NCBI GenBank assembly: GCA_050951325.1 | Contig: JBMNIW010000012.1 | Location: 352,001-416,000, forward strand | From: Clostridia bacterium | Lineage (GTDB): Bacteria; Bacillota; Clostridia; UBA1212; DUPL01 | DNA: 64,000 nt | Reading direction: 5' to 3' | In this document: positions 1-64,000 of the stretch, one piece after another | Numbering within the stretch: position 1 is the first letter of the stretch | How the letters are laid out: every line of letters starts with the position of its first letter | Notes under the pieces: model-generated | What the model saw: only the letters and a program-made list of their open reading frames with translations | What the model was told of the DNA's origin: nothing | The model's database searches: none | Translations under genes and position numbers: made by a program

Positions 1-30
1 GTTTGTTTTAAGCGAAACCATGTTTTTCAT
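1..30 (-). CDS. rnpA: RNase P protein component, 5' end only (runs off window)
   Basis: Reverse strand ATG AAA AAC ATG GTT TCG CTT AAA ACA AAC (MKNMVSLKTN) with GGAG RBS, directly downstream of rpmH as in the conserved rpmH-rnpA order. Confidence 0.75.
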   Translation of the reverse strand, partial: MKNMVSLKTN

Positions 31-71
31 AAACATCTATCTCCAAACACCGCTGCGTAAAACCCTTGATT

Positions 72-206
72 TTACGCAGACAGAATTTTTCTTCCCTTTC
101 TTCTTCTAGCTTTCAGGACCTTTCTTCCGCCTCTTGTTTTCATTCTTGCTCTGAATCCATGAAGTTTGCTTCTCTTTCTTTTCTTTGGCTGATATGTTCT
201 AAGCAT
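72..206 (-). CDS. rpmH: 50S ribosomal protein L34
   Basis: [44 protein letters not shown] (44 aa); start trimmed from the ORF track to the Met after GGAGGTG RBS; divergent from dnaA. Confidence 0.97.
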
Positions 207-670
207 TTCTACATCACCTCCAACGTGTATTCTAATTGGATCCATAAATACATCCAAATCAGCGTTATTATATATAAAGTTTTTAATTCTGTCAATAAAA
301 CTGTTTGCCTTCGCAGAACGTAGGAGAGACAAAAATATGGGTATCAAATTTAATTGTGAATTATTTTCATGATTGTTTCTATATACAGTATTTAATAATG
401 CACTTTACCACAAAACATTGAAATCATGCATATTTATGACAGCATTCAGTCTCTTTCTGCTTTTAAAATTCTGTTGCACTCGGTATGTTTATTTGTTATA
501 TTATTTATACGTTCTTATCAGAACAGTTCATGATTATACATAAGATAAAATTATCAGATTACTAATGAGAAATAGAACGTTATAAGGTTAATGTGTGCTT
601 CAATAGACAAGTACACAAGTATTTTTTTGACTCAAAATGAATTATTGATACATAAGATGGAGGAATATTA

Positions 671-1984
671 ATGACAGATTCTTTAGAAAACATATGGAAA
701 AAATGCCTGAATACGTTAAGTGCGGACATACAGCCAACATTGTTCAATGCGTATATTATGAGTATAACTCCATTGGAAATAACAGAGGACATAATAGCCT
801 TTGAAGTTCCAGAAGCATTCCTGTTAAACACAATAGAAAACAAGTTTTATCCACAGATTAGAAATGCAATTACTTTGCACACAGGCAAAGAATATAGATT
901 GCATTTTTATTTGCCCGATCAATACAAGAAAAAGGAGCAGGAAAACAAGCAAATAATACCAAGGTTCAACTCCCATCTGAATGGCAGATATACCTTTGAT
1001 TCTTTTATAACAGGCAACAGTAACCGTATGGCTTATGCTGCCGCCGTTGCCATATCATCAAGTCCAGGCAAGGCATATAATCCATTGTTTATATATGGAC
1101 AATCCGGGCTTGGCAAAACCCATCTTATGCATGCAATTGGAAACGAGATATTAAACAAAGATCCTAACCAAAAGGTGCTGTATGTCACATCTGAGACATT
1201 TACAAACGAATTTATTGAGGCGCTCGAACAAAAAAAGAATGATGAGTTTAGAAACAAGTATAGAAAGATTGACGTACTTCTGATTGACGATATTCAGTTC
1301 ATATCAAGACGTGAAAGAACACAGGAAGAGTTTTTCTATACATTCAACTCTCTCTACAGCGATGGCAAACAGATTGTTGTGTCGAGTGACAGACCGATTA
1401 ATGAGATAAGCATACTTGAAGACCGTTTGCGTACAAGATTTGCCTGGGGACTCATAGCCGACATACAGGCACCTGACTTTGAGACAAAGGTGGCCATTTT
1501 GAAAAGAAAAGCCGATGAAAACAATATTATTGTCGAGAAAAACATTTTGGAACATATTGCATTCCAAACAGGAGACAACATAAGAGAACTGGAAGGTATA
1601 ATCAACCACCTGACAATATCCTCCTCACAAGGAAGAAAAATAGATTTGAACCTGGCAAGAGAAGCATTAAGACACTTACAGAAAACTGAAACAAAGGAAA
1701 TTACCCCAAAGGTTATTATAGATGTGGTTTCAAGGTATTATAATCTCACTGTTGAGGACATACTGTCAAAGAAGAGAAACAAGGAAATAGCTTTTCCAAG
1801 ACAGATAGCAATGTATTTGTGCCGTGAACTTTCCAATCTGTCTTTTCCTGAAATAGGAGAAGCCTTCGGAGGAAAAAACCATACAACAGTTATGTATGCT
1901 CACGAACAGATAACAAAAAAGTGTGAAGAGAGTTTTGATCTTAGAGACACGATAGAGGAAATAAAAAAGTCAATTGTCTGCTGA
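671..1984 (+). CDS. dnaA: Chromosomal replication initiator DnaA
   Basis: YNPLFIYGQSGLGKTHL Walker A, LLIDDIQF Walker B, RQIAMYL...HTTV domain IV. Confidence 0.99.
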   Translation: MTDSLENIWKKCLNTLSADIQPTLFNAYIMSITPLEITEDIIAFEVPEAFLLNTIENKFYPQIRNAITLHTGKEYRLHFYLPDQYKKKEQENKQIIPRFNSHLNGRYTFDSFITGNSNRMAYAAAVAISSSPGKAYNPLFIYGQSGLGKTHLMHAIGNEILNKDPNQKVLYVTSETFTNEFIEALEQKKNDEFRNKYRKIDVLLIDDIQFISRRERTQEEFFYTFNSLYSDGKQIVVSSDRPINEISILEDRLRTRFAWGLIADIQAPDFETKVAILKRKADENNIIVEKNILEHIAFQTGDNIRELEGIINHLTISSSQGRKIDLNLAREALRHLQKTETKEITPKVIIDVVSRYYNLTVEDILSKKRNKEIAFPRQIAMYLCRELSNLSFPEIGEAFGGKNHTTVMYAHEQITKKCEESFDLRDTIEEIKKSIVC

Positions 1985-2256
1985 TTTCAACCTTATCCAC
2001 AAGTTATCAACAGAAATCTGTTGATAAGTGCACAACTTCCTGTGGATAACTTGTGGATAGATTCATTCAAAAAACTTCTGTTGATAAGCTGTGTATAAAA
2101 ACATGAGTTATCCCCAAGTTATTGACAGTTGTTTCACAGACAAAAAAATGATATATATAATAGTAGGAAAAATACTTATCCACATTTTGCACAACCCCTA
2201 CTACTAATACTACTAAAAAGAAATATATATAATAATACATACAGGGAGGATGCCAT
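1985..2256. other. Replication origin oriC (dnaA-dnaN intergenic): DnaA-box cluster, DnaA-trios, AT-rich unwinding element
   Basis: Perfect boxes TTATCCACA 1993-2001 and 2176-2184, TGTGGATAA 2041-2049; near-perfect boxes at 2004, 2019, 2052, 2079, 2090, 2108, 2119, 2185; then ACCC and CTACTACTAATACTACTA trios (~2198-2215) and an AT-rich tract. Confidence 0.93.
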
Positions 2257-3357
2257 ATGAAATTCACATGCAATAGAGACAATTTGGTAGAAGCTATTAA
2301 CGTAGTGCAGAGAGCTATATCAGGAAAAACAACCATGCCTATACTAGAAGGCATATTGATAGAAGTTATAGAAGAACTTAAGATGACTGCTAATGACCTG
2401 GATCTTGGTATAACTTATGAAATACCTGCAATAATAGAAGAAGTGGGTTCTGTACTTGTTTCTTCAAAGACATTTGGAGATATTGTAAGGAAACTGCCCG
2501 ATATATACGTTACAATAGAAACTTCTGAGGCTAACAATCTTGTCATTATAACCAGTGGAAAGGCTAGATTTGAAATATCCATGATGGATATAGATGAATA
2601 CCCACAGGTCAACTTCATTGACGAAGAGGAATCGGTAACTTTTGAAAATGAAATTCTTAGAAGTCTCATAAAGCAAAGTATATTTGCAACAGCGGATGAT
2701 GATTCCAAGCCAATGTTTAAGGGCGTTTTCATTGACAAGGAAGGAAAGACAGTAAATTTTGTCGCTCTTTGTAACAGCAAGATGGCTATAAAGCACACTT
2801 CCATGGAAAACGAAAAAGAGTTCAAGATCCTTGTGCCAACCAGGATACTCAACGAGGTATACAAGGTACTGCAGATTACGAATGAAAACATGTCCATGGC
2901 CTGGTCTAAAACACAGGTGATGTTTTACAACAGCCATTTTAAAATAATATCCCGATTGATAAATAGCGAGTACTTGAAGTACAGGGATTTAATTCCTAGA
3001 GAGGATAAACTGCGTGTTGTAGTATCAACAAAAGATTTTCTTCATGCAATTGAGCGTTCCGCTCTTGTTATGCAGGACAGTTCCAAGTATCCAATGGTGC
3101 TGACTACAGACATGGACGAAATAGTAATATCGGCTAAGGCAGAAAGAGGGCACTCGGAAGAAAGGCTTCCTGCCCAAGTAAACGGGTCAAGCTTAACAAT
3201 AGGGTTTAACACTTCAAATTTTATTGACTGCCTTAAGGTAATTGACGATGAAACCATATCCCTGCACTTTACAACCAGTTTGGGACCATGTATTGTAAGA
3301 GGCGAGGAGTATGACGATTATGTATTTCTGGTAATGCCAGTGAGATTGAAATTGTAA
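2257..3357 (+). CDS. dnaN: DNA polymerase III beta sliding clamp
   Basis: 366 aa, MPILEGILI N-terminus and VMPVR C-terminus, position after dnaA. Confidence 0.97.
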   Translation: MKFTCNRDNLVEAINVVQRAISGKTTMPILEGILIEVIEELKMTANDLDLGITYEIPAIIEEVGSVLVSSKTFGDIVRKLPDIYVTIETSEANNLVIITSGKARFEISMMDIDEYPQVNFIDEEESVTFENEILRSLIKQSIFATADDDSKPMFKGVFIDKEGKTVNFVALCNSKMAIKHTSMENEKEFKILVPTRILNEVYKVLQITNENMSMAWSKTQVMFYNSHFKIISRLINSEYLKYRDLIPREDKLRVVVSTKDFLHAIERSALVMQDSSKYPMVLTTDMDEIVISAKAERGHSEERLPAQVNGSSLTIGFNTSNFIDCLKVIDDETISLHFTTSLGPCIVRGEEYDDYVFLVMPVRLKL

Positions 3358-3382
3358 TTAGAATAAGAGGTTTTGATAATTT

Positions 3383-3619
3383 ATGGGCGAAACTAAAATA
3401 CTGATTAATACCGAATACATCAAACTAGATCAGTTTTTAAAATGGTGTGGTATCGCCGATACAGGCGGTACTGCACGTGAAATTATTACTGGTGAGGATG
3501 TTTACGTTAATGGCGAAATAGAAACAAGAAGAGGAAGGAAGCTAAGACCTGGGGACAGGGTTGATATTTTTGGTCGAACCTTTGTTGTTTCTGCAAGCGG
3601 TGAAGACATTGATAGTTGA
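3383..3619 (+). CDS. yaaA: S4-domain RNA-binding protein YaaA
   Basis: EYIKLDQFLK...GG.A...V.VNGEIETRRGRKL motif; between dnaN and recF. Confidence 0.92.
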   Translation: MGETKILINTEYIKLDQFLKWCGIADTGGTAREIITGEDVYVNGEIETRRGRKLRPGDRVDIFGRTFVVSASGEDIDS

Positions 3620-4715
3620 TTCTATAAGATTGGAAAATTTCCGAAACTATAAAGATATTGAATTGAATTTTTGTGATGGAATTAATATCTTTCAGGGTTT
3701 GAACGGACAGGGTAAGACGAATCTTCTGGAATCCATATACATCTGTTCCGTTGGCAAATCTTTTAGAACATCGAAAGATATTGAGATGATAAATCATGAA
3801 AAGGAATATTTTACTGTGAATGTCGGTATTAAGAATGATGCAACCGACAAAATTTTTATCAGATATGACAGACAGAAGCAGAAAGCTATAGCTGTCAATG
3901 GCATATTTTTACGAAAATCTGGACAGCTTATGGGTGCGCTTTTATGTGTCCTTTTTTGTCCTGAGGACTTGCTGATTCTTTCAGATGGCCCTTCAAGACG
4001 AAGAAGATTTCTTGATATAGCTATAAGCCAGTTGAATCCTCTTTACTATTACAACCTGCAACAGTATACAAAACTGACAGCTCAAAAGAACGTGCAGCTG
4101 AAGCAGATAAAGAAAAACCCAAAACAGAAGGATGTCCTTTTTGTCTGGAATGAACAGATTGCTGAATATGGCTCTAAAATAATTGCTGAAAGAATAAAGT
4201 TTATAGATGTATTGAAAGACCTTGCCAATGAAAGCCATGCATACATTTCTGAGTATAAGGAGCAACTTGTCTTGGAGTATGAGAATACAATAGAGCTTAA
4301 TGAATACGATGAAAGGCACATTAAAGAAACTTACATAAAAACACTGGAAAAGATAATGCAGAGGGAAATAGAAAGGGAAGTTAGCCTTATTGGCCCTCAC
4401 AGAGATGATATAAGTTTCAGGCTTAATGACCTGGAACTAAAAAAATATGGCTCTCAAGGGCAGAAGAGAACGGCTGTATTGTCTTTAAAGATTGCAGAGA
4501 TTGAAATAATGAAAAAAAACACAGGAAGAATTCCTATTCTTTTACTTGATGACGTTATGTCAGAACTCGACAAAAAGAGACAGGAGGCTTTGCTGTCTTA
4601 TGTAAAAGGAGTTCAGACATTCATTACTTGTGTCGATTCTGAGTCTTTCGATCAGCTGAAAGACACCCAAAACTACATTTTCAACATATCAGACGGAGCG
4701 GTTTCAAAGCTTTAG
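3609..4715 (+). CDS. recF: DNA replication/repair protein RecF
   Basis: NFRNY, GLNGQGKTNLLES, GPHRDD, GSQGQKRT, LLLDDVMSELD; start moved to TTG 3609. Confidence 0.97.
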   Translation: MIVDSIRLENFRNYKDIELNFCDGINIFQGLNGQGKTNLLESIYICSVGKSFRTSKDIEMINHEKEYFTVNVGIKNDATDKIFIRYDRQKQKAIAVNGIFLRKSGQLMGALLCVLFCPEDLLILSDGPSRRRRFLDIAISQLNPLYYYNLQQYTKLTAQKNVQLKQIKKNPKQKDVLFVWNEQIAEYGSKIIAERIKFIDVLKDLANESHAYISEYKEQLVLEYENTIELNEYDERHIKETYIKTLEKIMQREIEREVSLIGPHRDDISFRLNDLELKKYGSQGQKRTAVLSLKIAEIEIMKKNTGRIPILLLDDVMSELDKKRQEALLSYVKGVQTFITCVDSESFDQLKDTQNYIFNISDGAVSKL

Positions 4716-4801
4716 TTAATTGCAATTATGTCCCATTCATGCTATAATATATATACTCAAATATCTTTATATTTGTTTATTAATTACCCAGAGGTGGAAC
4801 T

Positions 4802-5098
4802 TTGTTTATTCATATCGGCGATAACATTATTATCCCTGTAGATGAGATAGTTGGAATCTTTGACTTGGAAGGTACAACTATAACCGGAATTACCAGGGAT
4901 TTTTTAAAGGTTGCTGAAGAAGAAGGCTTCGTAATAGCAACATCATCCAGAATGCCGAAATCTTTTGTAATAACAGTGAGGAATAACCAAAATCTGATTT
5001 ATCTTTCATCCTTGTCTGTAAATACACTAAAAAAAAGGGTGAAGAAATGGTTGGATATGTTGAATAACAAAACAGTAAGATTAGTAAGGGGAAGTTAG
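4802..5098 (+). CDS. remB: RemB/YaaB (DUF370-like) protein
   Basis: MFIHIGDN...IVGIFD, KSFVIT, YLSSLSVNTLKKR; conserved recF-gyrB position. Confidence 0.82.
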   Translation: MFIHIGDNIIIPVDEIVGIFDLEGTTITGITRDFLKVAEEEGFVIATSSRMPKSFVITVRNNQNLIYLSSLSVNTLKKRVKKWLDMLNNKTVRLVRGS

Positions 5099-7030
<1,932 letters not shown>

Positions 7031-7047
7031 CTAACTTAAAGGAATGC

Positions 7048-7089
7048 ACCCCCTATTGTTTCACGTGAAACAATAGGGGGTTTTGTTTT
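7048..7089 (+). terminator. gyrB intrinsic terminator: 34-bp perfect palindrome with a parS core
   Basis: ACCCCCTATTGTTTCAC/GTGAAACAATAGGGGGT followed by TTTGTTTT, 17 nt after the gyrB stop. Confidence 0.75.
7057..7072. promoter_or_regulatory. parS site 1
   Basis: TGTTTCACGTGAAACA, exact match to the Firmicute parS consensus. Confidence 0.95.
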
Positions 7090-7095
7090 ACAAAA

Positions 7096-7111
7096 TGTTT
7101 CACGTGAAACA
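7096..7111. promoter_or_regulatory. parS site 2
   Basis: TGTTTCACGTGAAACA inside an extended palindrome AAAA...TTTT (7092-7115). Confidence 0.95.
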
Positions 7112-7197
7112 TTTTAACCAATATTTTTATCAATTCCATTGAAAGTGTATATGTGATATGATATAATTTTCCTACAAGAAAAGAAAGGAAGTACAAA

Positions 7198-7959
7198 ATG
7201 GCAAAAGTTATCGCTGTTGCAAATCAAAAAGGTGGAGTTGGAAAAACAACTACAGCAATCAATTTGAGTTCTTGCGTGGCATACAGGGGAAAAAGAGTCC
7301 TTCTTATTGACCTGGATCCCCAGGGCAACACTACTACTGGTTTGGGAATTAATAAAAGGAATTTGGATAAGTCCATCTACGACGTAATTATTAATGAAGA
7401 AAACATAGAAAATGTACTGCTTGACACCCATCAAAACACTCTTAATCTTTGTCCATCCAGTATGAAACTGGCAGGTGCCGAAGTTGAGCTGGTAAGTGTA
7501 ATATCAAGAGAAACAAGGTTGAAATATGCATTGGAAGATGTAGAGGATATTTTTGATTTTATATTTATAGATTGTCCTCCATCGCTCGGTCTTTTAACAA
7601 TAAACGCATTGACTGCATCACAAACTGTGTTGGTGCCTATTCAGTGCGAATACTATGCCCTTGAAGGTCTTACCCAGTTGATGGATACAGTAAAACTGGT
7701 TCAGAAGAGACTGAACAGAGATTTGGAAGTAGAAGGCGTTGTTTTGACAATGTTTGATGCGAGAACAAATTTATCCATAGAGGTTGTGGATGAAGTGCGC
7801 AAACATTTCAAAGACAAGGTATATGGAACAATTATACCTCGTAATGTTAAACTAAGCGAAGCTCCTAGCTATGGCTTGCCAATAGTATTGTACGATGAAA
7901 AATCTAAGGGAGCTCAAGCTTATCTGGAACTGGCCGATGAATTTATAGCTTTAGCATAA
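7198..7959 (+). CDS. soj: ParA/Soj chromosome partitioning ATPase
   Basis: ANQKGGVGKTTT deviant Walker A, DLDPQGN, IDCPPSLG, IPRNVKLSEAPS. Confidence 0.97.
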   Translation: MAKVIAVANQKGGVGKTTTAINLSSCVAYRGKRVLLIDLDPQGNTTTGLGINKRNLDKSIYDVIINEENIENVLLDTHQNTLNLCPSSMKLAGAEVELVSVISRETRLKYALEDVEDIFDFIFIDCPPSLGLLTINALTASQTVLVPIQCEYYALEGLTQLMDTVKLVQKRLNRDLEVEGVVLTMFDARTNLSIEVVDEVRKHFKDKVYGTIIPRNVKLSEAPSYGLPIVLYDEKSKGAQAYLELADEFIALA

Positions 7960-7978
7960 AAGAAAGTGAGGTAACGAC

Positions 7979-8851
7979 GTGTCAAGAAGGAAAACAGGAT
8001 TGGGAAAAGGGATTGATGCTTTAATACCATCAGGTCACGAAGAATTATCAGACAGTGTTATAGAAATAGATATACATGATATTGAACCTGGTGATGCTCA
8101 ACCAAGAAAAAGTTTTGATGAGGAAAAAATAGCTCAACTTGCACAGTCCATCAAAGAACATGGAATAATACAACCGCTTATTGTTATGAAGGAAGGTTCG
8201 GTTTATAAAATTATTGCCGGTGAAAGAAGATGGAGAGCTGCAAGGTTAGCAGGGCTTAAAAAGGTTCCTGCTATTGAAAGAAGCGCTACACCACAGGAAG
8301 TTATGGAGCTTGCCCTTATAGAAAACATTCAGCGCGAGGATCTGAACCCAATTGAAGAAGCAGAAGCTTATTCCAGGCTTATGACAGAGCACAATATAAC
8401 TCAAGAAAGATTATCTGAGATAATTGGAAAAAGTAGATCTGCCATTGCAAACACAATAAGATTGCTGAATTTTAATGATCAAATAAGGGAAATGATAATA
8501 AATGAGGAAATTACAGCTGGACATGCACGTGCAATTCTAGCTTTGGAGAGTGAAGACGAGAGAGTCAGAGTTGCAAGAGAAGTTGTTGATAAAGGATATA
8601 ACGTGAGGCAGACTGAAGACCTTGTTAAGAAACTACTACAAGAGAAAGCGAAGAAGAAGGAAAATAAGGATATCACGGATGAAAATAATACATTTTCGCA
8701 GGTAGAGATTAAACATATCCAAAACATGCTTAGATCAGTATTGGGGACTAAGGTAAAAATGGATGAGGCAAAGGGAAGAGGGAAGATTATTATAGAATAC
8801 TATTCACCTGACGAAAGAGAAAGACTTATAGACTATCTGACAAAAGGATAA
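7979..8851 (+). CDS. spo0J: ParB/Spo0J partitioning protein
   Basis: GLGKGIDALI, QPRKSF, IIAGERRWRA, ALIENIQREDLNPIEEA, HTH GKSRSAIAN. Confidence 0.97.
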   Translation: MSRRKTGLGKGIDALIPSGHEELSDSVIEIDIHDIEPGDAQPRKSFDEEKIAQLAQSIKEHGIIQPLIVMKEGSVYKIIAGERRWRAARLAGLKKVPAIERSATPQEVMELALIENIQREDLNPIEEAEAYSRLMTEHNITQERLSEIIGKSRSAIANTIRLLNFNDQIREMIINEEITAGHARAILALESEDERVRVAREVVDKGYNVRQTEDLVKKLLQEKAKKKENKDITDENNTFSQVEIKHIQNMLRSVLGTKVKMDEAKGRGKIIIEYYSPDERERLIDYLTKG

Positions 8852-8852
8852 A

Positions 8853-8868
8853 TGTTTCACGTGAAACA
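8853..8868. promoter_or_regulatory. parS site 3
   Basis: TGTTTCACGTGAAACA immediately after the parB stop codon. Confidence 0.95.
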
Positions 8869-8888
8869 AAGAGAAAAGGAGAGAAGTT

Positions 8889-9389
8889 ATGATAACAGGA
8901 AACATAAATATGGACATAATCTTTGGAGTGCTTTTTTTACTTATATTAATAAACACTATACTAGTGGTTGTGCTTTTTAAGAAGCTGTCGCACATAAGGA
9001 AGTCGCAGAAAGTACTTAATGAGTTGTTTTCGGGTGAATCAGTCGAGGAGCTTTTGTATAAGGTCCTTGAACAGCAAGAAATTATATCAAATGAAGCACT
9101 GGATATAAAGAAACAGATACTTCAACTTGAAAACAAACAAAAATATTGTTTTGACAGAATCAGTCTTGTTAGATACAGAGGTACTCAGGAAGATGGTGCC
9201 AAGTTAAGTTATTCCATAGGAATAAGCAATGAAAATGAAGATGGACTTATAATTACAGGCATTCATTTCAGAAATGGTGTTAACTTGTATTTCAAACATG
9301 TTAAAGAAGGCATGCCGGACATAGAATTGTCAGAAGAAGAAAAGAAAGTATTAGCAAGGACCAAAGTCAACGAGGTGTACTCCGAGTGA
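8889..9389 (+). CDS. DUF4446-like membrane-anchored protein
   Basis: N-terminal TM, coiled coil, LVRY...LSYSI...G.IIT...LSEEEKKVL; typical post-parB position in Clostridia. Confidence 0.7.
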   Translation: MITGNINMDIIFGVLFLLILINTILVVVLFKKLSHIRKSQKVLNELFSGESVEELLYKVLEQQEIISNEALDIKKQILQLENKQKYCFDRISLVRYRGTQEDGAKLSYSIGISNENEDGLIITGIHFRNGVNLYFKHVKEGMPDIELSEEEKKVLARTKVNEVYSE

Positions 9390-9410
9390 TGGATTTTTAA
9401 CATCAAGTCC

Positions 9411-9439
9411 TTGACAATTTAAAAAATAAATGATATTAT
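9411..9439 (+). promoter_or_regulatory. sigma-A promoter of tRNA-Ser
   Basis: TTGACA-17-TATTAT with extended TG. Confidence 0.75.
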
Positions 9440-9461
9440 AATCAAGTCAAAAAAATAAAGT

Positions 9462-9552
9462 GGAAAGATGGTCGAGCTGGTTTAAGGCACCGGTCTTGAA
9501 AACCGGCGTAGGTGCAAGCCTACCGTGGGTTCGAATCCCACTCTTTCCGCCA
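9462..9552 (+). tRNA. tRNA-Ser (anticodon UGA)
   Basis: GGAAAGA/TCTTTCC acceptor stem, anticodon arm CCGGT-CTTGAAA-ACCGG, long variable arm, GGTTCGAATCC T-loop, encoded CCA. Confidence 0.97.
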
Positions 9553-9557
9553 AACTT

Positions 9558-9597
9558 AGTCTGGAAAGTCAGTAAGAAAGATTTCCAGACTTTTTTT
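9558..9597 (+). terminator. Intrinsic terminator after tRNA-Ser
   Basis: AGTCTGGAAA...TTTCCAGACT stem plus T-tract. Confidence 0.8.
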
Positions 9598-9666
9598 ATA
9601 TAAAATTAGACAACTCAAATAAATTGATGTAAAATATGGCTATCAATGAGAAAACCGTTCTAGCTG

Positions 9667-9682
9667 CGTGACTTGTATCACA
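9667..9682. promoter_or_regulatory. Candidate Crp/Fnr-family binding site
   Basis: CGTGA-CTTGTA-TCACA, one mismatch from TGTGA-N6-TCACA, upstream of the DUF438 gene. Confidence 0.45.
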
Positions 9683-9751
9683 TATTATTTATCCATATTG
9701 GTTAATAATAGTAGTATATAAAAAATAAAAGAAAAGTCGAGGTATCAAATT

Positions 9752-10954
9752 ATGAGTGAACAAATCAACAACAGACAGTACAGACAGAACGTAATCAAGG
9801 AATTGATAAGGGAACTGCATGAAGGAAAAACTGTGGACGAAGTAAAACACAAGTTTGAACAGGCATTTGCAGGAGTTTCGGCTACAGAAATATCGGAAGC
9901 GGAACAGGCATTAATCAATGAAGGATTGCCGGTAGAAGAAGTACAGAGATTATGTGATGTCCATGCGGCTGTATTCAAAGGCTCAATTGAAGAAATTCAT
10001 GCAAGCATTGATGTATCAGAGATTCCAGGCCATCCAGCCAATGTTCTTAAAGTTGAGAATATGTATATTGACGTGTTGATAGACAGTAAACTGATGCCAG
10101 TACTAGTCAACAAGTCAGATCCAAATTTTAGAAAAAACCTTGATGAAGCACTAAAGGAGTTGTATCAGGTAGATATTCATTACGCAAAGAAGGAAAATCT
10201 GCTTTTCCCATATCTTGAAAAGTACGGAGTAACAGCTCCTCCGCAGGTAATGTGGGGTGTGGATGATGAAATTAGGGATGAAATAAAGGATTTGAGAAGA
10301 GAAATTCAGTCAGACAAGTCAGATGTAGAAGATATTGTCGAAAGAGGAATGGAACTTGCTGAAAAAATAAAGGACATGATATTCAAGGAAGAAAATATAC
10401 TGCTTCCAATGCTCGTAGACATGCTCACCGAGGATGAGTGGAAGCAAATAAATGAGGACAGCTTTGAATATGGAAATCTGGTTGATAATATTCCTGAATG
10501 GAATCCTACTGGGGAACGAAAAAAAGTATTGAAAGCAGAGGAATCGGAACCAGATTCAGTGACACTTTCAACTGGTGTTCTTAAAAAGAATGAACTTGAA
10601 GCATTATTAAATGCACTCCCATTTGATATCACATTTGTTGACAAAAATGGTCTTGTAAAGTACTTCTCACAGAGTGCCGAGAGAATCTTTGCAAGAACAA
10701 CCACTGTACTGGGAAGACATGTTACTAACTGCCATCCACCTACATCCGTCCATGTAGTCACTCAAATTGTTGAAGATTTGGAATCAGGAAAGAAAGATCA
10801 TGAGGATTTTTGGATAAGAATGGGGGACAAATATGTATTTATCAGGTACTTTGCAGTTCGAGATAATGATAACAACTTCCTTGGAGTACTTGAGGTAACG
10901 CAGAACATAGCTCCAATACAAGAAATAACAGGAGAGAAAAGATTAATGTCATAA
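9752..10954 (+). CDS. DUF438 / hemerythrin-like / PAS domain protein
   Basis: LCDVHAAVF, HYAKKENLLFP, VMWGVDDEIR, MIFKEENIL, C-terminal PAS (DITFVD...NCHPP...YFAVRD). Confidence 0.88.
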   Translation: MSEQINNRQYRQNVIKELIRELHEGKTVDEVKHKFEQAFAGVSATEISEAEQALINEGLPVEEVQRLCDVHAAVFKGSIEEIHASIDVSEIPGHPANVLKVENMYIDVLIDSKLMPVLVNKSDPNFRKNLDEALKELYQVDIHYAKKENLLFPYLEKYGVTAPPQVMWGVDDEIRDEIKDLRREIQSDKSDVEDIVERGMELAEKIKDMIFKEENILLPMLVDMLTEDEWKQINEDSFEYGNLVDNIPEWNPTGERKKVLKAEESEPDSVTLSTGVLKKNELEALLNALPFDITFVDKNGLVKYFSQSAERIFARTTTVLGRHVTNCHPPTSVHVVTQIVEDLESGKKDHEDFWIRMGDKYVFIRYFAVRDNDNNFLGVLEVTQNIAPIQEITGEKRLMS

Positions 10955-10985
10955 AAAAGAAAGACCTTTAAAAAGGTCTTTCTTT
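10953..10985. terminator. Bidirectional terminator between convergent genes
   Basis: AAAGAAAGACCTTT/AAAGGTCTTTCTTT inverted repeat. Confidence 0.75.
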
Positions 10986-12348
10986 ATCTGTCGTTAAGTT
11001 TAACGTATTGTATCTTATCCGATACATTCTTGTATGCAGGCCTGATAATCTTTCCTGCATTAATAATTTCTTCAATCCTATGTGCGGACCAGCCTGCAAT
11101 TCTTGATATTGCAAAAATAGGTGTGTAAAGTTCTATAGGCAAGTCAAGCATTTTGTAAACAAAGCCGCTGTAGAAATCAATATTTGCACTTACACCTTTG
11201 TAAATCTTTCTTTCTTTGCTAATAATCTCAGGAGCAAGTCTTTCTACCAGCGTGTATAGCTTGTATTCTTCGTCAAGTCCTTTTTCCTCGGACAAACTCT
11301 TTACAAAACTCTTCAGGACTTTCGCTCTTGGATCAGATTTGGAGTATACTGCGTGTCCCATACCATAAATCAATCCTGATTTATCAAAGGCTTGCTTGTT
11401 TAATAGCGCCATTAGATATCTGCTTATTTCTTCTTCGTCTTCCCAATTCTTTACGTTATTCTTAAGGTCTTCAAACATTTGCACGACTTTTATATTTGCA
11501 CCGCCATGTCTAGGACCTTTCAAGGAACCAAGAGAGGCAGCAACTACTGAATAAGTATCAGTTCCTGAAGATGATACAACATGAGTTGTAAATGTAGAGT
11601 TGTTACCTCCGCCGTGGTCCGCATGTAGTATCAGTGCTACGTCAAGAATTCTTGCTTCAAGCACGGAATACTTGCTGTCTTTTCTCAATGTATAGAGAAT
11701 GTTTTCAGCAGTTGATAATTCAGGCTGTGGAGGATGAATAAACAAACTTTCCTTGTTTACATAATGGTTGTAAGCATGGTATCCATATATCGATAATAGA
11801 GGAAACAGTGAGACAAGCTCAAGACACTGCCTCAATACATTCGGTATTGATATGTCATCTGCCTTGTCGTCATACGCATACAAAGTTAAAACGCTTCTGG
11901 CAAGGGTATTCATCATGTCGCTGCTTGGAGCCTTCATAATGATATCCCTTACAAAAGAAGTAGGCAATGTTCTGAATTCAGATAACAAATTGTTAAAATC
12001 TTCCAATTCTTGTTTGTTTGGAAGCTTGCCGAATATGAGTAAATAAGTTACCTCCTCATAACCAAATCGTTTATCATCAACACAACCTGATACGATATCT
12101 TCAACATCTATGCCTCGATAATACAACTTTCCATCACAGGGTACTTCTTTTCCGTCTACCACTTCATATGAAATAATTTCGCTTATGTTTGTCAGTCCTG
12201 CAAGAACTCCTTTGCCCTGCAAATCTCTTAATCCTCTCTTAACGTTATACTTGGTGTATAAACTTGGATCTATTGATCCGTTGTTAATGCATAAGTCAGA
12301 TAAATTTTGTATTTTAACAGCAGATTCAGGAGTAAGTTCTAATGACAT
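10984..12348 (-). CDS. gltA: Citrate synthase (citrate/2-methylcitrate synthase family)
   Basis: LYYRG, HADHGGGNNST, GPRHGGAN, GMGHAVY..DPR, ANIDFYSG, GWSAH. Confidence 0.92.
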   Translation of the reverse strand: MSLELTPESAVKIQNLSDLCINNGSIDPSLYTKYNVKRGLRDLQGKGVLAGLTNISEIISYEVVDGKEVPCDGKLYYRGIDVEDIVSGCVDDKRFGYEEVTYLLIFGKLPNKQELEDFNNLLSEFRTLPTSFVRDIIMKAPSSDMMNTLARSVLTLYAYDDKADDISIPNVLRQCLELVSLFPLLSIYGYHAYNHYVNKESLFIHPPQPELSTAENILYTLRKDSKYSVLEARILDVALILHADHGGGNNSTFTTHVVSSSGTDTYSVVAASLGSLKGPRHGGANIKVVQMFEDLKNNVKNWEDEEEISRYLMALLNKQAFDKSGLIYGMGHAVYSKSDPRAKVLKSFVKSLSEEKGLDEEYKLYTLVERLAPEIISKERKIYKGVSANIDFYSGFVYKMLDLPIELYTPIFAISRIAGWSAHRIEEIINAGKIIRPAYKNVSDKIQYVKLNDR

Positions 12349-12549
12349 AATATCACCACTTTCTTTTGTTTTAAAAGTTATTTTTGGGATAAGAGAGATG
12401 AATAAAAAAAAGTAAACATTTAAATATTACCATAAAACCAAAAGTGAGTAAAGAAAAAAATGAAAAGTCAAACTCGGCATAAAGAAGTAAAGGTTGACTT
12501 AACTATGTAATAAATAATATAATACAGAAAAAATCGGGAGGTTCTGAAA

Positions 12550-14640
12550 ATGTATCATAACAGAAAAGTTTTGTCTTTCATTGCAGCAATTTTATACATA
12601 ATTGTACTGTGCAGTTCTGGTATCATTGTTGCAGGACAAAATGATAATCCATCAGCTACACTTCCTCCAAGGCCAGTACTGGATGAAAATCATCCGGTAA
12701 ACACAATGGATGTAAGGCCGGACACTTGGGTGGCTACAGATGGTTTGGGAAGAACACTGTCGGGATATAACGAGGTTGGTCCCAAAAGAGAAGATAGATT
12801 TGTTGGATTATTTTACTGGACATGGCACGGATCACATGCAAAGAGCACTGTGCCAAGGAATGTCCAGCAGCTACTTGATTCACTAACACCCGAAGAAGCA
12901 GAGAAAGCCAAGAATGATTACAAACATCCTGTATGGGAGCGTAGAACGGGATATCATTTCTGGAATGAGCCAATTTTCGGTTACTATTCAACAAATGACA
13001 AGTATGTATTAAGAAAACATGCTGAAATGCTTGCGGACGCAGGCGTTGACGTAGTTATATTCGACAACACCAATGGTTCATTTCTATGGCAGGATTCCTA
13101 TACTGCGTTAATGGAAACCTGGTCTGAAGCAAGACAGCAGGGAGTTAACACACCTCAAGTTACCTTCATGCTTAACTTTGGTCCACTAGAAACAACCGCA
13201 GAGATGCTGGTAAATATATATAAAGATATATATCAACAAGAAAAATTTAAAGATTTGTGGTTCTATTGGGACGGAAAACCATTCATTATGGCGCATGAGA
13301 AAGCACTTGACGCAAGAAATCCGCTACAGGCTGAAATTTTGGAGTTTTTCACATTCAGAAATAATGATCCATCATATTTTACTAAAACAGAGAATGCAAA
13401 GCCCAACAGCTGGGGCTGGTTGTCCACTTATCCGCAGTGCAAGTATAACGTGGATAAAAACGGCAATGTGGAACAAATGACTGTTGGTGTTGCCCAGAAT
13501 GCAACTACCACAAAGCTGACTGCCATGAATGGCAAGAATGTGCTTGGAAGAAGCTACGGTCATGATGGATATTCTTACAGCTATACTTATAGAGGTAAGG
13601 AGATAGTGGTTAATTCCGACATACCCGATTCAAAGCTTTACGGTATAAACTTGCAGCAACAGTTTGATTATGCAATAGAGAACGATCCAAAGTTCATATT
13701 TGTAACTGGATGGAATGAATGGGTTGCTATTCGATTTGATGAATGGAGCGGTGTTCCTAATGGAATGGCAGACCAGTTCAATGATGAGTACTCAAGGGAT
13801 CTTGAACCTTCCAAAGGAGATTTGAAAGATCACTATTACTACCAACTTGTAGAGAATATTCGTAGGTACAAGGGAGTAAGCGAGCCAGAGGAAATAGATG
13901 TATACAAGAAAATAGATATCTTCGGTGATTTGTCACAGTGGGATGATATCGCATCTTTCAATCACTACATCAAAAACACATGGGAACGTAATGATAGAGG
14001 CTACCTTACAAAGACATACAAGAATGATACTATGAGAAACGATATTAGAAGAGCAAAGGTAGCTTTTGATGAAAACAACATATATTTCTATGTGGAAACT
14101 GTTGATAACCTTACGCCATATACCGATCCTGCATGGATGAGACTTTTTATTGATACAATGCCTGCTACAGAAGATTCAAAGGATTGGGAAGAAATCGAGT
14201 TTGTGGTAAACAGGCAGAACCCAACCGATTCTATTGCATATCTAGAAAGAAGCAAAGGCGGATGGGATTGGGAGGTTGTACAGGAAGTCAGATATTCTGT
14301 AATGGATAATGTACTACAGATTGAAATACCCAGAAAGGCTCTAGGACTTGATGATACAGATGCACCTTTATTCAACTTCAAATGGGCTGACAACATGCAG
14401 GAAGATGGAGACATTCTTGATTTCTATGTAAATGGTGATGTGGCTCCAGGTGGAAGATTCATGTTCCACTTTAACACAAAGCCTGTAAAGAATGCTGATA
14501 TTGCTGATAAGGAAACCAAAAAAGGAGGCATACAGCCGGTAGTTATAGTATCAATAATATCCGCATCGGCTGTTGTGGCCGTTGCAGTTGCTGCGGTGTT
14601 AATTGTTAAAAAATCAAACGCAAGTAAGGTATCCTCTTGA
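12550..14640 (+). CDS. Secreted, C-terminally membrane-anchored glycoside hydrolase-like protein (GH99/GH71-like TIM barrel plus beta-sandwich)
   Basis: Signal peptide; VGLFYWTWH, EPIFGYY, HAEMLADAGVD, FVTGWNEW; C-terminal TM then KK; paralog of 48591..51029. Confidence 0.65.
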   Translation: MYHNRKVLSFIAAILYIIVLCSSGIIVAGQNDNPSATLPPRPVLDENHPVNTMDVRPDTWVATDGLGRTLSGYNEVGPKREDRFVGLFYWTWHGSHAKSTVPRNVQQLLDSLTPEEAEKAKNDYKHPVWERRTGYHFWNEPIFGYYSTNDKYVLRKHAEMLADAGVDVVIFDNTNGSFLWQDSYTALMETWSEARQQGVNTPQVTFMLNFGPLETTAEMLVNIYKDIYQQEKFKDLWFYWDGKPFIMAHEKALDARNPLQAEILEFFTFRNNDPSYFTKTENAKPNSWGWLSTYPQCKYNVDKNGNVEQMTVGVAQNATTTKLTAMNGKNVLGRSYGHDGYSYSYTYRGKEIVVNSDIPDSKLYGINLQQQFDYAIENDPKFIFVTGWNEWVAIRFDEWSGVPNGMADQFNDEYSRDLEPSKGDLKDHYYYQLVENIRRYKGVSEPEEIDVYKKIDIFGDLSQWDDIASFNHYIKNTWERNDRGYLTKTYKNDTMRNDIRRAKVAFDENNIYFYVETVDNLTPYTDPAWMRLFIDTMPATEDSKDWEEIEFVVNRQNPTDSIAYLERSKGGWDWEVVQEVRYSVMDNVLQIEIPRKALGLDDTDAPLFNFKWADNMQEDGDILDFYVNGDVAPGGRFMFHFNTKPVKNADIADKETKKGGIQPVVIVSIISASAVVAVAVAAVLIVKKSNASKVSS

Positions 14641-14676
14641 TTTTTAATCTTTGAGTGATATAATATTGTCTGCAAT

Positions 14677-14732
14677 GATACCATGAAGGTATATGCTTTC
14701 CCAAGGAAAGTGATACTTCATGGTATCTTTTT
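14677..14732 (+). terminator. Long hairpin with U-tract (terminator or attenuator)
   Basis: GATACCATGAAG...GCTTTCC-CAA-GGAAAGT...CTTCATGGTATC then TTTTT. Confidence 0.7.
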
Positions 14733-14758
14733 ATATTTTTCAGAGGTGATAGTGTTTT

Positions 14759-15307
14759 ATGAAAAGAAGAGATGTATACAATTTGGTTCTTGCTGCCATG
14801 TTTTTGGCTCTGGCATTCGTTCTACCGCAGATTATGAAATCCATACCGTTTTTTGTGTCAGCAAATCTGGGTACAAAAATACTTCCCATGCATATTCCGG
14901 TTCTTTTATGTGGATTTATCTGTGGATATTACTATGGGCTTTCTGTCGGCTTTATAGCTCCTTTGCTGGCAAGTCTCATAACAACAATGCCTCCTATGTA
15001 CCCCGTGGCAATTTCCATGGCGTTTGAGCTGGCTGCCTACGGACTTGTAGCAGGACTTATGTACAAGGCAACATCAAAACTAAAGATAAATTATGTTTTA
15101 AAAATCTACATAGACCTGATAACAGCAATGCTTGCAGGCAGGGTTGTAATGGGTGTTGTTAATATGTTACTATTAACAAATGCAAAGTATGGGTTAAATG
15201 TATTCCTGGCGGATGCATTTGTAAATGCATTGCCTGGTATAATTATCCAGTTAATATTAATACCTGCAATATTAATAATATTGAGGAAGGCAAAATATAT
15301 CAAATGA
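14759..15307 (+). CDS. ECF transporter S component
   Basis: 182 aa, about 6 TM, AAMFLALAFVLP and LPMHIPVLLCG motifs. Confidence 0.88.
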   Translation: MKRRDVYNLVLAAMFLALAFVLPQIMKSIPFFVSANLGTKILPMHIPVLLCGFICGYYYGLSVGFIAPLLASLITTMPPMYPVAISMAFELAAYGLVAGLMYKATSKLKINYVLKIYIDLITAMLAGRVVMGVVNMLLLTNAKYGLNVFLADAFVNALPGIIIQLILIPAILIILRKAKYIK

Positions 15308-15879
15308 CTAATCTTGAAAAAAGTATTCTAAGACAGATTGAGAAAAAAGGAATAGTTTTAATTGCAATTGACGGACCAAGTGGAAGTGGAAAGTCGACCT
15401 TTGCTAAAAGGTTAGCGGAAAAATATGATGCAAATGTATTTCATATGGATGACTTCTTTCTGAGACCTGAACAAAGAACAAAGGAAAGATATGAAGAAAT
15501 TGGAGGGAATATCGATTATGAGAGGTTTCACGAGGAAGTATTGATGAATATAAATAGAGGGTTTCCTTTCCACTACAGGCCCTACAGCTGTTCTTTAGGA
15601 ATACTTGTGGACAAGAAAGAAGTTACTTTTAAGAATGTGAATATAATTGAAGGGGTGTATAGCATGCACCCCATGCTTTTATCATATTACGATATAAAAG
15701 TATTTTTGACAGCTCCTAAAGAAGTTTGCATTGAAAGAATTAGGAAAAGAAGTGGAGATGTTCTGCTTAAAAGATTCGTAAATGAATGGATTCCCATGGA
15801 ACAGAATTATTTTAGCAATTTTAAAATAAAGGAGAATTGTGATTTTATAATCAATGGAGTTACTTTAGAAGAGTCTTGA
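15304..15879 (+). CDS. Uridine kinase/phosphoribulokinase-like P-loop kinase
   Basis: IAIDGPSGSGKST, HMDDFF, IIEGVYS; ATGA overlap with the ECF gene. Confidence 0.78.
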   Translation: MTNLEKSILRQIEKKGIVLIAIDGPSGSGKSTFAKRLAEKYDANVFHMDDFFLRPEQRTKERYEEIGGNIDYERFHEEVLMNINRGFPFHYRPYSCSLGILVDKKEVTFKNVNIIEGVYSMHPMLLSYYDIKVFLTAPKEVCIERIRKRSGDVLLKRFVNEWIPMEQNYFSNFKIKENCDFIINGVTLEES

Positions 15880-16276
15880 CCTCATCCACAGCAAGATCAA
15901 TGTAATCGCTCAGGGACATGTCACTGACTCCCATAACTTTAAGATTGCACTTGTTTACTGGAACAAGTATTTTATGTGCTTTGCATTCACCAACTGCCTG
16001 TGCCATCTTTGGAGATATTTCTCCGTGGAGAGCATTGGCAATAATGATTCCAATCGGTCCAAGAATTATATCCGCATCCTTGCAGTTCCAAACAATTGGG
16101 TTTTCACCGGTTGCACCGTAGTCCGCTCCTGCCTTGAGCATGGCGGATGTGGCAATACTGTTTGTACCAATAGCCATGATTTCATGATCAAGAGCTATTG
16201 GTTTTATTTTTTCCACCAGCATTTTCCCCATTCTTCCTCCCTGACCATCTATAACAACAATTTTCAAATTCATCAC
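15860..16276 (-). CDS. DUF3842 family protein
   Basis: VIDGQGGRMG, GTNSIATSAMLKAGADYGATGENP. Confidence 0.82.
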   Translation of the reverse strand: MMNLKIVVIDGQGGRMGKMLVEKIKPIALDHEIMAIGTNSIATSAMLKAGADYGATGENPIVWNCKDADIILGPIGIIIANALHGEISPKMAQAVGECKAHKILVPVNKCNLKVMGVSDMSLSDYIDLAVDEVKTLLK

Positions 16277-16429
16277 TCCTGTAATTTTTTATATATAATC
16301 TCATACAATAGCCTTTTTATCAAATATTTAATTTTACTCATTTACAATTCTGGATAATATGATATACTATTTAAGCTGGTTTAATAAATTAGCGAATTAA
16401 CATACTAAAGTTGAAGGGTTGTTATAATC

Positions 16430-17263
16430 ATGAAGAAAACATTGCTTATTGTAACTGTATTGATAATTGTATTGGCTTCTGCATGTACTCCAAATATTCA
16501 GAAAAACTTTGTTGTTCTTGAAGACTATTTTGCAGAAGAAGAATACGGCATTGGATTTAGAAACACAGACATTGCCTTGGGCCTTGAGGTTCAAAAGCAC
16601 CTTGATGAGATGTATGAAGACGGCACACTGATCGAAATCTCAAAGAAATGGTTTGGTAAGGATACATATTTGAAAGATTCTGATTTTATTGAAGAAAGCC
16701 AGGCACCTGAAGGAGACGATTCTCTAGATAAGATATTGGATAAAGGAAAGTTGATTGTTGGTCTTGACGACTCATTTCCACCAATGGGCTTCAGAGATGA
16801 CAAGAATAATATTGTGGGTTATGATATTGACCTTGCAAAAGAAGTTGCAAAGAGAATGGATGTGGAGCTTGTTTTGCAGCCTATAGACTGGGATTCTAAG
16901 GAACTTGAGCTTCAGAGCGGCAAGATTGACTGTATCTGGAATGGAATGACAATCACCGAAGAAAGAGTTGAAGCAATGTATTTTGTAAAACCATACATAG
17001 CAAACAGACAGATTGTAATTGTTGGTGAGAACTCAGATATAAAGACAAAGGCAGACTTAAATGGCAAGAAGATTGGCCTCCAAAAAGGTTCTTCTGCTTT
17101 GAATGCTGTTAAAGCTGACGATGTATATTCAAAGATTGGTGAAATCATTGAATATCAGAACAATGTTGATGCATTTAATGATTTGAAGGTAGGTAGAATT
17201 GACGCACTTGTAGTGGATGAAGTTGCAGGAAGATATATGATAGAAAAGGATAAAGATAAATAA
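16430..17263 (+). CDS. Polar amino-acid ABC transporter substrate-binding lipoprotein (circularly permuted)
   Basis: Lipobox LASAC; GLDDSFPPMGF, GYDIDLA, IDCIWNGMTITEER; the usual C-terminal EEYGIGFR...KWFG segment sits at the N-terminus. Confidence 0.9.
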   Translation: MKKTLLIVTVLIIVLASACTPNIQKNFVVLEDYFAEEEYGIGFRNTDIALGLEVQKHLDEMYEDGTLIEISKKWFGKDTYLKDSDFIEESQAPEGDDSLDKILDKGKLIVGLDDSFPPMGFRDDKNNIVGYDIDLAKEVAKRMDVELVLQPIDWDSKELELQSGKIDCIWNGMTITEERVEAMYFVKPYIANRQIVIVGENSDIKTKADLNGKKIGLQKGSSALNAVKADDVYSKIGEIIEYQNNVDAFNDLKVGRIDALVVDEVAGRYMIEKDKDK

Positions 17264-17907
17264 TGAATTTTTCTTACTTGGTCAGCATCTTCGGCCAGCT
17301 ATCGGATGGTTTGAAGTTTACTGTTGGACTATTTTTCGTAACCATAATATTTTCAGTACCGCTGGGACTTGTATTGTCGTTTATTAGAGTCGGTAGTCAT
17401 AAAATTATCCAGCGTATTTTAGGGGGATATATCTGGCTTATGCGGGGTACCCCCCTTATACTTCAGCTGTATTTCTTTTATTACGGTCTATCATTGGTAA
17501 CGTCCATTCAGCTGAGCAGGTTTAATGCAGCGATAGTTGCTTTTATCCTAAACTATGCTGCATATTTTTGCGAAATATTCAGAGGTGGTCTGCTTGGTGT
17601 AAGCAAAGGCCAGTATGAGGCGGCAAAAGTTCTTGGGTTCAGTACATTACAGACAAATGTACGGATAGTTATTCCACAAATGCTGAGAATAACACTACCC
17701 TCCGTGGCAAATGAGTTTATAACTCTTGTAAAGGATACATCACTTATCACAGTACTAGCAATTGATGAAATACTTAACCTGGCAAAAAAGATAGTCAACA
17801 CGGATGTAAACATATCAGCTTATGCGGTTGTTGCAGTTTATTACTTGATTGCCACGTTTCTGTTAACAAAACTTTTTGAATACCTTGAGAAAAAGTTTGC
17901 ATATTAG
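17263..17907 (+). CDS. Amino-acid ABC transporter permease
   Basis: RGTPLILQL, AAYFCEIFRGG, GQYEAAKVLG, LVKDTSL. Confidence 0.95.
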   Translation: MNFSYLVSIFGQLSDGLKFTVGLFFVTIIFSVPLGLVLSFIRVGSHKIIQRILGGYIWLMRGTPLILQLYFFYYGLSLVTSIQLSRFNAAIVAFILNYAAYFCEIFRGGLLGVSKGQYEAAKVLGFSTLQTNVRIVIPQMLRITLPSVANEFITLVKDTSLITVLAIDEILNLAKKIVNTDVNISAYAVVAVYYLIATFLLTKLFEYLEKKFAY

Positions 17908-17923
17908 GAAGGAGGGATACATT

Positions 17924-18682
17924 ATGGTTGAAGGTGCAGTTATTAGTGTAAGAGGATTGAGCAAGAGTTTTGGCAAAACTAAAGTTTTGAATAATATAAA
18001 TTTTGATGTTTACAAAGGGGAAACCATAGCCATAATAGGTCCTTCCGGTGTAGGGAAAAGCACTATGCTGCGATGTCTCATTAACCTTGAGAAAGCAGAT
18101 GCAGGAAGTATTCTGATTGATGGCGAATATCTGGTGAGGGACGGACATTATGAAAATGAAAGGACTTGCAGGAAGATATGCTCCCAAATGGGCATGGTCT
18201 TTCAAAGTTTTCACCTGTTTCCACACCTTACAGTACTTGATAACTTAATATATGCTCCAAAGTATGTAAACCGGGAAGATGAGGCATCTGCCAAGAAAAG
18301 AGCAGACGAAATACTCAGAAAAGTAGGCCTTGCTGACAGAAAGGAATCCATGCCATCCCAGCTTTCAGGAGGACAGCAGCAGAGAATTGCTATAGCAAGA
18401 GCTTTAATGATGAATCCGGAGATTCTCCTATTTGACGAACCTACCTCATCCTTGGATCCTCTTTTAAAGAACGAAGTATTGTCTGTCATGAGGCAGCTTG
18501 CAGAAGAGAAGATGACGATGCTTGTAGTGACTCACGAAATGGGCTTTGCAAAAGAAGTGGCGGACAGAGTATTGTTTGTTTCTGAAGATGGAATTATTGC
18601 AGATGATTCACCAGATAAAATATTTAACTTGCCCTCTAATCCCATAATTAAAGAATTTATATGTAGCATAAAAGCCGTGTGA
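17924..18682 (+). CDS. Amino-acid ABC transporter ATP-binding protein (GlnQ family)
   Basis: GPSGVGKST, LSGGQQQR, LLFDEPTS, VVTHEMGFA; start moved to ATG after AGGAGG. Confidence 0.95.
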   Translation: MVEGAVISVRGLSKSFGKTKVLNNINFDVYKGETIAIIGPSGVGKSTMLRCLINLEKADAGSILIDGEYLVRDGHYENERTCRKICSQMGMVFQSFHLFPHLTVLDNLIYAPKYVNREDEASAKKRADEILRKVGLADRKESMPSQLSGGQQQRIAIARALMMNPEILLFDEPTSSLDPLLKNEVLSVMRQLAEEKMTMLVVTHEMGFAKEVADRVLFVSEDGIIADDSPDKIFNLPSNPIIKEFICSIKAV

Positions 18683-18697
18683 AAACACGGTCTTTTT
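18674..18697 (+). terminator. Intrinsic terminator of ABC operon
   Basis: CCGTGT-GAAA-ACACGG followed by T-tract. Confidence 0.7.
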
Positions 18698-18718
18698 ATT
18701 TCCGTAACTATTTTTCCA

Positions 18719-18775
18719 TTGACAGAATATAATTATGGTGTATAATAATATTACATATGAACAATTGTTCATATG
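18719..18775 (+). promoter_or_regulatory. sigma-A promoter with ArsR/SmtB-type operator
   Basis: TTGACA(18719)-16-TATAAT(18741); perfect 22-bp palindrome CATATGAACAATTGTTCATATG at 18754-18775 resembling SmtB/CzrA operators. Confidence 0.85.
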
Positions 18776-18799
18776 ATAAGATGACATAGAGGTGCTGAA

Positions 18800-19150
18800 A
18801 TGGATAATCCAACATGCAGCTGTTTTCTATTACATGAAGACATAGTAGAGAAAGCTAAAAAGGCTTTGCCTGATGAAAACAAATTGATGGATTTGGCTGA
18901 TTTGTTTAAAGTATTTGGTGATAGTACGAGAATAAAGATACTTTACTTGCTGTCGGTAAATGAGATGTGCGTGTGTGACATTGCAAACCTCATAGGACTA
19001 AGCCAGTCTGCTATTTCTCACCAGCTTAGGGTTTTAAAGCAGGCAAAGCTTGTGAAATACAGAAGAGAGGGAAAAGTAGTTTTCTATTCTCTGGATGACG
19101 ACCACGTAAGTTCAATAATAAAACAAGGTTTGGAACATATAAACGAATAG
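18800..19150 (+). CDS. ArsR/SmtB (CadC-like) metal-sensing repressor
   Basis: N-terminal CSC, FKVFGDSTRIKIL, EMCVCD, SQSAISHQLR, alpha5 DDH...EH. Confidence 0.93.
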   Translation: MDNPTCSCFLLHEDIVEKAKKALPDENKLMDLADLFKVFGDSTRIKILYLLSVNEMCVCDIANLIGLSQSAISHQLRVLKQAKLVKYRREGKVVFYSLDDDHVSSIIKQGLEHINE

Positions 19151-19165
19151 AGTGGAGGAAAGTTT

Positions 19166-19384
19166 ATGAGAAAGACACTGACTCTGCAAAATCTGGGATG
19201 TGCATCCTGTGCAGATAAAATGGAAAGAAGAATAAATAAAATAGATGGAGTTATATCTGCAAGCATCAGCTTTGCGGCACAAAAGTTGTTTTTGGAAGTT
19301 GAAGAAGGGAAGTTTGAAAAAATTGTAGAAAAGGCACAACAAGTATGCAGAAAGATAGAACCTGATTGCAGGATAGTATACTAA
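19166..19384 (+). CDS. Stand-alone heavy-metal-associated (HMA) domain protein
   Basis: LGCASCA metal-binding loop, 72 aa, between ArsR and P1B ATPase. Confidence 0.88.
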   Translation: MRKTLTLQNLGCASCADKMERRINKIDGVISASISFAAQKLFLEVEEGKFEKIVEKAQQVCRKIEPDCRIVY

Positions 19385-19385
19385 C

Positions 19386-21233
19386 ATGGCAAAGCGTCAG
19401 AAAATTGACATTGCAGTTATAATGGCAACTGCAATAAGCCTGTTTGTTCTTTTGATTGTGCCTGTAGACAATTCTGCAAAACTTATACCGTACATAGCCG
19501 TTTACCTGTTGATAGGTTATGAAATTCTTTTTAAGGCAGGTAGAAATATACTTTCCGGTGAAATCTTTGATGAAAACTTCCTTATGAGTATTGCAACCAT
19601 AGGTGCTTTTGCAATAGCGGAGTATCCTGAGGCAGTATCTGTTATGCTGTTTTACAGGGTGGGCGAATTCTTCCAGGATTATGTCTTGGATAAATCAAGA
19701 AAGTCCATATCGGATCTAGTGGATATAAAGCAGGATTACGCCAATGTGGAAGTTAATGGTGAACTTATAAAAAAAGACCCTCATAATATAAAGGTAGGAG
19801 ATATAATATACGTAAAACCTGGTGAAAGGATACCTTTGGATGGTGTTGTAATTGAAGGCTCTTCATCACTGGATGCAAGTGCCCTTACAGGAGAATCCAT
19901 GCCGAAGGATGTGTCAAAAGGGGACAGCGTATTGTCAGGTTGTATAAATCTTAGCGGTCTTCTTACAGTAAAGGTTGAAAAACCATATACAGATTCAACA
20001 GCATCCAAGATATTGGAACTGGTGGAATACGCTTCTGCAAAGAAAGCTAGAACTGAAAAGTTCATAACTCGCTTTGCAAGAATCTATACCCCTGTGGTGG
20101 TATTTGCAGCTGCTTTTCTTGCAGTACTCCCTCCCCTTCTGATCCAGGATGCTTCTTTTAAAGACTGGATACACAGAGCACTCATTTTTCTAGTAGTTTC
20201 CTGTCCTTGTGCCCTTGTCATATCCATTCCCCTTGGATTCTTTGGAGGCATAGGACGTGCTTCGAAAAGAGGCATACTGGTTAAAGGAGGAAACTACCTT
20301 GAAAACATGGCTATGGTTGACACGATGGTCTTTGACAAGACTGGCACGCTAACCGAGGGAACTTTTGAAGTTACACAAATTGTACCGAGGAACTCAACAA
20401 AGGAAGAGCTTCTTAGAGTTAGCGCACATGCCGAAGGTTTTTCGAATCATCCTATAGCTGAGTCGATAATAAAAGTGTATGGCAAGGAACCTGACACAAG
20501 AAAAGTAAGAAATGTCGAAGAAATTGCAGGTCACGGCATAAAAGCTTTACTTGATGGCGAGTTGATTCTTGTGGGCAATGACAAGTTGATGGAAAAGCAC
20601 GGCATAAAATACGACAGAGTGGATAAGATCGGAACTGTTGTGCATGCGGCAAAAGGTTCTGTTTACCTTGGATATATTGTAATATCAGACAAAATAAAAA
20701 TAGATACCAAAGGTGCAGTTGAAAGTCTGAAAAGAGAAGGGGTACATAATCTAGTCATGTTGACTGGTGACTCTGAAAGGACCGCAGTGCATGTGGCAAA
20801 GGAAGTAGGAATTAGGAAGGTATATTCTTCTCTTCTGCCTCAAGACAAAGTGAGTATTGTTGAAAAACTTCTTGCAGAGATGGGGAAAAAGAAAACCCTT
20901 GTTTTTGTAGGAGATGGTATGAATGATGCGCCTGTTTTGATGAGAGCTGATGTTGGTATCGCCATGGGAGCGCTTGGCTCTGACAGCGCTATTGAAGCTG
21001 CTGACATAGTTATTATGGACGACAAGCCGTCCAAAATTCCAGAAGCTGTTCAAATAGCAAAAAAGACAGTAAGAATTGTAAAACAGAACATAACGATTGC
21101 CCTGTTTGTAAAGATTCTTGTTCTTTTGCTAGGTGCTTTTGGTTTTGCCAATATGTGGGCTGCAGTATTTGCAGATGTTGGCGTTTCAATAATAACAATT
21201 CTGAATGCGGTAAGGATATACAAAGGATATTGA
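19386..21233 (+). CDS. cadA: Zn/Cd/Pb-translocating P1B-type ATPase
   Basis: TGES, SCPC, DKTGT, HP, GDGMND, TM Lys and FADVG; no N-terminal HMA domain. Confidence 0.92.
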   Translation: MAKRQKIDIAVIMATAISLFVLLIVPVDNSAKLIPYIAVYLLIGYEILFKAGRNILSGEIFDENFLMSIATIGAFAIAEYPEAVSVMLFYRVGEFFQDYVLDKSRKSISDLVDIKQDYANVEVNGELIKKDPHNIKVGDIIYVKPGERIPLDGVVIEGSSSLDASALTGESMPKDVSKGDSVLSGCINLSGLLTVKVEKPYTDSTASKILELVEYASAKKARTEKFITRFARIYTPVVVFAAAFLAVLPPLLIQDASFKDWIHRALIFLVVSCPCALVISIPLGFFGGIGRASKRGILVKGGNYLENMAMVDTMVFDKTGTLTEGTFEVTQIVPRNSTKEELLRVSAHAEGFSNHPIAESIIKVYGKEPDTRKVRNVEEIAGHGIKALLDGELILVGNDKLMEKHGIKYDRVDKIGTVVHAAKGSVYLGYIVISDKIKIDTKGAVESLKREGVHNLVMLTGDSERTAVHVAKEVGIRKVYSSLLPQDKVSIVEKLLAEMGKKKTLVFVGDGMNDAPVLMRADVGIAMGALGSDSAIEAADIVIMDDKPSKIPEAVQIAKKTVRIVKQNITIALFVKILVLLLGAFGFANMWAAVFADVGVSIITILNAVRIYKGY

Positions 21234-21234
21234 T

Positions 21235-21888
21235 CTATTTAAGCAAATTCAATAAGAAAATCAGATCATTGGCTGTGAGGTCTGCACCCGCAGCCAATAA
21301 TTTTTCCTCATCAAGAGAACTTGTAATGCCAACACATACCATTCCGCATCCCTTGGAAGCCTTTATGCCGCTTATTGAGTCTTCCACAACCAAACATTCT
21401 TCATAATTCAAGCCCATTCCTTCTGCAGCTTTCATAAAGATGTCAGGATCCGGCTTGTTTTTTGTTACATTACTACCGGTGATTATGTAATCAAAAATAT
21501 CTTCAGGCAATCCCAGTGCTCTTATATTTGCCTCAACTTTTATATCAGCAGCACCAGATGCAACTGAAACTTTGTATCCTCTTTCTTTTAGTTTGCTGAC
21601 TGTTTCATAAACATTTGGCATGACAGCATTTTCATGCCCTATCATTTCCGTATAAATGTCGTATGCCCTATCTTTTATTTTCTCATCATAAGGATAACCA
21701 TACTTCATGGAAACATTTCCAAAGAAATGTACCTCATCCATCCCGATATATGGCAGGAAGTCGCTTGGTAATGCGTCTATCCCAAATTCCTTGAAAGCTT
21801 TAACAGACGCCTTGAACATAACAGGTTCTGAATCAATCAAAACCCCGTCCATATCGAAGATTATTCCCTTTATTACTCTATTTTGCAA
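21235..21888 (-). CDS. HAD-family phosphatase (beta-PGM/CbbY-like)
   Basis: IFDMDGVLIDSE, KPDPDIF, VVEDS..GI; probable TTG start 3 nt after the upstream stop. Confidence 0.85.
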   Translation of the reverse strand: MQNRVIKGIIFDMDGVLIDSEPVMFKASVKAFKEFGIDALPSDFLPYIGMDEVHFFGNVSMKYGYPYDEKIKDRAYDIYTEMIGHENAVMPNVYETVSKLKERGYKVSVASGAADIKVEANIRALGLPEDIFDYIITGSNVTKNKPDPDIFMKAAEGMGLNYEECLVVEDSISGIKASKGCGMVCVGITSSLDEEKLLAAGADLTANDLIFLLNLLK

Positions 21889-21890
21889 TT

Positions 21891-24011
21891 CTAATTCCCT
21901 TTCCAGTCGATACAAAGTATTTTAGATTGATATCCTCCCAATAAGAAGTTAACGGTCTGACTGTCATAATTAACAAATGTGTTTTCCAAAGGATCATAAA
22001 TTTTCAATTCACATTCCTTATTTATATCCACAGTTACATTAGTCTTATCCTTATTGGTGTTTACAAAAAAAACAACCCTGTCAAACCCAATCTTGACATT
22101 GTTCTTGGATTTTACTACAACTCCTCTGTTTGAGTCAATCTCGATGTCTTTACTTGTATTGTCTTTTATAGTCCTTGCAATATCTTCAATTTTATCCACA
22201 ATCATTACATTACTTTCTGTGGATAACTTTTCTATTTTCTCTTTTACCATTTCACTTGTTTCATGAAATATTATTGTTACTCCATCTTTTGCTAGATTAT
22301 CAAGCCTGTCATATAGAAAATCTGGAATGCTTAGTATTCTTGGAACGACAATATGTGAATATGTGATGCCTGATTCTGTAACAGCATTTGCATCCAAACA
22401 ATCAAACTCAACCTGATGGTTTAGAAGCTCATAAATTATCCCTCTCCAGCTCTCTTCCAGCTTTAATGCTCCAATACCGTATTCCCTTTGGTCAAGCTGA
22501 TTGTCTGAGCCTTTCGTTGATACCCAAACACTTTCAATGGGATAGTATATGGCTGTGGAAATCTCTTCACTTCCACCATCGAACATATTGCAAAGTCTTG
22601 CTACAAAGGTGTTGAAAATACGGTTCTCTTCATCAGTAATTACATTGTCGTTGTAATATGATGTAAATGTGTCCACACCTAAAGCAAACTGGGTTGCGCA
22701 AGAGCCTATCATCATTTGCAGGTCTATAGGCTTATTCGCTGCACCTTGCATATGTCCGGAAGCTTCTGTCATAACATGTTGTTTCTTATGCCATTTTGCA
22801 GAAGAACTTATGAGTTTTGGAGTTTGTGCCCATTTCAACACCTCTTCAGGTATTGTGGTCAGCATATCTATTCCCGGTATGCCCATTTTCCCAATCAGCC
22901 TAAACACATTTCCTTCATATATTCCATGATGCAGTATGTTTTCTTCAAGAAGCAAATGTCCTGAAAAATGTACATTGTTGTTTTCACAATAGTCGCCTAT
23001 TTGCTTGAAATATGCTTCATAGTACAAATCTGACAGTAAAGAATTGTAATCCAATCGAATCTTTTGGGCTTTATTATTTGTTCCTGCAAACAAATAGTGA
23101 AGATTATCATAAATGTCATATCCATATTTGGTAAAAAACTCATCTCTCACAAAAGTATCCCAATTAACAACAGGAAGTAGAGGTATGGAATCATCATATG
23201 GATCATCCACCCGGGGTGGATAAAGCCCTTTATTCAAATAACCTGCCATATAGGAAGGTTCATCGGTAAAGTAGGCTTCAATATGATTGCCGTACAAATC
23301 CCCTACTGATTTTGTATACTTTTCATATGTGTTTGAAATAAATTCTCTGACTGCATCTTTAGAAGCAACACTAATGTATCTTCTGGATGCATGCACATTG
23401 TGCTGTGCATGAGTTCCTTCGTATAGATGTTTCGTTTGGAAGTAACAGACAAGGGATGTTTCATTTGGTATATAGCAGAGAGTATGATTCTCGTCCAAAT
23501 ATCCGTCAAGACAGATCCTCTCCCCTATTATTGCATCCACATAGACATCTTCAGGCTTGGAAAGCAGCTCTTGATTATCCGATTCCTTTTTGCTTTCATT
23601 GATAGGAAAAGCATAAGCTGTGAGAAAATCATGATTCTTAGCCTTTTCAATGACAATCTCATCTCCTGAATTAACCTTTATGATAGTAGCACATAGTGCT
23701 TTCGCTTCATATTCATCATTTGCCTTTAATGTAAGTCCTCCTGCAGTACCGCTGGGATAGCCGAGTTCATCGTATATCCAGACTCTCATACCTATTTCCT
23801 TTGCATACCTCACAACTTGGCTGAAGGTATTCATGTATTCAGGATTTGACAAATAATCGTCAAAGGCTACGTTTGTGACGACACCTCCGTAGCCTTTGTT
23901 TTTCAAATCTGTCATTCTCTTTTTTGCATGATTAATATCCATGCAGAGATGGTGATCTATTTTTAATACTCTGTATATGTAATCAGGATTGCTTAATGAG
24001 ATTGTTTTCAT
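21891..24011 (-). CDS. Glycoside hydrolase family 106-like (alpha-L-rhamnosidase-like), cytoplasmic
   Basis: WIYDELGYPSGTAGG, FTDEP, SGHLLLEE, PGIDML, TEA; no signal peptide. Confidence 0.7.
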   Translation of the reverse strand: MKTISLSNPDYIYRVLKIDHHLCMDINHAKKRMTDLKNKGYGGVVTNVAFDDYLSNPEYMNTFSQVVRYAKEIGMRVWIYDELGYPSGTAGGLTLKANDEYEAKALCATIIKVNSGDEIVIEKAKNHDFLTAYAFPINESKKESDNQELLSKPEDVYVDAIIGERICLDGYLDENHTLCYIPNETSLVCYFQTKHLYEGTHAQHNVHASRRYISVASKDAVREFISNTYEKYTKSVGDLYGNHIEAYFTDEPSYMAGYLNKGLYPPRVDDPYDDSIPLLPVVNWDTFVRDEFFTKYGYDIYDNLHYLFAGTNNKAQKIRLDYNSLLSDLYYEAYFKQIGDYCENNNVHFSGHLLLEENILHHGIYEGNVFRLIGKMGIPGIDMLTTIPEEVLKWAQTPKLISSSAKWHKKQHVMTEASGHMQGAANKPIDLQMMIGSCATQFALGVDTFTSYYNDNVITDEENRIFNTFVARLCNMFDGGSEEISTAIYYPIESVWVSTKGSDNQLDQREYGIGALKLEESWRGIIYELLNHQVEFDCLDANAVTESGITYSHIVVPRILSIPDFLYDRLDNLAKDGVTIIFHETSEMVKEKIEKLSTESNVMIVDKIEDIARTIKDNTSKDIEIDSNRGVVVKSKNNVKIGFDRVVFFVNTNKDKTNVTVDINKECELKIYDPLENTFVNYDSQTVNFLLGGYQSKILCIDWKGN

Positions 24012-24016
24012 AATTT

Positions 24017-24649
24017 TTAGCCTAACAATTCAACAGCCGCTTCAGCTGCCGATGCAGCATCCGGACGATAGCAGTCAGCTCCTACTTCATTGCAGAAGTC
24101 CTGAGTAACAGGAGCTCCACCGATCATGATTTTCACCTTGTCTCTTATGCCCATTTCTTTTGCTTTTTCAACAATGGACTTAATGCTGACCATGGTTGTA
24201 GTAAGCAGAGCTGAACAAGCTATGATTTCTGCATTGTTGTCAATTGCAGCCTGAACAAACGTCTCCGCAGGAACATCGACACCCAGATCAATAACTTCAA
24301 GGCCTTTTCCTTCCATCATCATCTTGACAAGATTCTTGCCTATATCGTGCTGGTCACCGGCAACAGTGCCTATTACGACTTTTCCTTTAGCCTTTACGCC
24401 TGCTTCTGCCAAGTGTGGCTTTAAAATTTCCATTCCCATATTCATTGCTCTAGCTGCAACCAGTACCTCTGGAACGTATACCTCGTTATTCTTAAATTTA
24501 ACACCAATTATATCCATACCATGAAGCAGACCTTCTTGCAATATCTTGTCTGCTGCAATGCCAGCGTCAAGAGCTTCCTGTACCAATGTCTTTACGTTTT
24601 TAGCTCTGCCCTGCTGCAAATATGTGGATATTTCTTGTAAAATGTCCAA
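24017..24649 (-). CDS. Methyltransferase cognate corrinoid (B12-binding) protein
   Basis: YVPEVLVAARAM cap domain; DQHDIGKNLV (DxHxxG), SALLTTT, GGAP; TTG start after GGGGTG. Confidence 0.92.
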   Translation of the reverse strand: MDILQEISTYLQQGRAKNVKTLVQEALDAGIAADKILQEGLLHGMDIIGVKFKNNEVYVPEVLVAARAMNMGMEILKPHLAEAGVKAKGKVVIGTVAGDQHDIGKNLVKMMMEGKGLEVIDLGVDVPAETFVQAAIDNNAEIIACSALLTTTMVSIKSIVEKAKEMGIRDKVKIMIGGAPVTQDFCNEVGADCYRPDAASAAEAAVELLG

Positions 24650-24827
24650 TATTAACACCCCAATCGTTTTTTAAATTCTCATTCATTATTACACACCACA
24701 ATAGCTCTGTCAATAAATAAATTATACAAATGCGACATGTTTTTGTATTATATAAATATTTTTGATGCATATGTTAAGTTGACATAATTCCCATATTTTC
24801 TATACTTATATCTTGGAGGTGAAAAAG

Positions 24828-25928
24828 TTGATAGAGATTGTTGGAAAATACAACGTGGCAAAAGTGTTTACAGACAATATGGAGCATGAAGCTTACAATC
24901 AAATAAAAGAGTTGTGCGACATGAAGTTTGCAAAAGATTCAAAGATTCGCATAATGCCGGACGTACATACGGGTATTGGGTGTACAATAGGCACCACCAT
25001 GACAATTAAGGACAAGGTTGTGCCCAATTTGGTGGGTGTGGATATCGGTTGCGGCATGGAAACAGTGAGAATAAGGGAAAAGAAGCTGAATCTTCAAAAG
25101 CTGGATAACTTGATTTATGCTAGAATCCCATCAGGAAGGAATGTAAGAAGAAATTCCCACAAGTTAGCTGATGATATTGATTTAAAGAAACTAAAGTGTT
25201 TCAAACATATAAATCACGGAAGGGCTTTGATGTCAATTGGTACATTGGGCGGTGGCAACCACTTTATTGAAGCCAGCACTGATGATGAAGGAAACTTGTA
25301 CATTGTTGTGCATTCAGGAAGCAGACATTTGGGAAATGAAGTTGCCCGCTACTACCAAAATGAAGGAGTAAGAACTTTAAATGATTCTGGTGTTCCCAAG
25401 CATTTGGCATATTTGGAAGGAAAGTTGTTTGATAACTACATTCATGATATGAATATAATTCAGCAGTATGCTGTTCTGAATAGGAAAGCCATGATGGAAG
25501 AGATATTAAACGGTATGAACCTTACTGCGGAAGAAAGGTTTACCACAACCCACAATTATATCGATACGGAGAAAATGATTTTAAGAAAAGGAAGTGTATC
25601 GGCAGAAAAAGGAGAAAAACTATTGATTCCCATCAACATGAGGGATGGAAGTTTAATATGCATAGGAAAGGGCAATGCAGACTGGAACTATTCAGCACCC
25701 CATGGCGCAGGTAGAATCATGAGCAGACGACAGGCAAAACAGGTATTTTCATTGAATGAATTTAAAAGGGAAATGGAAGGAATATTCACAACCTCAATAA
25801 ACAAGGACACCCTCGACGAGTGTCCCATGGCTTATAAAGATATGGATGAAATAATCAAACATGTAGGTGATACGGTAGAGATTGTGAAAAACATAAGACC
25901 AATTTACAACTTCAAGGCTGCCGAATAG
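24828..25928 (+). CDS. rtcB: RtcB family RNA 2',3'-cyclic phosphate/3'-phosphate ligase
   Basis: MPDVH, GVDIGCG, GTLGGGNHFIE, HSGSR, HNY, RKG, HGAGR, DECPMAYK; promoter TTGACA-16-TATACT at 24779-24806. Confidence 0.92.
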   Translation: MIEIVGKYNVAKVFTDNMEHEAYNQIKELCDMKFAKDSKIRIMPDVHTGIGCTIGTTMTIKDKVVPNLVGVDIGCGMETVRIREKKLNLQKLDNLIYARIPSGRNVRRNSHKLADDIDLKKLKCFKHINHGRALMSIGTLGGGNHFIEASTDDEGNLYIVVHSGSRHLGNEVARYYQNEGVRTLNDSGVPKHLAYLEGKLFDNYIHDMNIIQQYAVLNRKAMMEEILNGMNLTAEERFTTTHNYIDTEKMILRKGSVSAEKGEKLLIPINMRDGSLICIGKGNADWNYSAPHGAGRIMSRRQAKQVFSLNEFKREMEGIFTTSINKDTLDECPMAYKDMDEIIKHVGDTVEIVKNIRPIYNFKAAE

Positions 25929-25929
25929 C

Positions 25930-27882
25930 CTACCTTACCTTGTATATTGCTACCTCCCCTTGAGCAAAAACTTTCTCATAGTTCTGCTCAAGATGATCCA
26001 GGATAATTCCTTTATAGTTGCTTTTTTCATAGGAACTTACATAAACGTAATCAATACCGTACACGTCCTTGTACTGTTCAAAGGTGTTTACGTTTGTAAA
26101 AAAGCCGTTAAGCATACTTTCTCTTTCCTGATATCCAACACCGTGGAAGTACAAAAATGTACCTGCACCACAGAAAATGTTTCTACCGGTTAACGAAGCT
26201 ATGGCATTATTGTGATTGTTGTGCGACAGAAATGTCGCATCTTTTTCTGTGTTTTCAATTATATACTCTGCTGCGTCTACATGGTCTTTTCCATAAAGCT
26301 GATATGAATACGGTCTGAACCCGGATATTATCTCTCTTGCCATTGTAAGTACTGCGGCGTTTATGCACAAGAAAATCATAAACCCTGCAATTACCTGTCT
26401 TCCCTTGATGCCCTTCATCTTGTTGTATGCATTAACCATGAACTCAGCTACAAGTATTGCAGTAAAGGCATACCATATAAGGAAAAGCTTGTTGTTATCA
26501 TAGGGATTTGGCTGGAAGACGAAGAATTCCCCTATTATAAATATCACTAATGCACCGGAATACATCAGTTTATTCTTTCTTGATGTGTTAAGAAAGGCCA
26601 AAGGAAGCAGTATAAAGCAAACTCCTACATTCTTCACCCAGAACCAGAGCCAGTTGTCTGTTTCGTTTACCCAGTTGAACATAAATCTGACAAACGACTC
26701 GTTACCCAGTGCGGCATCAAAGGTCCAAATCAGCAGTTGAGGCAGTGATATTAAAAGCGCAGGTACGCCAAACATGAGCCATGATTTGATGATTTCCTTT
26801 GAAAACCTTTCCTTGATAACAGTTACAATTATCCATCCAATGGCAACAAGACCGCAGGCAAAGTATGAATGGGTGTGTATCATTGGAATAAGGCCTGCGA
26901 ATATGCCTGCAGGGATGAAGTATTCTTTTTTGTCTTCAAACACTGCGTTGTAAAGAAGATACAATACAAAAAAGAGTACCATCCAGCCAAAGAGGGTTGC
27001 CCTTTGTGGAAGCATCATGTCGACTATTGTGTTTGTCCACCTAATATTAGTATATGAAGTGCCTTTGTTTACAAGATTGGTGGGAGTTTCATAAAAGTTT
27101 GTAAATATCCTTGTTAGGTTTTTGTTGTTGTTTCCTAAATTATCAAGGAAGTATATAAGTCCGAAACCTCCATTCAAGAAGAAAAGCATAAAAGCTACTA
27201 TGGTTTTTCTTGTTTTTCTCAGTATGCTGGCGGCTGTAAACCAGAAACCGGCAAACACGCTGAAAAAAGCAACCAGCATGGGCAAAATGTATGCTGTTCT
27301 CAGACTTGAACCAAAGAGGTACAAAGATGATGAAACAGAGTCGCATAGAAACGGATAGTTCAGTTTCATTCCTGGAAGAATGCTGTATTCAGGAGGAAAT
27401 TTACCCTGTGTTGCAATGCTGGTTATGAATCCAAGATGCATGTTCATGTCGCCGTAGGTGCACTGGCCTGTCCATATGGCGCCTTCAAACTCGTAGATGG
27501 TATGATTTAGAAGACATATGAGTGAATAAACCATTAATCCGGATATTATAATAAGAAAGGATTTTTCACTCTTTTCCAATGGAACAAACCATCTTGACTT
27601 GAAGAATGAAATATATGATTTTATGTGAAAATCTTCGCTTCTTTTGGATTTAAAGAAAAAGAGCAGTGCATAAATTGCAATGCTTGATAAAAGACCAAGA
27701 ACATGCGAGACAATGGTAAAACCAAATATGAAAGAAAAAGGCACATTGGACCACATAAGAAGGACGGTTCCAACTACCAATCCCGCCCAAAACTTAAGCA
27801 GAGGCCTTTTCTTGTCAAACATTATATCTGCCAACAAAATACCCAAGAAAAGATAAATAATATAAACTAATACTCCCAGCAC
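25930..27882 (-). CDS. Polytopic membrane protein, possible GT-C-fold glycosyltransferase
   Basis: More than 12 TM segments; loop TYGDMNMHLGFITS...YPFL; PQRA; C-terminal extracytoplasmic LTGR...DYVYVS.YE. Confidence 0.5.
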   Translation of the reverse strand: MLGVLVYIIYLFLGILLADIMFDKKRPLLKFWAGLVVGTVLLMWSNVPFSFIFGFTIVSHVLGLLSSIAIYALLFFFKSKRSEDFHIKSYISFFKSRWFVPLEKSEKSFLIIISGLMVYSLICLLNHTIYEFEGAIWTGQCTYGDMNMHLGFITSIATQGKFPPEYSILPGMKLNYPFLCDSVSSSLYLFGSSLRTAYILPMLVAFFSVFAGFWFTAASILRKTRKTIVAFMLFFLNGGFGLIYFLDNLGNNNKNLTRIFTNFYETPTNLVNKGTSYTNIRWTNTIVDMMLPQRATLFGWMVLFFVLYLLYNAVFEDKKEYFIPAGIFAGLIPMIHTHSYFACGLVAIGWIIVTVIKERFSKEIIKSWLMFGVPALLISLPQLLIWTFDAALGNESFVRFMFNWVNETDNWLWFWVKNVGVCFILLPLAFLNTSRKNKLMYSGALVIFIIGEFFVFQPNPYDNNKLFLIWYAFTAILVAEFMVNAYNKMKGIKGRQVIAGFMIFLCINAAVLTMAREIISGFRPYSYQLYGKDHVDAAEYIIENTEKDATFLSHNNHNNAIASLTGRNIFCGAGTFLYFHGVGYQERESMLNGFFTNVNTFEQYKDVYGIDYVYVSSYEKSNYKGIILDHLEQNYEKVFAQGEVAIYKVR

Positions 27883-27987
27883 AAAGTCCTCCCAATATTC
27901 AATAATTTATTTATAAACAATTTGTATCTATATTATCACTTTTCAAGATTCATTTCAATTGATATAATCAAGATAACAAAATTTTAG

Positions 27988-31086
<3,099 letters not shown>

Positions 31087-31202
31087 AATGTTTATAAAAG
31101 CTTTGTTGCCATGACAAATATTACATTGACAAAGGATTTAAAAAGCTGTAAAGTATAATTGTTGTACTCGTTACGACTATGATGAAAGGAGTTCATTTTT
31201 TC

Positions 31203-31754
31203 ATGAAAATACTTGTTTTATACAACACCGTCGACGGAAATACACAGGCAGTGGCAGAAGCCATAGCTAACGCTTTGGATGCCGATCTTGTTAAGATAGT
31301 AAGAGTTAAAGGTGTAAGGGCATACGGTTTCTTTACAAAGTTGAAACATAGAATGGAAGTAGTTAGAAAGAAGAAGCCTGACATTTTCCCTCTGCGCAAG
31401 GACCCAAGAGACTACGATCTTGTATTTATAGGAACTCCTGTCTGGTACGATTCCTATAACCCAGTATACAATACCCTTTTTGATGTAATTAAGATCTACG
31501 ATAGAAAGATTGCGCTTTTCTCAACTGGTGAAGAAGAAGACACCAAGGCTCTTGACAAACTGGCGGACTATCTTGTTGACTCGGTTCTTCTTGGCAAGTT
31601 CCACTGTGTTGAGCCTATTTGGTGTGACACGGATGAAGAAACACAAGAAATTCTTGACAAGGCTGTTGCCTGGGCAAAGAATATAGCACAAGAGGCTCAG
31701 CAGATGAAAGAGAAAGAAGAGTTAGAGCGCCGCAAGACAATCTACAAATATTAA
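31203..31754 (+). CDS. Flavodoxin-like protein
   Basis: MKILVLYNTVDGNTQAVAEAIA, YDLVFIGTPVW, IALFST. Confidence 0.75.
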   Translation: MKILVLYNTVDGNTQAVAEAIANALDADLVKIVRVKGVRAYGFFTKLKHRMEVVRKKKPDIFPLRKDPRDYDLVFIGTPVWYDSYNPVYNTLFDVIKIYDRKIALFSTGEEEDTKALDKLADYLVDSVLLGKFHCVEPIWCDTDEETQEILDKAVAWAKNIAQEAQQMKEKEELERRKTIYKY

Positions 31755-31824
31755 TAACAAAAAGATACTTACTACAGGGGGCTTCTTGGAGGAGCCCTTT
31801 TTGTGTGAAAAGGGAGGTTAAATT

Positions 31825-32634
31825 ATGGATGTGCCCATAAAGGGGATTAACTCCGAAGAAGTTAAACTTGCAAGGGATTTGTCCACTGGGAAGAAGGTGG
31901 ACAATGAACAGTTGTTCATATGCGAAGGTCTTTGGGCGGTTGAGAAGATTATAAAAAAGAGGATAAAGGTGGAAATGTTTTTCTTCTGTCCTGACATGAT
32001 AAAGACGGAACAAGACAAGAAAAAGACAAATCTGATGATTGAGTACTGCAAGGATTCATACCAGATTTCACAAAAGGCCTGCAGGAAAATAAGTGATAGA
32101 GACGGTGCGGACGGCTTCTTCATAATATGCCACATGCCAAGGTATGATATAGAAAAACTTCCACTTAAGGACGACATGCTTGTTATGGTGCTGGATGGTC
32201 TTGAACAACCAGGCAATGTTGGTGCTACAATAAGATCCCTTGATGCAGCAGGCGGAGATTTTGCCATCATGACGAACAGAAGAGTTCGTCTGACTCACAG
32301 CAGGGTTATAAGAGCAAGTCTTGGTGCTGCTTTCATGATGCCTGTATGTGTTTGCGACATGGCCGAGGTTGTAAAGTGGCTTGTCAAAAACAAGTTCAAG
32401 ATAATCGTTACTGATTTGACAGCAAAAAAATCCTACTACGACATAGATTACAGCGGCAGGGTTTGTATTGTTGCAGGTAATGAATATCTGGGAATATCTC
32501 CTGATTGGCGGCATGTCGAAGGCGCAATTCCCTGTATCATTCCGATGCTGGGAAGTGTTGAATCCCTCAATGTGGGGTTTGCCTCCACTATTGTCGCCTA
32601 TGAGGCGAGGAGATACAAAAGCTTCATTAACTAG
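31825..32634 (+). CDS. TrmH/SpoU family RNA 2'-O-methyltransferase
   Basis: LDGLEQPGNVGATIRS, GNEYLGI, IPMLGSVESLNVG. Confidence 0.9.
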   Translation: MDVPIKGINSEEVKLARDLSTGKKVDNEQLFICEGLWAVEKIIKKRIKVEMFFFCPDMIKTEQDKKKTNLMIEYCKDSYQISQKACRKISDRDGADGFFIICHMPRYDIEKLPLKDDMLVMVLDGLEQPGNVGATIRSLDAAGGDFAIMTNRRVRLTHSRVIRASLGAAFMMPVCVCDMAEVVKWLVKNKFKIIVTDLTAKKSYYDIDYSGRVCIVAGNEYLGISPDWRHVEGAIPCIIPMLGSVESLNVGFASTIVAYEARRYKSFIN

Positions 32635-33948
32635 CTATTTCCTCTTAAATACCTTTCTTAACTTTTCTTTTATGGAGACCCATCTGGTTTCCATTTTTGT
32701 TTTTATGCTGACTGTCTCCTCGGTTTCAGTCACAACTTCTTCCTCAACAACTTCGCTTTCAGCATCTTCTTTTTCTTCTTGGATTTCATTAACCGGCGAT
32801 ATCAATTGTTTTGCTTCAATTCTCTTTCTGATATAAACATCATAGAAGAACAGCTTGAATATGGCTGCAAGAACGTCGCCGAATATAAGGCCGGGCAAGC
32901 CAAAGAGCCTTCCCCCAATACCAAGACCGGCAAGTACTAGCAAGGGACTAATCCCCATTTTGCCGCCAACAATCTTGGGTGATATAAACCAGTTATCCAC
33001 AGCTTGGATTATAAGTATGCAGATTGCTGCGGCAACTCCAAGCCAGAAGTCATACGCAAGACTAATAATTATAATCGGTATTGCTCCTATCCAGGGACCG
33101 ATATACGGAATCATGTTGGTAATACCGAATGTGACTGCAAAAAGTATTGCATAAGGCAGCCTTGCAATACTGAACGCAACATATGCAAGAATTGTGCAAA
33201 TCAGCGCTTGAAGCAGTTTTCCTGTAAAATACTTTCTGAATATCTGGTTGACCTCATGCCCTATCCATCTCAAGCGTTCTCCGGTTCTTTTTCTGAAGAG
33301 ACCATCAATTACCCTGTTTATGGCAACCAAGGTGTGTTCCTTCTCTATAAGCATATAAACTGAAACCATAATGCCCATTATAAAATTAAAAAGCAGGCTT
33401 GTTGCATTTGATACAATGGAGGTAATTAGATTTATGTTGATAGCATCCGTTGCTGACTTGAGAAGAGAATCCAGAGCATTTGTGACGCTTTTCAGGACAT
33501 CTTCGGATAATTCATATTTGGTACCGTCCAATAGGTTGTTGTAATATGCCACAACCTTGTCAATTAAAGTAGGAATCTTAACTGCGAAATCCTTAAGTGT
33601 GGTTGTAAGAGCCGGTACCAGTGTGAATATCAAAAAGCTTAGTATTCCAAAGAAGGTCATGTATGCAATAATCATGCATAATGCCTTTTTAAGTTTTTTG
33701 TTGTTGTTCAGCAAATCCTTGAACAGTTTCTTGTCCCAGAAATCTATATATGCGTTGAGTATATATGCGATAATGAACCCAAATAAAAGGTAGCCTAAAA
33801 TATATCCTATATATTGAAACACAAAAGCAAAGTTCAGCCAAAAACCTGAAAAGTCAAATATGAGTTTTCCTATCAGACTCAGGATAATGAAAAGAAAAAT
33901 AATCTTCTTAATAGTCCAATTTGATCGGTTTCTTTGCATCGGCGGCAC
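32635..33948 (-). CDS. AI-2E family transporter
   Basis: Multi-TM; NMIPYIGPWIG, Q..DN..ISPKIVG, GGRLFGLPG. Confidence 0.85.
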   Translation of the reverse strand: MPPMQRNRSNWTIKKIIFLFIILSLIGKLIFDFSGFWLNFAFVFQYIGYILGYLLFGFIIAYILNAYIDFWDKKLFKDLLNNNKKLKKALCMIIAYMTFFGILSFLIFTLVPALTTTLKDFAVKIPTLIDKVVAYYNNLLDGTKYELSEDVLKSVTNALDSLLKSATDAININLITSIVSNATSLLFNFIMGIMVSVYMLIEKEHTLVAINRVIDGLFRKRTGERLRWIGHEVNQIFRKYFTGKLLQALICTILAYVAFSIARLPYAILFAVTFGITNMIPYIGPWIGAIPIIIISLAYDFWLGVAAAICILIIQAVDNWFISPKIVGGKMGISPLLVLAGLGIGGRLFGLPGLIFGDVLAAIFKLFFYDVYIRKRIEAKQLISPVNEIQEEKEDAESEVVEEEVVTETEETVSIKTKMETRWVSIKEKLRKVFKRK

Positions 33949-34147
33949 CTTCCAATTTTTTATAATGACTTAAGTTTACCATAATTTTATACCGCAAACA
34001 ATAGTAGTCTTCTGCTTTATATTCAAAAAGCCTTGTCTTTCGTATATAGTAAAGCAATGTGAATAAACAGGAAACATAATTAATATATTGACAAAATGTG
34101 TTGTATGAATATAATTATCTTAACAATTGTTAATGGAGGTTTTAAAT

Positions 34148-35110
34148 ATGTACAAGAGGTTATTTGCGTTTTGCGTTATCTTTGTAATGATTTTTTCACT
34201 AATGGCTGCAAACGCTGCAAAGCTTTCAGACCTTGATATGTCGAAGATAGAGCTTGTGAAAGAGTCTAAAATTGATGTGGAAAGCGTGTCGGTGGGTGCG
34301 GAATTCGGTAATCCACCAGCAGGATGGACATACCAGTTTGTGCTTGGTGAACAGCCAAAGATTGCAGAAGCGGATGGAAACAAGTATATTGCTTCAAATG
34401 GCTTCTGGCAGATGTTTCATGAACCAGTAGAAGAAAAGTACTACATGTTCTCTGTTGATGTCAAGGTATCAGGGAAACAAAACTTTGGTATTTTTGCAAG
34501 AGCCGGTAAAGAGAAGTTCCAATACGAGCTTAACATGTCAGACTTCTTTGAACAGGACAGATCCGGTGAGCATGATGGCCTTCAAGCACTTGGAGGAAGT
34601 GGAATGTATGTAAGGGTTGAAGGCAAAAAAGTTACTCTGTACATAAAGCTTTATGATGAGTCTCAGAAATGCGACATTAACAACAAGCTTTATGCCTTTG
34701 AGACAAATTATGATTTTTCAACCGGATTCCATACCATTACATTGGCTGATGATGGCAAAAACGTATATGTTGCTGTAGATGATGAAATTATTGCAAGAGT
34801 CAAGTTCTCAGATCCGAAGACTTATCCAATTGGTGAAGAGCAATACTATTCCAAGGTAGTTGTTTACGGTGGCGATGGCAGTGAGCTTGGCACTCATGAC
34901 AATGCATTGTTTGCCGTTAACAGCGTTGTAGCTATTGGTAACAGAAACAGTCCAACCAATTTTGACAATATCATTCTAAGGACATACAAGGACAAAGCTG
35001 ACAACCCACAGACATCTGATTCCGGTGTTGCTTTATTTGCTTTGACGGTTGCTTTTGGTATGGCAGTGGTTGTCTTTAAAGAAGAGGGTTTTTGCATAAG
35101 CCCGAGATGA
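34148..35110 (+). CDS. Secreted beta-rich surface protein with NPQTS sortase-like signal (unrecognised family, paralog 1)
   Basis: Signal peptide; NPQTSD then hydrophobic TM; shares motifs with 47540..48556 and 51048..52100; promoter TTGACA-16-TATAAT at 34088-34115. Confidence 0.7.
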   Translation: MYKRLFAFCVIFVMIFSLMAANAAKLSDLDMSKIELVKESKIDVESVSVGAEFGNPPAGWTYQFVLGEQPKIAEADGNKYIASNGFWQMFHEPVEEKYYMFSVDVKVSGKQNFGIFARAGKEKFQYELNMSDFFEQDRSGEHDGLQALGGSGMYVRVEGKKVTLYIKLYDESQKCDINNKLYAFETNYDFSTGFHTITLADDGKNVYVAVDDEIIARVKFSDPKTYPIGEEQYYSKVVVYGGDGSELGTHDNALFAVNSVVAIGNRNSPTNFDNIILRTYKDKADNPQTSDSGVALFALTVAFGMAVVVFKEEGFCISPR

Positions 35111-35128
35111 TAAAAGGACATAACATAC

Positions 35129-35164
35129 AAAGAAGGAAGAATACAAGAGCTTCCTTCTTTTTTT
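35129..35164 (+). terminator. Intrinsic terminator
   Basis: AAAGAAGGAAG...CTTCCTTCTTT plus T-tract. Confidence 0.7.
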
Positions 35165-35237
35165 GTGTCTTTACACCGTATTGACTTTATTCCAAACCAT
35201 TAGTATACTAACGGAAACAAGCATTTGGAGGTTTTTT

Positions 35238-36947
35238 ATGCAGATGGATATTGTGCCTTATGGTATACGTAAGAAGGAGATTTTTAAAAAAACGGAAGAA
35301 GACAAGAGAGTAAGACGCTTTATGGGTGTTCAAAAGGTTCTGTGGAAGTCAGAAGGAGACAAATGTCTTGTAACAGGCGAAAAAGTATTGCTGGAAGACA
35401 GGGATCCGCAGATTAATCTTGGTCAGACAGAGGCATGTGTGCTTGAGAACAATGGAGAAACAGCGAGCATACTTCTGGACTTTGGCGTAGAGTTTCATGG
35501 ATATGTAAAGTTGTTTGTATGGTCTGTCTCACCTGAAAAGGTAAGGCTTCGTATTCGTTTTGGTGAATCCGCAATGGAGGCTATGAGTGACCTAGGTGGA
35601 GAAAAGAATGCCACCAACGACCATATTAACAGGGATCAGATAATTGAAACTGGATTTTTGAGCATGCCTGAAATTGGACCTTCTGGATTCAGATTTTGCA
35701 GAATTGATTTGATTGATCCTAATACCAAAATATCATTTAAGACAGTAAAAGGTATTTTTACTTATAGAGAACTGGAGTACAAAGGCTCGTTCAGATGCAA
35801 CGATGAAAGACTGAATGAAATCTGGGGTGTTGGAGCATACACCGTTCATCTCAACATGCAGGAATATGTATGGGATGGAATCAAGAGAGATAGACTGGTA
35901 TGGATTGGAGATATGCATCCCGAAACATCCACAATTCAGGCTGTTTTTGGATATGATGAATCTGTACCAAAGAGCCTTGACCTTGCAAGAGATGAAACTC
36001 CCCTACCCGGATTTATGAGTGGCATATCTTCATACTCTTTGTGGTGGGTTCTGATTCACCATGGCTGGTACATGCAGAATGGAGATAAAGAGTATCTTGA
36101 AGAACAGAGGGATTATTTAAAGAGTCTTTTGATTCAGTTCAGCCAATATATTGATGAAGAAGGCAGAGAACAACTGCCCCCAACAAGATTTCTTGACTGG
36201 CCATCCCATGGAAATGATGAGGCTTTCCATGCAGGACTTCATTCGCTATTGCGCTTGAGCCTGTTAAGAGGAGCCGAGCTTCTTGAAGAGCTTGGTGAAA
36301 ACGAGACCGCAGCTATGTGCAGGGAAAGAGCTGACATACTTTTGAAACATGTTCCAGATCCAAACCACAACAAGCAGGCTGCAGCTTTGATGGCTCTAGC
36401 GGACATAGCGCCTGCAGAAGAGATGAATGATAAAGTTATCAAGGTTGGAGGAGCTAGAAATCTGTCCACTTTCTTTGGCTACTATATCCTACAGGCACAG
36501 GCGTTGGCAAATGACATGGTTGGCGCTCTTGACAATATTCGTACTTATTGGGGAGGAATGCTTGACAGAGGCGCTACAACATTTTGGGAAGACTTCAATA
36601 TTGAGTGGCTTGAGGGTTCGGGAAGAATTGACGAACTTGTTCCGGAAGGAGTAAAAGACCTGCATGGTGATTTTGGAAACTTCTGCTACAAGGGATTCAG
36701 GCATAGTTTATGTCATGGATGGGCTTCAGGTCCTACTGCTTTCATGTCAGGTTATGTACTTGGAATACAAGTATTAAAACCTGGATGCGAGGAAATTAGA
36801 ATAAAGCCTGACCTTGGTGATTTGGAATGGGCGGAAGGAACCTATCCTACACCAATGGGTATTATCTGGGTAAGACATGAAAAGAATCAGGATGGCACCA
36901 TAAAGACTGAATACAAGGTTCCTGAAGGAGTCAAGGTAGTTGAGTAA
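35238..36947 (+). CDS. Alpha-L-rhamnosidase-like, GH78
   Basis: LLDFG, RFGES, WDGIKRDRLVWIGD, GATTFWE, SLCHGWASGP, PTPMG; promoter TTGACT-17-TATACT at 35181-35209; start after GGAGG. Confidence 0.88.
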   Translation: MQMDIVPYGIRKKEIFKKTEEDKRVRRFMGVQKVLWKSEGDKCLVTGEKVLLEDRDPQINLGQTEACVLENNGETASILLDFGVEFHGYVKLFVWSVSPEKVRLRIRFGESAMEAMSDLGGEKNATNDHINRDQIIETGFLSMPEIGPSGFRFCRIDLIDPNTKISFKTVKGIFTYRELEYKGSFRCNDERLNEIWGVGAYTVHLNMQEYVWDGIKRDRLVWIGDMHPETSTIQAVFGYDESVPKSLDLARDETPLPGFMSGISSYSLWWVLIHHGWYMQNGDKEYLEEQRDYLKSLLIQFSQYIDEEGREQLPPTRFLDWPSHGNDEAFHAGLHSLLRLSLLRGAELLEELGENETAAMCRERADILLKHVPDPNHNKQAAALMALADIAPAEEMNDKVIKVGGARNLSTFFGYYILQAQALANDMVGALDNIRTYWGGMLDRGATTFWEDFNIEWLEGSGRIDELVPEGVKDLHGDFGNFCYKGFRHSLCHGWASGPTAFMSGYVLGIQVLKPGCEEIRIKPDLGDLEWAEGTYPTPMGIIWVRHEKNQDGTIKTEYKVPEGVKVVE

Positions 36948-36957
36948 ATGATTTAAC

Positions 36958-36984
36958 GAGCTGTGTGTTGTAAATGCACAGCTC
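36958..36984. terminator. Bidirectional terminator
   Basis: GAGCTGTGTGTT-GTA-AATGCACAGCTC between convergent genes. Confidence 0.65.
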
Positions 36985-36991
36985 TATATTT

Positions 36992-37417
36992 TTATTTAAT
37001 TTCAGGAGGTCTTTGTCTTTTTGCCTTGTACAGTTTGTATAGATAGTGAATGGCCTGGAAGAAAAGACCGGCGAAGAACCCTATTACCACATAGGAGAAA
37101 AAGGCCATAAGACCAACAAGGTCATTCCAGCCAAAGTCATTTACGAGAAAGACTCTGAACATGTCTGCAAAACCCACCAATATGCCTAGAATGAACAACC
37201 AGAAGGCAACAAACAGCCTGAAATAATGGAAGGTGCCTGAAATAACGCCGAAGGATATTGCTGTAACTATATATGAAATCAGATTTCTTACACTTATGTT
37301 TCCATTAAGCACAACACCAAAAGCTGCAAGAAGAAATGCAAATGTAAGTATTGCAACTATAAGGCCAACAATAAGGTAGGTATAACTCCGATTTTCTCTT
37401 TCTCTTTCCCTTCCCAT
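36992..37417 (-). CDS. Hypothetical 4-TM membrane protein
   Basis: Four hydrophobic segments, GAGGTG RBS. Confidence 0.7.
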   Translation of the reverse strand: MGRERERENRSYTYLIVGLIVAILTFAFLLAAFGVVLNGNISVRNLISYIVTAISFGVISGTFHYFRLFVAFWLFILGILVGFADMFRVFLVNDFGWNDLVGLMAFFSYVVIGFFAGLFFQAIHYLYKLYKAKRQRPPEIK

Positions 37418-37515
37418 AACACACCTCTTTTTGTGATATTTTCCCCCGTAATGCGTTGTTTATTCCAACAAAAAAAGGGCTGCAATAATGCAACCCTTTT
37501 AATCTATATAAACTC

Positions 37516-37734
37516 TTAGAGTTTGTATATTGCCAAAATTGGTATGCCGGCCGATTTTGCACTTTGTCTGACTCTGTCAATGTTGTGTGGGTGAAATCTT
37601 AAACAATAACTGCAGCTTCCTGTTCTCAGGTATTTTCGTGGTGTTGCAATTATATCTGATTGAATGCCTCTTTTTGTTAGGAGGCTGTGAACCTTCACGC
37701 ATTCGTTTTGGTTCTGAAAAATTGCTATATACAT
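37516..37734 (-). CDS. DUF3343-like small protein
   Basis: YIAIF...IIATPRKY...SCSYCLRF; GGAG RBS; terminator hairpin near 37469-37500. Confidence 0.7.
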   Translation of the reverse strand: MYIAIFQNQNECVKVHSLLTKRGIQSDIIATPRKYLRTGSCSYCLRFHPHNIDRVRQSAKSAGIPILAIYKL

Positions 37735-37888
37735 ACTACATACTATACTCCTTAAAAATAGTAATCCAATATATTTTATTCAGCAGTTGATAAAAAGGTT
37801 TTGCTGCACATTTTGCATTTATTGACGATAAAATGTGCCTGTGGTAATATTATATAGAAATGCATTTATTTTTTATGGAGGGTTTTTT

Positions 37889-38236
37889 ATGGCGAAAGGC
37901 ATGAGAGGTGGCTTTGGCGGCGGGTCAAAAAAAGGTGGAGCTGGCAACATGCAAAAAATGCTTCAGCAGGCCCAGAGAATTCAAGCACAGCTTCAACAAG
38001 AAATGGAAGTATTAAGCGAAGAAACTTTTGAAATAACATCTGGTGGTGGCGCAGTAAAGGTTTTCATATCTGGTGACAAGGTTATTCAGGATATTGAAAT
38101 AATGCCTGAGATTGTTGATCCTGAGGATATAGAGATGCTGCAGGATACTATTGTTGCTGCAGTTAATGAAGCATTGTCGTTGGTTGACGAAAAACAAAGG
38201 GAAATTCAAGAGGCCTATACAGGCGGACTGATGTAG
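37889..38236 (+). CDS. YbaB/EbfC nucleoid-associated protein
   Basis: [37 protein letters not shown]; upstream of recR. Confidence 0.92.
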
Positions 38237-38249
38237 ACAGGAGAAAGAA

Positions 38250-38846
38250 ATGGCTCTATACACAAGTTCTGTTGCAAGAATGATTGAAGAGTTCGAAAAG
38301 TTGCCTGGGATTGGACACAAGTCGGCTCAAAGGCTTGCTTTTTATTTATTAGGTCAAAGCAAAGAAAAAGTTGCGGCGTTTGCAAATGCGATTCTTGAGG
38401 CAAGAAACCAGCTGCAGTACTGTAGTGTCTGCATGAATATGTCCGACAAGGAGGTTTGCGACATATGCTCCAATCCTGTAAGGGATACCGGAATAATATG
38501 TGTGGTTGAAGATCCCAGAGATGTCGTTGCAATGGAAAGATCAAGAGAATTCAAAGGTCTGTATCATGTGCTTCATGGAGTCATATCACCAATGAGTGGT
38601 GTCACTGTTGATGATTTGAAAATAAAGGAACTTTTGGCAAGAATAAATGACAATACTAAAGAGATAATAGTTGCCACCAATCCGAATATCGAAGGAGAGG
38701 CGACGGCCATGTATCTGGCAAGACTTATTAAGCCTCTTAATGTAAGCGTAACACGTATCGCCCACGGAATACCTGTTGGTGGCGATTTGGAATATGCCGA
38801 CGAGGTAACATTGGCAAAAGCCCTGCAAGGCAGGAGAGAAATGTAA
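38250..38846 (+). CDS. recR: Recombination protein RecR
   Basis: [14 protein letters not shown]4 zinc finger, [26 protein letters not shown]. Confidence 0.98.
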
Positions 38847-38863
38847 TTTGAAAGGAAGTTTAT

Positions 38864-39934
38864 ATGCTCGAAAAGCTTCAAGCAACGGAAGACAGATATG
38901 AAGAAATAAACCAAAAGCTCGCGGATCCGGATATTCTTTCAGACCAGGAAGCATATTTGAAGGTGGTCAAGGAACATGCGGAACTGGAAGAGCTTGTTTC
39001 TGTATTTAGGGAGTATAAAAAGTGTGTCCAGAACAGGGATGAGGCAAAAGAACTTTTGACTCAGAATCTTGATGGCGAGTTCAAGGGGCTTGTCCAGCTG
39101 GAATACGATGAAATGTCGATTAAGGCGGAGGAACTTGAATCAAAGCTCAAGATTCTGCTTACTCCAAAGGATCCTAATGACAACAAAAACGTTATTGTAG
39201 AAATTCGAGGCGGCGCAGGTGGAGAGGAAGCTGCCTTGTTTTCAGCCGTTTTGTTTAGAATGTACACAAGATATGCCGAGCGCATGGGCTGGCATTCTGA
39301 AATAATTGACTTCAATGAAACCGGAATAGGTGGATTCAAGGAAGTCGTTTTTTCCATTGAAGGAAAAGGAGCGTACAGCAGACTCAAATTTGAAAGCGGC
39401 GTGCATAGGGTTCAGAGAGTTCCAACAACGGAAGCAAGTGGAAGAATACACACATCCACCGCTACTGTTGCCGTTTTGCCTGAAATAGATGATGTGGAAA
39501 TTGAGATAAACCCAAATGACTTGGAAATAGATACTTTCAGATCCAGTGGTGCAGGAGGACAGCATGTTAACAAAACAGAGTCCGCCATAAGAATAACACA
39601 CAAGCCCACTGGAATTGTTGTGTCCTGCCAGGATGAAAAGTCACAGCTTAAGAATAGGGAAAAGGCAATGAAGGTATTACGCTCGAAGCTTTATGAGCTT
39701 GAGATGGAGAAACAGGAAAAAGAACTTGCACAAAAAAGAAGAAGCCAGGTAGGAACAGGAGACAGAAGTGAGAGAATAAGGACGTACAACTATCCTCAAA
39801 GCAGGGTAACGGACCATCGTATTGATTTGACTTTGTATAAATTGGATGACATATTGGATGGAGATCTAGATGAGCTTATTGACGCTTTGATTACAAGTGA
39901 ACAGGCGGAGATACTGTCGGGAGGAATCGACTAA
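38864..39934 (+). CDS. prfA: Peptide chain release factor 1
   Basis: [11 protein letters not shown] (PxT), [23 protein letters not shown]. Confidence 0.98.
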
Positions 39935-39937
39935 GAA

Positions 39938-40987
39938 GTGAAAACAGAAATAATTAAAGTTGATCCTGAGAATATAGATGAGAAAATAATGAAATACTGT
40001 GGGGAAAAGATAAGGGAAGGAAAACTTGTCTGTTTCCCCACTGAAACTGTCTATGGGCTTGGAGCTAATGCTTTGGATGAAAAAGCTATTGAAGGAATAT
40101 TTACAGCTAAGGGAAGACCTCAGGACAACCCACTTATAGTTCACATTGCAGGCTATGACATGCTCGATGATATTGTGAAAACAACCCAAAGGGAAGAAAT
40201 CCTTTTAAGAAAATTAAGCGATAGGTTTTGGCCAGGTCCCTTGACATTGATTGTTACAAAAGATGAGTCCATGTCCGATGTGGTAACGAGTGGACTAAAT
40301 ACTGTAGGAGTCAGATATCCCTCAAACAGTATTGCACAAACCCTTATAAATTACGCTAATGTTCCCATCGCTGCACCCAGTGCAAATATATCGGGGAAAC
40401 CAAGTCCCACAAAGGCAAGTCATGTTATTCAGGATTTGACCGGCAAGGTGGATATTATTATTGATGGAGGGCCATGTCAGGTTGGTCTTGAGTCAACGGT
40501 TTTGGATATTGTATCCTGGCCTCCAATCATACTCAGACCTGGTGCTGTTACTCAAGAGGATATCAGCGAGGTTGTTATAGAGGTTTCCGAGCATGGATGG
40601 CAGAAGGAAGTGGACAAGCCAAGGTCTCCGGGAATGAAATACAAACACTATGCTCCTAATGCAAAAATAACAATTTATAAAGGTGAGGAAAGCAAGGTAG
40701 CAAGCCGGATTAAAGAGGAGTTAAAGAATGCAAATAATTTGGGTTTGAATGCATTTGTTCTTGCATCTGAAGAAACCCTTTGTTATTATAATAAAGAAAA
40801 AGCACTGTCCTTGGGAAGTAGGTACAATCCACTGGAACAAGCTTCAAGGCTTTATGACTGTTTGAGAAAATTTGATGAACTTAAAGCAGATGTGGTTTTT
40901 GCCGAAGCAATTGAAAACAAAGGCGTGGGCGATGCCATTATGAACAGGTTGTATAGAGCCGCCGGTGGCAGGTTGATTAGTATATAG
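39938..40987 (+). CDS. sua5: L-threonylcarbamoyladenylate synthase, Sua5 type
   Basis: FPTETVYGLG, KGRPQDNPLIVH, AAPSANISG, SPGMKYKHYAP. Confidence 0.95.
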   Translation: MKTEIIKVDPENIDEKIMKYCGEKIREGKLVCFPTETVYGLGANALDEKAIEGIFTAKGRPQDNPLIVHIAGYDMLDDIVKTTQREEILLRKLSDRFWPGPLTLIVTKDESMSDVVTSGLNTVGVRYPSNSIAQTLINYANVPIAAPSANISGKPSPTKASHVIQDLTGKVDIIIDGGPCQVGLESTVLDIVSWPPIILRPGAVTQEDISEVVIEVSEHGWQKEVDKPRSPGMKYKHYAPNAKITIYKGEESKVASRIKEELKNANNLGLNAFVLASEETLCYYNKEKALSLGSRYNPLEQASRLYDCLRKFDELKADVVFAEAIENKGVGDAIMNRLYRAAGGRLISI

Positions 40988-40997
40988 AGAAAGAGGT

Positions 40998-41489
40998 TTG
41001 ATTTTGAAGATTTTGTTTGTCTGTACCGGAAATACCTGTAGAAGCTACATGGCTGAAACATTACTAAAGGAGTATATAAGAAAGGCAGAAGAAAGCGACC
41101 TTATACCCCAAAACGCCATAAAGGTGGAGTCTGCAGGTTTGTTTGTGGTGGAGGACACTGCCAATAAAAAGGCTATCAGTGTTATGGAGGAAGAGTTTGG
41201 TATAAATACCGAGACGCATAGTGCCAGGCAAATAACACGAAAGCTTATTGAAGACAGTGACTTGATACTCACTATGACTAACGGACACAAGCGGGCAATT
41301 CTTGATACATACCCTGTATACAAGGGTAAAATATATACGCTGCTTGAATATGCTTTTCCTGAAGCAACTGTTGTTGATATTCAGGACCCTTACAGAGGAG
41401 ACAGACAGGACTATATTGAAAGTGCTGTGTCTATAAACAATGCTATCAAATCCATGTTTTACAAATTGATTGAAGAACTGGAGAAGTAG
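40998..41489 (+). CDS. Low-molecular-weight protein arginine/tyrosine phosphatase (YwlE-like)
   Basis: CTGNTCRS P-loop, DPY; conserved position after sua5. Confidence 0.88.
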   Translation: MILKILFVCTGNTCRSYMAETLLKEYIRKAEESDLIPQNAIKVESAGLFVVEDTANKKAISVMEEEFGINTETHSARQITRKLIEDSDLILTMTNGHKRAILDTYPVYKGKIYTLLEYAFPEATVVDIQDPYRGDRQDYIESAVSINNAIKSMFYKLIEELEK

Positions 41490-41503
41490 CAAATCTAAAG
41501 TAA

Positions 41504-42145
<642 letters not shown>

Positions 42146-42148
42146 AAT

Positions 42149-42175
42149 ATGATACCGGGAAACCGGTATCATTTT
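42149..42175. terminator. Terminator after upp
   Basis: ATGATACCGG-GAAA-CCGGTATCAT perfect stem. Confidence 0.8.
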
Positions 42176-42312
42176 GCATTTATTTTACTTTCCTTATCAA
42201 CATGGCAGGGTGCCGTTTGTTCTGTCTTTTTCTTCAGACATAAGCCATAAATCGAGCTGGGGTTTACCACTATATCCGTCTCGTCAGTTTAATCTAACTA
42301 ATCCGCTTTTTA

Positions 42313-43209
42313 TTAATGATTCTCTATTTCAACTTCAATACTTTCAAATATATCCACTATTTCCACTATTTTCTTTTTACTGAGCTCCTTTGTATTTTTA
42401 AATCCGTATTCCTGGTTTAAGGCATCATACTTGCCGCTTCCGAGTCTGTGGAAGGGCAGTATCGAAACCTTTGTAACACCCAGATTTTTAAGGGTTGTAT
42501 ATACGGTTCTCATTACTTCAACACTATCATTCACCTGCGGGATCAGAGGGATCCTTATTCTCACATCACAGCCCTTTGTAATCAGCTTTGCCAGGTTACT
42601 TATCACTAAATCATAATCACCAAACACATAATTATCATAAACATACCTGTCTCCCTTTATGTCATAGTAAAAGGTATCGGTATAGGGTATAACCTTCAGA
42701 AATTCAGCAAAAGGAACACAGCCTGCCGTATCAATGATCACATGGATATCCTTCTCCTTGCACATTTTGCTCAGTGCTTCCACAAAATCAGATTGAAGCA
42801 AAGGCTCTCCACCCGATATTGTAACTCCACCACCGGACTCCTGCATGTATTCATAATCCTTGTAGAGAGTATCAAACACTTCATCCACGGTCATGTATCT
42901 GCCTGAAAGTTTCAAAGCTTTTGTTGTACATGTCTTTTCACACATGCCACAAAAGTCACACTTGTCAACTTCCACAACATGTTCACCATCCTTAATAGAG
43001 TGAACACCTCTTGTGCAGACAATTTCACAAAGCCTACATTTTGCACATAGATTTTTATGAAACATCAGCCTTGGCTTTTGGGATATGGTCTCGGGATTAT
43101 GACACCAGGGGCACAAAAGATTGCACCCCTGCATAAACACAGTTGTCCTTATGCCCGGACCGTCTCCTAATGAAAAATGCTGTATATTGCTTATCAAACC
43201 CTTATCCAT
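42313..43209 (-). CDS. Glycyl-radical enzyme activating enzyme (radical SAM with ferredoxin insert)
   Basis: DGPGIRTTVF, CNLLCPWC (CxxxCxxC), CAKCRLCEIVC and CDFCGMCEKTC, SGGEP. Confidence 0.95.
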   Translation of the reverse strand: MDKGLISNIQHFSLGDGPGIRTTVFMQGCNLLCPWCHNPETISQKPRLMFHKNLCAKCRLCEIVCTRGVHSIKDGEHVVEVDKCDFCGMCEKTCTTKALKLSGRYMTVDEVFDTLYKDYEYMQESGGGVTISGGEPLLQSDFVEALSKMCKEKDIHVIIDTAGCVPFAEFLKVIPYTDTFYYDIKGDRYVYDNYVFGDYDLVISNLAKLITKGCDVRIRIPLIPQVNDSVEVMRTVYTTLKNLGVTKVSILPFHRLGSGKYDALNQEYGFKNTKELSKKKIVEIVDIFESIEVEIENH

Positions 43210-45364
43210 GTTCAGTCCTTCTTAATATGTCAAGCTTTACTTCGTTCGACAAAGAATTGTAGTATGCACTGAATCCCGACACCCTTACCACCAGATCAGT
43301 ATAATTCTCAGGATTCTTCATTGCATCAATAAGTATTTCTTTTGATACCGCATTTATCTGAATCTCCTGACCGCCATTCTTTAAATACACCTTTATCATG
43401 TCAAGCAGTTTCTTCCTTTTCACCGGATCCGTGAACATATTCCTTGTGTACTTCTGATTAACAACCGTTCCACAGGACACTTTGGTGTAATCCGGCTTGG
43501 TAAGGGACTTTAGAGCCAATGTAGGACCATGCACATCTCTTCCATATACGGGAGAGGCAGCATCACTAAGAGGTTCTCCATCCCTTCTTCCATCGGGAGT
43601 AGCTGCAATCTCCATACCAGCATATATATTACTAATATTTGCAGCAATGGCAATATAGAAGGCACCGCCATCATGGGTTTTGTATTTGGAGAATATCTCA
43701 TAATGCACATTTACGAACCACTTGGCGTATTTGTCTACAAAATCATCATCGTTTCCATATTTGGGAGCTGACAAAACCTTTGCCAAAACTTCTTCATATC
43801 CTTCAAAATTATTCAGTATTGCTTCTTTAAGAAGCGAAAGGTCAATCTCCCTTTTGTTGTAAACAAACATCTCAACAGCGGCCAAAGAGTCTGCAAAGGT
43901 TCCAATGCCCATGCATGCAGCACCATGGACAGACGGATACAAAGCTCCGCCATCATTTATGTCAAGACCTCTTTCAATACACGGATAGCAGAAACAGGAC
44001 AAAAACGGCTGCATGTAGTTGTATGTATTGTATCTTTCATTTTCATTCTTGAACATTCTGACATACATGGCCGCACCGTGTTCCAACTGCTTTCTCAATG
44101 CATGAAGAAAATCATCCATGGTCTTCAACTCGGAAACATCCCCCGTTGAAGGCCCAAGGCGCACGCCCGTATGCATGCACACCCCATTGTTAAGAACAAG
44201 CTCTATATACTTGGGTGAGTTGAATCTTCCATCCGACCAGGGCGGTTGTTTGCCTGGGATGAAGTTTTCTATACAGCCTACCATGCAGTAATCCCTTGCA
44301 TCTTCAAGGGAATATCCGTGCTTTAATAGTGCAGGGATATTTACATCATCGTTCATAAGAGCAGGATATCCGAGTCCTGTTCCTATGACCTTGAGACACT
44401 CATCAAGGAATTCATCGGGTATACCGCTGTATATTCTTGCAGACAGATTAGGTCCAGGGATATTGCATCTTTTTACTGCTTCAAGAATAACGTAGGAGAG
44501 TTCATTGACTCCGCCGCTCCCGTCTCTCTTTACTCCGCCTATTGCAATATTAACAACATCGTCTCCGCCGAAATATCTTACTTCCCCTATTTTATACAAA
44601 GTGCATGCAACCAGATCGATTGCTTCTTCTTTGCTTAATCTTTTTTCTACTATATCCTTAATATAGAAAGGATATAGATATTGATCCAGACGGCCGAGAG
44701 CCATTGCTCCTCTGCCTTCATAGAAAAATGCTATATATGTAAACCATACAAGCTGCAGAGCTTCCTGAAATGATGAAGGCTTCGCAAAGGATATCTTCCT
44801 GCAAACATCATGCACTTTCATAAGGCTTCTGTACTTTTCAGAATCCTCACTGAATTTCTTCGCTCTGTTCAAAGCTGCCTCTGCATATTGAAGGATCATT
44901 TGGCTAAAGGCCTTCATAGTAATTTCAGCAGATTCCAGAAAGACCATTTTCTTTTTGGAGTCCGGGTCATCCTTGTGAACAATCTTCGATTTTTCTATCT
45001 TCTCAAGAGTCCCCCCAATACCATCCGCAAGGAATGTATTGTAGTCAGGTGCATAATGATCCGCATTTGTTACAAAGGATCTTAAACCATAGCTTGCAAC
45101 AATACCTGTGCAGTGGTTCAGATAGGCCTGATCTATTTCGTCATCTATAAGGCCTCTGACTGTTCCTGCAATCAGATCATTGTCATATACATATTTTTTA
45201 TGTTTAGTAAACAGGGATGCAATCGCATAGGCCTTTGCTACAGGAACCTCACAGTCCAGGTGGTCTCTATAGCCTTCGTACATATATGCAAAGGTTACTT
45301 TTCTGGAGCTGTTGGGTTTCTTTTCTGCGATCTCCTGTTTCAGACAATCCAGTTTATTCGTCAC
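43202..45364 (-). CDS. Glycyl radical enzyme of unknown substrate (PFL2/dehydratase-like class)
   Basis: Gly loop LVVRVSGFSAY; Cys loop VGCIE; GRLDQYLYP, PKYGNDD, ATPDGR. Confidence 0.92.
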   Translation of the reverse strand: MTNKLDCLKQEIAEKKPNSSRKVTFAYMYEGYRDHLDCEVPVAKAYAIASLFTKHKKYVYDNDLIAGTVRGLIDDEIDQAYLNHCTGIVASYGLRSFVTNADHYAPDYNTFLADGIGGTLEKIEKSKIVHKDDPDSKKKMVFLESAEITMKAFSQMILQYAEAALNRAKKFSEDSEKYRSLMKVHDVCRKISFAKPSSFQEALQLVWFTYIAFFYEGRGAMALGRLDQYLYPFYIKDIVEKRLSKEEAIDLVACTLYKIGEVRYFGGDDVVNIAIGGVKRDGSGGVNELSYVILEAVKRCNIPGPNLSARIYSGIPDEFLDECLKVIGTGLGYPALMNDDVNIPALLKHGYSLEDARDYCMVGCIENFIPGKQPPWSDGRFNSPKYIELVLNNGVCMHTGVRLGPSTGDVSELKTMDDFLHALRKQLEHGAAMYVRMFKNENERYNTYNYMQPFLSCFCYPCIERGLDINDGGALYPSVHGAACMGIGTFADSLAAVEMFVYNKREIDLSLLKEAILNNFEGYEEVLAKVLSAPKYGNDDDFVDKYAKWFVNVHYEIFSKYKTHDGGAFYIAIAANISNIYAGMEIAATPDGRRDGEPLSDAASPVYGRDVHGPTLALKSLTKPDYTKVSCGTVVNQKYTRNMFTDPVKRKKLLDMIKVYLKNGGQEIQINAVSKEILIDAMKNPENYTDLVVRVSGFSAYYNSLSNEVKLDILRRTEHG

Positions 45365-45366
45365 TT

Positions 45367-46461
45367 TTATTCACCTACTAAAATGGTCTTTATATTCTTT
45401 GCAGCCTTAATATCCTCAAACGCTTCATTTACCTTACTTACCGGATATTCTGTTATCATCGAGTCAATAACAGGATGAAGTCCCGGATTTTCCTCAAGGA
45501 ATTCAAGATAGCTTATAACATCAGAAACGGAATACTGGGATGAGCCTATTATCTGAATAGCTTTAAATGTTATAAGTTCAGGATTAAACATAACACCGCC
45601 GCTTGCAGAATACTGTCCGGGTACTAAATATACGCCTCTGTTTCTGAGCATCTGTATACCCTGGGGCACTGCATGCACATTTCCGCTTGCTTCAAACACT
45701 AAATCAGCTCCGAGTCCGTCACTTATGCTTTTTATATATGCTATTACATCATCAAGTGAGTTAATATCAAGAGAAAATACTTTACTTACACCGAAGCTTC
45801 TTGCAATCTCTTCTCTTTTTTCATCCACAAATCCTGTTATTGCAATAACATGCTCAATACCCATAGCAACCAGATATCCTGCTGCAAACATACCAACAGG
45901 TCCTAATCCCTGTACTACGGCCACATTAACATTTTCCATGCTAACATTCGCACGTTTGCCTAAATTAAAAGCATGTATTGCAGTTGAACCTGCACAGGCA
46001 AATACACTTACAGTCTTAGGATCCAGACCCTTTGGTACTTTAATCAGGTTCTTTACAGGTGAATAGTTAACTTCAGCATAGCCACCCCAGAAATGAGGGC
46101 TTTCCTCAGGATCTCCGCCATTTGTAACACCCATATTGATGCAGTTTGCATCATCACTGGTTTTACAAAGCAGGCATTCACCACAGGGGCATGCAATGTT
46201 TACAATAACATTGTCGCCTGCACTAATACCATATTTATTGCTGTCTTCAGCTGATATCTCTTCTACTTTTCCAACATACTCATGTCCGATTATCTTAGGA
46301 GGGACAATCCCAAGCTTTCCTCTGTGTATGTGCATATCCGTGCCACATACTCCGCTTGCTAATATAGAAATCCTTGCATATCCCTTTGGTGGAGTCGTAA
46401 GCTCATACTCACGGATCTCAAAAGGTTCATTTACTCCTGTAAACACAGCTGCCTTTGCCAT
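45367..46461 (-). CDS. Zinc-dependent medium-chain dehydrogenase
   Basis: GVCGTDMH, GHE, structural Zn CGEC..C.......C, QGLGPVG. Confidence 0.92.
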   Translation of the reverse strand: MAKAAVFTGVNEPFEIREYELTTPPKGYARISILASGVCGTDMHIHRGKLGIVPPKIIGHEYVGKVEEISAEDSNKYGISAGDNVIVNIACPCGECLLCKTSDDANCINMGVTNGGDPEESPHFWGGYAEVNYSPVKNLIKVPKGLDPKTVSVFACAGSTAIHAFNLGKRANVSMENVNVAVVQGLGPVGMFAAGYLVAMGIEHVIAITGFVDEKREEIARSFGVSKVFSLDINSLDDVIAYIKSISDGLGADLVFEASGNVHAVPQGIQMLRNRGVYLVPGQYSASGGVMFNPELITFKAIQIIGSSQYSVSDVISYLEFLEENPGLHPVIDSMITEYPVSKVNEAFEDIKAAKNIKTILVGE

Positions 46462-46473
46462 ATTTTTTCTCCT

Positions 46474-47349
46474 TTATACTTTTATTTTATGAATCAGCTT
46501 ATATTCCTGGGTGCTGTAACCCGTGTATTTTTTAAATAAGCGGCTTAAGTAGGGCTCGTTATATAAGCCGACCTTTTCTCCTGCTTCTTTAAGTGACATA
46601 TTGTAAACCAGTATCATCTCCGCTACTCTTTTGATCCTGTAGCTGTTAATATATTCTACTACTGTTTTACCTGTAAAGATCTTGAATATCTTACACAGGT
46701 AGCCTGTTGATATACCGAGATAGGATGCAATATCATTTGTAGATATATTCTCCTTTATGTTCTCCGCAATATAACCGATGGCCTTCTTACTGTATAATGA
46801 ATATATTGGCATCGGGGTAAGGTCATACTTTAATCTTGCGATGCGTACTGATTCTGCGGTTATCATTGAAAAGAGGTTAAATAGTCCTGATATAAAGTAT
46901 GTTTTATCTGAATTTATATCTGTCTCAAATTCTTTTATAAGTTTTTTCATTGCAACGGTTATCTTTTCTACCTGCATACCGCTGGGCATTTCCGATGCAA
47001 CAATCAAAAACACTCCTGGCCGGTTATTTGCCTTACTTATTTCAATTACTTCATCCTCAGTGATCTGCTCAAGCTCATAGGGTACATTAACTGAAATAGT
47101 CGCATGACCATGTCCGGGATTATCCGAATATGCTTTAAGTGGCTTATTATGAGGTATAATATTTAATCCTCCTTCTTGGATTATATATGTATGATCCTCA
47201 TATTGAATATTCATTTTTCCTCTTTCACACAGAACAATTTCAAAGGCATTAGGTATTACACCAAAATTAAAGTTGTACCTGTCCGTTGAAAAGAAATGGG
47301 CAAATTCAATTAACGGTATATTCTTAAAAGTATATATATTAAAGTGCAT
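46474..47349 (-). CDS. AraC-family transcriptional regulator
   Basis: N-terminal cupin; C-terminal double HTH (GISTGYLCKIFK, YLSRLFKKYTG); promoter TTGATA-17-TATAAT on minus strand at 47412-47384. Confidence 0.92.
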   Translation of the reverse strand: MHFNIYTFKNIPLIEFAHFFSTDRYNFNFGVIPNAFEIVLCERGKMNIQYEDHTYIIQEGGLNIIPHNKPLKAYSDNPGHGHATISVNVPYELEQITEDEVIEISKANNRPGVFLIVASEMPSGMQVEKITVAMKKLIKEFETDINSDKTYFISGLFNLFSMITAESVRIARLKYDLTPMPIYSLYSKKAIGYIAENIKENISTNDIASYLGISTGYLCKIFKIFTGKTVVEYINSYRIKRVAEMILVYNMSLKEAGEKVGLYNEPYLSRLFKKYTGYSTQEYKLIHKIKV

Positions 47350-47489
47350 ACCTAAACGTCCCTCCTTGTTATTCTATAAGGCAATTATATCTTTTATCCC
47401 TTTTGCTATCAATGAACTATTTTAATTTATGTGCACAATTTTAATTCATTATGCCAATTTCAGTGAATAACTATACAACTTTTAAAAGC

Positions 47490-47523
47490 AAAAAAGCTAT
47501 ACACCTTTTTAGATGTATAGCTT
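47490..47523 (-). terminator. Terminator of the surface-protein operon
   Basis: AAGCTATACA/TGTATAGCTT stem with minus-strand U-tract. Confidence 0.7.
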
Positions 47524-47539
47524 CATTTTTTTTGTTCAG

Positions 47540-48556
47540 TTAAACATTGTATAATTTTTTCTTAAAAACAAGGCTCAATAAAGCTCCGGCTGTTAATAGG
47601 GCAAAAACACTGTACAAACTAGCATTATCTCCTGTTTCTGTATTCGGTTCAGTATATGCAGCATACTCGCGTAATGAAACGCTGTTAACAGCATAGTTGC
47701 TGATACGGAGTGCAATAAGGGGTACGCTGAAATCCTTGCTGAGAAGAACATTATCCACATTCCTCAGTACATTTCCTGCACTGTCTTTTACTACTACCGA
47801 TTTAAAGAACTTATTTGCACTTAAATCAGGATAAGTTGCTTCACCGGACATCTCAACTGATGCAAATTTCTGTTCATCAACAAAGAAATTTAAAACAGAT
47901 CCGTCATCGGTCATTGTGATCTTGTGATAAGCACTTCCGAAATCTACACCCTCAAGCTTTATATCGATCCTTTCATTAGCCAGTTTAGTTTCAAGGTTAT
48001 CTCTATAAACTTTAACATATATGCTAATAATGTCAGAACCCCAGCCTCCGGGTACAAGGAAAATCCCTGATGAACCCATATGTACGTTACTTGACCAGTC
48101 GGACAGATCGTGGGAGTAGAAGGCAATTACTTCTCCGTTACCTATTGTAAAGTGTTCTCCGGTAGTTCTTACAAACATCCCAAAGCACTGACCTGTACCT
48201 TTTCCTTCGATTTCAAATATGTATCTGTTAGTTAATTTGTACTTGGAAACCATCTGGGTAAAAGGACCAAAGTTTACAGCCTTTTGACCTCCGTCCATAA
48301 ATACTGTCATGTTATGAGTCGGTTCTCCGCTTCCTCTTTCCAATACCCAGTGGTCTTCGATGTTTGCCTGTCCAACAAGGCTTTCGCCGTCGGGCAGATC
48401 TTCAAAATCATCCATTAAAACATCGATACCCTTTGTTCCATTAATGAGTTCACCCCATGTTCCAAGATGAGTGTCCAGATCGCTTGCCTGTACGCTAAAA
48501 GTCATGGCTATCGATAGCATAAACACACTCACAATTGTAATTACTCGTTTACACAT
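47540..48556 (-). CDS. Secreted beta-rich surface protein with sortase-like PNTETG signal (paralog 2)
   Basis: Signal peptide (VQA); NTETGD, TM, KKK tail. Confidence 0.72.
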   Translation of the reverse strand: MCKRVITIVSVFMLSIAMTFSVQASDLDTHLGTWGELINGTKGIDVLMDDFEDLPDGESLVGQANIEDHWVLERGSGEPTHNMTVFMDGGQKAVNFGPFTQMVSKYKLTNRYIFEIEGKGTGQCFGMFVRTTGEHFTIGNGEVIAFYSHDLSDWSSNVHMGSSGIFLVPGGWGSDIISIYVKVYRDNLETKLANERIDIKLEGVDFGSAYHKITMTDDGSVLNFFVDEQKFASVEMSGEATYPDLSANKFFKSVVVKDSAGNVLRNVDNVLLSKDFSVPLIALRISNYAVNSVSLREYAAYTEPNTETGDNASLYSVFALLTAGALLSLVFKKKLYNV

Positions 48557-48590
48557 TGTTTTTCCTCCCGTTATTTAGTTATTTTCTATT

Positions 48591-51029
48591 TTACTTTTTC
48601 TTTTTTCTCCTAATTGTATCTGAGATCAATAATCCGATTGCACCGGCAAAAAGCAGTGAAGAAACCAGGATAACTATAAACATAGTAGATACCTGAAATG
48701 TGTGCTTTCCATTTGCAGGTGTGAATACAAAAGTAAATCTTCCGTCAGGTGCTGCTTCTCCGTCTGTATAGAAGGACAATATATCACCGTCACTGCAATT
48801 ATTATCCGCCCACTTAAAGTACAGATGGGGTTTGCCGCCCTCCTGACCAATGGCACTGCGCGGTACTGCTAATGTCATTACATTGTTTTTGATGTAATAT
48901 TTTGCTTTACCTGTTTCTTCCCAGTTCCAGCCTCCAGTACTTTTCACGATGGTGCTGTAACCATTTTCCGGGGAAGTTATATTCACTGCATAGTCAAAAC
49001 CTTCCCAGCTCTTATCCAGGCTCATGTTTTTCGTGCTAATGAATAAACGCATCCAGTCCGGATCTTTAGGATCAGTTAAATTATTTAAAGTCTCTACGTA
49101 GAAATATATGTAATCCTTATCATAAATCACTTTGGATACAACAACATCGTTACGAACACCTTTGTTTGTGTAGTGTGTATCTCCGTAGCCGTCTTCATCC
49201 CTGTCTTCAGCATATCCAACATAGTGGGTATATGCATAGGCTTTATTAAAAGCTTTTATGTTAGTTATATCTATTGTCTTGTATGTATATGTTATATCAG
49301 GTTTGCTTACACCTTTGTATTTTCTGATATTGGAGATCAGCTGATAATAGTAGTTATCCTTCAGATCACCTTTAGTCGGTTCAACATCCCTTGAATACTC
49401 ATCTGTAAATACGTCGGGGAAAGCATTTTCAGTATATCCCCAGTCTTCATGTCTGCTTGCCTGCCATTCATTCCATCCGGTAACAAATATGAGGTCAGGA
49501 TTTACTTCAATTGCATAATCCCATTGCTCCTGAAAGTTGATCCCATAGTATTTCGAGTTGGGATCTGTAGAGAAGCCGTTTATCATAGAAAAGCTTCTTC
49601 CATAGACATCTATACCATTCATTGCTGTACCGCCGTACAGGGCATTTGCATTCTGTGCAACTCCAACAGTGATCTGTTCAACAGTTCCGTCAGGTCTTAC
49701 ACCGTATTTGCACTGTGGATAAACGGATAACCATCCCCAGTAAGTGCTGTGGGCAGGCTTCGTTGTAAAGTATGACGGGTCACAGGGTCTGAAGGTAAAG
49801 AAATCAAGCATTTCTTTAAATAACGGATCAGACTGCTGACCCAGTATCTCGGGGTATGCCATAACAAGGGGCTTACCTTCCCAATAGAACCACAGGTCCT
49901 GGTAATTTCCACTCCTGTATATGTCAAGATAAAGGTTGTACATCATCTCAGCAGTTGCAACAAAAGGCGCAAAGTTCAGCATAAATGCTATTTTAGGAGT
50001 GTTGACACCTGCCTGCCTTGCTTCTGCAAAGGCTTCAAGCAATGTTGTATAACCACCGCGCCAGGTGTAGTTTGCGTTTGTACAGTCAAATACAATAACA
50101 TCAACACCTGCATTTGCAAGCATTTCAGCATGCTTACGGTATACATATTTATCTAAAGATGTGTAGTAACCGTATAGCGGTTCATCCCAGAAATATGCGG
50201 CTGCCTTTTGCTCATACCATATCCTGTGCTTATAGTCATTCTTAGCCTCAGGATACTGCTTCATCAGATTTGTTAAGTTGATGGGCATACCTTCTATTTC
50301 AAAGTAATCATGAGCGATCCAGTAGAACATAGCCACATATTTGTTTTTCTTGCTGCTACCTACAGCCTCATAATCCGGTAACTCTCTTCCCAGAGCATCG
50401 ATTGCATGCCATGTTTCCGGTTTTACATTACGTTGGTTGATCGGATGATCCTTCGGTAATTTTGGTTCCCTGGGATCACTGACCTTTTCCGGTTCCTTTT
50501 CTTTTGATAAAGGAGCAAGGCTAGTTGAAGGTTCACCGTCGTATGTTATCTTCATCGAGATATTTCCAAGTCCTTTATACCCATTCGTATAAGTTACTGT
50601 ATGCTCAATATGGGTCCTGGTCTGACTAACCCCTATCCTTCCTTTAACATAATATACAACTGCAAGATATTCACCTTTTTCGGCTTCAACATTAAGGTTC
50701 AGCCATCTGTTGCCTAATACATCTTTAAAATCCTCTACTGCAACCGGCGCTGAGGATACGGTCTTTGAATAGCTTTCGTCCCATTTATACAGGGCGATCC
50801 TGCAGTCCTTTGTTGCACCAAAAGTTGTTATGTACACACTTACACGGGTTAGTTTATCAGTTGCGTTGAACCTTGTTCCGGCAGATCCATTCTTCTCGAT
50901 ATTGAAGTCACTCTTATCTCCTGTTGTATTGTAGAGGTTTATTGTGCTTCCTGATTTTGAATATATGACAGAACAGGAAAGTGCAAGACCCATAATAACG
51001 AAAAGGAATATCAGATATCGTTTTCTCAT
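48591..51029 (-). CDS. Surface GH99/GH71-like glycoside hydrolase with extra N-terminal beta domain
   Basis: VAMFYWIAH, EPLYGYY, HAEMLANAGVD, FVTGWNEW, DEYSRDVEP; C-terminal TM plus RRKKKK. Confidence 0.65.
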   Translation of the reverse strand: MRKRYLIFLFVIMGLALSCSVIYSKSGSTINLYNTTGDKSDFNIEKNGSAGTRFNATDKLTRVSVYITTFGATKDCRIALYKWDESYSKTVSSAPVAVEDFKDVLGNRWLNLNVEAEKGEYLAVVYYVKGRIGVSQTRTHIEHTVTYTNGYKGLGNISMKITYDGEPSTSLAPLSKEKEPEKVSDPREPKLPKDHPINQRNVKPETWHAIDALGRELPDYEAVGSSKKNKYVAMFYWIAHDYFEIEGMPINLTNLMKQYPEAKNDYKHRIWYEQKAAAYFWDEPLYGYYTSLDKYVYRKHAEMLANAGVDVIVFDCTNANYTWRGGYTTLLEAFAEARQAGVNTPKIAFMLNFAPFVATAEMMYNLYLDIYRSGNYQDLWFYWEGKPLVMAYPEILGQQSDPLFKEMLDFFTFRPCDPSYFTTKPAHSTYWGWLSVYPQCKYGVRPDGTVEQITVGVAQNANALYGGTAMNGIDVYGRSFSMINGFSTDPNSKYYGINFQEQWDYAIEVNPDLIFVTGWNEWQASRHEDWGYTENAFPDVFTDEYSRDVEPTKGDLKDNYYYQLISNIRKYKGVSKPDITYTYKTIDITNIKAFNKAYAYTHYVGYAEDRDEDGYGDTHYTNKGVRNDVVVSKVIYDKDYIYFYVETLNNLTDPKDPDWMRLFISTKNMSLDKSWEGFDYAVNITSPENGYSTIVKSTGGWNWEETGKAKYYIKNNVMTLAVPRSAIGQEGGKPHLYFKWADNNCSDGDILSFYTDGEAAPDGRFTFVFTPANGKHTFQVSTMFIVILVSSLLFAGAIGLLISDTIRRKKKK

Positions 51030-51047
51030 TTGCTTCTCCGGTTTTTA

Positions 51048-52100
51048 TTATTTTTCTTTTGTTCTTCTTACGATTATAAATATTATTACACCTAAGGAAA
51101 CGGCTCCGACTGCTGCGAAGACAATTATCAGCGGATCAACAGAAGCTTTATCTGTATTATTAGTTCCGCTCTTTGTTGCTGTAGGATTTACCTTTGGAGT
51201 CGCAGTTTCTTCAGGAGCAGCAGTTGCCTCCGGTGTTGGTGTTGGATCCGGTTCTTCATATTCAAGGATAATGTTATCGACCTGAGTAATTGTTTCTCTG
51301 TTGCCGATTGCAATAGTGGATCCGTTAGATGATACTCTCGTATTTTCAACAGTATAAAGGACATTATCATCTTTATCCTTTACGGTTACTGTCTTGAAAT
51401 ATTCATCAGAATCGTTTGTATCAGTATCATATTTGATGCCTGTACCTGACATCTCAACTTTTGCGATCAGGGTGCTGTTTGCATAAATTTCAACTTTGCT
51501 TTCCCCGTCATCTACAAACTTCAGGTTTACAAAAGCACTTGCAGGAAACTCAAAAGGAATGTCTGTGGTCTTCTGAGTTATGGTCATTGCTTCTTCTGTG
51601 TATATTTTTGTTATTACTCTTATTACATTTGGCAATAAGGTAACTGCTATACCGCTTGCTCCGAGACCGCTTGGTCCTGAACCACCGTTTTGTGAATACC
51701 AGTCTGACTCATAAAAGGGTACTACACTATCACCGCTGAATACACCGTTATAGAACAAATTCTCAGGTCTTACCGCTCTTACAAAAATTGCGTGATTTTC
51801 GTTCAGGTCAGTCTTCTTAACATCAATGGAGAATGTATAGGGTCCTACTATAGGATTAATTAAGAAGCTATCTGAATACCCAGAATACTCCAGATACTGA
51901 TTATTTGCCTCACTGACTACTTTAATTTCACCTATCAGGCTTGATGTTTCAAACAGCTCATATAGTTCTGTATCAAGCATAGTAGTCCCTTCATTATCGC
52001 TTTCAAAGTCAAATTTCTCTTCTACTTTGATTCCAAATACATTTAAGCATAATGAAATATTAAGTAGTAGGATTACTGCTATTATCATTATTTTTTTCAC
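51048..52100 (-). CDS. Secreted beta-rich surface protein with PT-linker and C-terminal TM anchor (paralog 3)
   Basis: Signal peptide, GTG start after AGGAGG, EPDPTPTPEAT linker, TM, RRTKEK. Confidence 0.72.
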   Translation of the reverse strand: MKKIMIIAVILLLNISLCLNVFGIKVEEKFDFESDNEGTTMLDTELYELFETSSLIGEIKVVSEANNQYLEYSGYSDSFLINPIVGPYTFSIDVKKTDLNENHAIFVRAVRPENLFYNGVFSGDSVVPFYESDWYSQNGGSGPSGLGASGIAVTLLPNVIRVITKIYTEEAMTITQKTTDIPFEFPASAFVNLKFVDDGESKVEIYANSTLIAKVEMSGTGIKYDTDTNDSDEYFKTVTVKDKDDNVLYTVENTRVSSNGSTIAIGNRETITQVDNIILEYEEPDPTPTPEATAAPEETATPKVNPTATKSGTNNTDKASVDPLIIVFAAVGAVSLGVIIFIIVRRTKEK

Positions 52101-52288
52101 ACAAATAACCTCCTGTATGTTATTTAACTCGATATTATCATTGTACTTTAGTAATTAAATGCATTATTTTCACTTGCATGCACAATATTCACATGCTTTA
52201 TTAACAAACTGTTCACCAGGAACAAGGAACTAAATGAAAAATTATTGGAAGAATACCTCTAACGCCCTAAAATCAATTTATTTTATCA

Positions 52289-53044
52289 TTATTTGCTCAT
52301 ATCACTTAATGTATGATTTCCTGCTGCTCTTCCGGCAGTGGTACCTATGAGTTTCATGGCAGCGTTGTTATAATGGCCTACAGCTTCAGGATTGATCCAT
52401 TTTTCATCCAGTGAAAGTTCACGGGTTATATCGGTCAGGACTATAAAGTCAGGATCAATGTCAGGAAGATTCAGCTGTGCATTCATTATTACTTCATCAT
52501 ATTCTCTGCCCACATTATGTATGGCAAAATATCCGACGCAGATTATCATAAATTTATCTATCCCTATATCACGCTTCAGATTGTTTTTCAAACTTATCAT
52601 ACCTTCAATGTATGACACGCCGTCTGTTTTTGCCCAGGCATCACTTTCGCCCTGGAGCCATATGAAATACTTTCTGTCAACGTTACCGGCTTTTTTCATT
52701 GCAGCACGTATCTTTTCCAGCATCTTTCCGTAACGTCTTGCTCCGTCCGGATTATTGTCAAGCCACTGAGCAAGTATTGTTGCTCCTTTGGCTGTATGAA
52801 CAGCTAAGACTTCATTCCCGCAAATTTTTATATATTCATCACAGAAATACGGAACGAGTGATCCTCTGTTCAGATGGGATCTCAGTAACATATCCTCTAT
52901 ATCTTCTCCGACAGGGTTCTTAAGTTCTACAAGTTCATCTGTTAGCAGCCTGTATTCAACTGCTTTTTTTACTGCTTCATCACAAGGAACAGCTTCTGTC
53001 TGTCCCTGCATATTGCTTTGACCACTGAATATAAGTAAATCCAT
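52289..53044 (-). CDS. SGNH carbohydrate O-acetylesterase (SASA/CE6-like)
   Basis: FSGQSNMQG, WLQGESDA, C-terminal GHY; no signal peptide. Confidence 0.82.
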   Translation of the reverse strand: MDLLIFSGQSNMQGQTEAVPCDEAVKKAVEYRLLTDELVELKNPVGEDIEDMLLRSHLNRGSLVPYFCDEYIKICGNEVLAVHTAKGATILAQWLDNNPDGARRYGKMLEKIRAAMKKAGNVDRKYFIWLQGESDAWAKTDGVSYIEGMISLKNNLKRDIGIDKFMIICVGYFAIHNVGREYDEVIMNAQLNLPDIDPDFIVLTDITRELSLDEKWINPEAVGHYNNAAMKLIGTTAGRAAGNHTLSDMSK

Positions 53045-53460
53045 AACCTTAACTCCTTTTTATATATAAAATAGCGATGTGATTATATCAAGGCAGACAG
53101 GGTTGTCAATTGTCGATCTTAATTCATTTTACGGTTTTAATTTTCTACTTATATATATTGGCACCGCATATCCGATCTTCTCCAGATGCAAAATTAAACC
53201 ACCAAATGAGAAAAATTAAAAAGTGCTTTTTCAAGTTCGCCAGATTCATATGTATATATGCGTCTGTATATAAGCGCCTTTATAAAGAAAAAACCACCCA
53301 AAGGTGGCCTTGTAGTCGGCGATATTACATGTCGCTCAGGCAGGTGAAGCAAATGATAAAGAGAGGCAAGAAACAATTACATTCTTATATTGACTTTTTG
53401 CACAAAAGAAGCACATATAAGAAAAGGGCCGCACATTGGAACAATGCACCGCCCCTTTTC

Positions 53461-53805
53461 TTATTTCTTCGGAAAGTCGTAGACTTTGCCATCGTATGTT
53501 ACTGAAAATACATCATTTTCAACTTTGAACTTAACCTTGATTTCATCCCCGACTTTGATGTTTTCGTTTACCGGATTTTCCTCAAACACTTCTTCGACGA
53601 CAAGGCTTAGCTCATCATCATTAACCTTGTATGTCCCCTTTATTGCTCCGTCCTTGTCCTTTATTTCAAACGTATTGTCGTCTTTCAGGATGATCGTCAT
53701 GTTGTCATCCGCCCATGTGCCGACATAGGGCTTTTTTTCTTGTTGACAGGACACAAGAGCAACAATCAACAATAATGGCAATAAAATCTTGAAATGCTTT
53801 TTCAT
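53461..53805 (-). CDS. Small lipoprotein of unknown function
   Basis: MKKHFKILLPLLLIVALVSC lipobox; VGTW and GTYKV beta motifs; start trimmed to Met 53805. Confidence 0.75.
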   Translation of the reverse strand: MKKHFKILLPLLLIVALVSCQQEKKPYVGTWADDNMTIILKDDNTFEIKDKDGAIKGTYKVNDDELSLVVEEVFEENPVNENIKVGDEIKVKFKVENDVFSVTYDGKVYDFPKK

Positions 53806-53809
53806 TGAA

Positions 53810-54727
53810 CTAGCTCCTTTCATTTTTCTCAATAAAATCTTTGAACTTCTTGTTCATTTCGCTGAAGTTGTTAAAAGTACGTTTAAACATATAATTGTTA
53901 TAAGCATTATACACTTTAGTATAGCTGCATTTCAAGAGTCCGGCGCATTTTCTAAACGAATTGCCCTTGCTGACGAGGGAAAAGACGATATACCCAAACA
54001 TATTTTCATCATTCAAGGACTTGGATAAGATTTTCTCGCGTGTCTTTGGGAACATTGAAAAGAGATTCTCCGGTAATTTGAAATAATCAGCTAGTATGGA
54101 ATTGATCAGCTTTTGATTAGGATCCTCTTCCATATTAATACTCTTTGACTCAGATAAAACTTCTTGATAATCGGGATATCCCCTGTTGAAAACAGCCTTT
54201 GCAAATTCGTATGGAGTCTTCCCGCAATTATAAACCATGTAGATTTCATCCTTTGAAATCAGGTCTCCGTATTCCCATTTGTCTGTCAGGAATGCTTTAA
54301 TTCCGCTCCATTGGTATGTAATACAATCTGCAAAGTCTTTCTTGCCATCAATGGCAATAGCAAAAAATGTGTTCATGAAATCGTCGACAGACCTTATCAT
54401 GCGAATTAACGCACTGTGCTCGGCAAAATTATCAATCATCGCCATAAAAACCGAGTAACTTGCAAAGAAAAGCCTAAGATCTTTTTGGATATTGCAAAGA
54501 GTGCAATTGCCTATAATCAGTTGTAACGAATCGTCTGAACAACTCACTGCATAAATCTTATAGCCTTTTTCTGCAAAATGCCTCCTCAAGGTTCTGAAAC
54601 AACGATGTTTTGAGTTGTTTCCTAAAAAGAGATCATCGCCTTGAAGTTTTACATGAAAGCCAAATTCAGGTATGTCCAGTTCACCGTCTAAAACATAATC
54701 AGAACAATACACTTTACTAATATCCAC
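53810..54727 (-). CDS. Degenerate REP-associated tyrosine transposase (Y1/RAYT)-like protein with C-terminal HTH
   Basis: FHVKLQG..LF...KGYKIYAV, ASYS, YQWS follow RAYT motif order, but HUH and catalytic Tyr are absent; intact ORF with AAGGAGG RBS. Confidence 0.55.
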   Translation of the reverse strand: MDISKVYCSDYVLDGELDIPEFGFHVKLQGDDLFLGNNSKHRCFRTLRRHFAEKGYKIYAVSCSDDSLQLIIGNCTLCNIQKDLRLFFASYSVFMAMIDNFAEHSALIRMIRSVDDFMNTFFAIAIDGKKDFADCITYQWSGIKAFLTDKWEYGDLISKDEIYMVYNCGKTPYEFAKAVFNRGYPDYQEVLSESKSINMEEDPNQKLINSILADYFKLPENLFSMFPKTREKILSKSLNDENMFGYIVFSLVSKGNSFRKCAGLLKCSYTKVYNAYNNYMFKRTFNNFSEMNKKFKDFIEKNERS

Positions 54728-54997
54728 TTTATTCCTCCTTTTTTTCGTTATTGATAGTTATATATTAAACATAAAAACATATGTTGTCAACCTTTAATTT
54801 TAATATATTTCACACGAAATGCATAGATGCTATAATTTGAAATTAAAGGTAATAAATTAAAAATATTTACAAATGCAATTTTCAAATGATATAATACATA
54901 CCAAATTGGGATAATTATATATCAAAAAAAGACTATGAAATATTGTACCTAATGGTATAATATATATATATTACATACAAAAAGAAGGATTGATGAG

Positions 54998-56032
54998 ATG
55001 AAGAGCGAAGAAAAAGAAATCAAACTCAGAAAATTTATAATTATTTTGGCAATAGCAGCAATGTGTCTTGTTATGGCAACAATTTTAAATGAATGCGCAA
55101 GAGACTTGGACTCATTGGCACATAAACCAACAAGTTCACCTACGGACGAGCCGATTAATACGGCGACCCCTGAAGCAAGCCCTACACCGAATCCAACTGA
55201 GACTGCAACAGAAGAGCCCACTCCAACACCGACACCTACTCCAACCCCAACACCAACATTCGTTCCTGATGGCGAATACTCGCAAAATGAAAAGTATTTT
55301 GGGAAGAAAGTTATTGTGTTAACCTTTGATGACGGTCCGCATAGAATAATCACAGACAGGCTGTTGGACGGATTGAAGGAGAGAGGAGTTAAAGCAACAT
55401 TTTTTGTAACAGCAATAGGAAGAACTAATTCAGACTGGGAATCTGATAAAAGGATACTTAATAGAATGATAGAAGAAGGACATGAGATAGGAAATCACAC
55501 GCAGGAACACAAAAGGTTGACTGAGATATCCGATGAAGAAATCAGGGAACAGCTTGGAATAGTACATGAACGTGTCAAAGAAATGACAGGTTATGATATA
55601 AAAATTTTCAGGCCGCCTGGGGGGCGTGATAACGAAGCCGTACGTGAGGTTGCAAATATGCCATCCATCAAGTGGAGCGTGGACACAAGAGATTGGGAGC
55701 ATCTGAACGAGACTGCCTTGATGAAATACGCAGAAGAAAATGATATGACGTATGAGGAGGCAAGACAGGATAGAATCCAATATATATTGGATGCTCTAAT
55801 GCGAAGAATATATGATACGGAGATTTCATACAACAGCATAAAGCATGGGTCAATCCTGCTTTTCCATGACTTGTATGATGCTACTGTAGATTTGGTTCTT
55901 GCCTTGGTTGATGAGCTGATGGAATCCGATGAATATGTATTCCTAACTGTAAGCGAGGCTATAGAATCAGAAGGAATCGTTCCGGTATCAGGACATGTAT
56001 ACGATACAATATGGCCACGTCAAAGCGTGTAA
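54998..56032 (+). CDS. Polysaccharide deacetylase (CE4, NodB homology), N-anchored with PT linker
   Basis: LTFDDGP, ATFF, HEIGNHTQEH, FRPPGG, WSVDTRDW, ILLFHD. Confidence 0.92.
   Translation: MKSEEKEIKLRKFIIILAIAAMCLVMATILNECARDLDSLAHKPTSSPTDEPINTATPEASPTPNPTETATEEPTPTPTPTPTPTPTFVPDGEYSQNEKYFGKKVIVLTFDDGPHRIITDRLLDGLKERGVKATFFVTAIGRTNSDWESDKRILNRMIEEGHEIGNHTQEHKRLTEISDEEIREQLGIVHERVKEMTGYDIKIFRPPGGRDNEAVREVANMPSIKWSVDTRDWEHLNETALMKYAEENDMTYEEARQDRIQYILDALMRRIYDTEISYNSIKHGSILLFHDLYDATVDLVLALVDELMESDEYVFLTVSEAIESEGIVPVSGHVYDTIWPRQSV
55217..55258 (+). repeat. Pro-Thr codon repeat (linker)
   Basis: CCN-ACN repeats encoding PTPTPTPTPTPTPT. Confidence 0.75.
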
Positions 56033-56101
56033 ATAATCAACATAGTGTAAATGGCAGTGCAATATAATTTAGGGACCAACTTTTTTAGGGGGGGGAAAAA
56101 T

Positions 56102-57091
56102 ATGGTTAAGTTAAAAAGGAAGTTTGGAGACAGATATGACGGATATAGAGTAAGAAATGTAGATCCGTTTTTTCTCCTCATACCTTATATAATGAAAACA
56201 AGAGTAGACAGCCAGGTATATTTTTCCGACAGGATAGAGATAACAGAATTGGAGAGGTTTGTGAGGAAACATGCGGGAACGGACATTAAAGGATTGAAAA
56301 TGTACCATGTTCTAACCGCTGCCATTGTAAGACTTTTATCCCAGAGACCTTATCTGAACAGATTTGTATCAGGAAACAAGTTATACGCACGCAACCACAT
56401 CAGCATTTCCATGTCGGTGAAGAAGAACATGACGGAAGAGGCTGAAACTACAGTAGTAAAGCCAATGTTTGAGCCTACGGATTCACTTTCGGACATAGTA
56501 CGGAAATTCAGTGAAGAAGTAGATAAGAACAAGATAATTGAAGCTCAGAACCAGACGGATTTTACAGCAAAACTAATAGGGCGCCTTCCAAGTTTCTTAA
56601 TCAGGGGAGTCATCACAATACTTCACAACATGGACAAGATTGGTCTTCTTCCAAAGGCCATAAACAAGGTAAGTCCCTTCCATACAAGTGTATTCATAAC
56701 CAACATGGGCTCTCTTGGAATCAAATCAATATACCATCACATATATGAATTTGGAACCACTTCGATATTTGTAGCAATGGGAAAGAAATATTCAAGAATG
56801 GAATTGGACAATGATGGTAATGCTATAAAAAGAAAGTATATTGATATAAAAGTGGTGGCAGATGAACGTATATGTGACGGCTATTATTACGCTTTGTCAA
56901 TGAGGATGCTTTCTAAAATTCTGAAAAATCCTGAAATTCTTTTGGATAAACCTGATACTATAATGCTGGATGATGGTATAATATTAAAGGGAAGATTAAG
57001 TAAAGAGCAAATGGAGAGTCTTGATGACTATTCATATACTGTACCAAAAGAAGACATGGATATAGGAGAGTTAAAGAAGGAGATAATATGA
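56102..57091 (+). CDS. Stand-alone 2-oxoacid dehydrogenase E2-like acyltransferase domain protein
   Basis: PYLNRFV, FITNMGSLG, DERICDG where E2 has DHRxxDG; no lipoyl domain. Confidence 0.72.
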   Translation: MVKLKRKFGDRYDGYRVRNVDPFFLLIPYIMKTRVDSQVYFSDRIEITELERFVRKHAGTDIKGLKMYHVLTAAIVRLLSQRPYLNRFVSGNKLYARNHISISMSVKKNMTEEAETTVVKPMFEPTDSLSDIVRKFSEEVDKNKIIEAQNQTDFTAKLIGRLPSFLIRGVITILHNMDKIGLLPKAINKVSPFHTSVFITNMGSLGIKSIYHHIYEFGTTSIFVAMGKKYSRMELDNDGNAIKRKYIDIKVVADERICDGYYYALSMRMLSKILKNPEILLDKPDTIMLDDGIILKGRLSKEQMESLDDYSYTVPKEDMDIGELKKEII

Positions 57092-57633
57092 AAAGGAATC
57101 ATTGTGGCATTCTTGTGATGATAATAGCTATCTTTCTTACAATAAGTTTTGCAGGCTGCTCATCGCCACAAAAGGAAGATGGCAAGCATATGGACAATGA
57201 AGAGAAAGAGCTGTATGGAAGAATTGTTCCTCCAGAAGGGTTTGTGGAAGGAACGAGTGAGACAGAGAATGTTATGGCGACGTACAAAAAGGACATGGCC
57301 AACATTACTCTACTGCGCACCTATGTTGGTTCTGATGAAACGCTTGAAGAGTATGTGAGGGACAGTAGGGAAAAGTATGAAGACGATGTACTTCACTTCA
57401 TGGAGTTTGAGTTTGTGGACACGGATGGACTAGAATATTCAGGCAGCGACAAGGATGCAATAGCCTTTGAAGCTCTTCAGGACAAAGTGATGCGAAAGTA
57501 CTGGGTCGTTATTGTATTGCATGCTGAATACGCTTTTGAGATAATATGCAACGCTCCGAAGAATGAGTTTGATGAATATGCAACCAGTTTCAATGCAGCA
57601 ATATCTTCCTTTGAAATATTTGAAAGTAAATAA
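57088..57633 (+). CDS. Lipoprotein of unknown function (possible PsbP/DcrB-like fold)
   Basis: Lipobox FAGC; acidic; ends F...ISSFEI; overlaps upstream stop. Confidence 0.6.
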   Translation: MKRNHCGILVMIIAIFLTISFAGCSSPQKEDGKHMDNEEKELYGRIVPPEGFVEGTSETENVMATYKKDMANITLLRTYVGSDETLEEYVRDSREKYEDDVLHFMEFEFVDTDGLEYSGSDKDAIAFEALQDKVMRKYWVVIVLHAEYAFEIICNAPKNEFDEYATSFNAAISSFEIFESK

Positions 57634-57784
57634 TATCTCTTTTGTATATTGATTAACTGACAAGCTCAAGAACACGGGCTTGTCTTTTTTTATGTAATTT
57701 TACTTGTACAAACCTGTATAATATTTGCTTGTCATGAATAAAATTCACTGAGGCATCTGCCGCCAACAATACTGGAAAGGTGAG

Positions 57785-60292
57785 TTGAGTTACTTGGTGG
57801 ATAAAATGATAGGACTTACTTCAAAAGAAGCGCATAACAGACTCTTGAAGTATGGGAAAAACAATATTCAGGTAAAGAAAAAAGTGCCTGCTATTGCCAT
57901 TTTCTTTCAGCAATTTATTGACGTTATGACAATAATACTTATGTTCTGTACCGTGATATCCGCATTCATGGGAGATCTCGTAGAAGCTGTTGTCATGATA
58001 TCAATTGTTGTTTTAAATGCTATACTGGGTTTTGTCCAGGAGTTCAGAACGGAAAGAACCATAGAAGCATTAAGGAACATGAGTGCTCAAAAGGCAACGG
58101 TTATTCGTGACGGAGCGGAAATCCATATACCTGCTGAAAACATAGTGCCGGGAGATTTGGTTGTGGTAAACTCCGGAGACAAGGTGCCTGCTGACGGTAA
58201 AATTATCGAGTCGCCAGGAGTTAATGTGGACGAATCCATGCTTACCGGGGAATCAATAGCTGTATTCAAGGAGGAAGGTACTCTTTATGGAGGCACACTT
58301 GTAACCAGCGGGCATGCAATAATGGAAGTAACAGAGACGGGAATGAAAACCGAGATGGGAAAAATCTCGCAAATGATACAGGATGTAAAGGAAGAGGAAA
58401 CTCCTTTACAGAAAAGACTTGCTGCAATTGGTAAATATATTGTAATTTGCTGTATTGTTGTTTGTATTGGTGTTGTGATAGTTGGTCTTGTAAGAGGTCA
58501 GCCAGCACTTGAAATGCTACTTGCGGGAATAAGCCTGGCTGTGGCTGCGGTGCCGGAAGGATTGCCTGCAATTGTGACCATCTCCCTTGCTCTAGGAGTT
58601 CAGCAGATGGCAGAAAGAAACGCTCTTATACGAAAACTTCCTGCTGTGGAGACCCTGGGAAGCACCAACATAATCTGCTCGGACAAAACCGGTACACTTA
58701 CCCAGAATAAAATGACAGTCAGAAAATTCGTTACACTGGGCGAAGTTTTTTCGGGCACAAACTATGAAGTGGACGAAAAGAGACTCTTTGATATATCCAG
58801 ATACGCCAACAATCACAGTGACGCAACAGAACTCGCATTGATTAAAGCAACGGAAGCCCATGGAGACGACAGGTTTGAAAGAATAGGAGAAATACCTTTT
58901 GATTCAGCCAGAAAATGCATGTCTGTTATAGTACAGGATAAAAACGGTGCTCGGTACATTTTCACAAAAGGCGCTCCGGATGTGGTTGTAAGGAAAAGCA
59001 CGTTTTATCAGGAAAACGGAGCAACAAGAAAAATGTCAACTTCAACTCAAAGAAAAATCATGCTGCATAACAACCAGCTTGCCCGGGACGGTTTGAGGGT
59101 TCTTGCCATGGCGTGGAGAAAGCTCGGTCCTGGTGATAATCTACCTTATGATGATCTGGAAAAGGATCTTGTCTTTGTAGGTATGGCAGGTCTCATTGAT
59201 CCTCCAAGACCCGAGGTCAAGGATGCGGTTGCCTTGTGCAAAAAGGCTGGTATAAAGACAATTATGATAACGGGCGACCATAAGATTACTGCCAGTGTGA
59301 TTGCAAAAGAACTGGATATAATGCAAAAGGGCGATAGAATAATTACGGGAGAAGAACTGGAAAGGATGAGTGATACAGAACTTGAAAATGTTGTTGAAAA
59401 AACAGCAGTATTTGCAAGAGTTCTGCCGGTACATAAACTTAGAATAGTAAGAGCGCTTAAAAAGAAAAGCCATATAGTCGCCATGACAGGTGATGGTGTA
59501 AACGATGCGCCTGCCGTTAAAGAAGCAGATATAGGGATTGCCATGGGTATTAGTGGTACGGATGTAACAAGAGAAGCATCAGCCATGGTTCTTATGGATG
59601 ATAATTTTGCCACAATAGTTTCGGCAGTAAGACAAGGTAGAGGAATATATTCAAATATCAAGAAGTTTATTAGATACATGCTTTCATGCAATTTGGGCGA
59701 AGTTATAACAATGTTTGTAGGTATTATGATAGGTATACCTCTTCCACTTCTTCCTATACAGATTCTGTGGGTAAACCTTGTAACGGATGGTCTTCCCGGT
59801 ATTGCCTTGGGTCTTGACCCAGCGGACAAAGACATAATGGAAAAACCTCCCGTCAAGGCAACGGACAGCATTTTCAACATGGTAATGCTTTGGAACATAA
59901 CTTTCCGAGGTATTCTTACGGGATTGTGTACACTAGGCTCATATTTGGCGGTGTATGAAATGACGCAGCTGGTATCTTATGCTAGAACGGCGGCCTTCAT
60001 TACACTGGTTCTTATCCAGTTGGTGTACTCCTTTGAGTGCAGAAGCGATACAAAGGTATTGGGAGAAATTGATATACGTGAAAACATGCTCCTTATTGCA
60101 GCCAATGCAATATCGCTTCTAATGATGCTGGCGGTAGTGTACATAACTCCCCTGCAAATAATTTTCAGAACGGTACCGGTATCAATAACCGAGTGGATGG
60201 TAATACTCGTATTTACAGCCATAGGTCCCGTACTGGGAGGATTGTTTCCTGGACATATTTTTGCCCGCCTTGATAAGAAACACAAAAAGTAG
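57785..60292 (+). CDS. Cation (Ca2+)-transporting P2A-type ATPase, YloB-like
   Basis: TGES, PEGL, DKTGT, KGAP, TGDGVND, QILWVNLVTDG; exact start uncertain. Confidence 0.9.
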   Translation: MSYLVDKMIGLTSKEAHNRLLKYGKNNIQVKKKVPAIAIFFQQFIDVMTIILMFCTVISAFMGDLVEAVVMISIVVLNAILGFVQEFRTERTIEALRNMSAQKATVIRDGAEIHIPAENIVPGDLVVVNSGDKVPADGKIIESPGVNVDESMLTGESIAVFKEEGTLYGGTLVTSGHAIMEVTETGMKTEMGKISQMIQDVKEEETPLQKRLAAIGKYIVICCIVVCIGVVIVGLVRGQPALEMLLAGISLAVAAVPEGLPAIVTISLALGVQQMAERNALIRKLPAVETLGSTNIICSDKTGTLTQNKMTVRKFVTLGEVFSGTNYEVDEKRLFDISRYANNHSDATELALIKATEAHGDDRFERIGEIPFDSARKCMSVIVQDKNGARYIFTKGAPDVVVRKSTFYQENGATRKMSTSTQRKIMLHNNQLARDGLRVLAMAWRKLGPGDNLPYDDLEKDLVFVGMAGLIDPPRPEVKDAVALCKKAGIKTIMITGDHKITASVIAKELDIMQKGDRIITGEELERMSDTELENVVEKTAVFARVLPVHKLRIVRALKKKSHIVAMTGDGVNDAPAVKEADIGIAMGISGTDVTREASAMVLMDDNFATIVSAVRQGRGIYSNIKKFIRYMLSCNLGEVITMFVGIMIGIPLPLLPIQILWVNLVTDGLPGIALGLDPADKDIMEKPPVKATDSIFNMVMLWNITFRGILTGLCTLGSYLAVYEMTQLVSYARTAAFITLVLIQLVYSFECRSDTKVLGEIDIRENMLLIAANAISLLMMLAVVYITPLQIIFRTVPVSITEWMVILVFTAIGPVLGGLFPGHIFARLDKKHKK

Positions 60293-60321
60293 TACAATGA
60301 TACCATTGGAGGAGAAAAACA

Positions 60322-62124
60322 ATGGAATTCAATGTACAGGAAGAGTTAAACAAGGTTCCTTCAAAACCCGGCGTATACCTGATGAGAAACGCAAAAGATA
60401 CGGTAATATACGTTGGAAAAGCAAAAGTGTTGAAAAACCGACTGAGGCAGTACTTCCAAAAAGGTGCTCACAACGAGCGCGTTACAAAAATGGTTTCGAA
60501 TATAAAGAGGTTTGAATATATAGTAACGGATAGCGAATATGAAGCATTAATTCTTGAATGTAATTTGATTAAACGCTATAAACCCAAATACAACGTCCTT
60601 CTCAAAAATGACAATGACTACCCATATATCAAGGTAACAGTCAATGAAGATTTTCCAAGAGTTCTTTTGGCAAGAAGGGTTGAAAACGATGGTGCAAAAT
60701 ACTTTGGACCCTACTACAGCTCGGCAAGCGTATATACTACAATTGACGCATTGAATAGAATTTTCCCATTAAGAAGTTGCAAAAAGGACATAAGGGAAGG
60801 AAAAAAGGACAGGGTTTGTCTTAATTATCATATTGGGTTGTGCTCGGGACCTTGCGGCGGTCATATCACCAAGAAAGAGTATGGTGAGATAGTTCAGCAG
60901 GTAATTGACTTTCTATCCGGCAAAGCTGATTACATCAAGGATATGTTGGAGCGGCAAATGCTTCAGCATGCTGAAAGGCTGGACTTTGAGATGGCAGCGG
61001 TATACAGGGAAAGATTGAAGGCTTTGAATATGATAACCGAAAAACAGAAAATGGCGTCCATATCTGAAGATGATTTTGATGTAGTTGCAATAGCAAAGAA
61101 TGATGTGGATGCATCTTTGCAGATATTCTATGTAAGGGATGGAAAGGTATCAGGCAGGAATAATTACTTCTTCCCGGGTTCCGGACTGGAAGAGGATGCT
61201 GAGATTGTTGTATCGTTTATAAAGCAGTTTTATGATGATAACAAATTCATACCCCCAAGAATATATTCCGAAACACATATAGAGGAAGAGGAGAAGAGTC
61301 TGCTTAGCAGCTGGCTGACAGAAAAAAGAGGATACAAATGCGAAATAATTATCCCTCAAAGAGGAGACAAGCACAAGCTTGCCCATATGGTGAAGGAGAA
61401 TGCAAAAATATCCCTGAAGAACATGGATGTCAAGAATTTTGACTCTTTGGAAAGACTAAAGGAAGTGTTGGAACTAGAAAGCATACCTCTTAGAATAGAG
61501 GCCTTTGACATATCCAACACCGGTGACAGCGAGATAAATGCTTCCAGGGTTGTTTTTGAAAAAGGAAGGCCTAACAAGAAGGAATACAGAAGATACAAGA
61601 TAAGGACCTTGGATGGAAGGGACGACTATAGAGCAATGAGAGAGGTCATATCCAGACGCTTTGGAAACAGTGAGGAACAGCTGCCCGACCTTGTACTTGT
61701 AGATGGAGGTCTTGGACAGGTAAACTCGGCTCTGGAAGCGCTGGAGGAGCTTGATATAACTGTGCCTGTGTATGGAATGGTTAAGGACAACAAGCACAGG
61801 ACGAGGGGAATAGTAAGCGAAAGCGGTGAGTTTCAGCTGAACAAGGACCCTGACTTGTGGAGATTCATATCGTCCATACAAAACGAAGCTCACAGGTTTG
61901 CGATAGAATATAATAGAAAGCTGACAGAAAAGAGGTACAAGAAAAGTGCACTAGATGACATTCCCGGCATAGGAGAGAAAAGAAAGATGAATCTTTACAA
62001 GCATTTTGGCTCAATGCAAGGTATAAAGGATGCAAAAATTGAAGATCTTCTAAAAGTCAAGGGAATGACAAAACAAGCTGCGGAAAATGTGTATAAACAT
62101 TTTCATTCGGAGGAGGTGGACTAG
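60322..62124 (+). CDS. uvrC: Excinuclease ABC subunit C
   Basis: PGVYLM..YVGKAK GIY-YIG, UVR domain, RIEAFDIS, VDGGLGQ, EAHRFA, HhH. Confidence 0.98.
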   Translation: MEFNVQEELNKVPSKPGVYLMRNAKDTVIYVGKAKVLKNRLRQYFQKGAHNERVTKMVSNIKRFEYIVTDSEYEALILECNLIKRYKPKYNVLLKNDNDYPYIKVTVNEDFPRVLLARRVENDGAKYFGPYYSSASVYTTIDALNRIFPLRSCKKDIREGKKDRVCLNYHIGLCSGPCGGHITKKEYGEIVQQVIDFLSGKADYIKDMLERQMLQHAERLDFEMAAVYRERLKALNMITEKQKMASISEDDFDVVAIAKNDVDASLQIFYVRDGKVSGRNNYFFPGSGLEEDAEIVVSFIKQFYDDNKFIPPRIYSETHIEEEEKSLLSSWLTEKRGYKCEIIIPQRGDKHKLAHMVKENAKISLKNMDVKNFDSLERLKEVLELESIPLRIEAFDISNTGDSEINASRVVFEKGRPNKKEYRRYKIRTLDGRDDYRAMREVISRRFGNSEEQLPDLVLVDGGLGQVNSALEALEELDITVPVYGMVKDNKHRTRGIVSESGEFQLNKDPDLWRFISSIQNEAHRFAIEYNRKLTEKRYKKSALDDIPGIGEKRKMNLYKHFGSMQGIKDAKIEDLLKVKGMTKQAAENVYKHFHSEEVD

Positions 62125-62846
62125 TGTCCGTATACGCCATATCAGACCTTCATCTAGCTTTTTTCACCGAGAAACCCATGGACATATTTGGTGAACATTG
62201 GGAAGATCATGCAGCCAAGATAAAGGAAAACTGGACAAGGGTCATTAGGGAGGACGATTTGGTTGTCCTGCCTGGGGACATATCTTGGGCAATGACTCTG
62301 GATGAGTTTCTTTCAGACATTATGTTCATCGAGGAATTGCCGGGATATAAAATAATATCAAAAGGCAATCACGATTATTGGTGGCAGACAGCTAAAAAAT
62401 TAAGGGAGTTTAAAAACCAGCATAATATTAAGACTGTTACTTTTCTTCACAACAATGCTTACATTTTTGAGCATGAAGGAAAGGAATACGCCATTTGTGC
62501 AACCAGAGGATGGAAGTGTCCTGGTGATAGTGATTTTACCCAGGATGACATGAAAGTGTATAAAAGGGAGATGCAAAGGCTTGAAACCTCCATCAAGAAA
62601 GGAAGGAATGGAGATAGGGAAATGCTGGTGTTTATACACTATCCACCTTTTAACAATAAAAAGGAGGAGTCGGGATTTACTGAAATATTGGAGAGATATG
62701 GGATTAATAGATGTTTTTATGGACATTTGCACGGCAAAATGGTGCATGAAAAAGCTCTCATTGGAAAACTTAATGATGAGAGCTTGACGGAATATTATCT
62801 GGTTTCATGCGATTATTTAGGATTCAATCCTTTTAAGATTCTTTAG
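62124..62846 (+). CDS. Calcineurin-like metallophosphoesterase
   Basis: SDLH, GDISW, KGNHDYWW, HYPP, YGHLH. Confidence 0.9.
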   Translation: MSVYAISDLHLAFFTEKPMDIFGEHWEDHAAKIKENWTRVIREDDLVVLPGDISWAMTLDEFLSDIMFIEELPGYKIISKGNHDYWWQTAKKLREFKNQHNIKTVTFLHNNAYIFEHEGKEYAICATRGWKCPGDSDFTQDDMKVYKREMQRLETSIKKGRNGDREMLVFIHYPPFNNKKEESGFTEILERYGINRCFYGHLHGKMVHEKALIGKLNDESLTEYYLVSCDYLGFNPFKIL

Positions 62847-63755
62847 TTTGTGATCAGGCACCAGGACATTGATTGCATTTGGCACAACCTCTGCCCTGAA
62901 AGGTAGACTACCTCCCAGTTCCCCATCGTAATCGTAAGGAATTGAGATGGATTCATCCATACATGAGATGGTTAGGGATTTTGTTTGAAAATACTTTACT
63001 TTCGGATGCTGGATATGTGTGTTCATCCTAATCTGCATCATCATAGGGATGATATCCACAAAATCCGGCTTTTTTATTAGTATCACATCCAACAAACCGT
63101 CATTAATTCTTGCCTTAGGCAGAAGGCCGGAAAAACCACCTACATTGGGAGAATTCGAAACAATAAAAAGAAAGACATCTTCTTCAATCTTTTTGTTGTC
63201 ATACTCAACCTTTATAGGGAAGCTCTTGAATTTGTATGTGGTAAAGTCCTTTGCACCCTCCAGATAGTATGCAAATCTGCCCAGGGCTGTTTTGGCTTCT
63301 ATGGAAACCTTGTGGGCTACCTCGCTCAAGGTGCCTCCTGCAGTAACATTAAGAAAATATTCGTCGTCGTTCACCTTGCCTACGTCACAAGGAACAACAT
63401 TGAAGCTTTTTATCATTTTGCACAGTCCGACTGTATCTCTGGGGAGTCCCAGGTGTGTAGCAAAATCGTTCATGGTACCTGCGGGAAGGATGCATAATGG
63501 AGTTTTAGATCCTCCTTTTATAAGACCATTTACAGCTTCGTTTGCCGTACCATCCCCACCAACCACCATAACAAAGTCATACTCTCCAGGCTTGATGTCA
63601 AGTGCAATCTTGTATGCGTCATACTTTTCTGTTGTGTACTGCAGATATGCACCTGTAAGAACTCCTTCCGAAGATAGCTTGTGCATTGCCATTATGGCAG
63701 AGCGTTGGAAGTTCTTCATTCCAGAAGATGGATTGACAATAACCTTACACTTCAT
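62817..63755 (-). CDS. Diacylglycerol kinase family lipid kinase (YegS/DagK)
   Basis: VNPSSG, GGDGTANE, PAGTMNDFA, DGLLDV, DGE. Confidence 0.9.
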   Translation of the reverse strand: MKCKVIVNPSSGMKNFQRSAIMAMHKLSSEGVLTGAYLQYTTEKYDAYKIALDIKPGEYDFVMVVGGDGTANEAVNGLIKGGSKTPLCILPAGTMNDFATHLGLPRDTVGLCKMIKSFNVVPCDVGKVNDDEYFLNVTAGGTLSEVAHKVSIEAKTALGRFAYYLEGAKDFTTYKFKSFPIKVEYDNKKIEEDVFLFIVSNSPNVGGFSGLLPKARINDGLLDVILIKKPDFVDIIPMMMQIRMNTHIQHPKVKYFQTKSLTISCMDESISIPYDYDGELGGSLPFRAEVVPNAINVLVPDHKLKNLKRIES

Positions 63756-63770
63756 TTATGTTACCTCCGT

Positions 63771-64000
63771 TTAAAATATAACAATGGTTTTATTAATATC
63801 ATTTATATCATAGGCAATTAAGCTGCCTCCGTTGTCGGTTGTATAGCTGTAAATAAATGTTTCGGATACATATATGTCTGTGGATTTTCTGTCAATTAAT
63901 AGGCTGCTTGCGCCAGTCTCGGTATCTATCCTGTACAAGCCCTGGTCTTTCTTCAATCCGGATGTGCTTCTTACGTATCCATCAATATACAAATACTTAT
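63771..64000 (-). CDS. 3' end of a gene entering from beyond the window (beta-propeller/DUF5050-like)
   Basis: Frame open to the window edge; YLYID...GLYRID...IYVSETFIY repeats. Confidence 0.5.
   Translation of the reverse strand, partial: KYLYIDGYVRSTSGLKKDQGLYRIDTETGASSLLIDRKSTDIYVSETFIYSYTTDNGGSLIAYDINDINKTIVIF

Follow-up and report, generated by a model that had tools for sequence, protein, structure and literature searches.

An AraC-linked operon encoding a compact, uncharacterised glycyl radical enzyme and a zinc alcohol dehydrogenase in a digester Clostridia bacterium

The operon, its boundaries and its neighbours

In the 64,000-nucleotide stretch of Clostridia DNA analysed here (the window), four minus-strand ORFs encode an AraC-family regulator, a zinc dehydrogenase, a glycyl radical enzyme (GRE) and its activase (Table 1). 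The sequence-only reading had described these genes as coupled, and the ORF coordinates bear this out, the first two gene pairs being 12 and 2 nt apart and the last overlapping by 8 nt. The four genes form a tightly coupled unit, bounded at one end by a strong promoter-like site and at the other by a terminator hairpin. The promoter-like site is the top-scoring one in the region, where the total number of such sites equals the shuffled expectation, and an AAGGAGG ribosome-binding site lies between it and the AraC ATG; the GTG start of the GRE is preceded by an AGGTGA ribosome-binding site 8 nt upstream.

Table 1. Coordinates of the operon and its flanking signals in the window.
Feature	Position	Strand	Details
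Bidirectional terminator-like hairpin	42149..42172	.	10-bp stem; between activase and convergent upp gene
GRE activase (radical SAM)	42313..43209	-	298 aa; Radical_SAM + Fer4 motifs
Compact glycyl radical enzyme (GRE)	43202..45364	-	720 aa; GTG start; PFL-like + Gly_radical
Zn-dependent medium-chain alcohol dehydrogenase	45367..46461	-	364 aa; ADH_N + ADH_zinc_N
AraC-family regulator, first gene of unit	46474..47349	-	291 aa; HTH_AraC
Promoter-like site	47384..47412	-	TTGATA-17-TATAAT; 11/12 matches; ~35 nt 5' of AraC ATG
Terminator-like hairpin	47493..47524	-	14 pairs; ends upstream 338-aa gene; 5' boundary of unit

RNA-library contigs from two biogas-fermenter studies cover positions 40801-47362, including the entire operon, at ≥99% identity, and one of them spans GRE, dehydrogenase and AraC, although such contigs may include DNA and their coverage cannot establish a single transcript. 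The X15 contigs stop at 47362 and those of X16 at 47295, a short way downstream of the promoter-like site, and the X15 and X17 contigs restart at 47533/47534, beyond the hairpin at the 5' boundary, so that the gap between promoter and terminator has no RNA-library contig coverage.

The regulator has a C-terminal helix-turn-helix (HTH_AraC, 52 bits in Pfam), while its N-terminal cupin-like ligand domain is weak (AraC_binding, 19.4 bits, under its cut-off); it reached no equivalog at NCBIfam cut-offs, and 12 of the 45 loci have a homologous AraC gene next to the GRE. The activase scores 296.6 bits against TIGR02494 (NCBIfam cut-off 174), which identifies it as the cognate type of activase next to the GRE, and carries the radical-SAM motif C29-x3-C33-x2-C36 within CNLLCPWC. 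The two extra ferredoxin-type Cys motifs ascribed to it earlier are indeed present (CAKCRLCEIVC and CDFCGMCEKTC, in an insert at residues ~55-94), but this insert is not a clade feature, being absent altogether from 13 of 18 partner activases.

The dehydrogenase is a zinc-dependent medium-chain enzyme (Zn-MDR) with catalytic zinc ligands C39, H60 and C156 and structural ligands C93, C96, C99 and C107, all seven of which are invariant in 21 partner dehydrogenases. Among solved structures it comes closest to 1vj0 (147 bits), a Zn-ADH from Thermotoga with no assigned role, and it reached no NCBIfam equivalog, the best being a phosphonate-catabolism-associated ADH model (129 versus 328 bits). With its Cys-His-Cys ligands the zinc site belongs to the alcohol/aldehyde type, which fits a dehydrogenase that may reduce the GRE product.

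A functional link between GRE and dehydrogenase had been proposed from the window alone, and it is backed by conserved adjacency: of the 45 loci examined, 30 have the dehydrogenase directly next to the GRE and 27 have the activase. The 25 related genomes contribute 26 loci, of which 21 contain the dehydrogenase, three are cut by contig ends and two are without it; a subgroup (L005-L008, L011 and L016) has neither activase nor dehydrogenase nearby. Neighbours other than GRE, activase, dehydrogenase and regulator vary between loci. In the loci compared, conservation beside the module extends to no transporter, no kinase and no other enzyme of a pathway, so the context gives no hint that the substrate is large or charged. 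Genes for rhamnosidase-like proteins and for SGNH or SASA esterases are found repeatedly close to the module, and this digester bacterium encodes acetyl-esterases and a very large set of GH99/GH71-like hydrolases. In agreement with the sequence-only reading, Pfam scans of ~20 kb on either side yielded no microcompartment, PTS, aldolase, P5C reductase or sulfonate-transport genes, and a BMC shell domain was not found in the genome (96% complete).

Family placement of the glycyl radical enzyme

The GRE matches PF02901 (469.6 bits) and PF01228 (90.3 bits) in Pfam, which places it in the superfamily, and both loops read earlier from the sequence were found in it: the RVSGF glycyl loop (VVRVSGFSAYY, G697) and the single-Cys GCIE loop (VGCIENF, C364 and E366). 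G697 is invariant in the clade alignment, and in all 117 relatives C364 and E366 of the Cys-x-Glu (CxE) motif of eliminases and isomerases are invariant, as is H103, which aligns with the dehydratase His (His164 of glycerol dehydratase, GD; His160 of HypD). The compact length of 720 residues is real, as the dehydrogenase stop lies 2 nt 5' of the GRE start and the 117 relatives are of similar length with a conserved N-terminus; compared with GD, the alignment lacks a ~56-residue segment before the catalytic His and ~11 residues before strand beta-3. The model (pLDDT 94) is a high-confidence predicted GRE fold, with TM 0.91-0.92 to GD, propanediol dehydratase (PD), CutC and HypD in the fold search. 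At the 286 alignment columns that are ≥90% conserved over 115 relatives, the window GRE departs at 12.

The proposal that the GRE lies outside the characterised clusters was upheld wherever it could be tested, namely by NCBIfam cut-offs, PDB sequences, fold search and tree. No curated NCBIfam equivalog cut-off was passed, the scores against cut-offs (in bits) being 416/1100 for HypD (NF043068), 404/1050 for CutC (TIGR04394), 385/1000 for HpfG (NF048009) and 352/1000 for HpsG among the sulfonate enzymes, 348/1109 for the PflD type (NF007437) and 143/994 for pyruvate formate-lyase (PFL; TIGR01255); the subfamily model TIGR01774 was likewise unreached (464/678). The PFL score and the absence of a Cys-Cys pair also sustain the earlier non-PFL reading. 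The closest solved relative is GD (388 bits, 30% identity), every other solved GRE being ≤30% identical, and IslA and IseG score 249 and 267 bits in the PDB sequence search.

At least 120 clusters (90% identity level) from gut and digester Clostridia are 56-84% identical to the GRE, mostly 704-735 aa long and all with absent or generic names, and a search of 59 related genomes found the clade in 25. This ~720-aa clade is monophyletic (SH-aLRT 100, stem 0.84) and lies outside a GD orthologue, PD-like proteins, HypD equivalogs, PflD, YbiW and eight other TIGR01774 proteins, in a tree sampled without CutC and sulfonate lyases and with PD represented only by the PD-like GD-branch proteins L089 and L090. 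The GRE, an oxygen-sensitive radical enzyme, belongs to a widespread, uncharacterised compact clade of the glycerol-dehydratase-like family.

Putative substrate pocket and comparison with known systems

We mapped the pocket by sequence alignment only, in which the register at residues 218-220 is ambiguous by 1-2 residues (alignments differ), and the GD residue roles at contact positions, apart from Cys433, Glu435 and His164, are those we presume. In this alignment the clade has Ala (A220) at GD Ser282, Tyr (Gly in the window GRE) at His281, Val at Tyr339 and Ala at Tyr640, while D378 is the equivalent of GD Asp447. The invariant putative pocket residues of the clade are Asp268/Asp269, Ser377, Asp378, Arg380 and Asn576; in the alignment, Arg380 falls at the position of HypD Tyr450 and CutC Tyr506, both of which contact substrate, and Asp269 at that of the HypD-specific Asp339. 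Conservation of the substrate-binding residues of a characterised GRE, which would have spoken against novelty in the sequence-only reading, was not seen, as the contact residues of GD, HypD and CutC are not conserved. The small residues at GD Ser282, Tyr339 and Tyr640 together with the invariant polar set suggest that the rebuilt pocket takes a substrate exceeding glycerol or propanediol in both size and polarity. Gly219 of the window GRE is a new observation on this clade, since 107 of 117 relatives have Tyr at the same putative pocket position. A second, paralogous GRE operon in the genome also has Tyr at position 219, so the two operons probably differ in specificity.

The top match, the Clostridium butyricum DhaB1/DhaB2/DhaT system (PDB 1R8W/1R9D; TM 0.91), shares with the window operon the CxE loop, the H103/His164 and D378/Asp447 equivalences, and a gene set of GRE, activase and alcohol dehydrogenase with no microcompartment. 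Unlike DhaB1, the window GRE is ~65 residues shorter and has Arg380 and Asn576 added to a changed set of contacts, and we rejected GD membership because it falls outside the GD-orthologue branch and does not retain the presumed contacts Ser282, Tyr339, Tyr640 and His281. The window operon, moreover, includes the AraC regulator, and its dehydrogenase is a Zn-MDR, whereas DhaT is an iron-type ADH. The PD structures (Roseburia inulinivorans 5I2G; 9RCO) reach TM 0.92 at 28-29% identity and have the eliminase triad in common with the GRE, which also resembles PD-like L089 in the Ala at the GD Ser282 position but differs from it at the remaining pocket positions; the separate clade, the identity of ≤29% to both structures and the lack of microcompartment genes at the locus and of a BMC domain in the genome do not support PD membership.

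HypD (PDB 6VXC) has in common with the GRE the CxE loop, the His160 equivalent and the Asp at position 339. At HypD positions Asp278, Phe340, Tyr450 and Thr645, however, stand Tyr/Gly, Val, Arg and Asn, the Ser334 loop is deleted and no P5C reductase lies nearby; together with the low profile score, this led us to reject HypD membership. CutC (PDB 5FAU; 366 bits, TM 0.91, CxE loop) has Asp216 at the place of the dehydratase His, where the GRE has His; this difference, the change of Phe395/Thr502/Tyr506 to Val/Ser/Arg, the missing microcompartment genes and the unreached cut-off set the GRE apart from it, and CutC membership was also rejected. HpfG, the DHPS dehydratase, offers a parallel in that a downstream aldehyde reductase reduces the product of a GRE dehydratase; compared by profile score, the GRE reaches less than half of the HpfG and HpsG cut-offs, there is no sulfonate transporter at the window locus, and assignment to the sulfonate GREs (IslA/IseG, HpsG, HpfG) was not supported. 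The 1,5-anhydrohexitol-6-phosphate isomerases YbiW and PflD resemble the GRE in the CxE loop and the His, but membership was rejected in view of ~295 bits, the PflD-type score, separate tree branches and the absence from the window of the PTS genes and fructose-6-phosphate aldolase of the E. coli loci. According to the part of a 2026 review that treats them, YbiW and PflD act on sugar-derived substrates (PMC13450708).

Proposed reaction, alternatives and significance

Most likely, the GRE uses radical chemistry to dehydrate a polar, hydroxylated compound, and the dehydrogenase reduces the carbonyl that results. We consider it probable, if well short of certain, that the locus is an AraC-controlled, self-contained operon in which the compact-clade GRE catalyses a 1,2-elimination by a radical route, most probably dehydration, before this reduction. 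If the GRE works as GD, PD and HypD do, the activase would install the radical on Gly697, the Cys364 thiyl would abstract a hydrogen from the hydroxyl-bearing carbon, Glu366 would deprotonate the hydroxyl and His103 would protonate the vicinal leaving group, following the CxE/His mechanism of GRE eliminases described in sections 5.6 and 5.7 of the review (PMC13450708). The co-encoded Cys-His-Cys zinc alcohol dehydrogenase would then reduce the resulting carbonyl and regenerate NAD(P)+. A hydroxylated product of plant-glycan breakdown is a plausible source of the substrate. More tentatively, it is possible that the GRE cleaves a C-O bond of a polyol, deoxy-sugar or cyclitol that derives from sugar, lacks a phosphate group and is not among the known GRE substrates, that dehydration and re-reduction by the dehydrogenase could alternate and strip successive hydroxyls, and that the Tyr219 and Gly219 paralogues diverged for two related substrates released by acetyl-esterases and GH99/GH71-like hydrolases.

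The main rival to a dehydratase of a larger polar compound is a small-diol dehydratase working outside a microcompartment on glycerol or on 1,2-propanediol (from rhamnose/fucose L-lactaldehyde), with the Zn-ADH reducing propanal or 3-hydroxypropanal, perhaps lactaldehyde, as a simple electron sink. The gene set follows the same logic as GD with its activase and 1,3-propanediol dehydrogenase, the solved structures closest to the GRE are those of GD and PD, the His, Cys, Glu and Asp447 equivalents are retained, and A220 is matched by the Ala of PD-like L089; a membrane-permeant substrate would also account for the lack of a conserved transporter. Yet the clade, which has a long stem, stands apart from the GD/PD branch, and its putative pocket, with Val, Ala and Tyr (window Gly) in place of Tyr339, Tyr640 and His281 and with Arg380 and Asn576 added, appears unlike both the polar GD site and L089. 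Rhamnose metabolism speaks for the small diol in that RhaA is found in this genome, which has no BMC shell genes, and in 24 of 25 related genomes with the clade versus 19 of 34 without it, and in that rhamnosidase-like and esterase genes recur near the module, but these genomes are related to one another rather than independent, and phylogeny confounds the association (24/24 versus 14/20 within the order, several negatives being incomplete genomes). On balance we regard the small diol as rather doubtful.

Less likely still, the GRE would be an isomerase or a lyase of C-N or C-S bonds whose hydroxylated substrate carries a charge, for example a sulfonate, phosphonate, amino alcohol or hydroxy acid; Arg380 and Asp268/Asp269 would then bind that charge, and the carbonyl product would pass to the dehydrogenase. 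The alignment of Arg380 and Asp269 with HypD and CutC positions would suit such a substrate, as would the phosphonate-associated top model of the dehydrogenase despite its low score, and the CxE motif is common to CutC, IslA, HpsG, HplG, YbiW and PflD, as described in the review (PMC13450708). It is countered by the dehydratase-type His103, by CutC, HpsG and HpfG scores under half of the cut-offs, and by the finding of neither a conserved charged-substrate transporter nor sulfite- or amine-handling genes around the operon and in the loci compared. That the gene encodes a PFL or an inactive relic, as the generic names of relatives ('formate C-acetyltransferase', 'pyruvate formate lyase family protein') might imply, is very improbable given the single Cys in CxE, the intact frame with all catalytic residues, the few deviations at conserved columns and the RNA-library coverage of the operon.

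GRE eliminases underlie anaerobic trimethylamine, hydrogen sulfide, 1,3-propanediol and hydroxyproline conversions that matter for environment and health. The compact clade is common and present in biogas-reactor RNA libraries, and whole GRE clades await experimental validation, as stated in the section of the 2026 review on this point (PMC13450708). The fixed dehydrogenase partner provides a ready-made NAD(P)H-coupled assay, the compact GRE may be easier to handle in the laboratory, and the natural Tyr/Gly pair at putative pocket position 219 constitutes a built-in specificity experiment. Once its substrate is assigned, the GRE would extend the known anaerobic metabolism of carbohydrates or alcohols by one reaction.

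Operon layout and RNA-library coverage

Open reading frames and Pfam and NCBIfam domains placed the four minus-strand genes, encoding an AraC-family regulator, a zinc-dependent dehydrogenase, a glycyl radical enzyme (GRE) and its activase, exactly where the sequence-only reading had put them, and the tight coupling that it had described was confirmed, with spacings of 12 nt and 2 nt followed by an 8-nt overlap. Its motif assignments also held: the GRE has a single cysteine in VGCIENF (Cys364, Glu366) and RVSGF with Gly697, and the activase carries two ferredoxin-type Cys motifs beside the radical-SAM CX3CX2C. An AGGTGA site lies upstream of the GTG start of the GRE, and the hairpins and promoter-like site listed below mark off the unit clearly at both ends.

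Features of the operon, its surroundings and the related GRE loci of the same genome
Feature	Position	Strand	Remarks
AraC-family regulator	46474-47349	-	291 aa; Pfam and NCBIfam
Zn-dependent dehydrogenase	45367-46461	-	364 aa; Pfam and NCBIfam
GRE	43202-45364	-	720 aa, GTG start; Pfam and NCBIfam
GRE activase	42313-43209	-	298 aa; Pfam and NCBIfam
Bidirectional hairpin	42149-42172		10 bp, after activase
Promoter-like TTGATA-17-TATAAT	47412-47384	-	AAGGAGG site also before AraC ATG
Hairpin	47524-47493		14 pairs, ending upstream gene
338-aa protein	47540-48556		no Pfam family even at E=1
812-aa protein	48591-51029	-	no Pfam family
350-aa protein	51048-52100		no Pfam family even at E=1
327-aa protein	34127-35110		no Pfam family even at E=1
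812-aa-family member	12550-14640	+	no Pfam family
Paralogous operon	C1 131585-135718 (L028 10585-14718)		dehydrogenase 361 aa, GRE 722 aa, activase 296 aa
CxE-type GRE and activase	C5 210455-213663 (L030)		
CxE-type GRE and activase	C8 155217-158218 (L029)		

DNA assemblies labelled anaerobic digester, biogas fermenter or bioreactor contain the window at full word share, and it is also present in six metatranscriptomic runs (five studies). In two of the six, each from a different study, contigs with 99% identity or more tile 40801-47362, one of them (44243-47362) covering the GRE, dehydrogenase and AraC genes; parts of the stretch are left uncovered by the contigs of RNA-library runs X17 and X20. 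The contigs end shortly downstream of the predicted -10 box and restart only at 47533-47618, on or past the upstream terminator. This hints weakly at a real transcript whose 5' end is the predicted one, although a single transcript cannot be proved from contigs and RNA libraries may hold DNA. Contigs of three RNA runs break at 42794 (in the activase gene, with a long loose end) and at 44243-44272 (in the GRE gene), probably at an assembly branch point arising from the 84%-identical paralogue or a strain variant.

Relation to characterised glycyl radical enzymes

The window GRE falls in no CHARACTERISED GRE family, as every NCBIfam equivalog model scored far under its cut-off: 416 bits for HypD (trans-4-hydroxy-L-proline dehydratase; cut-off 1100), 404 for CutC (1050), 385 for HpfG (1000), 352 for HpsG (1000), 348 for the PflD-type model (1109) and 143 for PFL (994). 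The PFL2/glycerol-dehydratase subfamily model gave 464 bits against a cut-off of 678. Among solved structures, the top sequence match was the B12-independent glycerol dehydratase (GD) at 388 bits, followed by CutC (366), the 1,2-propanediol dehydratase 9RCO (348), the Roseburia 1,2-propanediol dehydratase (PD; 337) and HypD (325). An AlphaFold model built with 69 sequences (pLDDT 94, pTM 0.93) matches all eliminase-type GREs at a TM of ~0.9 and identities of at most 30%; the enzyme is a variant of the eliminase kind, and PFL activity is effectively excluded.

At least 120 clusters in the protein database, mostly of 704-735 aa, are 56-84% identical to the window GRE; they derive from Clostridia metagenome bins and bear only generic names. 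In a maximum-likelihood tree of 45 rows, the 26 members of this compact clade formed one group (SH-aLRT 100, stem of 0.84 changes per site) that excludes the GD orthologue L096 (1426 bits to 1R8W), two HypD equivalogs, the PflD equivalogs, and E. coli YbiW, PflD and PflB along with eight other TIGR01774 proteins. The proposal that the GRE is novel relative to characterised clusters is borne out by equivalog scores under cut-off and by a separate, fully supported clade; for CutC and the sulfonate lyases the separation is read from the score tables.

The assembly (3.08 Mb in 12 contigs, 96% complete) holds four PFL-like genes, all with a CxE loop and none with Cys-Cys. The paralogous operon on contig C1 shares 64%, 84% and 74% identity with the window dehydrogenase, GRE and activase, respectively, and is flanked by genes for a UPF0047 protein, an F5/8-type-C protein and an 815-aa member of the family of the 812-aa protein discussed below. 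Its GRE has Tyr at pocket position 219 and pairs in the tree with a protein from another source, not with the window copy (support 99), so the duplication is not recent. The GREs of L030 and L029 reach no NCBIfam model at E<=1e-150; the 769-aa one adjoins GH28 and rhamnogalacturonase-like genes, and the compact 703-aa one, which has a GCWE loop and also lacks the N-terminal segment, adjoins a CoA-disulfide-reductase-like rhodanese fusion.

Active site and partner genes

The pocket was mapped by sequence alignment, with GD and CutC, with a HypD equivalog whose numbering is tied to 6VXC, and in a 45-row MAFFT alignment, and conservation of its positions was counted over 117 relatives. The roles of GD and CutC pocket residues other than GD Cys433, Glu435 and His164 are presumed. 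Those of these three come from a 2026 GRE review (PMC13450708) and those of the HypD pocket residues from PMC7077986; PMC5311937 held nothing relevant on GD or PD pocket residues.

All 117 relatives keep His103 (GD His164), Cys364 with Glu366, and Asp378 (GD Asp447). In the alignments, Ala220 stands in place of GD Ser282, Val270 in place of GD Tyr339, CutC Phe395 and HypD Phe340, and Ala574 in place of GD Tyr640, and Asp269 aligns with HypD Asp339, Ser377 with CutC Thr502, Arg380 (116/117) with HypD Tyr450 and CutC Tyr506, and Asn576 with HypD Thr645. Position 219 is Tyr in 107 of the 117 relatives and corresponds to GD His281 and HypD Asp278; it lies in a stretch (residues 218-220) where the alignments disagree in register by one or two positions. 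Together, the loss of two aromatics and the invariant Asp268/269, Ser377, Asp378, Arg380 and Asn576 suggest, at the level of aligned residues, a ligand larger and more polar than glycerol or propanediol.

Among 115 other relatives, 286 columns show at least 90% conservation; the window GRE departs at 12 of them, and eight of these departures, including S575A on the pocket strand, recur in the C1 paralogue. Only one putative contact position is radically altered, Tyr219 to Gly, and this change is unique to the window copy, whose Gly219 codon is matched by RNA-library contigs of two runs. The enzyme owes its compactness mainly to two deletions in the 45-row alignment, of ~56 residues before the His loop and ~11 before strand beta-3.

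Of 45 loci (17 from named MAG contigs and 28 from a related-genome search, window and paralogue included), 30 have the dehydrogenase gene next to that of the GRE, 27 the activase gene and 12 a homologous AraC gene. In 26 loci from 25 related genomes the dehydrogenase is present in 21, three being cut by contig ends and two lacking it. The usual order is GRE, activase, dehydrogenase; that of the window and its paralogue is dehydrogenase, GRE, activase. Each of the seven zinc ligands is kept without exception across 21 partner dehydrogenases, and the catalytic set (Cys39, His60, Cys156) is of the alcohol-dehydrogenase type. Literature searches returned no function for TM0436 (PDB 1vj0), the closest solved dehydrogenase, and no characterised GRE with a Zn-ADH partner; the terms 'alcohol dehydrogenase', 'zinc' and 'AraC' each have zero occurrences in PMC13450708. 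For the ligand domain of the AraC regulator no informative solved relative was found, as the HTH alone matches. The two-cluster ferredoxin-like insert of the activase is full in 4 of 18 partner activases (~300 aa; window, its paralogue L028, L003, L064), partial in L069 and absent from 13 short ones (~255 aa; L012, L014, L065-L068, L071-L074, L078-L080), and is therefore a feature of the window lineage, not of the clade.

Gene neighbourhoods and substrate readings

Beyond the GRE, activase, dehydrogenase and AraC genes, content differs among loci, and neighbouring genes were therefore set aside as a substrate guide. One subgroup (L005-L008, L011, L016) has the GRE alone, adjoining nucleotidyltransferase and glycan genes. 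Three loci have a SASA esterase gene: in L012 and L065 it follows the dehydrogenase gene and is translationally coupled to it, and in the window it is found 5 kb upstream. The operons of L001 and L015 include a GDSL esterase gene, five loci have genes for Gfo/Idh/MocA oxidoreductases, and rhamnosidase-like genes turn up repeatedly near GRE loci. As hints of substrate, the recurrent esterase, Gfo/Idh/MocA and 812-aa-family neighbours are only suggestive. Locus L013 (7974-12469) encodes tandem clade GREs of 725 and 730 aa, without adjacent activase or dehydrogenase; their neighbours encode ABC-transporter components and a 942-aa glycerophosphodiester-phosphodiesterase-domain protein.

The unannotated 812-aa family is very large, with 1991 matches at E<=1e-3 among the scored candidates; dockerin, CBM9 or GH99 domains occur in a few relatives. 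Its members are located near a clade GRE in seven loci from at least five genomes. In an AF2 model of the 812-aa protein (pLDDT 90), a TIM barrel sits between two beta-sandwiches, with one helix at each terminus, and the barrel is only distantly similar to GH99 endo-alpha-mannosidases and GH71 (TM ~0.5 on the target, 13-15% identity). Because tblastn finds more than 50 paralogues in a genome of just 3.1 Mb, the adjacency may reflect chance, and the protein was rejected as a specific GRE partner. The 338-, 350- and 327-aa proteins, which flank the 812-aa gene upstream of the operon, are related to one another, and the genome encodes ~10 weak paralogues of each; an upstream 305-aa protein matched no Pfam family even at E=1. 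Elsewhere in the window (21891-24658, minus strand), a gene for a 213-aa B12-binding-domain protein is followed by one for a 706-aa protein with a faint GH106-like match.

We favour a route of hydrogen abstraction, elimination and reduction because the GRE has the full Gly/Cys/Glu/His dehydratase set and the zinc dehydrogenase is of the aldehyde/ketone type: abstraction at the carbinol carbon of the substrate would lead to loss of a vicinal leaving group, most simply water, and the carbonyl product would then be reduced by the dehydrogenase. The main rival, a propanediol or glycerol dehydratase operating without a microcompartment, would share the three-gene logic of GRE, activase and dehydrogenase and accords with the absence of BMC shell genes and of a conserved transporter; RhaA, present in 24/25 clade-positive versus 19/34 clade-negative relatives, also points that way, a contrast that is weak because the genomes are kin. 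The separate clade and the rebuilt pocket, however, argue against a small-diol dehydratase. It is also possible that the enzyme is a lyase or isomerase with a charged substrate.

The sugar, polyol or cyclitol substrate proposed in the sequence-only reading is a hypothesis. The window operon is real and intact, comes from a common GRE clade without a characterised member and is probably expressed.

Follow-up and report, generated by a model that had tools for sequence, protein, structure and literature searches.

Glycyl radical enzymes (GREs) already have a place in sugar catabolism. In the fucose and rhamnose loci, which are associated with microcompartments, a GRE eliminase receives a diol that derives from the sugar, and the resulting aldehyde is then reduced or oxidised. 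Because this diol route is known, the idea of a glycan feeding a GRE is less unprecedented than was held in an earlier note on the DNA described here. Polysaccharide utilisation loci of Gram-positive bacteria consist of a regulator, a transporter and glycosidases. According to a 2026 review (PMC13450708), a CXE motif is present in all six known C-O eliminases, roles are described for Glu435 and His164, and the YbiW/PflD 'anhydroglycolysis' GRE isomerases act on sugar derivatives, an example of radical C-O chemistry in the catabolism of carbohydrates. For glycosidases, a second source (PMC12394665) describes a D/E-x-x-E catalytic dyad shared by GH99 and GH71, and a beta-sandwich after the barrel as a feature of GH71.

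The window, by which we mean the whole stretch of 64,000 nucleotides that was analysed, contains eight minus-strand open reading frames between positions 42313 and 53044. The earlier note had described them as an eight-gene, same-strand block of esterase, surface protein, hydrolase and radical enzyme genes that faces upp. The block is real, its families are as claimed, and upp (41516-42145, plus strand) is convergent with the activase gene. The genes and signals are, in the order in which the minus strand is read:

53082..53109, minus strand, promoter-like site ahead of the esterase gene, TTGACA-16-TATAAT with TG, 12/12 matches
52289..53044, minus strand, SASA/SGNH O-acetylesterase, 251 aa (PF03629)
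51048..52100, minus strand, surf350 (structure model, fold matches)
48591..51029, minus strand, big812 (structure model, fold matches)
47540..48556, minus strand, surf338 (BLASTP paralogue of surf350)
47493..47524, minus strand, intrinsic terminator with a 14-bp stem and T run, 16 nt past the surf338 stop codon
47384..47412, minus strand, promoter-like site of the AraC-ADH-GRE-activase unit, TTGATA-17-TATAAT
46474..47349, minus strand, AraC-family regulator (Pfam)
45367..46461, minus strand, Zn-dependent medium-chain alcohol/polyol dehydrogenase, Zn-ADH (Pfam ADH_N and ADH_zinc_N)
43202..45364, minus strand, compact GRE, 720 aa (PFL-like and Gly_radical)
42313..43209, minus strand, GRE activase (TIGR02494, motifs)
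42149..42172, no strand assigned, two-way terminator in the activase/upp interval

The block consists of three transcription units, not one: the SASA esterase, surf350-big812-surf338 and AraC-ADH-GRE-activase. It is best explained as a composite island of two probably cooperating modules, module A in the cytoplasm (AraC, ADH, GRE and activase) and module B at the cell surface (surf350, big812 and surf338). The terminator at 47524-47493 and the promoter-like sites at 47412-47384 and 53109-53082 had been given as caveats in the earlier note and are borne out. The same is true of the missing transporter, as Pfam scans detected none inside or adjoining 42313-53044. The term polysaccharide-utilisation locus, which had been applied to the block, does not hold in its Gram-positive sense: besides a regulator the block encodes a protein that resembles an enzyme, but the transporter is absent from the block and its neighbours. 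A search for a shared operator motif in the three upstream regions gave nothing above shuffled sequences; the best candidate, AATGAATTAA, upstream of AraC and the SASA gene, reached 6 windows where shuffling gave up to 7.

Four metatranscriptome runs from digesters (X1-X4) contain RNA-library contigs that cover the block. Contigs end near the terminator at 47533 and 47480, and those of the AraC-ADH-GRE-activase unit end at 47362 and 47295. Among the contigs listed from the four runs, none bridges 47363-47479 and none joins the SASA gene to surf350; these are contigs and not reads, so that their breaks show neither absence of read-through nor relative level. Summed contig depth, which ranks nothing, was 55-93 over module A and 3-17 over module B in X1 and X2 and about equal over both modules in X3 and X4.

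Module A is conserved and self-standing. Its GRE belongs to an unstudied compact clade, which is present in many uncultured gut and digester Clostridia. It matches the Pfam families PFL-like (2.5e-140) and Gly_radical (1.4e-25) and is a member of the GRE superfamily, with a PFL-like barrel and an RVxG glycyl radical loop (Gly697 in RVSGF). In an alignment to glycerol dehydratase (GD), Cys364 and Glu366 of its Cys364-Ile-Glu366 (CXE) motif correspond to Cys433 and Glu435, His103 to His164 and Asp378 to Asp447. With the CXE motif and the histidine that protonates the leaving hydroxyl in GD, the enzyme has the residues predicted for a C-O eliminase (dehydratase). It has no match among the six known C-O eliminases. 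Its scores are below the cut-offs for the named GRE families TIGR01774 (464 vs 678), HypD (416 vs 1100), CutC (404 vs 1050) and HpfG (385 vs 1000). The GRE has a dedicated activase encoded next to it, which scores 296.6 bits with TIGR02494 (cut-off 174) and contains the radical SAM motif CX3CX2C and two ferredoxin-like cluster motifs; at the GRE stop codon the two genes share 8 bp.

The Zn-ADH scored below the cut-off of every NCBIfam equivalog. A gene for such an enzyme adjoins the GRE gene in 30 of 42 loci of other genomes (8/17, 19/20 and 3/5 by locus set; the sets of 17 and 20 loci were counted as distinct because they do not overlap at >=98% identity). The AraC of the window is an orthologue of the regulator that adjoins GRE modules in other genomes. 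When the proteins of 37 GRE loci were clustered, it grouped over its full length with the AraC from 10 of them, and for the AraC proteins of two loci discussed below (L047 and L049) it is the full-length best match in this genome, where other paralogues match the HTH region only. A metagenome scan with this AraC yielded one contig of 1.5 kb, too short for synteny. Nucleotide-salvage genes recur adjoining the GRE module; a nucleoside-sugar substrate was considered, as a lead only.

Module B is a unit, and the designation 'surface protein' is right for all three of its products, which combine a signal-like hydrophobic N-terminus with a C-terminal hydrophobic helix and basic tail in their sequences, and the terminal helices are seen in the models. 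Surf350 (model pLDDT 78) is built of a signal peptide, a ConA-like lectin/glucanase jelly roll, a Pro/Thr linker and a C-terminal membrane anchor, and VIA-align gave Z scores of 13-15 to jelly rolls of lectins, CBMs, GH16 and PL7. A profile search of the full library found its relatives in 457 clusters of the representative library; a word-index search found only one non-self relative. Surf338 is a paralogue of the same architecture (BLASTP, 30% identity over 214 residues, E 2e-13). Big812 (model pLDDT 87.8) has a signal peptide, an N-terminal beta-sandwich (residues 24-165), a (beta/alpha)8 barrel (~200-575), a C-terminal beta-sandwich (~590-770) and a membrane anchor; the sandwich domains are of a sugar-binding type.

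The earlier note had called the big812 product GH99-like, which is correct for the fold and not for the sequence. VIA-align of the barrel gave Z 18-19 to GH99 (rmsd 4.1-4.9 over 264-285 residues), Z ~15 to GH71 and ~12 to other barrel glycosidases, Foldseek gave E 5e-7, and the barrel as modelled belongs to the GH99/GH71 fold group. At the sequence level there was no Pfam, NCBIfam or PDB match: the GH99 profile PF16317 gave none at E 0.01, and a profile of 43 family sequences found no sequence in the PDB. Seven paralogues in the family touch the Pfam GH99 profile with 19-30 bits (cut-off 33). Glu521 is invariant in the 43 sequences and lies in WNEW after a strand. Where we presume the D/E-x-x-E position of GH99 to fall, the +3 residue is alanine (E521-W-Q-A524), and no invariant acidic pair with D/E-x-x-E spacing is evident in sequence and model. 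A true GH99 gene was found in none of 301 Bacillota genomes at E 1e-30.

The family of big812 is unstudied, has more than 5000 members (>5253 proteins) and no Pfam model, and accounts for 3-49 genes per genome in this order. This 3.08-Mb genome has 49 such ORFs; of 39 relatives that were searched, 36 have 3-30 matches each and three have none. One protein (P0107) is a fusion of a surf domain and a big-family domain, and some homologues carry dockerins (P0002, P0102). In this genome, 10 of the 49 big genes have a surf or s276 gene no more than three genes away, and 17 have an AraC-like gene that close.

The SASA acetylesterase probably belongs with module A. It matches PF03629 with 75.1 bits (cut-off 24.8, E 8.3e-21) and has the GQSN block with the catalytic serine near the N-terminus (SGQSNMQG, residues 7-14). 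It has no signal peptide and was taken as cytoplasmic. The gene is single copy, with one tblastn match in the genome. Orthologues with 38-40% identity are located directly after the ADH of the GRE module in three other loci (L017, L047 and L050), and in L003 a GDSL esterase is encoded between GRE and ADH. That the glycan may be acetylated, as the earlier note had suggested, is based on this esterase.

Synteny of the GRE cluster with the GH99-like and surface families, which the earlier note had put forward as a check, was found in a minority of loci: a paralogous operon in this genome (C1) and L047 and L049, the two GRE loci of a genome from another family (G033). The other 40 of the 42 GRE loci in other genomes have no abutting cassette of surf/N-domain and big genes. 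C1 has the order ADH-GRE-activase-s276-big815. Its junctions from activase to big815 are a 5-bp gap and a 4-bp overlap, too tight to hold separate signals, and within the operon no terminator was convincing. In L049, a promoter is followed by the AraC orthologue, two surf genes, a big gene and a terminator with a 19-bp stem. This unit is divergent from GRE-activase-ADH, no terminator is predicted between the AraC orthologue and the surface cassette, and housekeeping genes flank the island. In L047, GRE-activase-ADH-SASA faces a unit of lipoprotein, big and anchored N-domain protein genes, after which comes the AraC orthologue; all eight families are present, including the esterase.

The two GREs of this genome and the two of G033 are 83% and 79% identical within their genomes and ~52% between them, and the pairs arose by a separate duplication in each genome. 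The duplicated DNA in this genome extends from ADH to activase only, with homology ending at their edges, and the big genes that adjoin the two GRE copies are not sister copies (39% identity).

The interpretation in the earlier note is supported in part: we consider the chances about even that modules A and B are functionally linked, possibly on one sugar polymer. Less probable, but a serious contender, is that the island is a chance mosaic in which the GRE trio is a small, duplicating and moving cassette without functional relation to the surface cassette, and lands beside one in genomes crowded with GH99-like cassettes. Because this genome has 49 paralogues of the GH99-like family, the mere fact that one of them adjoins the GRE module is weak support for a link. 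When 5-kb segments of this genome are drawn at random, 4% have a big gene at a distance of up to 1.3 kb and 23% at up to 9 kb, and 47 of the 49 copies have no GRE nearby. In other genomes, a big-family gene occurs anywhere in the retrieved flanks of 5 of 42 GRE loci. Adjacency across the order is weakly above chance, with 4 observed against 1.58 expected of 27 (P ~0.07), under a uniform model with a distance threshold set post hoc and related genomes that are not independent. The rarity of abutting cassettes in other genomes, the separate promoters and the terminator in the window with RNA contigs breaking there, and the homology that stops at the ADH and activase edges also speak for a mosaic. 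Against it, both GRE copies abut a cassette in two genomes of different families, for which the joint chance in the uniform model is ~0.001 for each genome. Furthermore, the tight C1 junctions, the AraC orthologue specific to GRE modules that heads the L049 cassette, and the recurrence of all eight families in L047 with an esterase of the single-copy type count against it.

It is improbable that regulation is shared but carbon flow is not, with GRE and ADH serving as a redox valve in sugar fermentation that disposes of a diffusing diol (glycerol or 1,2-propanediol) and is co-switched with some glycan cassettes without acting on their products: the lack of a transporter in all four islands (window, C1, L047 and L049) fits a membrane-permeant substrate, the closest solved GRE relative is glycerol dehydratase, an aldehyde-reducing sink would require an ADH such as the one that frequently adjoins the GRE, and module A stands alone in most genomes, but of the GD positions that we take to be glycerol contacts, 281 (His) and 339 (Tyr) are gapped in the window GRE and Ser282 and Tyr640 are replaced by alanine, the TIGR01774 cut-off is not reached, and a plain diol would hardly call for the sugar-type acetylesterase that is encoded within the operon in four genomes.

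If modules A and B are functionally linked, module B would bind and cut an extracellular glycan, and the fragments would enter the cell via a transporter that we infer to be encoded elsewhere. The esterase would then strip O-acetyl groups from the fragments, and the GRE would act on a vicinal diol or polyol derived from them, with a carbonyl compound as the product of the dehydration. This product could be reduced by the ADH as an electron sink, or the ADH could make the GRE substrate, and AraC would control ADH, GRE and activase. More speculatively, and rather unlikely as a whole, the GRE trio could be a plug-in catabolic module with independent duplications in two or more families of Clostridia from digesters and guts, each copy being wired to a different GH99-like surface cassette, namely one that releases an unusual sugar, which may be O-acetylated, deoxy or anhydro and would need a radical dehydration for its breakdown. 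This would mean a new GRE-dependent sugar pathway and a first function for a glycosidase-like family with thousands of members. With a true link between the modules, the GRE and the GH99-like family would each hint at the substrate of the other, and radical chemistry would join surface glycan breakdown in anaerobic digesters, whose RNA libraries contain these genes. Among the titles listed in literature searches, none dealt with a link between a GRE and surface genes of the GH99-like kind.

Among described systems, the GRE most resembles glycerol dehydratase DhaB1/DhaB2 of Clostridium butyricum (PDB 1R8W/1R9D), its best solved relative (E 5.5e-115). They share the CXE motif, equivalents of His164 and Asp447, the glycyl loop and an activase with extra Fe-S motifs. 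Unlike DhaB1/DhaB2, the window GRE is paired with a Zn-ADH and AraC and is below the TIGR01774 cut-off, and it is ~60-70 residues shorter than DhaB1 at the N-terminus (720 vs 787 aa). The 1,2-propanediol dehydratase of Roseburia inulinivorans (PDB 5I2A) is a further relative (E 1.8e-99), and GH106-like rhamnosidase-type genes are found near the GRE clade of the window in four loci (L007, L008, L009 and L017). Propanediol dehydratase loci differ in having another GRE clade, and they are not known to include GH99-like cassettes for the cell surface. Pfam scans of the window, C1, L047 and L049 revealed no microcompartment shell genes. YbiW/PflD are related at E 1e-86 to 1e-87 and differ in being isomerases on phosphorylated 1,5-anhydro-alditols that are not known to be tied to surface glycosidases. 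The block lacks a transporter, as do its three sister loci, unlike polysaccharide utilisation loci of Gram-positive bacteria, and it resembles them in that an AraC-type regulator adjoins secreted or anchored glycan-active proteins. Lastly, big812 shares its (beta/alpha)8 barrel with GH99 endo-alpha-mannosidase/mannanase (Bacteroides BT3990/BxGH99 and human MANEA) and the beta-sandwich after the barrel with GH71 alpha-1,3-glucanase, and it is distinguished from both by an extra N-terminal sandwich, a membrane anchor and a family of 3-49 copies per genome.

The eight minus-strand ORFs claimed by the earlier note are present, its coordinates being exact, and the eight-gene block is confirmed. Five of the ORFs were named by Pfam and NCBIfam searches; the remaining three (surf350, big812 and surf338) had no family match in either. 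The features are as follows.

52289-53044, minus strand: SASA-family acetylesterase
51048-52100, minus strand: surf350, lectin-like protein
48591-51029, minus strand: big812, GH99-like barrel protein, one of two big-family copies in the window
47540-48556, minus strand: surf338, lectin-like protein
47524-47493, minus strand: terminator with a 14-bp stem, 3' of surf338
47412-47384, minus strand: promoter TTGATA-17-TATAAT, 5' of the AraC gene
46474-47349, minus strand: AraC regulator
45367-46461, minus strand: Zn-dependent alcohol dehydrogenase, ADH
43202-45364, minus strand: glycyl radical enzyme, GRE
42313-43209, minus strand: activase
12550-14640, plus strand: the other big-family copy

By sequence, the N-terminus of all three unnamed proteins is signal-like, and each chain ends in a hydrophobic helix and a basic tail. 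The activase gene and upp are convergent, and the neighbours of the block are housekeeping genes: recR, prfA, sua5 and a phosphatase gene at one end, and a P-type ATPase gene and uvrC at the opposite end. Both caveats raised earlier hold: the block encodes no transporter, and terminators and separate promoters split it, with signals between surf338 and AraC and before the SASA gene, which has a perfect predicted promoter at its 5' side. Contigs of four digester metatranscriptome runs (three studies) cover the block. Those of the GRE unit end at 47362 and 47295; for the surf350, big812 and surf338 genes the contig ends lie at 47533 and 47480 and, at the far side, at 52133 and 52134. These ends are weak hints at three units, as contigs show neither levels nor absence of read-through and DNA carry-over is possible. 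A 305-aa ORF without family match (53810-54727, minus strand) had, within the stretch compared, the RNA contigs of highest summed depth in runs X3 and X4, and its summed contig depth was near 80 in X1, versus 92 for the GRE unit. In 4/4 runs a contig with a loose end leaves the window sequence immediately before 42794, within the activase gene, possibly an assembly join with a paralogous copy on contig C1 of the same genome (G000).

The model of surf350 (pLDDT 78) is a ConA-like jelly roll, with Z scores of 13-15 against lectin domains of sialidases and galactocerebrosidase, DUF1080, CBM66, GH16 and PL7; surf338 is its paralogue. In the model of big812, folded with 43 homologues (pLDDT 87.8), two beta-sandwiches (24-165, N-terminal, and ~590-770) bracket a (beta/alpha)8 barrel (~200-575), and a helix ends the chain. 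Two homologues carry dockerins, and the public protein P0107 (968 aa, no Pfam hit) is a natural fusion of a surf-type ConA-like domain (7-332, E 1.6e-50) with a big-family region 48% identical to residues 195-780 of big812. On the strength of this fusion and the dockerins, surf350, big812 and surf338 form one extracellular glycan-directed cassette. Another surf-family gene (34127-35110, plus strand) lies directly 5' of a GH78-like alpha-L-rhamnosidase gene (35163-36947, plus strand), and the lectin-like family therefore pairs with other glycosidase types too.

GRE-clade loci from other genomes numbered 42, in three sets of 17, 20 and 5. ADH adjoins GRE in 30 of the 42, and an orthologous AraC gene occurs in 10 of the 37 that were clustered. 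A SASA esterase gene lies directly 3' of ADH in three loci (L017, L047 and L050), and in L003 a GDSL esterase gene lies between GRE and ADH. Since G000 has a single SASA copy, the esterase was assigned to the GRE module. ADH is absent in a subgroup (L005, L007, L008, L009 and L011), where one neighbour of GRE is a divergent nucleotidyltransferase-LbH protein of 837-940 aa and the other an unnamed protein of ~493 aa (L005, L009 and L011) or, in its place, an unnamed 387-aa ORF on the opposite strand (L007 and L008); GH31, GH106-like and GlgB genes lie close by. In L017 (14993-19295) GRE-activase-ADH-SASA is followed by a second AraC gene, a pair of GFO/IDH/MocA oxidoreductase genes and one for a xylose-isomerase-like TIM barrel, a set typical of keto-sugar or inositol-type routes, and GFO-type genes recur in four loci. 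Nucleotide-salvage genes also recur beside the module: upp (41516-42145) in the window, and a phosphoribosyltransferase and/or xanthine/uracil permease (5 and 6 loci) in seven others, mostly of one genus (L015, L055-L059 and L062), with a nucleoside hydrolase in addition in L015. They may point to the substrate or reflect housekeeping synteny that has been conserved.

The GRE module and cassette-type genes meet again in three places. C1 carries a second ADH-GRE-activase copy (83%, 74% and 64% protein identity), to which its DNA homology is limited (79.6% over 3765 bp). It lies in a packed operon in which an anchored protein of 396 aa, a 753-aa protein bearing two F5/8-type-C domains and UPF0047 come before ADH, GRE and activase, and an anchored protein of 276 aa, an 815-aa big-family protein and a PilZ protein come after them; the biggest gap is 48 bp, and the junctions on either side of the 276-aa gene are +5 bp (activase) and -4 bp (big). 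G033, which belongs to a different family of the same order, has two GRE copies with 79% mutual identity and ~52% to those of G000. At its locus L049, between housekeeping genes, a promoter is followed by genes for an AraC orthologue, a pair of surf-type proteins and one big-family protein and then by a 19-bp-stem terminator, with no other terminator predicted in between, and this unit is divergent from GRE-activase-ADH. At L047, the unit that GRE-activase-ADH-SASA faces encodes a lipoprotein, a big-family protein and the big N-domain as an anchored copy. The AraC orthologue comes next, and the locus has every one of the window's eight families. The big genes adjoining GRE copies are not mutual closest relatives (39% identity), and the pairings thus arose separately.

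The proposed synteny of the GRE cluster with the GH99-like and surface families thus stands for C1, L047 and L049, but an abutting cassette is absent in 40 of the 42 loci of other genomes. The idea that glycan capture feeds the radical step is partly supported, and for a real functional link between module and cassette we see about an even chance. Chance juxtaposition is less likely but a serious alternative. The recurrences speak against it, but the big family is large (>5253 members, all unnamed, with 8000 candidates scored). G000 has 49 big ORFs in 3.08 Mb (~1.7% of crude ORFs), and among 39 relatives searched within the order, 36 had 1-30 matches apiece and 3 had zero. A big gene lies within 3.4 kb in 4/27 loci across the order versus 1.58 expected, where P 0.07 comes from a uniform model with a threshold picked afterwards and related, non-independent genomes; flanks of the 20-locus set gave 5 versus 1.9 expected (P 0.03). 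In G000 only 2/49 big genes are close to GRE, and a big member lay within 1.3 kb of a random 5-kb segment in 4% of draws. These figures and the separate signals on the window's units were counted against the link, as was the outcome that none of the islands (window, C1, L047, L049) holds a transporter and that a search for a shared operator found none. That regulation is shared and carbon flow is not is improbable. In G000, 17/49 big genes have an AraC-like gene (and 10/49 a surf-type gene) within three genes.

The window GRE is compact (720 aa; orthologues 716-734 aa), has Gly697 within an RVSGF loop, and scored far under the cut-off of every named NCBIfam equivalog. Its closest solved relative is glycerol dehydratase (5.5e-115), whose Cys433, Glu435, His164 and Asp447 align with Cys364-x-Glu366, His103 and Asp378. 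The CXE, His and Asp positions are thus kept, whereas positions 281, 282, 339 and 640, glycerol contacts in that enzyme, are gapped or Ala. A 2026 review (PMC13450708) gives CXE in all of six C-O eliminases and describes roles of Glu435 and His164. For big812, sequence matches were absent in Pfam and, by family profile, in PDB, and GH99-named clusters among its language-model neighbours are a lead only. Its modelled barrel found matches by Foldseek (E 5e-7) and compares with GH99 endo-alpha-mannosidases at Z 18-19 (rmsd 4.1-4.9 over 264-285 residues), with GH71 at Z ~15 and with other barrel glycosidases at Z ~12. A D/E-x-x-E dyad is common to GH99 and GH71 (PMC12394665). The invariant Glu521 of big812, within WNEW after a strand, has Ala at +3, so that catalysis by this protein, if it occurs, probably does not simply reproduce that of GH99. 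The Pfam GH99 sequence profile falls short (19-30 bits for seven big paralogues, cut-off 33), but the barrel of big812 is like GH99 at the level of the fold.
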